In this document: positions 1 through 33,962 of the stretch, in pieces
Position numbering within the stretch: the stretch's first letter is position 1
Layout of the letters: the number at the start of each line of letters is the position of its first letter
NCBI GenBank assembly: GCA_900617105.1
Contig: UYFQ01000120.1
Coordinates: 1 to 33,962 of the forward strand
Direction: 5' to 3'
DNA length: 33,962 bases
Source of the DNA: Hydrurus foetidus
Taxonomy: Eukaryota
Translations under genes and position numbers: made by a program
Notes under the pieces: generated by a model
Told to the model about the DNA's origin: nothing
What the model saw: only the letters and a program-made list of their open reading frames with translations
Databases searched by the model: none

Positions 1-1
1 A

Positions 2-1599
2 GCCATTGAGTCAGAGGTCAAATCACTACTGGCAAAGGGGACATTTTCAGGAGTCCACATGGAACAACTCACACCTACTCAGACAAAGAAGATCCTCCGT
101 TCGAACATGAATGTTGTGGAGAAATACCTTCCAACACTAAACTCGAATGGCGATCGCCAAATCGACAAGGTCAAGGCGCGCTTCTGTGTGGATGGGCGTG
201 CACAAGTCAGAGAGGACTATGCTGCAGATGAAGTTGAGTCACCAACAGCGAGCATAGCTGCTATATTTACAGTTGCACAGATTGCTGCTGCGGAAAACCG
301 TTTCATCATGGTCGGGGACGTTGGGTCCGCGTACCTCAACGCCAACATGCCTATGGATAAACCGGATAAAATCCTTCATATGTATATCGATAAGAATGTG
401 ACCGACGCCATCATCAAACAAGACAAATCTTTTTCGCCCTTCAGAAGACACAATGGAGGGTTGGTGGTGAGACTGGACAAAGCACTATACGGGTGTATTG
501 AGTCTGCTAAACTATGGTACAACGAGATAGCCGGAACCCTACGGTCAAATGGTTTCACGGCTAACCCGCGCGATATTTGCGTCTTCAACAAGGACATCAA
601 AGGCAACCAATTTACGATCCTAGTCTACGTAGACGATCTAAAGATGACATGCGTGGACAAGAAAGCGGTTCTTGACATGGAAAAGATTTTGTTGAAAACG
701 TACGGCCAATTCCGTACCACCCAAGAGCGCGTTCTACCGTACCTAGGTTGCATGTGGGATTACACTGAGCCTAGATTTGTAAAGGTAACACAGATCGGGA
801 TGATCCAAGATTTGATATCATCAAGGGAAAAAAGCCATGCCGAACGCGGTATGAAGCTCATCGGAGACCCATCATCACCGGGTGCCCCACACCTATTTGA
901 GCGGACCTTGGACTGCAAATTCCTGAATGAGAAAGACGCTAAAACCTTTCACACCGACGTTGCTACGGCGCTATACCTGGGGAACCGAACACGCCCAGAC
1001 ATTGTATTAGTGTTGGGTGAACTGTGCAAACGTGTAAAGGCACCGACAACAGAAGACGACAAGAAACTCGATAGGCTCATATGCTATCTGAGGGCTACTA
1101 GAGACAAGCCATTACGACTCGGTTGCACTTTGCCAATGACAGTCACAGTATCAATTGATGCTGCATTTGCTAACAGAAAGCAAATGAAATCAACCTCAGG
1201 AATGTGTGTCACATTAGGGGTGGGAATTTTATTTCGAGTTCCAAGGTCCAGAAGCTGAATTCCAAGTCAAGTACGGAGTCCGAGATCATTGCGGTTTCCG
1301 ACGGAATGAACATCCCGCTATGGCTTGCTGGTTTTATTGCATACCAAGGACATGGAAAACACCCAGTGAGGCTGGAACAAGACAATCAGTCATGCATCGC
1401 GCTGCTGAAAAAAGGTCGGTCTACCGCAGAGACCACCCGGTTTATTGAGGTACGACAATTCTGGATCTCAGACTACATCCGTATCGGTGCCGTAAACATT
1501 GTCTACGTGCCCACCGAGGATATGACATCCGATTACTACACCAAGCCACTACAAGGAACGATTTTTTCCAAGTTGGTGAAGAAAATTCTAGGAAATTAA
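2..1599 (+). CDS. pol: Ty1/copia pol, 3' part (reverse transcriptase + RNase H), 5'-truncated by the window edge; one 1-nt frameshift near 1224
   Basis: KARFCVDG, GDVGSAYLNA, LDKALYGCIESAKLWY, YVDD catalytic motif; RNase H IDAAFAN...SKSSTESE...DNQSCI...SDYYTKPLQG. ORFs 59-1258 and 1204-1599 join if one A is restored in GGGAATTTT (G-N-F-I-S-S-S-K). Confidence 0.95.
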
Positions 1600-1764
1600 G
1601 TACTTCACATTATTGACTTACAGTTGAGCTATTTTTTAAAACTTTTATTAGCAACAAAACTTGTATGATCACTATAGCTTACCATAGTTACAAACACGAT
1701 TTATGATTACATTTCTATGAAGAAATATGAATATGCCGCCTGAATGCTTGTGACATTAGGGGTG

Positions 1765-2170
1765 TGTTGGATATAGCATAGCTATCCCTATGGGGACAAT
1801 CCCTTTGGGGACAATCCCTTTGGGGGAATTCCCTTTGGGTAATATCATTCAAGCCCAAGCGGAGGAGCGAGGGTAGCGCTCACAGACCCGAGACCATCAC
1901 TCAAACTGTACTGAAAGTTGCAACTGATGATGACAGTGAACAGCCAACTGTAGCTAGTATAGCTAGCCATGAACTGCTATGTTTTGACACAATGAGCACT
2001 TCTAATTAAAAGAGACTATATGGCTGTGTGCCATTATACCTACACTAGAGTGAGCTGTTGAAGCGACCTTGGTCGACTAGCTGAAAGCAAAGTGTGTTCT
2101 GAACGAATCACTGCTATCATCCAGGTGCTTTGACTGGATCCAGGATCCAAAAGACAGCCTTATTCCAAGA
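1765..2170 (+). mobile_element. 3' LTR of copia-1
   Basis: Purine-rich TTAGGGGTG immediately before TGTTGGATAT (same junction as copia-2 at 28590-28608); ends TTCCAAGA, one mismatch from the inverted terminus TCCAACA. The partner LTR is outside the window, so the right boundary is inferred. Confidence 0.75.
1784..1843 (+). repeat. 4 x 15-bp tandem repeat (consensus ATCCCTTTGGGGACA) in U3 of the copia-1 LTR
   Basis: atccctatggggaca atccctttggggaca atccctttgggggaa ttccctttgggtaat read directly. Confidence 0.9.
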
Positions 2171-3248
2171 CTGTGTGTGATGCGTGATAGGCTACCGTTG
2201 TGATTTCCGGATAAAGATGAGATCCTTTATTCCTGTTCACACGTGTAATGTGCACAGTAGGAAGCTCCTATACTCGACAATTGTATATGGGGAAACGCCA
2301 GCTGTATCACACACTTCACTTCATTCAAAATAGGATTTTCAACCACACACATGTGTTCTTTTCTGGTAAAGGAAGAATTCCATTTGGTTGAAATTCTTTA
2401 TTTCAACCTCTGGGAAAAGTTAAGAGAGGGCAAATTTGACTGGTGGCAAATCTCGTGGGAGTAGTATGGTGGAAAATCAAGACGTCCCATTTAAAGGGTA
2501 CATTGTGGGCCTCTAAAACAGAGGGCCCACAGTGTATTTATCAGGCAATTCCAAGAATTTATCCGGTTTTATCTACACCAACTTTTCTTCTTCTCGTGGG
2601 ACTTTTGTCGACTACAGGAGCTTCCGACTGTACAGTAGAATACATGGACACGCATGTATCACCAGAACATAAGAAAGTTTAACATAGATTCAACCGGACG
2701 ACTTCGGGGTTCTCCCAAGCAGCATATTGAAACCAATTCCTGTCGTTCTAAGTAACCTCAAAAAGCAGGAGATGGAGCCGAATTGAGTGAGCGGTTCGCG
2801 TTCCTGAAAAAAAATTCAATAAGTATCTGTAAACATAACTGTCGTAACAACCGGTTGATAACAAAATGTCCATATGCATGTAACGCTGAAGAGATGATTC
2901 TGTGCTTGTTACTTATCATGAAACTATCTTGGAGACGAATTCTCCATGAACAAGTAACACCTAGTGCTGTGTTTAAGATATTTGCAGATGCTTTCCATAA
3001 TCCACAAAAGTTCCAGTGAAATTTTGATCTCTAAAAAAATTCCAGTTATTGGTGTCTATAGCCATGAAATCACTCGATTGAAACAGTCGAGAGACATTTA
3101 AGATCCCTCAAGTGAACCAAGCGGCATAATATTTTGTGTTCAATCCGGAAACCCTGTCCATAAACCCCACATTATAATGTGATTTTGAAGTAAGTGTGGA
3201 TTTCCAGTTTTAATTTTTTCAATATAACATAAGTCAAAATGTTGGGTG

Positions 3249-3444
3249 TGTGGCCCTGAAGGAACTAGGCTAGAGGGCTAGGAGGTGTTGGGTTAGGCTT
3301 ACAAAGGGGTTGTTGAACTATATATGAGCAGGGAAACATCCTACTAGGGTGCTAGGAGTCTACCTAGAAGTCTACAGTGTGTTTGGGTATGAACCCAAAC
3401 AGACGGAATGGGGTCCAAGGTCCCGAGGGCCCCAGACGGCTACA
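3249..3444 (-). repeat. 3' LTR of gypsy-1
   Basis: Minus strand TGTAGCC...GGCCACA, matches 10171-10366; preceded on the minus strand by PPT GTGGGGGTAG; internal 9-bp hairpin TGTTTGGGT-ATGA-ACCCAAACA at 3380-3401. Confidence 0.97.
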
Positions 3445-3501
3445 CTACCCCCACTTATTTTAACTAAAATTGAAATCAATTTTGAGAATGAATAAACTAG
3501 G

Positions 3502-3640
3502 CTAGCGCTTTTAGGAAGGGCAAGTAAACTAACGCTTCTTAAGGAAGAGTGAAAATGATTTTTTAGAAATGATTTTTATGATCTAAACTAACGCTTCAGA
3601 AGGAAGAGTAACTAAACTAGCGCTTCATAATGAAGGGCAA
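3502..3640. repeat. Four imperfect copies of an about 22-27-nt unit (AAACTARCGCTTC-N5-GAAGRG) in the gypsy-1 3' UTR
   Basis: Copies at about 3502-3523, 3526-3550, 3585-3609, 3614-3640. Confidence 0.8.
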
Positions 3641-3761
3641 CATTTTCAAAAATTAGATGACATTTTTTATTTCCTTTCAGAAATATGTATAAAACACCAT
3701 ACAATGTGTGAAAAGAAAGAAAAAAGGGGGGGTTGTGTGTAGAGTGTGTGTACTCGTGAAT

Positions 3762-3845
3762 GATTATGTCAGATTTGTACTGACTAACCTCCGTAAAAAA
3801 AAACTCAAGTAATTGAGGTAAAAAATATTTAGGAGTAATCTTCAA
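3762..3845 (-). other. Conserved structured 3' UTR element shared with gypsy-3
   Basis: GATTATGTCAGATTTGTACTGACTAA (3762-3787) versus GATTATGTCAGACTTTTACTGACTAA (31766-31791), 24/26 identical, GTCAG/CTGAC stem. Confidence 0.75.
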
Positions 3846-3855
3846 AAGATATCAT

Positions 3856-6800
3856 TCACGGTTCTTCCCTTGTATTGGGAGTCATATTTCGAAATTCTTT
3901 TGGAATAACGTGCAACATGTTGTTATTGCGCAGATACGTATGAAGTTGATCTGTGGCGCGCATGGACTTCCATGGTTCCCATGAATTATGGTTTGAATCG
4001 TAGTTCAACCATTTAACATAAAATTTCATTGTAGAAGGTTTCTTTTTATTTCCAACGTGGGAAACGATCTCTTCAATAAAAAATTCCATGTAGTCGCGAC
4101 GAGCTGTGTCAGTCGGTGATTGGGAAGTTGGGTTGAACCTAAACGGTTTCAACTGACTTGCATGAACATCACGATTTTTCTTCGTGATAAGATTTTTAAT
4201 AGTGTATTCACTTTTATCATAGCTTACAACAAGAAATGGGCCCAGCCACATACTGTGCAATCTAGTCTCAGCACCTCTAGGGTTGAGAGTGAGAACGTAC
4301 GAACCTATTGGAAAAATAGTTCTAGGTTCTGTATTAACGGCTACACGGTTAATATCTGTTGTCTTCAACTTATTTATCGCTAAATCGTTGAGTTGCGTTT
4401 GGATGAGCAGCATGTCTGCAATCACCTTCGACGAACGAGTCGGAACTTGTGTTTGATCTGGAAACCTAACAAGAATACCTCTATCAAGGTTTAGTTGGTT
4501 TCCAAACAGCAAGCTAGCTGGTGAAGCTCCCGTACTTGAATGTACGGAACTGTTGATAATTCTCTGCACGAAAGGCAGGCAAAGCCTGTAGGCTTCGAGA
4601 TTTGTAGAGTGGAATGTAAAAGCACGTAAGTGTCGATTAACTTCCTTATTAACTCTTTCCACTATAGCATTCTCCTGCTTTGAGTATGCCAAGGTTAAGT
4701 TGTGGGGGTCCCTGTACGGAGTAAGAACTCACGTATGATTTCATTCATGAAATGAGATCCACGATCCGATCGGATCATGCTTGGTGCACCAAATCTACCG
4801 AAGAATTGTAGAAGGCATTCACATGCACATTGTGCAGTGTTGTTAACACACCAGTAAAGCTCAGTCCATCTTGTGAATGAACAAATCATTACCAAAACAT
4901 ATCCATTATCCGGATACGGACCAATATAGTCGATGTTGACTGTGTCAAACGGTCTATAAGTAGACGTTGTGTATTTATGAATGTGAACAGGGATTTTGAT
5001 CACACTCATTTTTGGCAACATGCGCAATTGCGGATGAAGTCTCTAACATGGGATGTCATGTCGAGCCATTCCTCATCTATACTTGACAGTTTATCGAGGG
5101 TACGAGCAATGCCTCCATGTCCCACCATGGCATTATGGCACATCTCTATAGCTTCGAGTTGTAACTCGGTAACAGGTGCAACTTCATGTAGAGCTGATAT
5201 ATGAACATCAATTTCCTCCACTCTAGTAGGTGGGTCAAGAATCACCAACTGTGTTAAGTTAGGACATAACCGAGACAGTGCATCGGCAATGAAGTTCTTG
5301 GGTCCACTTATATAGGACACAGTGTAGTCTAGCTCTTGGAGAGCCATCGACCATCTATTTACCATTGCTGATGGATCTTGACCTAAGAAGGTTAAGTTCT
5401 TATGATCAGTATGGATGATAAATTTTCTATCTCTTATCAGAGAGTCAAGTTGTTTACAGCAAAAATATATTGCATAGGCCTCCTTTTGAATGGTAGACCA
5501 TTTAACTTGTGTTGCGCTAAGCGACTTACTCACAAATGAGATTGGATTCTTGACAGAATTAGTTACTTGGAATAATACTCCACCTACTCCGTAGTCAGAG
5601 GCATCGGTGTATAACTCGATGGGTGACACTTCGTCTAAGAAGTGTAGCAGCGGACAGCGGGATATGGCTTGTCTTATGAGAACAAAAGCCTTATCTGCTT
5701 CCGTAGTCCACTGAAGGGCTGACTTTTTCCTCCCTTTAGGGTCAATCATCCTCTGAAGGGGTGCAACGATGTCGGAATGAAAAGGAACAAAATTCCTGAA
5801 GTAATTCGCCAAGCCCAACAGACTTCGTAAAGAAGTAAGTGTCATGGGTTTTGGGAAATTTAGGACAGATTCAATCTTCTCTTTTGACATTGATATGCCC
5901 TGAGAAGAGATCTGTCTGCCAACATAATCGATCTGAGACATCCCAAATCTACATTTCTTTGCTTTAAGCAGTAAACCAAAACAGCGAAAACGTCGAAAGA
6001 CTCGTTCTAGTCTCTCCAGGAACTCGTCCTGGCCTCGTGCAAAAACGATACAATCGTCTAAGTACATCTCACAAGAAATGTAGATGAGTCCATTAAGGAC
6101 AATAGTCGCCATCATCTCTTGGAAGTAAGAGGGGGCTCTCCGAGGACCGAAGGGGAGTCTGGTGAATTGGTATACACCGCAATAACAAATGAACGCAGTC
6201 AGGACCTTGGATCCTTGATCCATAGGTGCCTGATGGTAACCAGAAGTTAAATCCATAACTCCGAATATGACTGGCTGTTGATGGCCGATTCTCTCAAAAG
6301 AGCTCGAATGTTCGGAAGCGGCCAGCTGGAAGCCTGTGTGCATTTGTTCAGATTTCGGTAGTCAATGCAAAATCTGAACAAGTCAGCTGTTCTCTGTACT
6401 ATGACAGGATGGCTATAATAAACCGCATTCGATTCCTCGATGACTCCCGAGTTCAACATCTCATCGATGGCACGTTTGATCTCTCGTTCTTTTCGAACTG
6501 ATTGGAGACGAACGGCTGTTCTATTTTTAGAACATTCCCAATCCCTTTTATTGACCTTTATAACAAAGGGGGAAGTCTAGCCGGTTTAACTGCTAGCTTA
6601 TCACTAAATATGTCTGCATATTTAAGACAGAGTTGTCTAATAAGAAATTGTTGGTGTTCCGTTCCATCAATTTTTATCTGTGACAAAAAGTCCTCTGGCC
6701 CTGGAGGCGGAGCAGTCTGCTGAACGCGTTCAGGTAAGAATGGGCGAAATGTATCCGTCTTATCATTATCTATCTCGTCAGAAGAGATTATGATACCACT

Positions 6801-9374
6801 AGGTGTTTCCACTGTAGTAGCTGTTGGAGTACCTTCTGGCATTTCACATAAATGTGCTAGGGTGTACGTACGAGTACGTATGACACCACTATGGTTTGAT
6901 ACATAGTTACAACTGTTACGCGTAGGTTCGACCCCAGCGGCGTTTGGTTGACTAGAGCATCCGACATCAGAACAGTTAGCGACTCTGTTTGAGTCTATTT
7001 TGTGATATGTCATGGTACTGTTACCAGAATGAGGACATACCAAATCATCCTTCTTGCCCACACATTCCGACGGAATGCACTCAGCAGATAAGAAAACTTT
7101 CATTCTTTCGAAGGAGTTCTCCATATTAGGCCTCCCTATTTCGTAGGGAGTCTTCTCGAAGAAGTCATATTTCTTAAGAGTTTTTCGACCCAAAATTAAG
7201 TCGATGGTGTTTGGAATAATCCGCACCGTTAAGAAAATGGTATTAATTAATAAATTATGGGTGACAAAAGTCATTCCAATATCAATTACTTGGTCCCTAA
7301 CATAACATGTGTTATCTAGACCCGAACATATAGTTAAAGCTTTAGAAGAAGTATAAACAAAATCTTGAGCATTTAAACTAATTACAAAATCTTGACTAAT
7401 AAAGTCGCCAGGGAGACTCCCGGTGTCGAGTAGGACCTTTGCCAGAACTCGTTCAGCCCTAAGGGTGGGATGGTGGTGGTTGTTGGGGCTGGTATGCACT
7501 TGGACCCGCACCCCGTCCTTGACTATACTTCGCTGATTAATAAAAATCCAGGAAGATAAGAAGTTAGAATCAATCTCTATTCTGGTTATAGAGGCTGCAA
7601 CAATAGCGTTTAAGGAAACAGATTTACCTTGTTTTCTGTTTCTGCGTGTTTCTGCGTACTGTGCATTGTTAGCGGGGTCGTGTTGACCGGGTAACGTAGG
7701 TACGGTAGCTCCTCCATTGTCAAAACGAGCACGCTTGTTGGGTAGTTGGAGCATCGAGTATCTAAACTCGGACACTGGTTTGACCAGGTAGCGGACAGCA
7801 TGGTTTGGTAGTTGGGCTCCATCATCATAAGCTTCGAAGCCATATGAATGCCACATCTTACCCGCTGTTGAATCTTTCCATTGAAGGTGGAGTTCACTAT
7901 GGTTGGCGTCTGTGCGAAACAGAACTGGACAGAGTCTGACTTCATGTCCAGTGTGACCGCATGAGCGACATGGGATTGGCGCTGGTTGCGGCAACAACTG
8001 AATTATTGATTCAGTTGTTGGTCTCCTCAGCACTGCTGCACTGGGTGAGGATGCATGTGCATGAGCATGTGCAGGTGCAGCAGAAGGTTGAGGGTTAGCT
8101 GGTGAGTTCGCCAGCGCTGACTTGAGGTAGACAGCGGCAGCGTACGAACGCTGTTCAGGGATTATCGGTGTTCTGGCCTGCCGAGTCTCCTGCTCCTGGT
8201 ATTTGCTAAACAGAGTATGAATAGCGGAGGTATCGCCATAATTAGCAACTCGTTCAACGAGCTTCCTAACATTGAAGATGCATTTACCAAGACGAGTGAA
8301 CGCTTGTTCCCACGTTTCGTTCGGTATAGGTTTACCCTCGTTGCCACGAGCCGCGAAATAGTCGCTTTTAAGCTGACTATCCGGTTTCAGTTTTTTCTCG
8401 ATCGTAACTATCAGTGCAGCATGCTGCGCCGGAGTGATCGGTTGGGTATTCTCATAGACCGTTGTTAACGCCTTGAGAGCCATGAAGGATTTTCTCTCAA
8501 TGTCTGCGTTGGTGTAACAGAAAGAGATTTCAAGTCGTGAGAAGTTCTCAACGAGTGTTCTACCAATATCATTTCTGTCGCCAAAGTATTTGGTTATGAT
8601 TTGGGCAGCCTGTTTGACTGTAACATGATTGTACCATGTTGAGTATTTGCTTGGAGAGATGAGAGTGAACTCTGGATCGCTCGCGAACGCATACTGTACC
8701 ACATAGGTGGCAGGGTTAACCACCACCTGGTGTACCAGGAAGTTCTCATGCCATTGATTGGCTTGGTTCTGAAACTGGGCAGCTTGTTCTCCAGTTATCT
8801 CTGGGGTATCAATGATGAATAACGGTTTCTGTAGGTTCAAACCGCCAGTCATTGTCTGCTTCAACGCCGTCGTAACCTGTTCCATATTGTACTGAGGGTT
8901 CGGTTGTGGGTTGGGTACTACGTCGATGACGACGGGCGAGAGAGGTATCTGTCTCTGTTGCTCACGTGGTTTCTCACGTGGTACTCCATCGCTAACGATG
9001 GGTGCGACTGCTGCGTTAAGCAGGGTAGGATCGGGAACGCGAGGTTCAGGAGTCCGCGGTACAGCAATGACGCTGGATGAGCTCGACGAGCTACTCGAAA
9101 TCGACGGTTCGGTTTCAACAAGTTCCTGAAAAGGACTTTGGGCGTCGTATGGAATCTCTCCACACTCTTCTAGATCAGTCAGATGTTGATCAGAAGGAAA
9201 GGATTCCATGTCCATATCTCCCTCATCAGGGTTATCATCCGCATATGAAGCGGGTAAATCAGAATTTTCTTCCAAAGTTGAATTCTCATACTCCGACTCC
9301 ATCAAGGGGTTTCTCCGCCTTGTTTGCGGGTTAGATCCACGCCGTAAAGGCTGAACAGGGTTCTTCTTCACCAT
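3856..9374 (-). CDS. gag-pol: gypsy-1 Gag-Pol polyprotein (Gag, CCHC knuckle, aspartic protease, RT, RNase H, integrase, chromodomain); split by four 1-nt deletions; frame also open upstream to 10076
   Basis: CRSCGHTGHEVRLC; LLDTGS; RFCIDYRNLN, DLTSGYHQ, LPFG, YLDD; TDASDYG, EAYAI, TDHKNL, ADALSR; HHCC zinc finger, IDYIGP, SDRGSHF, ENAIVERVN, WLGPF; chromodomain IEEIVSH...FYVKWLNYDSNHNSWEP. Confidence 0.95.
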
Positions 9375-10159
9375 AGGGTGAGTGTTTTCAGTCAATAATT
9401 CCACACGAAGTGTTGGAATTATATTCTGGAGATTTTCGTATAGAAAACTATCTCCCGACGCCTCGTAAGAAGCGTTTCCACGCTCAACGGGATATAACCC
9501 CGGAACGTTTTTCTCTCTAAGTGGATTGCTTAGGTTTGACTCGGTTTGTTGAACCGGTGTGAATGTCGACTTATAAGTTGGTCGAGTTTGCAAAACAGAA
9601 ACAGGCGTAACACTCAGAAATTCGTTGGTTTCCAACAAATTCGACAAGGTTTCGTGTTGAAACCTCGGTATACAGCGGAGCGAACTTGCTGGAAGTCGCT
9701 TCTCAACTGTTCTCGGTTTGAAAACCGGTCGACTTCGCTTAAAAGCTGAAGGTGCAGGGGTTACGCAAGAGAGTGCTGGGTGTGTGGAAGGAGTAGAGTA
9801 GTAATTAGAGGCGTTATAAAGCGATGAACTCGCGGTTTCTCTATCAAGAGAATGACGTAGGACTGTAGGAGCTACTGTCCACGGACGTGGGTCGGTGAAA
9901 GTTGATGGATTAGACGGAGGATTGTCAGGCGGACGATCTGGATCGTCGTCGGCGTAGGTAATCTCCGGAGTTGGGCAGCGGTTTTCGAGTTCCTCTCGAA
10001 TAGCACGTTGCTCCGCCAAAAACAATCGATCTCTGAGTAGAGGGAACTCTGGAAAGTCCTCTTCACGAGGGATTTCTTAAACTTTCCAGCGAAGCACTGG
10101 AAGACGGCGAAAAACACGAATGAACACTAGGAAACTATAGAAGCTGGTGGGAAGTGGGA

Positions 10160-10171
10160 AGTGACGTCACT
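10160..10171 (-). promoter_or_regulatory. Perfect 12-bp palindrome AGTGACGTCACT at the primer-binding-site position of gypsy-1
   Basis: Starts on the last A of the 5' LTR; no TGG-initiated tRNA-complementary PBS present. The function is inferred. Confidence 0.75.
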
Positions 10172-10366
10172 GTGGCCCTGAAGGAACTAGGCTAGAGGGC
10201 TAGGAGGTGTTGGGTTAGGCTTACAAAGGGGTTGTTGAACTATATATGAGCAGGGAAACATCCTACTAGGGTGCTAGGAGTCTACCTAGAAGTCTACAGT
10301 GTGTTTGGGTATGAACCCAAACAGACGGAATGGGGTCCAAGGTCCCGAGGGCCCCAGACGGCTACA
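10171..10366 (-). repeat. 5' LTR of gypsy-1
   Basis: Matches 3249-3444; TATATA-like box at about 10241-10247. Confidence 0.97.
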
Positions 10367-10525
10367 GTGTACCGGAATATTATACCGGAACCGCGTTATT
10401 TCTTCATTATTTCCGCCAATGTGTGTATCGTCTCAGCCGAGCGGCTCTCAGCTCTCAGCTGTTCTACATTAGTCTTCACTGAGCATTCCAGTGAACAACT
10501 TCGAAAAACAGTATATACTGTAACG

Positions 10526-10963
10526 ATGGCTGGACGCATCCAGCCTCTAGCACTCGTTGACAAGTGCATAGGTTCTCGAATATGGATAATTTTGAAGGTC
10601 ATTGAAGAAATGCCACCACGAAAGAATTCTATTCGACGTCGTCCTGAGAGTCTATCCTCTTAATCAAAGATTGCCGTATTATATGCACAGGGGGACAAAG
10701 AGGTCATCGGAACTCTTCGCGGTTTCGACGAGTATGTTAACATGGTCCTCGATGATGTGACCGAATATGAAATTACACCCACAGGGAGAAAGGAGGTAGA
10801 CTTCGCTCCAGACCTGTACAAAGAGTGTTTTTCATATGTGCAGCTCACTCAATCTCTTGAACTTATTATCGTCAACTAGACGCAGCTTGATCAAATATTG
10901 TTGAATGGCGCCAATATCTGTCTCCTTGTTCCTGGAGGGGATCCATCAGCAACATCTTCGTGA
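10526..10963 (+). CDS. LSM5: U6 snRNA-associated Sm-like protein LSm5, 86 aa; exons 10526-10597, 10691-10795, 10880-10963
   Basis: Spliced product [79 protein letters not shown] matches the LSm5 signature; two phase-0 GT-AG introns. Confidence 0.96.
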
Positions 10964-11468
10964 ATTCATCTCCGCCACCACCTTGAATAGAAGCGTAGTT
11001 GCATGCAAAGAAACAACGAAAGAAGCGCCTCCAGTCAATACTCAAATTTGCCTCTCTACCTCGAATGGATGGCCGAAGTAGACCCGTTTCTTGAATTATC
11101 GATTGGAATCTTTTCCCAAGCAATAGATGGAGATCTCTCATCATCAGCGACGTCTCGAATTCCAGTCCTGACGATTTGTCCGTGATAACGCTTGAGTTTC
11201 CGGTTGTAATGTTTTAATAAGCGAGATTGTGCCAAAACTTCAACTGAGAGATTTTTTATAGAAGCCATGGAGAATAAGTTATGACAGCATTCCATTGAGC
11301 TTAATTCCTAATATCACGCATCAATCGCACAACTGTTGATGAAAACAATCAAATCCTGGATTGGTCCTGCATTTCAGACATACTCCAAGAAATGCAGCCA
11401 GTTGCTTGCTGGCTGTGGGAGCAATTACGTAGCCGACATGCCTCCTTCACAATACTACCACACAACAT

Positions 11469-12272
11469 TCATATCTTTGAGAACATGATTTCACTCCGAA
11501 GCACATACTTAATACCGCTCGTCACCCTTTCACCTTCATGCCAACAGTTATGCTGAAATAACAATAACCTTCCAGCCAAAGGGACAACGTCATGTACTTT
11601 TACAAATTGCTGCCGATCGATGATACTGGGCGAAGGTGTTGTAACGTTTTTGCTATACTGTTGTTCAGCGGGTTGTATGAATCGTGTCGCTCCTCCCGTA
11701 AAATCAACGCCTCCGCCGTCATTCAAGTAAAGCTGGAATGTAACAAAACTTTGCTGCTCGCATGTAACTTCTCCTGTCAGACTTTCTGGCTGCACATAGT
11801 ATGAGCCATCCTGATGTAGCTCGAAACGTTCGCCTTCCGAATACTTCAGCACTCTGAATCTGGGGTTAATTCCGGTCGCTATCCAGCCTTTATACCGCAT
11901 TCCTGGTACAATATCTCGATGAGGTAGATGCTCCTGTACCAGGGGCCACAGCAACTCCGCTAGCTCGACGTCATCAATAATACATCGTTGACCGGAACGA
12001 ATGCTGATCAAAGTCACTCCTTTCTCTTGCTGTCCAGACCCTTGGTTTAGCAGTGCCAGCTCAAATCCTTTCGATTCTGAGGTAGCAATCGTAGTTTTAC
12101 AGGAAGAAAGTTGGAGCACATCATCTACGACAATGGCAAATAAGTTTTCGCCTCCAGCGGCGATCAAGTCAATTGTACCAGCAGCAGATGATGATGGAAA
12201 CGAACTCGGTATATTCGCTAATGCGTCAAATGTGGCGTCACCACCTGGCAACTTATGCCATCCACGCCACAT
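11469..12272 (-). CDS. 2-oxoglutarate/Fe(II)-dependent dioxygenase (prolyl 4-hydroxylase-like)
   Basis: RFRVLKY...HQDG (HxD), TFQLYLND, GGATRF, LLLFQH...HEGERVTSGIKYVLRSEIMF (distal His and 2OG-binding basic residues). Confidence 0.9.
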   Translation of the reverse strand: MWRGWHKLPGGDATFDALANIPSSFPSSSAAGTIDLIAAGGENLFAIVVDDVLQLSSCKTTIATSESKGFELALLNQGSGQQEKGVTLISIRSGQRCIIDDVELAELLWPLVQEHLPHRDIVPGMRYKGWIATGINPRFRVLKYSEGERFELHQDGSYYVQPESLTGEVTCEQQSFVTFQLYLNDGGGVDFTGGATRFIQPAEQQYSKNVTTPSPSIIDRQQFVKVHDVVPLAGRLLLFQHNCWHEGERVTSGIKYVLRSEIMFSKI

Positions 12273-12445
12273 GGGACACTCGCGCAGAGATGAGTGCTAC
12301 AGGGCTAATGATGCTGCATCAATGATTTTTGATCGAAGGCGGCGTGTTACCATATTTTTGATTTATTTGATGATCGATCGATGTGATCGCCGATCTACCT
12401 CGTAGGATTTTCAAATTTCAAAAATTCAAAATTTCCTGATTGGAC

Positions 12446-12473
12446 CCTGAAGCCTGAAGCCTGAAGCCTGAAG
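12446..12473. repeat. (CCTGAAG)x4 in the about 260-bp divergent intergenic region
   Basis: Four exact 7-mers, just after an inverted CCAAT box (CTGATTGG, 12436-12443). Confidence 0.85.
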
Positions 12474-12534
12474 ACAATAATTTGGAGATTGTGATATGAT
12501 GCCACTTCTTTAGAGAACTTCTGTAGCTGAGTTG

Positions 12535-14055
12535 ATGTCAAAGGCCATTGGCCTATCTGAACAAGCCTTGAGGATGGAGGAAGACACAACGAAGCACTAT
12601 CTAGATTCTCACATTCGCTGTACAAAAGCTTTCCGAATATGGACGACTTACTTCCAAAATAAGTTGAAACAGAAGGCCAGGCTGAAGCGATCAAATATCA
12701 AGTTTCAAAATAATGCTGCACACTCAGCTTTACTTCGCTGGAAAGATTATGCCTCGAGCAATTCGGACCATCGTCGAAACGTGAATGTCTTCATCAAACT
12801 CCACCCAAAACGTATAAGTGCAGTTGATAGCCACCTGGTGGAAAGAATTTTCCACGTTTGGGCCAGAGAGTTTATTCCACTTGTCGCTGAGAATCGCCGG
12901 CGGATTGAAGCGGTGGCCACAGTCCGCGCTCGACGTTATGTGAGGATTTATTTAGAAATATGGGTTGACGGATGGGCGAAAATACTCGAGCAGCGTTTCT
13001 CTATTTTTCGTGCTTTGACGAGGTTGAATTCAACAGTGTTTTCGTCTCAGATAAGGAGAAATAGAGTGGCAACTGTTGCAGACAAAGTTTTCTGGGGTAT
13101 GGATAGAGAGAAGACACTTACTTCAGGAAATAAAAGCACCACAACATGCCAAAGCTTATTCAGTCCCCAAACGAGTGAGACTGTGGTAGCTGCGAAGCTA
13201 CGCTGTGGCAAATTGATTGTATCGTTACTGCTGATGAAATCCAGGGAATTTTTAGAGCATACGTATCGCACAATTCACCAAAGCCGATTATTCCATATAT
13301 GGTTTAGAATTACCAATATTCAACGGAGACAGATGTTGCGGATTCGCAAGAGAAGGCTTGCTATTATGAATCGATCCATCAGAGTGCGCTTTTGTGCAGA
13401 AAGCATCGCATCTGCTACATCGCAAAAGTTGCTTAGTCGCTCTATTGCAGCATGGATCAGTATTGTACTTGAGCGTGAAAAACAAGAAAGATTCAAGGCC
13501 TTTTATTTCATCACAAAGCCTGCACTTTTACATTGGAAAAAACTGTACAATAATCGCGTCGTTAGACGTTTTAGAGAGGCACCAATCTTATTAGAATCAC
13601 ATTGCTCAGAAAGTGTTGCCGCTATCAGCTGTGGTATCATGGAAAGGGATCACAGGCAGCTCTATTTGCGCCTCTTGAAAGGAAAGAGAACCAGACCTCA
13701 GAATGGCCCTGTATTTAGCAGATCCAGTCCAACGTCAGCAAATAGTAGATTCATAAGGCACGCATCATCAGTCAGCGGCAAGAGCATGGCAAGGAGCACT
13801 AGTTGTAATGGCACTTCTGAATCTGGTCGGAGTGATGGAAATGGAAAGACACCTCCGAGTGCTATATCCCAACATATCAGGCGAGGCGGAGACTCTCATA
13901 ACATAACTGATGCTCTAATAGAAGAAACGGTACTGACATCGGCATCCATAAAATCTCTTTGGGGATCCTCAGTTGTTGATGACTGTAGCCAGAGTACATA
14001 CTTGGGACAATATGCGAGGAAAACTATTCTTAAAATGTCTGAAAACTATTCTTAA
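12535..14055 (+). CDS. Basic helical protein with Sfi1-like Trp repeats (possible centrin-binding protein)
   Basis: 506-codon ORF from first ATG; recurring hydrophobic-x-x-W motifs (FRIW, LLRW, FHVW, LEIW, FHIW, IAAW, LLHW) and Ser-rich tail. Coding status is likely; the family call is tentative. Confidence 0.6.
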   Translation: MSKAIGLSEQALRMEEDTTKHYLDSHIRCTKAFRIWTTYFQNKLKQKARLKRSNIKFQNNAAHSALLRWKDYASSNSDHRRNVNVFIKLHPKRISAVDSHLVERIFHVWAREFIPLVAENRRRIEAVATVRARRYVRIYLEIWVDGWAKILEQRFSIFRALTRLNSTVFSSQIRRNRVATVADKVFWGMDREKTLTSGNKSTTTCQSLFSPQTSETVVAAKLRCGKLIVSLLLMKSREFLEHTYRTIHQSRLFHIWFRITNIQRRQMLRIRKRRLAIMNRSIRVRFCAESIASATSQKLLSRSIAAWISIVLEREKQERFKAFYFITKPALLHWKKLYNNRVVRRFREAPILLESHCSESVAAISCGIMERDHRQLYLRLLKGKRTRPQNGPVFSRSSPTSANSRFIRHASSVSGKSMARSTSCNGTSESGRSDGNGKTPPSAISQHIRRGGDSHNITDALIEETVLTSASIKSLWGSSVVDDCSQSTYLGQYARKTILKMSENYS

Positions 14056-14473
14056 AACTATTCTCAAGTCGAGTATTCCAAGAAAAATCACTGAGAGAAA
14101 TGAGTACATGAAATAAAGTGATCGATCAGGTTGGTGGCGAGATGAGGATTCTCCTGATAAATCAGTTCGAGGTATCCGAGAGAACACTCCATGATTATTC
14201 CTGCCTGAATTCTGTCGGGATTGTTGGCATTGAGTGAACACAGCTATATGGTACGGTACACTTCCGGCTCGTGTGTGCGCGAAATATTTGACCATCTTTC
14301 ATTACACTTTTGTTTTTCATGATGTAAAGCCTTTTCATTTTCATGGCCCAATTGATGCAGTTTAATTGATAATTATTTTCTCTGATAACTACGCACAGCA
14401 ACAAGACATTGGATGACAGTGCAGTAGAATATTGAAGAGCCCACAGTTTCTTCCAATCAAACACGAACTTCAA

Positions 14474-14863
14474 ATGCAATCAATTGCGGAACCAAAAAAT
14501 TCCAAGGAGCTTTCGGAAGATAACGAAGTTCATCGGCCAGATTCGGGTAGGACTTGGTACTGGCTCTGTGCGGCCGCTATCTCTTCGATTGTTGCTACTT
14601 ACGTATACTGCAGTGGACCTATTACAGTTATTAATTACTCTGGGGTCAAGGAGCAGCTTTTGAGGGAAGTAACGCACGGTAAATTCAGGAACATTTCAAT
14701 TAAAGAAGAGTCTGAATCTGTCTGCACCGCCAGCTCTCATCTCCATGAAATAGGCAAATTGGATTCTTCACAAACTTTGGTCTTCGAGAATATTGAGGAG
14801 CAGGTAGACGAGGTATTCCCTATCGTTGAAGGAACATGCTCAGTCGCTGATACGCTAGATTAA
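14474..14863 (+). CDS. Hypothetical protein with one hydrophobic segment
   Basis: 129 codons from ATG; WYWLCAAAISSIVATYVY segment, acidic C-terminus; no family recognised. Confidence 0.4.
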   Translation: MQSIAEPKNSKELSEDNEVHRPDSGRTWYWLCAAAISSIVATYVYCSGPITVINYSGVKEQLLREVTHGKFRNISIKEESESVCTASSHLHEIGKLDSSQTLVFENIEEQVDEVFPIVEGTCSVADTLD

Positions 14864-15214
14864 CGTCACCGTGCCCCGCAATCTGTGTTATCCAAAGACG
14901 AGTCAAGCCATGTAACTGTCCACCTCTTCGAAAGTTTTCGACTGTAATTAATGTATCGGTGACGGGTTGTCAACCCGCATTCATTTAACCAGAATTTGTT
15001 GCATAATTTGCACAGACGGACGCTATAACGGTTGTCGAATACATTGCAGCGGTAAGGACCATCAGATATAATGTAGAGTTCGTATGACCCATTACTCAAT
15101 CCACAGATTTACGACACTGCATGACGGAGCCTCCACTATGTAGTCCAAAAAAATCATACTTTTAAGCCATCCCACAGACAGCTAAAAATGACCAGTAACA
15201 GCCGAAGTAGTGGA

Positions 15215-16159
15215 TTATAGAACACTTCTGTGCTTTTTCACTATTTCAGCGCTTTGAATAATTTCTGTATCGCTCGATAGTGTTACTCTGCCGTCTCTTA
15301 TTCGGCCTACAGGCAGAAGAATTCTAGCGGAGTTACCACATATGATCAGTATGCTTATCTCCGTTATAGACGATATCATGCCATGAAAAACTTCCTGAGA
15401 TAGACTCGAAAGGCATTTGACCATTTCGCCTACTACAAACGTCTCTGTGCCAATTGATATTTGGCATGTATCTGCCATTACTACGACGTTTGTTTCCTAC
15501 AGGATATGTTAAGGGAAAGCTCAGTGAAGTTTGCTTTCAGACAGCAATTAGAAAATAAGATAATCATACCTCAGGAACTGAATCAGAGAAATTCCTAGCG
15601 ACATTAATAAAATCCCGAGAGGCTTCGAAAATGTCTTCACTTCAATGACGAATTTTTTTTATTTCAGATAAGGATCAATCTCTACAGTCGATTTTAAGTC
15701 AGGTTGTAGCTTGTGCACACCTGATGGACTGATCTCCGAGCTGTAGTGCTGTCACATCACCACTAGCAGAATAGCGGACAAGATTTGCAGTCGCAGCAGG
15801 TACAACTCGAACAACTTGGGGCGCCACAGAGGAATTTTCTTCCTCAGAGATTGATTGCTGAAGAGTCTCATGTTTGTGTCTACTTCGCCAAAGCTGCAGG
15901 TCGTCACTAAATCTCACTGCTGAAAAAGAAAGATTGTAGCACTGTGATTCAATTCTATTGAAGGAATGGTTACAGGTGAAATACCTTCTGCTCTGCTGAG
16001 CTCGAACTCATAGTGCTGATTTATGTTTCTGATCTGGGATTTGCGGTGACGATCCGCCTCTGCTATTTCTCTCTCTCTTCTGATCGTTAAGCCTCTGATA
16101 TGCTTAGCTTCATCTTCAGACACAATGCTACAATCAATCAAAGCCCTTTTTTCCACCAT
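15215..16159 (-). CDS. Multi-exon Sds3/BRMS1-like (Sin3-HDAC complex subunit-like) protein; internal exon boundaries uncertain
   Basis: N-terminal coiled coil REREIAEADRHRKSQIRNINQHYEFELSRA; C-terminal beta domain FVVGEMV...FHGMISSITEISILI...RILLPVGRIRDGRVTL resembles the SUDS3 C-terminus; last intron gag|GTATGA...TGTAG|gaa (about 15497-15569). Confidence 0.55.
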
Positions 16160-17168
16160 GGTGGTTGCTTGTGGTTTTTAAATGCTGCTGAGTTCTGTAG
16201 CTGAAGTTATTGCGACACCGTGGAACATGTGATGGAGGACGAAATTTACAGAAGCTTCCAAAATTTTTGGTGCAAATGCCCGAGGCTCCTACTGCAACCC
16301 CTGTCACTGCTAGCTGCCCCAGAATTTATCTGCATCTCTCTCGATCTACCACCGTACTGCTGCGATTTCTATTTTAATTGTTAATTGTACCGTGCGTGTG
16401 GTCCTGTATTAATTAATAGCCCTGAGCCGTATAGTGCAGCTTATGCATGGTGACCTGAAAAACCGTATAACGGGTGTTATTATTTTGTATCGGAAACTGC
16501 GTGTTACAGAACACGTACTGATATTCTGTGCTCCTCCTCCAGGTGCCTACAGTTCTTCCATATATGATGAGATTCTGTGCTCTTCCATGTGCCTATCTTT
16601 CTTCCGTATGGTAGTAATTCATCAATCTGAGCATCAATCAGCGACATCACTTGTGGGGCCTCAATCGAACAGAAAATTTTCAGTTTTGTTTAATCACGTA
16701 CGGTCGCTTCTGATGCGCTTGCATTGATAATCAATTGTGACTACTCTAAGATTCACTAGACTATATATACATAGAGGTGCATGTGTGAGAGAATCCAATA
16801 TCACTTCTGATCGCGTGGAAGTACTTCAGCATTCATCAGTACTCTAGTTGTAATAGGATATGAATGGTGGAGTAACATACTATGGATTGATTATGCACTG
16901 GCTATAGGGTTTACATGGTTGCCCTGGCATCTAAAGGTAACAAAAGGTGGAAATGAAAAAATAAGCGTGGCTGCAATTGAAAGAGTAGTAAAATGTAAAA
17001 ATCTCCCTAGGTACCTTGAGGAGGTAAAAACTGTAATAGGATAACTTGGGTGAAAAGCGAACGTCTGCGGATAGATATAGAATGTGAGCGGTGCCATGTA
17101 TTCCGCGGAGGGATAGTGTAGCACTGAATACAATTTGTGGCAGATAAATTCGTTTGTATCTTCTCTGA

Positions 17169-18225
17169 TCACTTCACAGGAGTTAGTTCAAATTTGGTCA
17201 CTGAGTTCCAATTAGTCCAGTCCAGCGTTATAAACGAGAACTCCATGCAGCGTGGATCACGATCATTTATGTTTAGTTCTCTATGGAAAATTCGAAATTT
17301 CCTTGCCTCCAAGGTTTCGACGAACGCTTTTATCTTTTTGTAGTCTTCTTTGACAGCTACGTTGTGACCATGAACATAGAAGTCAGATAAGCACATTCAA
17401 GGAAGTCAAATGGCATTTCAAGCAGAAGATAAGATGAACATGTTTTTGATTAGCAAGATAACCATACAGAGCTATTGCAGTGGAAACTTTTGATAGAATG
17501 CGCTGATGGCACAAATCGAAGTCTGTGACAGCGTAATCGAGCACACACTTACCGCCGCCAGGTCGGTGAACTTCTATCATAAGCTGACCAATGCGGGTAA
17601 AAGTGTCAAGTGGCTCATTTGCAATCCATGCAAATTCCCCGATTTCGATGTCTATCTTCAATAAGTCGATGTAAGTGTGTCCTCGTTCCTTCATGAAATC
17701 ATTGAGTAGCCTGTATCTTTTGTCCCCTTTGTTCTGTTTGGATGGCCCCAACGCAGTAGCGGTGTAATTTATGGCGGGCAATCTTCTCTCTGGGACTGGC
17801 AGATTTCTTTCTAAGATATCATGAGTCCAGATACGAGAATCTGGCCTCCAGCGGAGAATAGCCATTTCAAAATCCTGTTGCTGATTGCTTCCAAACGAGT
17901 AGACAATCGGATCTGATTTTATGTGCGTGATGCCGCAAGAATATTTGTGGCCATCTACAACGGAAAATGGGGTATCCTCACCAAGTGGTATAACGCCATA
18001 CATGCAAGGATAGTTTGGATTCAAGTGAATGAATGTATTGAAGTTGAGACTTTTCCGACGCTCTCTGAGTTGATTTTGATAGTAGAGCTCGGCCAATTTT
18101 TCGGCGTGGATGATCAACTGCTTCGTGCTGTGCTGCTTACTTTCGGGGATTTCTGGGTCGCATCTCGATGGTGCTATTGCGGAAGCAAGAAGCAGCACAA
18201 TTGCGAGAGTTGTGGAGGAGGGCAT
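17169..18225 (-). CDS. Secreted or membrane METTL24/FkbM-type methyltransferase-like protein; exons 18225-17553 and 17356-17169
   Basis: Signal-like MPSSTTLAIVLLLASAIA; DGHKYSC, IVYSFGSN, IDLLKIDIEIGEF, IGQLMIEVH, then FRIFHRELN...CMEFSFI; GTAAGT...CGTAG intron 17552-17357 joins in frame. Confidence 0.85.
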
Positions 18226-18604
18226 TGGAGAATGGTAAATTATCACCCCAAGTAAAATCCTTCAATAACACTTGCTTTTGCTGCACGGCCCAGCAGTAAT
18301 GGATGTCAGATTGAGCTGTCGTCTTCTCTACTGTATTAGAGCTACAGCTACAACAGAAATAAATAATACAGCACTTCACTGTTGTTGCAAGAAGTTGTTG
18401 TTGCAACGTTCAGTAACTTCTTCTGTATTCTGTTCCAGTGGATTCGTAAAAGCGGTGGAATTTGTATTTCCAGTGGATACAGAAATCCAGTGGAAGTTCG
18501 GTATCGAACACCACGGGCTTGCGCTAGAGTAAGTCGAATGTTGTGAGTCTATTAATTCTTCAATGTCGAGCAGGACAAATACGGAGTGTCACTAAAGGAA
18601 GAAA

Positions 18605-19790
18605 ATGAATGAAGTTGGCTTAACAGGCGTTGATGCCATCTCAGTTGCTGCGATCATCCTAAAAAGTGGCTTACTTGATGACAAAAGTCAGCACTGTGCA
18701 CAGCATGACTCGTTACTTACAGGACAAATTTACCTCGAAGAACTCAGAGATACAGGCAATCTTGCAAGGTTCAGAAACGTTACACGAATGGACAAGTCCA
18801 CATTCGAAGCTCTGCTTCTTTTACTGGAGACCCAGGGAGAATTCAAAAACTCCAAGTATCTATCAACAGGAGAAAAGCTGCTCATGTTCATTCTCGTGCT
18901 TGTTGGCAATTCTAACAGGGGAATATGTGAGCGTTGGCAACATTCTGGATCAACGACATCTCTCGTAGTGCACGAAGTTGCCGCAGTCATGTTACGTTGT
19001 CATCACCATTTTCTCTTCCCTGCAAAAGTGGACGATCCTGTGGATATTGAGTTCATACAAGTACACGCCTTACTTCAATGATTGCATTGGTGCTTTGGAC
19101 GGAACCCATATCCCTGCAGTGGCGGAACAGAGACCATTCCGGAACAGGAAGAAAGTTCTTACCCAGAATGTCCTTGGGGTGGCTTACTTCGATCAAACTT
19201 TTAGTTGTGTGCTCACAGGATGGGAAGGTGGTGCACATGACAGTAGAGTATTGAATGATGCTAAAACTAAGGGATTGCCTCTATTCCCGAATAAATACTA
19301 TCTAGGCGATGCTGGGTATGGGTTGTCAAAGCATGTTCTTACACCTTATCGAGGTGTTCGATACCATCTTTAAAAGTGGGGCAATGCTAATCAGAGACCT
19401 CAGAATGTGAAAGAACTTTTTAATTATCGTCACTCATCAGTTAGAAATGTCGTTGAGAGAATATTCGGCGTTGTCAAAAAAAGATTCCCTGTACTTGTTG
19501 TCATGAAGTCATATTCATTCTCATTTCAATGCGATCTTGTCATGTACTCCCTAATGCTACATAATTTTATACGATCCAATCAACTATACGACGATGAATT
19601 TAACGCACCTATCCCTCCAGGTGAAAGGGATGTAGAAGATGATTTGGATGATTTAGATGATGTCGATGAAGCACATGGAAATTGTAATCAATTGAAACAA
19701 TGGAGAGACGGCATTGCTAATGAAATGTGGAATGATTATCTTGTTTATGCAAACAATAACGACTTGGAATCTGACGAAGATGAGGTTTGA
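18605..19790 (+). pseudogene. Harbinger/PIF DDE transposase (HARBI1-like), frameshift near 19050 and stop at 19371
   Basis: FRNVTRMDKSTF, ERWQHSGST, DCIGALDGTHIP, GWEGGAHDSRVL, YYLGDAGY, LFNYRHSSVRNVVERIFGVVKKRF. Confidence 0.93.
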
Positions 19791-20220
19791 GAAAACTCTT
19801 TAATTCTCTGTTACACACGACATTCCTGCTATACTGCTTCATTGGACGTTAGCCGTAACTAATTGACCCATCCAATTGACTATTCAACAAAAATACTGTC
19901 TCGTATGAATTTATCGTTGATGTAATGATTAAAAATAAATAATTTAAAAATACGACCATATCAATCATCAAACTTTTAAGACGTTGACAAAAGCACAGAA
20001 TGTGAATCGATTATTTTTGCTGCCGTATTTCAAAGATTGACGTCAAAAACTGCTGTAACAGACACCTATTTTAAAAAACGGCTAACATCAAATTTACCGT
20101 TCTGTTTTACCATTTCTTTCATTAACTTAATCAGCATAAACGACTGTAGTTACAGATGTGATTCGAGTAATTATCGTAGCAAAATACAGTGGTTAACATG
20201 TATGACCACTCTGCTCTAAC

Positions 20221-21085
20221 TTAATTCAAACAGTCATCAATGCATGTCTTCATCTCTTCATCGTCCATTAGGATGAATAACTCAGAATTGTCCTTCAAGT
20301 ATTTCTGAAACTTGAATCGCTCTACAGCAGTCAGATCAGCTGAGTACTTTTCCTTGAACAGTGACATCGCTTGCGTCAGAGAACTGCTGGCTGTATGGTG
20401 CTTCACCAAGACTTCCTGGTCAGACACAATTTTTCCGAGTAGCTTGACAACTTCTTCTAGTGCATTCTCTCTTGGCTTCCTAGCTTGAGTCTTGACCGGC
20501 AATGGCTTAACTGGCACTTGTTTCTTCCTAGATAGTGTGCGCGACCCATCTTCATCATCGCTTGAGCCGCTGTCATCAGTAGCCTTCTTGGCTGGCGGTA
20601 ACTGGTCCACTGCATCAGCTGGTAAATGCGCAAGAAATTAGCAATGATGTCAAAACAGGTACATGCACAAGTGTCTTCATAATAACCTCGGTTGAGCTTT
20701 ATTGCTGAAACCTCCGTAGACTGTCGAGGGAATGCACTGTCATCATCGCTCATAGTCTCGTCATCTTCAGAGTCCATCGCTTGGGGCTGCGCAGAAATCG
20801 AAGGTGACTTTCTGGCCACTTTGGAAACTCTATCGACCTCCTCGTTTGAGCTTTTCCCCCACAAGTCATTGCCATGTTTATGTGTCCAGTCATGTGTCAC
20901 TGGAGTAAAAGGCGATTTTGCATACTTGCCAGTTGCCCCGCTGCCATTGAAAATGATGCCCAACTCAGCGAAATTTTTCAGGGCTTTGTTCCTGAACTGC
21001 GCTGCCAAAGATCCCATACCGACTTTGGCGCTGTTGGAGCAAGGGTGTCCGGGTCTACACCAAATCCGCTGTTACCAACTATAGA
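20221..21085 (-). pseudogene. Harbinger ORF1 Myb/SANT-like partner, 5'-truncated and frameshifted, with intron 20686-20619
   Basis: NSGFGVDP...VWD, FRNKALKNFAELGIIFNGSGATGKYA is typical of PIF ORF1; a 68-nt GT...CTAAT...CAG intron joins ORF 20457-21017 to 20221-20610 in frame. Confidence 0.8.
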
Positions 21086-21366
21086 GATGCAAGAGAAGAG
21101 TTGGCAATTTCCCAATTTCCAGTAAAAAGAAAACGAGTGAGAAGCTGTTTTTTTAATCCAGTGCAAATCTTAAGAATACAGTAGGACGAAATATGCCGAA
21201 CAAGAGGCTGGATTTGAAAATCCACTGTTTCGTGGAATTCCAGTGGAATCTGGGGTACCCTGGGGTAATCCAGTAAAAGAAAAAGTTACCGAACGGACCC
21301 TGAATTATTCTCGGAAAGCGAATGTGTTGTGCGCGGTCAGCGGTCACTACAAACAATGCTGCAACC

Positions 21367-21877
21367 TGTTGGATATTATGGAACTAGGAACTAGGGTGTG
21401 ATTCCAGTTAGACCGTTCCTTACGGCACTAGTTCAGGATCTGGGATTTCGTAAAATCACCCTATGGGGCGGAAAATACTTAAATTTTTCCAGAACTCAAA
21501 AACTCAGAACTCGAGTTCTGGAAAAACAGGGTCATTTTTCCAGAACTCAAGTTCTGAGTTTTTGAGTTCTGGGAATTTTCAAATTCCAGGAACCCCGAAC
21601 TCATGCCGTAAGGAACGGTCTTAGTGCATGTATGAGTACTTACGGTGCGGTCAGCGGTGTAAGTGCGTATGGGTTTATCAAAATCATACAAATTGTTTTA
21701 GATTAGAATTGTTCGAGTGTGTAATGCAAGCTTCGTGAACTGGCAAAGTAGGAATGGAGTTCTCAAGCTTAATTGACAAGTGAATAGCAATCAACAATTC
21801 TATTTTACGAGCCTTGGAGAGAATCGGTAACAGCTCGGACTACCAGCGCAACCTGGGTGTTACTCGGTTTTCCAACA
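21367..21877 (+). repeat. 5' LTR of copia-2 (298 bp plus MITE)
   Basis: Aligns to 28599-28886 with about 10 substitutions, a 10-bp indel and the MITE insertion. Confidence 0.95.
21411..21620. mobile_element. 210-bp Tourist-like (PIF/Harbinger) MITE
   Basis: Perfect 17-bp TIR GACCGTTCCTTACGGCA / TGCCGTAAGGAACGGTC, TTA on both sides, absent from the 3' LTR; internal CAGAACTC/GAGTTCTG inverted repeats. Confidence 0.95.
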
Positions 21878-21907
21878 CAATTAAACTTATTAGCAGCATC
21901 GAGATCG

Positions 21908-23464
21908 ATGCCGCCGAAGAAATTCGATGATCCTTAATCAGATGCACCAGGAGGGTGTATCCTGCAAATAGGAAAGCATAACAACATCGTAATGTGGAAG
22001 GAGGAACTCGAGAATGAGGTTACCGGACTATACGGCAAGATGGGGATGTTCTTCACCACCGACGAGCGGTACATCATTCCGTTTCCAACGGAAGAGAACT
22101 ACAATCCAGCTGACATCGCACCTGTGCCAGCGTTGGTAGAGGACGAGGACGATCCGGATGGAAACGAGGCTGCAGCTGAAATGCATGCTGAGGCAGTGGC
22201 CGCACATGCAGTTGCAGTTGCACAATTACCGGTCGTATCTGCGGCCGCACTCGCAAAGTTTAGAGATGCAGCTCTAGACCGACGCAGTAAAGAGATGTAC
22301 AATCAGTCTCTTAACGAGAAAAAGTCTCCTTGCTATGGGGTAGAATGTCTACGGCGTCACAGTCGGCGATTCGTCAGGACCCCGAGTTCGAAACTGCTCG
22401 TCTTAACTTAGATGCAGTCGCTCTATGGAAGCTAATCAAGGAAAGTCATCTAACACACATCTATGGTGAGGATGACTCCCTTAGGTCGTATAACATGTAT
22501 GAGCAGATATCAAGGTATAACAGCCTCAGACAGGGTGATCGTGAGGCGATAGCAGACTTTAAGACAAGGTTTGACAATCAGGTGAAAGCAAACGATGGGG
22601 TCGGAGTCGCACCTTTAGAAGAAAAGCTGAGAGCTATTGACTTCTTATGCAAACTCGACCCTAAACGTTATACACCGATGTTGACCAGCATGCGTAATAA
22701 CGCAGCACAAAACCTCGCGTCAAGTTACCCTGTGACATTAGCAAAAGCCTTTAGGGTCGCATCATCATGGACCAGCAACGGAAGTTCAGGCCCGAGTGGA
22801 TACGAGCAACACTCTGCTTTCCTAACCGATACTGTGTTCGTGACTAAAGCGAGAGATTCGGGAAAAGGAAAGGGTGATAAGACACCAGAGGAAGGAAAGG
22901 GCGGTAAGACACCAGATGAAAAGAAATCGAGAACGAGATCGACAGAGGGTATCACATGCTTCGTATGTGGAAAAGGTCACTTCGCCAAAGACTGTCCGAT
23001 TCGAAAACAGCCAGAGGCAGCACTCGTAGTCGCAGCCTCGCAGCGACTACGAGTAAGTGATGAAGACGACGGAGAATACAGTGATCAGGAAGCGATATAC
23101 CTGACAACGGATGAGAGAGTGCTCTTCTCCAGGAGTCATGTGCTCCTGGATAATCAAGGATCTGTGAATGTGTTCAATAATCCAGAGCTCCTCACGAACA
23201 TTCGAGATTCGGCTACGGGGATTCTACTTAGCGGCGTCCAGGCAGGTGCCACTGGAGTCAAGGTTACGAAAGTTGGGACATTCAATGAGCTAGGAGAAGT
23301 ATACTACAGCAAGCTGGCTAACGCGAATATCCTCTCATTTGCTGCAATGATCGACAGAGGAGCATTGATCAAATACGATGGGATTGCAGAGTGCTTTACA
23401 TTGAAGTGGCCATCAAGCAAAGGGACTTACATTTTCAAGAGACTTCCTATCGATGGGAGCGAAG
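21908..23464 (+). pseudogene. gag: copia-2 gag + protease, interrupted at 23465 by gypsy-2
   Basis: ATG 21908 with in-frame TAA at 21935, frameshift near 22328; LRQGDREAIADFKTRF, CFVCGKGHFAKDC knuckle, LLDNQGSVNVF...ANILSF protease. Confidence 0.9.
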
Positions 23465-23672
23465 TGTGATAGTACCGGGTCCAGGGTCCTGATCCTACCG
23501 GGTACCGACTCTACCGGATCCTACCAGGTACTACTACTGTACACTACAGTGAGGCTGTCGTGTCGTCAAGGCCATCTGCAGCGTCCACTCAGAAGTTAAC
23601 TAGCTTCTCGCATAGACACCTGTAACTAAGCCTACCTACTCTCGACTCCCTTTCCCCATTTGCCCGATCACA
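23465..23672 (+). repeat. 5' LTR of nested gypsy-2
   Basis: TGTGAT...ATCACA 6-bp inverted termini exactly where the copia ORF breaks; 208 bp; partner LTR absent. Confidence 0.8.
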
Positions 23673-23683
23673 ATAGATCTATT
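23672..23683 (+). promoter_or_regulatory. Perfect 12-bp palindrome AATAGATCTATT at the primer-binding-site position of gypsy-2
   Basis: Starts on the last A of the LTR, same register and length as in gypsy-1; no tRNA-type PBS. The function is inferred. Confidence 0.75.
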
Positions 23684-24248
23684 AGCCTCGGGAAATTTTC
23701 TACTGCCCCTAATTCCCCCTCTACTCGTCCAAACTTAAGCTAAAACTTCCAACACTGAGTACGATATACTCACGACATCTACGGAGTCGAAATTCTCGCT
23801 GAGCTACGCTCCAAGAACTTAGTTTAAGTTAGCGAAAGTTGGGCTTAGCCTCTTTCATCTTGGAACCCATTACTGGTGTCTCCAAAGTTCGTAGTTGGTT
23901 GAATTCGCGAAAGCCTTCACCACTCGACAACTTAAAACTCGTCGGGTTGCAATTTGAACGTTGGATTCATTGCTAGCGACACCAAATTAGTCTAAGGACT
24001 TCTTTTGGTCGGTGGGAATTGCTTCCTTCATCCTTTACGGACACCAAAATTTTTCTCCACTCAAAATTTGGCTTTTACGCCTAAGAGATTTTCTCAACAA
24101 GAGTTGGTTGAAACCAAGTTATTCGCTGTTACTTGCGTAAAGTACCCTCAAAGCTAACGAGGTGAAGCCCTCGCAAATTCTTTTTGACGAGGAGATTGCT
24201 TAGTCGCTTAGACTTTGACGGATTTATAACTTCCTATCGTCGTATAAC

Positions 24249-26700
24249 ATGACAGAAGAAGAGGCAACTTATCCTCGTTACGACGATGAGTGAAAACTCA
24301 TCGTAGATCCTCCAGTTGTTCCCACTGAGGAAGAGGAAGTGCCCGAAGAGGATGGGGGTATCTTAAATGCCACCCAAACCTCACAGTCTTCGGTGGCGCA
24401 GACTATTATGTTTCCCCAGACTATGCAGATGCAGCGAGAGATATTCGTCCTGAAAGGCGATTACATCACTCCCCAAGACGCTGAGGAGTTCTATGAGCAA
24501 TCTCAGCGTCTGCCTCAGTTGCGCATTAACGAATGCATGCAACGCCAAGCGATTGACTTGCTACACGTCAAGATTATGACAGACATAAATCATTTTTCAG
24601 AAATGACACAAGAACGAAGGTTCGAGTGGCAAACTGTACTTGATATTGATTATGTTGCAAAACTAATCATGCAATACTTTGGCTCGAATAAACAACGAGA
24701 CCATAGGGATCATACCCTAGCGGAACTTTTCGCTAAAGTACCATTCTATTACTCACTCAATTCCGATGAGGAAGAGTTGAGCATGTACATGGCGTACAAG
24801 GAACTCGTAACCAACTACGAGCGTACCCGACGTATCACTCCCAACCAACATGTGGAGTCGGTAACGCTTTTGGAAAAGCAACTCGCTCGTGGCAGTTGCA
24901 TCCAATCAGACTATTTTGAGTCTAAACGGGGCGACTCGATGTCACCTCACACGTGGGAGACTGCCATGATGCGCATCATCACGGTCGTTTCCGCAGCACG
25001 CGAGGCCATCCGAATGAGCAGGAGCTACGGCAACCCTGATCATATCTACTCGTTTCCGAGTACCGCAGTACCTCCTCCCCGCTCATCGAAGAAGAGGGGG
25101 AGTACACTTGCAACACGCGAGGCGGAACCACCTAGTGGCAAAGGCACCCTAGCGGTTCGTACCTCATTGGACGTACCCCTAGTGGCTGCTCGAGTCTGCC
25201 GCTCGTGTGGAAATCCTGCACGCATGCTTCCCGTATGCCCCGTGTTATACTACACTGACACTAATAACGATCACTCCATTAACTGGTCGGAGTCAGTTGT
25301 CGGTCGTGCATGGTTAGCTAACGGTGAAGCCATGTGGCAGGAGAGGTTAATCCTTCCCGGTTACGAAAACCGTCAAAGATACCACCCCGCTGGTTCTCCA
25401 CCCTTCTTGATGTTCACCAACAAGAAGTCCAAGAATAATCATGGGTCGGGTAACCAAAGTAACCCCAACCAAGGTAACCAAGGAAACCAAGGTAATAACC
25501 GAGGCAACCAAAGCCAAGGAAATCAAGGTAACCAAGGTAACCAGAATAACCAAGGTAACCAAGGTATCCAAGGAAATTTTAACCGCGGCAACCAAAACCA
25601 AGGTTCTGGTAACCAGAGTGCTGGTAGGGGTTACAAGGGGAAAATCCCCGTGGGGGAAAATACAACCCACCCCAGGGGGGACCCAACTCGTCTTCCGATT
25701 CAGCGGGACAAAACCAAGGTACAAATGATTATGATGTTGATACTACCGGATGTTACGTCGTTCATTTCCCATGTCGATACACTTCCAACGCTTATTCAAG
25801 ATGAATATTTGCATGACCCTTCCACTCTCCCTTCTAACCACTTGAACGTCACTGTTTCGGTGCAGGATAAGGACAAGGACAGCAGGACTAGCGTACGATG
25901 CATTGTGGGCAAGGCCGTCTTAGACACCGCCAACTATTCATATTTCTTTTCTAATGATTCAAAAACTAAATGCTATGCATCTCTGTTATGAGGCTCCTAA
26001 AGCCATAACTGTTTGCTCTGGTCTCAATGGCCATTGCTATATAAAAAACGAAATTATTAATTTGACTCTCCAATTTCATTCTTATGATGGCGAATGTCAC
26101 ACTGTCCCACTAACCTTGCGAGTTAATAGGAATACAGAGATTGAACTTTTGATAAGTCGCAAAACTGTAAATAAATATGATTTTATGTCATATGGTATCT
26201 CTCCTGAGCTCAGTGCGGAGAACAAAAAGATAAGGGATACTCGTTGGTGCGAGTTTGAAGAAAGGGAAGCGATAGCAAAGCTTGACCCGCTTCACTGGCA
26301 CAAATACACTAACATGTCACGGAACAATTTCAAGATCCAACCTATGCCGGAATCGGTCATACGTACACTCAACGCGGCGGCAGCAGCAGAGGGACGTAGT
26401 CTTAAACGACAATCTGACGTGTTTTTCGACATGCAGTACATGCATAGCGTCAACTTTCCTAACATACCTACGTTCTTTCAACCCAATCTCAATCAGGCGG
26501 CGCGTCAAGAGGTATCTATACCTTCCATACCGTCCCTGATCCCCTCGGCGGCGCTTTCTGGTCTCTCAGACGGCAATCCATCTGAAGACTATAGACGTGA
26601 CGGCACAATCCACCCAGCCGAGGGGGGAGTACTACGATCTAATCTAGGCTCCGGGGATCGTGCAGCGGGGGAAACCGAGCAAACCACCCAACCTCTGACG
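24249..26700 (+). pseudogene. gag: gypsy-2 gag-protease, degenerate
   Basis: ATG 24249, in-frame TGA at 24291, knuckle His lost (CRSCGNPARMLPVC), VLDTA protease motif followed by a frameshift, then ITVCSGLNGHCY matching gypsy-1 LTICSGLDNTCY. Confidence 0.85.
25449..25617 (+). repeat. Degenerate 9-bp tandem repeat (AACCAAGGT)n encoding an (NQG)n tract
   Basis: GNQSNPNQGNQGNQGNNRGNQSQGNQGNQGNQNNQGNQGIQGNFNRGNQNQGSGNQS. Confidence 0.9.
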
Positions 26701-26879
26701 ACAGACCCCCCCAACCCACGGTCAATATTTCACGGCGGCATCATTCCTCCAGTACCAGAGCCCGAGATAGAAGCAGCCTTAGTAACAGAATCAACCGCAG
26801 CGAAATCCGACGCGCACCTCGATGAAATTAACCACGTCCGCGATACAGTCAATCCTCGATATGCTGGAGAAGAAGAGAG

Positions 26880-28534
26880 ATAGCGGTGTGACAAGCGATA
26901 CGAGCAATGTGAGCGTTTGTCAGGCTCTACTCACAAATGGAGCTGAGGTGAAGCGAGTGATCGAGAAAAAACTCCAGCAAATGTTGGATAAGAGGGTATG
27001 GACACCAGTATAGCCATCCAAGCTGAGTAGCACCGAAGTCTCGTCGATCATACGGTCATCAATGTTCCTGAAGAGAAAGAACTTTCCGGATGGCAGATTT
27101 GAGAAGTACAAGGCACGGCTAGTTGCAGGCGGGGATCAGCAGGACAAAAACCTATATGACGACTTATCCAGTCCAACAGTATCAACGAGTTCTGTGTTCA
27201 CCATGCTCTCAATCAGTGCTTACGAGAATCGACATACTGCTGTAGTCGACATTGGGGGAGCATTCCTTAACGCCAACATGACGACAGGAGTCAACGTGTA
27301 CATGCGTTTGGACAAAACTATGATCGACATCCTCTCTACCCTTCATAAAACCTACAGGTCCTACACTGACAGCAAAGGTCGTATAGTGGTGCTAGTAAAG
27401 AAGGCCTTTTATGGATGTGTTGAGAGCGCCGCTCTCTGGTACGAGAATTTACACTCCACATTGAAGTCGCTAGGATACCCAAGAAATGAGAGGGATATCT
27501 GTGTGTTCAATAAACTGGGCGAAAAGGGGGTGCAGTGCACTGTCACGGTGCATGTCGATGATTTGTTGATCATGAGTAAAAGCAAGACTATGATCCACGA
27601 GCTCGCAGACGGACTCCGCACTAGGTATGGGGAGATTACCCTGAACCATGGACCTACCCCAAATTACCTCGGAATGGATTTAGATATATCAGTCACAGGT
27701 GAGGCACGGATAACCATGAGCGGGTACGTCGACGATGTGCTAACCACAGCGGGAATACTGGGTGTATCGAAAACACCAGCCACCGATTGATTGTTCACCG
27801 TGAGAGAGGATACCGAACTGGCACCAAAATCAGTCAGGCAGTGGTTCCACAAGATCGTGGCAATGCTACTGTATCTATCAAAGAGAGCGCGCCCCGATTG
27901 CCTTACTGCTGTGTCCTACCTCGCAACCAGGGTGACTAAGTGCGATACGGACGATGTCGGGAAGTTAGTCCGGTAAGTGCGGTACATACGGGGGACTAGA
28001 GAAATGGGGGGGTGTTGAGACCAGGCGAGATGGGGGTGCAAGTCAAACTATATGTCGACGCATCATATGTTGTTCACACTGATGGACGTTCACACACTGG
28101 AAGTTGTGTGGTTATAGGGGACGTCGGGTCAGTCCACTGTCGATCTACCAAGCAGCAGATAGTCACAAAGTCGAGCACGGAGGTGGAGCTAGTGGGGCTA
28201 TCCGACTCGGCCAACCAGGCGATCCACATCCAAGATTTTCTCTCCCTGCAAGGTTACAAGCTTGGTCCTATTGTGGTGTACCAAGACAACTTGTCGTGTA
28301 TGGCACTACTTGAGCGAGGGGGTTCTGGGGCAGAGCATACACGGCACATTTCCATCCGCCACTTTTCATAAGGAGCGAGTGGACAACAGCGAAATGTTGA
28401 TCAAGCACAAGGGGACGAAGAAGACATATGCGATTGCACTTACAAAGCCGCTTCAAGGTGCACAGTTCCAGTACGAGAGGGAGTGCCTCACCGGATGGCC
28501 GCACCAAGGAGCGATGCAGAAGATCTTAGCTTAG
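26880..28534 (+). pseudogene. pol: copia-2 RT + RNase H with several stops and frameshifts
   Basis: KYKARLVAGG, SPTV, DIGGAFLNA, KAFYGCVESAALWY, HVDD, RPD, YVDAS, KSSTEVE, DNLSC, LTKPLQG. Confidence 0.93.
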
Positions 28535-28598
28535 TCTGCACTGTAGTCATGTGCGTGTGTCATTGCCTGCGCACTAACTAGCATCCACCTTAGGGGTG

Positions 28599-28886
28599 TG
28601 TTGGATATTATGGAACTAGGAACTAGGGTATGATTCCAGTCAGTGCATGTATGAGTACTTACGGTGCGGTCAGCGGTGTAAGTGCGTATGGGTTAGTCAA
28701 AACCATACAAATTGTTTTAGATTAGAATTGTTCGAGTGTGTAATGCAAGCTTCGTGAACTGGCCAAGTAGGGATGGCTTAGTTGACAAGTGAATAGCAAT
28801 CAACAATTCTATTTTACGAGTCTTGGAGAGAATTGGTAACAGCTCGGACTACCAGCGCAACCTGGGTGTTACTCGGTTTTCCAACA
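28599..28886 (+). repeat. 3' LTR of copia-2 (288 bp)
   Basis: See 5' LTR; followed by TSD CAACC. Confidence 0.96.
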
Positions 28887-28999
28887 CAACCCTCCGCTGA
28901 AAGGACTGTCGGAATAACTAATGAGCTAAGTAACCGTATAAGTTATTGCGTATGTACATTTAATGACGTCTCGTACGTCGTGTGCTGTGTGGAGGTCGC

Positions 29000-29122
29000 T
29001 GTTGATCCAGTGGAAGCAACCTGAAGAACGTTCAGTAAACCGATGGACAAGTTTACGTTGCTTTAGATTAGCTTATGAAGATCAAGAGATCAGATTGATG
29101 CTTGTATGTACATACAAGAACA
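29000..29122 (-). repeat. Probable short 3' LTR of copia-3
   Basis: Minus strand PPT GAGAGGGTG then TGTTC...TCAACA; the far boundary is inferred from the inverted terminus only. Confidence 0.55.
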
Positions 29123-29229
29123 CACCCTCTCAATCTGTAATGTGCTAATGAATGAAGGACAAGCAACACGAAGTAATTTTGAACGTAATTATGCATGAGA
29201 AGCAAACTAATAAAATGGCTAGTTACATA

Positions 29230-31514
29230 TTAGACATTAGGAAACAATTTGCAATCGTGATTTCTTGCATTGTGACGAAGCATCCTCCACGCATATGAGC
29301 GACGAGCGTGAGAGCTTTGAAACTTTGTGTGAGATGTTGGCGGGACGCTGACGAGAAATGGCATAAGGTTGCGGTGAAGATGCACTGGTGGGGCCTTTGT
29401 GAAGAAGTCAGCCAAGTTATGCTCGCCTTGACGCCAAGTGACTTTGAATTGTTTTTGACGGACTCTATCTCGTATCCAATGGAACTGCATATCGATGGAT
29501 TTTGTTTTCCTGGGTGTGACAGTATCAGAGGCGAGTCCAACAGTGCACATGTTGTCACACAGAATGTCGGTTGTAGGTTGGGAGTAGCCGAGACTATCGA
29601 GAATATCTCGGAGAGAGGCCCCCTCTTTTGCATTCATAAATACTGCTGCATACTCTACTTCAGCAACTGATGAGATGATGACAGGAATGATAGAACTGAG
29701 AGTCAGACAGGGATCATTGATAGTTGTTGGTTGATTGTTGTTACCAAGGTGGAAAATGCCACCTGCGACGGAGCGTGCCTTTGGGCGGGAAAGGTATGAA
29801 GCGTCGGATTGTATAAGAAGTCGCATATCGCAGGCTGTGAAAACAATTGCGTTTTCGGGAAATCGGGCACAATACTGAAGAAGGCGATCCATAGCAGCAG
29901 CAACCATGACGGTAGGTTGAATTGTAGAGATGCGATGTGGTTGACTGCTGGGAGTATGGTAGCATCAACTCCTCTGGCATAGTGGAGCAGACAGCCGACT
30001 TGCTCCTGATGTCTTTTGATGGCTGATGGTGGTAAGACTGATGAGGTGTCGGAAGTAACGGTTTGTGTTGGAGCACCATATGATGGAGGAATGTAGACGG
30101 CGGGAGAGGCAGCACCGAGACAAAGATGTGGAGCGAATCGCTCTAACACTTTGCTGATGTAGCCGGGCATAGTGAGGGAAACTTGGCGGGATGTGTTGTT
30201 GAAAATAATCATAAATCCGATGCATGTGGACCTGGTCCAGTTGATGGTGATAACGTAGAGCAGTTGTAGGGTGCGAATATGATGATCAGCGCCAGCCTGA
30301 TTCGAATATATTATTCCAAAGTCATCAACAACAAAAGTGAAAGCAGTGCCGTTGGAGGTGTGCCGAAACAGGCCGGAGGCGGATGTTTCATGATAGCCAT
30401 GGTTGGCGAAATGGGCCATTAAGCGTTGTTGTGCTAATAGTCCGGCTTGGAGAAGGCCATACATACCTTTATTGACTTAAAATAGAATCGCGTTTTGATG
30501 GACATACGGTTTGAGACAGCGGGTAGCGATAGTAGTGTTGGGTATCATACGACATGGAATCCGGATGAATTCAGGACGAAGTAGGGGAGTGTTGAGCTAA
30601 TAATCTTTGTTATCGATTGTCATCCACTTTTTATGCTCAGAGACGAAGGAGTGCAGCAAAAGCTTGAGGACTGGCATGGCAGCTGTTTGCGCTGATGTAG
30701 GGCCGTTGTAGTTGATTTTATCGCCTCCAGCTGTACCGCGAATGCGATAGGTAGTGGAGTCGGTAGAGTCAATTTTTTGTTTTGTTTGCGGATTGACATA
30801 GGTAGTATCCCGACGACGATCGGTTGGCTGGTCGCACTGTAGGATAGGTTCTATCGTATGTGACGTGAGCAGGCAATCAAACTCTTCTGCCTCGGCTTGT
30901 AGCCACCCTGCAGCATCAGATCCGGCTTTTGCTTTAAAGTATGTTAGAGGGCTTCCATCTGCAGCCAAATTAAGTGCAGTGTGGGCGCGCCGACGCGCAG
31001 TATGCTGTCGAGTTGCTGGCGAGGCGGTGGTTTTGGTATTGTAGGTGGCTGTTGGGATGGTTGGAGAGGAATATTGGGGAGAGCGTCGATGGTGGAGATC
31101 TCAGACATCGATTGAGGGGAGGGCACACTATCCGTATCAGGCACCCTCTGTTCCGTGGGGGACGTGTGTGCAAGTGGGTGATATAATGCTGCTGGTAAAG
31201 TTATATTGGTCGAAATTGGTGCCAAAGGGATGTGCACCCTCTGTTCGGTGGCATCAGAATTGTCATTGACTGCATCGATTGGTAAGATAGGGTCTGAAGT
31301 AGGATTGTATAAAGCTGCGATATCGAGGAGCTGTTTGGTGATAGTTGGAATGTTGCTGAGCTGACGCCGGTGATGGAAAGCGGGGTGAGTGCTTGTGGTA
31401 GTTTGGAGGGCGGTGGTATGGCCTGAAGCGGGGCCTAGGACGGAGGACGGAGGTTTCGCTGGTTTGAGCGCGAAGGCGTGGGACAAGAGAAGACGTCGTT
31501 AGGAGAGTTAACGT
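29230..31514 (-). pseudogene. pol: copia-3 RT + RNase H remnant (a different copia lineage, resembling diatom CoDi-type)
   Basis: YRIRGTAGGD, MYGLLQAGLLA, VVDDFGI, SDASYLS...ARSVAGG, SVAEVEY, KSIDMQFHWIRDR, NLADFFTK; multiple frameshifts; cut at 31515 by gypsy-3. Confidence 0.9.
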
Positions 31515-31681
31515 TGTGATTATAGGTTACAGTTAAAGGATAGGTGATGTACTGTCTCCTAGCAGGGTGGGAGATCTATCTGGAACTAAGACCTAAAACT
31601 GGAATCTGGGCGTATTGTACCTATTGTACCTAGTTAACTTAGACACATTGTATCCACTAGAGATGCAATAAGGCAATAATA
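31515..31681 (-). repeat. 3' LTR of gypsy-3
   Basis: Minus strand PPT GGAAGAATGGGTAG (ends GGGTAG as in gypsy-1), then TATTATT...ATCACA; the first dinucleotide is TA instead of TG. Confidence 0.7.
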
Positions 31682-31900
31682 CTACCCATTCTTCCTTTTT
31701 TGAAAATTACAGGATACGCATATTAACAAAAAAAGTACAAGTATATGAAAGATATATTATAAAACGATTATGTCAGACTTTTACTGACTAAACTCTCCAA
31801 AAAACGAAGGTTAAAAAAATAGGAGAGAATCCTCATGGATAAAGTTTCAAGGATATATGTATATCAACGGTGTTGTTTATTGATTAATTTTGTCATATTA

Positions 31901-33962
31901 TTATGACAAATAATCATGGAGTTTATCAACATCACGAAGACTTGAGTAAGGTTCCCAAGTGTTTTTGTCAGAAGGGTAATTTAACCACTTGACTAAAAAC
32001 TCTATATGGGTACGTTGATGTTTGCCACGATGATCAAGAATATCTTCAACAAAGTATTCCATGTGATCACGTCGTGCAACATCTAACGGATTTGTGATCG
32101 ATGGGTCAAATAGAAAAGGTTTCATGTAGAAACATTCTGATGTTTTCTGAGTGACTAGATCATATAAGGTGTAACGCGAATTTTCGCCACTAACGACTTT
32201 TAATGGACCTCTCCAATGCGTATGAAGACGTGAAGGAGGGGATCCATCGCGATAGTGCACTAAGACATAAGAGTCTTTTGGATACTCTACATGCTGAAAG
32301 ATTTGAGACTGACTTTGATGAAGCAAATCTGTGCGAAGAAGCTCTTTAGCCGAAGCTTTAAGAAGGCTATCTTGCGTTTTGAGTAGATTGCTCATACGCT
32401 TTGACAAAGGTTTGTCATCAGTAACATTTCGCTCAGCAGGAGGTAAAAAGATACCTCTATCGAGTTTCAGTACATTTCCGAAAAGAAGTTGAGAAGATGA
32501 TATCTTCAAACGATCACTGTGGTTAGAATTTAAAATTCGTTGCACAAATGGAAGTGATGTTTTATAATCTTCTAGTGTGACATTATCGAATGTTAATGCA
32601 CGAAGATGTCTATTAACTTCTTTATTCATGCGCTCAACAATAGCATTTTCTTCTTTAGAATATGCTAAAGTAAGACAATGTTGAGTGCCAATAAGAGTTA
32701 GAAACTCTTTAATAACTTCGGAAATGAAGTGTGGCCCATTATCAGAACGGAGTTGGAGAGGTGCGCCGAAACGACCGAAATGTTGCAAGAGGCATTTAGC
32801 TGTTGAAAGTGCCGTAGCATCTTCTGTATGAAACAGTTCAACCCATCTTGTGAACGTATCGATAATTACGAGTACGTACCCGCCGTCTGGAAACGGTCCT
32901 ATGAAGTCTATGTTAAGGCATTCCATAGGTGTGTAAGTAGAAGTCGAGAAGCCATGAGCATGTATTGGTATCTTTAACATACTCATCTTCTGACAACACG
33001 AACAGTGATCTATGAACCACCTGACATGCTGTCGCATATATTGCCAAATTTTTTTGTCTTTGAGACGCTTTAGAGTGCGCTCAAGACCGAAATGCCCAAC
33101 TTGTGAGTTGTGTACTTTACTGATAGTATTGTACTGCTCACGTGTTAGTTTAAATTTCTCAATAATATTAGCAGACATGATTGCATCAGGAGTATATTCC
33201 TGAGGGAAGTCAACCATGTTATTGCGACAGAGTCTAGACATCGAATCGGCTATATCATTGTTAGGTCCAGGTATGTATTCAATCGGATAAGGCCATAAAC
33301 CACCGAACAATCATTGGATTTGAATTATCCTTTATGTATAACAAGTTACGATGATCTGTACGTAATGTAAACGTACGATCACGTAATAGCGATTTTAAAT
33401 ACGTGCACGAATAAAAGATAGCATATGATTCTTTCTGTATTACAGCCCAACGAAGCTGTGCTTTGCTGAGTGATTTACTGACAAATGCTATGGGCATTTC
33501 TCGACCGTCAACTAACTGAAAATGATAGGCACCTACACCATAGTCCGATGCATTTTGAAATCTCAGATTTGATCAAATTGAATGCTCTGAGAGCTTCTAT
33601 TGTCCAAGTTATTTTCTTATACTTATTGTAGTTAAGAAGCAACTGATGTAACGGGTATACAACAGTAGAAGCGTTTCCAACAAAGTCGTGAAAATAATTA
33701 ACCATTCCTAAAAAACTTTTAAGTTGTTTAGATAGTACTGGTTTAGGAAAATCTAAGACAGTCCGTATTTTTTCTTGTGACATTCTAAGTCATCAGCAGA
33801 TAGAACTTTGCCAACATAGTCTATTTCGGCATAGCCTAGATAACACTTATTCGGTTTAAGGAATATTTTGTGTTTTCTAAATCGATCAAACACAAGACGA
33901 AGTCTAGTAATAAGTTCGTCAATGTCTTTACCGAAAACATTGCAAACATCGATGTACATTTC
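31901..33962 (-). pseudogene. pol: gypsy-3 pol (RT end, RNase H, integrase, chromodomain), degenerate, continues beyond the window
   Basis: YIDV (mutated YIDD), SFLGMVNYF, TDHRNL, ADSMSR, HHCC, IDFIGPF, SDNGPHF, ENAIVERMN, WRGP, VEDILDHR...FLVKWLNYP...TWEP; RNase H N-terminus partly deleted. Confidence 0.93.

Follow-up and report, generated by a model that had tools for sequence, protein, structure and literature searches.

The window, i.e., the whole stretch of 33,962 nucleotides analysed here (Hydrurus foetidus, contig UYFQ01000120.1), carries the LTR elements gypsy-1, gypsy-2 and gypsy-3 and a Copia element. The host sequence is present in biofilm, sediment and freshwater runs. The features of the gypsy elements are as follows:

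3249 to 10366, minus strand: whole gypsy-1 element, flanked by two LTRs of 196 nt each (100% identity)
10171 to 10366, minus strand: gypsy-1 5' LTR, 196 nt, TG...CA, matching the second LTR
10160 to 10171, minus strand: putative palindromic primer-binding site (PBS) of gypsy-1, made of the LTR terminal A, a 10-nt self-complementary core and T
6558 to 10076, minus strand: gypsy-1 gag-protease open frame, with a CCHC-like knuckle and LLDTGS
5006 to 6361, minus strand: gypsy-1 frame encoding RT, RNase H and the zinc finger of the integrase, frameshifted relative to the upstream frame
3856 to 4728, minus strand: C-terminal part of the gypsy-1 integrase with chromodomain (PF00385, E 1.9e-08)
3760 to 3850, minus strand: conserved structured element in the gypsy-1 3' UTR, repeated within the window and conserved in relatives
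3445 to 3456, minus strand: gypsy-1 polypurine tract (PPT)
3249 to 3444, minus strand: gypsy-1 3' LTR
23465 to 23672, plus strand: gypsy-2 5' LTR, about 208 nt, 3' end inferred, inside the Copia element
23672 to 23683, plus strand: putative palindromic PBS of gypsy-2
24294 to 26883, plus strand: gypsy-2 gag and protease frames, the remaining pol and the 3' LTR being deleted
31901 to 33310, minus strand: gypsy-3 integrase-chromodomain frame (PF00385), same clade, 5' end beyond the window

Gypsy-1 has the domain order of Ty3/gypsy chromoviruses, gag-PR, RT-RNase H and integrase with chromodomain, then a PPT, all between TG...CA LTRs. Among solved structures, the best relative of its RT is the Ty3 RT; its gag-protease frame has no match in Pfam. 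Contigs of the gypsy-1 family reach hundreds of times the depth of the flanks in two of three DNA-type runs (contigs only), which suggests many copies. Although its LTRs are identical, the element lacks a 4-6-bp target duplication and is bordered by just GTG/GTG (3239-3248, 10367-10376), and its pol has two frameshifts; inter-copy recombination or assembly collapse is a possible origin of this state.

Gypsy-2 is provisionally assigned to the chromovirus group by the similarity of its gag to that of gypsy-1 (24% identity, E about 1e-29), its pol being deleted. No 3' LTR was found within the window, and the surrounding Copia element resumes after the pol deletion. Because pol and the 3' LTR are deleted, the point where the 5' LTR ends had to be placed from its termini, TGTGAT...ATCACA; its last 8 nt (CGATCACA) are also the last 8 nt of the LTR of the relative L135, whose end is fixed by a second copy. 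The Copia element that holds gypsy-2 extends from 21367 to 28889 with the target site duplication CAACC, and within its 5' LTR lies an inserted segment of some 210 bp that carries long inverted repeats (21405-21626). A deletion near 26800 fuses the gypsy-2 protease to the Copia RT.

A structured element follows the integrase stop at 3760-3850 and 31760-31850 of the window (minus strand), at L005:3075-3163 and in other relatives. Its parts are a UGANGAUU-like motif, a stem rich in U and then a 5-bp hairpin, in which two of the five pairs show compensatory changes (19 sequences). A crude pattern finds it in 38 of 100 loci, a few of these matches being spurious. It has no match in Rfam, and inspection by eye found no complete hammerhead core. 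It is possibly a packaging or export signal.

Directly after the 5' LTR, gypsy-1 carries AGTGACGTCACT (10160-10171) and gypsy-2 carries AATAGATCTATT (23672-23683). As an earlier note on this DNA had claimed, both are perfect 12-nt palindromes that have 4 of 12 letters in common; neither extends to 14 nt. That note also placed the start of both on the terminal A of the LTR. This holds for gypsy-1, whose first A is the final base of the LTR as fixed by the identical second LTR, while for gypsy-2 it depends on the inferred end. As a statistic for the window, the chance of 4^-6 per site that it gave is over-optimistic: 19 perfect 12-mer palindromes occur here, against 8.3 ± 2.6 in 30 mononucleotide shuffles. 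Since such 12-mers are by themselves not rare in the window, position and conservation in relatives were tested instead, and it is these, not the occurrence of a 12-mer, that carry the weight of the evidence. In three DNA-type runs (contigs only), no variant of at least 5% is listed inside 10160-10171, while adjoining positions vary, and some contigs diverge at precisely 10160.

Relatives were collected by scans with RT and integrase alignments, which gave 68 loci from bin contigs and 2 from viral contigs (0, 2 and 0 loci in the viral contig scans); the metagenome relatives are the best 80 of 278 confirmed matches. Five contaminated bins, with 30 loci that mostly duplicate contigs already in the set, yielded no new junction and were excluded from the counts. 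Many prokaryotic freshwater bins (L002-L043 and others) contain eukaryotic retrotransposon contigs, with at most 38 matches per bin, which is likely due to contamination.

In a blind scan, which ignored LTR ends, the sequence upstream of every gag-homologous frame (at least 100 nt required) was searched for perfect palindromes of 10 nt or more preceded by CA or TA. A match was found in 41 of the 48 gag-upstream regions, against 6.1 expected from dinucleotide shuffles. Two of these matches are due to chance, in L044, where the palindrome lies inside an outgroup LTR whose actual site is TGG, and in the third block of L101. Among the 45 in-group regions, 39 are true junctions, three have no LTR junction and three, the misses L092, L133 and L147, have their palindrome beyond the scanned interval. 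The rows removed from the 48 were the outgroups L044, L068 and L070, as well as L073, the first block of L087 and the third block of L101, which have no LTR junction.

Manual curation led to 64 junctions from 62 loci, with 24 distinct palindromic cores. The core is palindromic in all 64, and the palindrome includes the terminal A in 59; the outer A:U pair is broken in the other five, which belong to three families and retain the terminal A. After this A, the core measures 10 nt in 59 junctions, 8 nt in two, 12 nt in one and 14 nt in two, and the base that follows it is T in 59 of 64. The register described in the earlier note is thus upheld, while the total length is not always 12 nt and varies from 8 to 14 nt after the A. 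The apparent LTR end is CA in 50 junctions and TA in 14 (L023, L075, L084, L087-L089, L099, L103, L114, L123, L124, L127 and L130); none of the 14 TA ends is confirmed by a second LTR copy, L127 and L130 being ambiguous. After several LTRs comes sequence that is neither palindromic nor gag; it was interpreted as host flank or as a chimeric assembly in L012, L028, L082, L093, L096 and L117 and, with less certainty, in L107 and L111.

Four outgroup gypsies (L044, L052, L059 and L070) have ordinary TGG sites. The palindrome-bearing elements cluster apart from them with a modest stem support (0.86 for RT, 0.47 for IN) in trees that lack reference chromoviruses and include just three or four outgroups, and from which 5 of 66 rows (RT) and 7 of 66 (IN) are absent for lack of coverage. 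Distant families carry identical palindromes in some cases.

Other features of the LTRs deserve mention. In 25 of 46 junctions, including those of the window LTRs (10171-10366 and 23465-23672), and in 1 of 49 controls, TGTAA lies 35-85 nt upstream of the LTR end; we take it to be a candidate poly(A) signal, with a role as in green algae. The LTRs of L129 measure just 75 nt (124-198 and 5090-5164). Furthermore, many relatives (for instance L094:204, L101:188, L149:10) have palindromes centred on GTAC or CCGG close to where the LTR begins, at the start of U3; these are possibly promoter sites.

The curated junctions and the alignment A4 were selected using the palindrome, so the pairing figures derived from them are partly circular. 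Three lines of evidence are independent of this selection: the blind scan, the LTR ends fixed by second copies and the pairs of near-identical copies. A second LTR copy that continues into other sequence fixes the LTR end of nine junctions; their cores all begin at +1, and none of the eight flanks of the second copies is palindromic. Over 4.5 kb, L072 and L121 share 99% identity and differ at the palindrome centre, which is CG in one and TA in the other. In the same way, L110 and L112 are 95.5% identical, with the centres GC and TA. Across the relatives, all four Watson-Crick types are represented at both central pairs. In the 42 aligned ungapped junctions, a set fitted to the structure, pairing in the central helix amounts to 99.6%, with a covariation score of 0.537 compared with 0.148 for shuffled sequences and 0.060-0.104 for slid partners. 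The check for palindromy and covariation in related families proposed in the earlier note thus came out in its favour, the palindrome being kept in register by compensatory changes. The site is real and conserved, and it is either under selection for symmetry or generated by the replication cycle itself. Central covariation alone does not separate dimer priming from snap-back priming or mere dimerisation, because, if the site self-primes, a full palindrome is equally needed for second strand transfer.

No core starts with TGG (0 of 64 curated), in the relatives as in the two window elements for which this had been claimed, and a PBS of the tRNA 3'-end type is therefore excluded; a half-tRNA PBS appears disfavoured by the sequence diversity of the cores alone. 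A complement within the LTR, as in Tf1, was found in none of 45 junctions at a threshold of at least 10 of 11 matches, some LTRs being partly covered, and the mean best match is 7.4 against 7.6 in shuffled sequences. For the window elements, whose LTRs were said to hold no complement, the best matches are indeed 7/11 (gypsy-1) and 6/11 (gypsy-2). A downstream partner of the GalEa type (within 12-41 nt, at least 8 of 9 matches) exists in only 1 of 49 de-replicated junctions, the mean best match being 5.7 against 5.9 by chance. No stable partner of the gypsy-1 or gypsy-2 PBS was found elsewhere in its own element. By the defining tests of these systems, the palindromic site belongs neither to the Tf1 nor to the GalEa system.

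A palindrome that starts on the last A of the LTR in place of a PBS has already been published for the fungal GalEa elements of the Ty1/copia superfamily (PMC5445492). Their Conserved Hairpin Site is a 9-nt PBS replacement, palindromic with the LTR final A, which shows paired substitutions, has no LTR complement and has a downstream partner, CHSeq2 (Donnart 2017, PMC5445492). In the available text, Donnart et al. suspect a PBS role, mention the dimerisation signal DIS and find that no described model fits; dimer priming is not proposed in that text (PMC5445492). The GalEa case is cited in PMC6934838. The site described here is similar by the lack of a tRNA PBS, the palindrome formed with the LTR final A directly after the 5' LTR, the paired substitutions and the lack of an LTR complement. 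However, GalEa elements are Copia whereas those studied here are chromodomain Gypsy elements (RVT_1, Gypsy domain order, chromodomain). Furthermore, the GalEa site has 10 nt and two dominant sequences, against mostly 12 nt and 24 sequences here, and it has the CHSeq2 partner that is found in 1 of 49 junctions here.

Tf1, sushi and Tcn1 are also chromodomain Ty3/gypsy elements without tRNA PBS and with intact RNase H, and share with the present group an RNA duplex of about 11 bp at the LTR end (predicted here) and possibly a flanking U5 arm (PMC7175516, PMC6317226, PMC4600332). In Tf1, RNase H cuts after the 11-bp self-primer duplex (PMC7175516), which is part of a three-duplex "pretzel" structure (bioRxiv 10.1101/2022.12.06.519325). 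The difference is that the 5' end of the Tf1 transcript pairs in cis with a non-palindromic PBS, while here an LTR complement is found in 0 of 45 junctions. Skipper and SM-Tcn1 of dictyostelids are chromoviruses with neither tRNA PBS nor LTR complement, whose priming is unexplained in the available text, but instead of a palindrome they have a stretch that is polypyrimidine or rich in T (PMC5006619, PMC2864245). The word stem "palindrom" is absent from the available text of PMC6317226, PMC5006619, PMC4600332, PMC10886601 and PMC2864245. The literature searched, mostly outside subscription papers, yielded no description of such a palindromic site for Gypsy chromoviruses, nor any of priming by a dimer. 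Goodwin and Poulter (2001) reportedly described a "novel priming" for Tcn2-5, which may hold a precedent. To the question of novelty raised in the earlier note, the answer is thus divided: the position and the palindromy are already published for GalEa Copia elements, while the chromovirus case and dimer priming were not found in the literature searched.

The mean predicted homodimer energy is -9.8 kcal/mol and the mean heteroduplex energy is -1.25. Many cores are AU-only, and the weakest homodimer has -6.2 kcal/mol. A monomer hairpin is predicted in one of 49 sequences, that of gypsy-1 (3-4 bp, -1.8 kcal/mol), and the value is 0 in the other 48. The catalytic D/E/D/D residues of RNase H are intact at every covered position in 56 RTs. 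An additional arm can be predicted between U5 and the bases just downstream of the site (-4.34 against -3.21 ± 0.26 in permuted sequences). Its fixed register, the best among 49, occurs in 13 of 48 sequences against 5.8 expected, kinship being ignored. This arm is weak, missing in most elements, and would be one arm only toward a Tf1-like three-duplex structure.

These observations point, with a probability of roughly 0.55, to two genomic RNAs that pair through the site, one of them being cut by RNase H to give the primer. Genomic RNAs packaged together would align antiparallel in twos, pair by means of the 10-nt palindrome and form a dimer of 10-12 bp, at times with the short extra arm between U5 and downstream bases, like one arm of the Tf1 "pretzel". 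The RNase H of the element would then cut one strand and leave a 3'-OH beside the LTR end of the partner. The earlier note placed this cut at the 3' edge of the 12-mer. Because five of the 64 junctions have lost the outer A:U pair but kept the terminal A, the 3' end of the primer is more probably +10, if these copies are functional, and the terminal A would be copied as DNA. The cut would thus fall between +10 and +11, so that DNA synthesis would begin with a T across from the terminal A, giving a cDNA with a flush end at CA. During second strand transfer, annealing of the primer's plus-strand copy to the site's minus-strand copy would be possible only with a full palindrome, and resolution of the heteroduplex at this step is a possible route to the double centre swaps. 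What is observed is the pairing potential; we infer dimer formation, cleavage, priming and all that follows. Likely, the 10 bases after the 5' LTR serve both as template and as primer and, by analogy, the chemistry would work like that of Tf1 but in trans. The dimer priming first suggested for this DNA is thus partly supported: the symmetry, the lack of TGG or LTR partner, the RNase H residues and the predicted stability of homodimers but not of heterodimers are in its favour, while a cut at the 12-mer edge is less likely. The family-specific priming attached to it would be partial, since distant families share one palindrome.

The palindrome could instead be a dimerisation or packaging signal only, like PAL6 of Ty3 or the retroviral DIS, with priming by another route. 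In Ty3, genomic RNA dimerises through a short 5' palindrome, the separate 6-nt PAL6, located in a hairpin loop inside gag (PMC11381356). The analogy with DIS was raised for GalEa by Donnart et al. (PMC5445492), and the predicted dimer energies are compatible with it. What the reading proposed here shares with these signals is that two genomic RNAs pair with each other by way of a 5' palindrome. However, as described in the available text, PAL6 and DIS have 6 nt, lie in loops at a distance from the primer site, are additional to the tRNA PBS and have no role in priming. Here the core begins at +1 regardless of its length, and no alternative primer site was found, so a signal for dimerisation only appears unlikely.

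A single RNA could also be cut at the edge of the palindrome and fold back to prime, second strand transfer selecting full palindromy. Such snap-back needs no partner RNA and predicts a full palindrome just as well, and the gypsy-2 region with its flanks is predicted to fold as a local hairpin. The monomer hairpin itself, 3-4 bp at -1.8 kcal/mol in gypsy-1 and 0 for 48 of 49, nevertheless falls far below the 11-bp primer duplex of Tf1 (PMC7175516), which makes this route rather improbable. There is a similarly slight chance that a second, shorter transcript starting at the palindrome primes the full-length RNA in trans with its 5' end, in the manner of Tf1. This would give the exact Tf1 geometry, with the 5'-terminal 10-11 nt on the PBS, and would require palindromy too, but the candidate poly(A) signal fits an ordinary R-U5 layout, though it is compatible with a second start.

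Very improbable is a symmetric site at the DNA level, bound by a dimeric host factor or the integrase and without role in priming. Palindromes are often protein-binding sites, further ones exist inside these LTRs, and gypsy-1 contains TGACGTCA; the 24 sequences nevertheless retain the symmetry and not the letters, the centre swaps between copies that are 99% identical, and the group would be left with no primer site. Least probable of all is a chance complementarity of the site to some small RNA of the host, be it a tRNA, a half-tRNA or another: half-tRNA priming is known in Copia lineages, but none of the 64 cores starts with TGG, and the 24 mostly AU-rich cores change in compensated pairs that one conserved tRNA segment cannot follow.

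The initiation of reverse transcription in LTR elements that have neither a tRNA site nor a Tf1-type partner is an open question in print, as for GalEa, Skipper, SM-Tcn1 and Tcn2-5. The present chromovirus group supplies a large covarying series and intact single-ORF members. The odds are about even that intermolecular self-priming is a distinct mode of minus-strand initiation next to tRNA, half-tRNA and Tf1-type cis self-priming, which would make dimerisation, priming and second strand transfer one step, which would have arisen independently in this Gypsy chromovirus group and in the fungal GalEa Copia elements, and which would explain the GalEa site. If priming by an RNA dimer is true, these elements would prime without host tRNA, the dimer would be obligatory, and cross-priming would be limited to elements with a common palindrome. 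Annotation tools that require a tRNA PBS would overlook such elements.

Follow-up and report, generated by a model that had tools for sequence, protein, structure and literature searches.

Nearly all LTR retroelements start reverse transcription with a host tRNA. The sole tested exception to tRNA priming that we know of is the Tf1 group, and the primer site of Tf1 pairs with the first 11 bases of the element's own transcript. Reverse transcription copies from the base adjoining the 3' end of the primer, and that base becomes the end of the LTR. Self-primed reverse transcription is attributed to Tf1/Tf2 and to the Tf1/sushi group (PMC5445492, PMC6934838). Fungal copia elements of the GalEa type carry a Conserved Hairpin Site. 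Its first part is nine bases long and, when read together with the final A of the LTR, forms a 10-bp palindrome, given as A+CTGATCAGT or A+CTAATTAGT in the 2017 study (PMC5445492). A second arm, CHSeq2, is a near-complement located 12–41 bp downstream, with which a hairpin is formed, and the authors state that no known priming model fitted (PMC5445492). The GalEa site is also cited in a paper on bivalve TRIMs (PMC6934838). Short palindromes of the 5' leader which let two genomic RNAs pair, namely, HIV-1 DIS and Ty1 PAL, form a further point of comparison; they lie apart from the primer site, in hairpin loops, alongside a tRNA primer site.

The window analysed here is a 33,962-nt stretch of Hydrurus foetidus DNA (contig UYFQ01000120.1). 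Pfam domains and repeat comparison resolve it into a patchwork of eukaryotic mobile elements. A copia RT fragment (1–1599, plus strand) is followed by gypsy-1, a complete Ty3/gypsy element (3249–10366, minus strand). Farther along are a copia element with an RVT_2 domain (21367–28889, plus strand), interrupted by gypsy-2 at 23465, a second copia fragment (29230–30476, minus strand) and the integrase and chromodomain end of gypsy-3 (31901–33310, minus strand; Pfam rve, Integrase_H2C2 and Chromo). Two genes located between the elements look like host genes, one for a 2OG-Fe(II) oxygenase domain protein (11469–12296, minus strand) and the other for a Methyltransf_22/FkbM-type methyltransferase (17383–18261, minus strand). 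A PIF/Harbinger-type transposase gene, interrupted by a stop or an intron, lies at 18969–19790, where one of two neighbouring ORFs matches one half of DDE_Tnp_4 (E 6e-9) and the other the remaining half (E 2e-7). No tRNA gene was found in the window. The ends of the interrupted copia element are set by its target duplication CAACC. Its LTR repeat match covers 21367–21880 and 28599–28889, slightly beyond the true LTR ends, which we read at 21877 and 28886; the sequence downstream of the 5' LTR is CAATTAAACTT, which is not a palindrome. The copia 5' LTR also carries a 214-bp insertion (21409–21622) which has no counterpart in the 3' LTR. With direct and inverted repeats in its interior, as well as the palindrome GAACTCGAGTTC, this insertion resembles a small MITE-like element.

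The LTR of gypsy-2 breaks the copia Gag/protease frame at 23465, and the copia RVT_2 (RT) ORF resumes at 27014. This 5' LTR is 208 bp long (23465..23672, plus strand) and reads TGTGAT...ATCACA, with TGTGAT at 23465–23470 and ATCACA at 23667–23672. At the primer-site position lies the perfect 12-bp palindrome AATAGATCTATT (23672..23683, plus strand), which is identical to its reverse complement. The first A of the palindrome doubles as the closing base of the LTR (23672). This agrees with the original observation of a palindrome abutting the LTR. A second copy of the gypsy-2 LTR was not found in the window by blastn. Its right edge probably lies at 23672, because of the 6-bp terminal inverted repeat, the CACA end common with gypsy-1 and the register of relatives whose LTR ends are defined by LTR pairs. 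A Gag-like ORF (24294..25991, plus strand) with a degenerate zinc knuckle and an N/Q/G-rich repeat is followed by a protease-like ORF (25924..26883, plus strand). The former has zero Pfam matches and 13 homologues in a public protein collection, among them P0009, which aligns across 24402–26310, so that homology reaches into the protease-like ORF as far as 26310. The stated homology to the gypsy-1 Gag is borne out at 24% identity (E 2e-30). The element is 3'-truncated after the protease-like region, lacking RT, integrase and 3' LTR; with a domain content of Gag and a protease-like part only, it is placed in Ty3/gypsy because its Gag is homologous to those of gypsy-1 and P0009. Gypsy-2 had been described as nested. 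It is indeed inserted in another element, but the host is copia rather than gypsy and the insert is cut off. Clusters of Gag-like proteins in the protein atlas point, though only weakly, to diatoms (score 0.91; 6 members have a known phylum). Within the Gag ORF, a repeat with a 9-base period (25449–25603) codes for the N/Q/G-rich run, and the homologues P0001 and P0009 have low-complexity runs at the same place.

Gypsy-1 has the characteristics of a chromovirus-like Ty3/gypsy element, with TG..CA LTRs, a polypurine tract and RVT_1, RT_RNaseH, Integrase_H2C2 and Chromo domains. Its 196-bp 5' LTR, TGTAG...CCACA (10171..10366, minus strand), is 100% identical to the 3' LTR (3249..3444, minus strand), which is preceded by the polypurine tract AAGTGGGGGTAG (3445..3456, minus strand). 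The LTR end is fixed because the continuations of the two copies diverge, ...GGCCACA being followed by GTGACG in one case and by CACCCA in the other. Here too, a perfect 12-bp palindrome, AGTGACGTCACT (10160..10171, minus strand), has the last LTR base as its first A. It contains TGACGTCA, which we take to be a bZIP/CRE-type site. Despite the identical LTRs, the coding region of gypsy-1 (3856–10076, minus strand) is split over at least five overlapping frames (6558–10076, 6247–6576, 5006–6361, 4695–5042 and 3856–4728); assembly indels, programmed frameshifts or a very young defective copy are possible reasons.

Gypsy-2 is thus a second gypsy family with a palindrome at the primer-site position, different from that of gypsy-1 and in the same register, as had been proposed. 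The LTRs lack evident similarity, again as stated: blastn gave no match and global alignment 99 identical of 268 columns. Neither LTR is followed by a TGG tRNA-type start (ATAGATCTATT in gypsy-2, GTGACGTCACT in gypsy-1). With 19 perfect 12-bp palindromes in the window, the chance of one at a given position is about 5.6e-4; for two unrelated LTR ends to have one in the same register, it falls to about 3e-7. Our main reading, to which we assign a probability of roughly 0.6, is that AATAGATCTATT is the likely minus-strand primer site of gypsy-2 and would pair with the same palindrome on a second element RNA rather than with a host tRNA.

The gypsy-2 region has matches in public runs of one organism as well as in those of freshwater biofilm and sediment metagenomes. 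Contigs and reads from these runs were aligned on 23200–24400, and then on 23640–23720 at a 3% threshold; the gypsy-2 repeat contigs are 50–190 bases long. At 23465, the summed contig depth rises from about 1e3 to 2.6e5–7.7e5, and the gypsy-2 family is therefore very highly repeated. Leftward from this position, at least 22 contigs of run X1, at least 20 of run X2 and at least 6 of 26 RNA reads of run X22 continue into a polypurine tract, ...AAGATAAGTGGGGGTAA. The depth step and the running on of other copies into this tract confirm 23465 as the left LTR edge. Among the contig ends listed for these alignments, none departs from the LTR at 23672 for a flank. The family tract is close to the gypsy-1 tract AAATAAGTGGGGGTAG, and the core of the latter is common to the family tract ...ATAAGTGGGGGTAA. 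Position 23668 is C in most family copies, so that the family LTR ends ...ACCACA; the ATCACA end holds for the present copy but not for most others. For 23640–23720, the sole difference among those listed in four runs is G>T at 23685, found in nearly all of the depth. None of the listed variants at or above 3% falls inside 23672–23683 in these runs, with 151, 97, 56 and 22 contigs aligned. Sequences of the family also occur in poly(A)-selected RNA (the X22 reads). Signs of activity include these RNA reads, the huge repetition of the gypsy-2 family and the identical LTRs of gypsy-1.

Relatives were searched for in metagenome contigs with an alignment of the C-terminal halves of the gypsy-1 and gypsy-3 integrases (46% identity); a Gag alignment that included gypsy-1 was too divergent to serve as a query. 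This yielded 80 contigs with integrase matches of 32–49% identity. A closer Gag alignment gave 317 pattern matches in metagenome contigs, none of which was confirmed, and no relative in viral contigs, where the integrase alignment picked up one weak locus (L001, 27% identity) with no informative palindrome. Five of the 80 contigs contain both the 5' LTR-to-internal and the 3' LTR-to-flank junctions, and each of them has a palindrome that opens with the final LTR A. The LTR ends and following sequences are ...ACTACA and ATAATATTATT in L008, ...ACCACA and GTAATATTACT in both L033 and L050, ...AGCACA and GTAATTACT in L045, and ...ATCACA and ATAACGTTATT in L048; in L045 and L050, the 3' flank matches the next 1 and 3 internal bases, respectively, and the LTR end is fixed only within that many. 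Together with gypsy-1, the register is the same in six of six pair-defined junctions. The 3' LTRs of the pair-defined elements do not contain the palindrome.

A perfect palindrome of at least 10 bp anchored at ACA is found at the expected distance from the integrase in 40 of the 80 contigs, a descriptive count rather than a blind test since the windows were chosen after the positions had been seen. The scored windows were 150–1000 bp after the integrase match or 3000–5600 bp before it, the former arrangement coming from contigs with both LTRs collapsed into one. Many contigs are such collapsed assemblies, with integrase, one LTR and palindrome, in which the LTR end is deduced rather than pair-defined. 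Among contigs with at least 300 nt of scored windows, the palindrome is present in 39 of 62. In 30 shuffles of the contigs, such cases averaged 2.5 and never exceeded 6, versus 40 in the real set, and anchoring on the opposite strand gave 11 contigs. The density of sites is 53 in 91.5 kb inside the windows, versus 13 in 281 kb outside. Relaxed forms are found in 10 further contigs. In L009, L041, L011 and L024, the palindrome begins just past CA, whereas L014, L076 and L027 have an LTR ending TCA, L012 and L017 an imperfect 22-base palindrome, and L068 a mutated LTR end. Most of the other 30 contigs are not long enough to include the junction. The order integrase, one LTR, palindrome and gag is seen in L006, L021, L025, L028, L034, L036, L044, L052, L054, L055 and others, and several one-LTR contigs have identical ends of 55, 123 or 127 bases. 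Such contigs are most simply products of assembly collapse of two LTRs; tandem arrays or one-LTR circles look the same.

The palindromes are built as either A-ATA...TAT-T or A-GT...AC-T; their centres vary, and they measure 10–16 bp. In an integrase tree of 72 rows, gypsy-1 and gypsy-3 belong to a 24-row clade with support of 99, together with palindrome-bearing contigs. Across 38 rows of the tree there are 19 distinct perfect palindromes and at least 22 changes, all of which keep the symmetry; these rows were picked for perfect palindromes, and the count therefore measures turnover under symmetry and not the frequency of symmetry, which rests on the six pair-defined junctions and the windowed contig count. 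Sister pairs with different palindromes include L044 and L050 as well as L028 and L073. The closest case is that of L021 and L064, which are about 93% alike over 400 nt and whose palindromes differ only in the centre, CG versus TA, a double change that preserves the symmetry. Conversely, AATATTAATATT recurs in six contigs on distant branches. The covariation for which the two families of the window had been put forward as a control thus extends well beyond them. At the level of sequence comparison, it is established that the design characterises this clade of Ty3/gypsy elements as a whole, evolves fast, strictly keeps its symmetry and has no partner in cis.

Could such sites be a by-product of palindrome-rich DNA, without function? 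The window does have a general excess of palindromes: it contains 19 perfect 12-bp palindromes, versus 8.2 +/- 2.8 and at most 15 in 100 Markov-1 shuffles, and 7 perfect 14-bp palindromes, versus about 2 expected, the two primer sites being only two of the 19. The constant register in all pair-defined elements, the 40 contigs against 2.5 in shuffles, the symmetric changes between close relatives, the invariance of the site among family copies (for listed variants of at least 3%) and the absence of such a palindrome from the copia element of the window all speak against chance, which is hardly credible as an explanation.

We searched the surroundings of the sites for a partner sequence. An exact 8-mer of the palindrome core is present elsewhere between -600 and +300 at only 1 of 41 sites. 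The best 10-mer match in 300 nt of the LTR exceeds that of shuffles at 2 of 36 sites (p<=0.05), which is the chance level, and the best 10-mer match in the downstream 100 nt does so at 0 of 36 (p<=0.05). Self-priming of the Tf1 type is ruled out by the lack of an LTR complement in both the 8-mer and the 10-mer comparisons. A second arm of the CHSeq2 type is likewise ruled out, there being no downstream match above shuffles and no fold signal. A general stem enclosing the palindrome, for which CCCGA/UCGGG in gypsy-2 looked plausible, was rejected as well: over 36 sites the mean z is -0.12, with none below -2. The folds of the gypsy-2 junction are unremarkable (z 0.20 and -1.17). That of the gypsy-1 junction has z -2.13 over 121 nt, which comes from helices outside the palindrome. 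The computed energies of the homodimer duplexes are -19.3 kcal/mol for gypsy-1 and -11.6 kcal/mol for gypsy-2. Single-strand hairpins reach -1.8 and 0 kcal/mol, respectively, and the mixed gypsy-1/gypsy-2 duplex is negligible at -1.3 kcal/mol. Since the trait is clade-wide and symmetric and has no partner in cis, the candidate mechanisms narrow to self-pairing.

The proposed course of priming can be outlined as follows. Two packaged element RNAs would pair over 10–16 bp at the palindrome. One of them would then be cut immediately 3' of the palindrome. To our knowledge, the sole precedent is the cutting of an RNA duplex by the RNase H of Tf1, and the activity has been shown for Tf1 only. The 3'-OH created in this way would be paired with the final A of U5 and prime the copying of U5-R on the partner RNA. 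Pairing of the last base of the primer with the final A of U5 would also explain why this A is part of the palindrome. Since the LTR end is the base next to the primer and 3' LTRs do not contain the palindrome, it is to the palindrome itself that the primer would have to anneal. Different families, two of which share one genome, have different palindromes, and the primer would therefore be element-specific and no common host RNA. An element-specific primer, in turn, points to self-pairing, as nothing but a further copy of a palindrome is complementary to it.

The same geometry, including the start at the final A in the six pair-defined elements, would also suit a version in cis, in which the RNA is cut 3' of the palindrome and its end snaps back as a small hairpin to prime its own U5, with no second RNA involved. 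The computed stability of such hairpins is very low (-1.8 and 0 kcal/mol, where the duplexes reach -19.3 and -11.6), a 10-bp palindrome would leave only about three pairs, and there is no larger enclosing stem that could help, as follows from the folds of the 36 sites. Priming in cis therefore appears quite improbable.

For a host RNA as primer, be it the 3' end or an internal fragment of a tRNA, or another small RNA, the symmetry would be incidental. In some copia-type elements internal tRNA fragments do prime, and an internal tRNA-Lys match is given for FunCo1 by Donnart et al. (PMC5445492). By contrast, the two families of the Hydrurus genome have unrelated sequences at this position, GTGACGTCAC and ATAGATCTAT, and the relatives have 19 different ones, none of them beginning with TGG. 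A 12-base self-complement without a loop is unsuited to an arm of the tRNA cloverleaf, which further counts against this source. With so many different palindromes, priming by a host tRNA cannot fit, and we regard a host RNA of any of these kinds as very unlikely.

The strongest competitor, in our view still unlikely, is that the palindrome serves as a dimerisation or packaging signal, or is bound by a protein dimer, for instance of a host factor, Gag or integrase, with another primer being used. The outer bases are semi-conserved, AATA..TATT or AGT..ACT, which could mean recognition by a protein rather than free pairing, and the gypsy-1 site contains TGACGTCA, presumably a bZIP site. Palindromes also make up the dimer initiation sites of retroviruses (PMC5445492). 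Yet a protein site would conserve its sequence, whereas here we find 19 sequences with variable centres and lengths of 10–16 bp. Moreover, a primer must anneal at the LTR edge, where there is nothing else: there is no TGG tRNA-type start after either the gypsy-1 or the gypsy-2 LTR, and the palindrome, being absent from 3' LTRs, is not located upstream of a true primer site. Pairing between two element RNAs at the palindrome thus remains the preferred reading.

If two element RNAs do pair at the palindrome, different palindromes may avert heterodimers between families residing in the same genome, as was originally suggested. The computed energies of the homodimers (-19.3 and -11.6) and of the mixed pair (-1.3 kcal/mol) fit this idea, although they are only consistent with it. 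The presence of AATATTAATATT in six distant contigs indicates that uniqueness of the palindrome is no rule and weakens the idea of heterodimer avoidance. We hold only tentatively, and with more doubt than belief, the broader proposition of a clade of chromodomain Ty3/gypsy elements in freshwater protists which would dispense with tRNA priming, have their RNAs pair and sacrifice one of them as primer, with palindromes acting as family-private keys. If true, genome dimerisation and the start of reverse transcription would be a single event, and the palindrome of each family would be a private key against cross-priming by co-resident families.

Comparison with the described systems places these sites closest to GalEa. 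As in GalEa, there is no tRNA-type primer site, the palindrome includes the final LTR A, and there is no complement in U5. The description of CHSeq1 applies to gypsy-2, gypsy-1, all five pair-defined relatives and, at the strict ACA anchor, 40 of the 80 contigs. There are also differences. Whereas GalEa is a clade of Ty1/copia, the present elements are Ty3/gypsy, with RVT_1 and a gypsy-order integrase bearing a chromodomain. Their palindromes are longer (10–16 bp) and far more varied, and they lack CHSeq2 (0 of 36 sites) and form no hairpin. With Tf1 they share the chromovirus-type Ty3/gypsy affiliation without a tRNA site, a primer that is most likely the element's own RNA and the need for a duplex cut to obtain a 3'-OH. 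Unlike in Tf1, there is no LTR complement (2 of 36 sites at p<=0.05); the site is self-complementary, and its partner would be the same site on another molecule. The resemblance to HIV-1 DIS and Ty1 PAL lies in the ability of a short leader palindrome to let two RNAs pair, but here the palindrome occupies the position of the primer site itself and no enclosing stem is detectable. A published palindromic primer site in gypsy elements or chromoviruses was not found in full-text searches of the literature outside subscription journals. What is new here is thus a palindromic primer site in a different superfamily, Ty3/gypsy, and without the hairpin arm; the kind as such is known from GalEa, where it is unexplained. 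In practical terms, these very abundant elements will be overlooked or misjudged by LTR finders for which a tRNA match is obligatory. The design also lends itself to a clean genetic test, in which symmetry is broken and restored and rescue is sought between half-site mutants.

The 5' part of gypsy-3, and with it the LTR junction, falls beyond the end of the window. Its integrase lies within the 24-row clade of palindrome-bearing relatives, and its nearest integrase relatives all have AATA...TATT palindromes. A putative 3' LTR of gypsy-3 is located at 31517–31690 (minus strand), after ...GGAAGAATGGGTAG and ending ...CCTATAATCACA; its start is not TG. Two minor observations concern short sequences near the ends of these elements. 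The 6-base palindrome GACGTC is found some 8–10 bases upstream of the primer-site palindrome in L004, L006, L023, L026, L035 and L038, and is also the core of the gypsy-1 site. Finally, just past the integrase stop, a 42-base non-coding block is 83% alike between gypsy-1 (3759–3800) and gypsy-3 (31763–31804), and may represent a conserved signal upstream of the polypurine tract.
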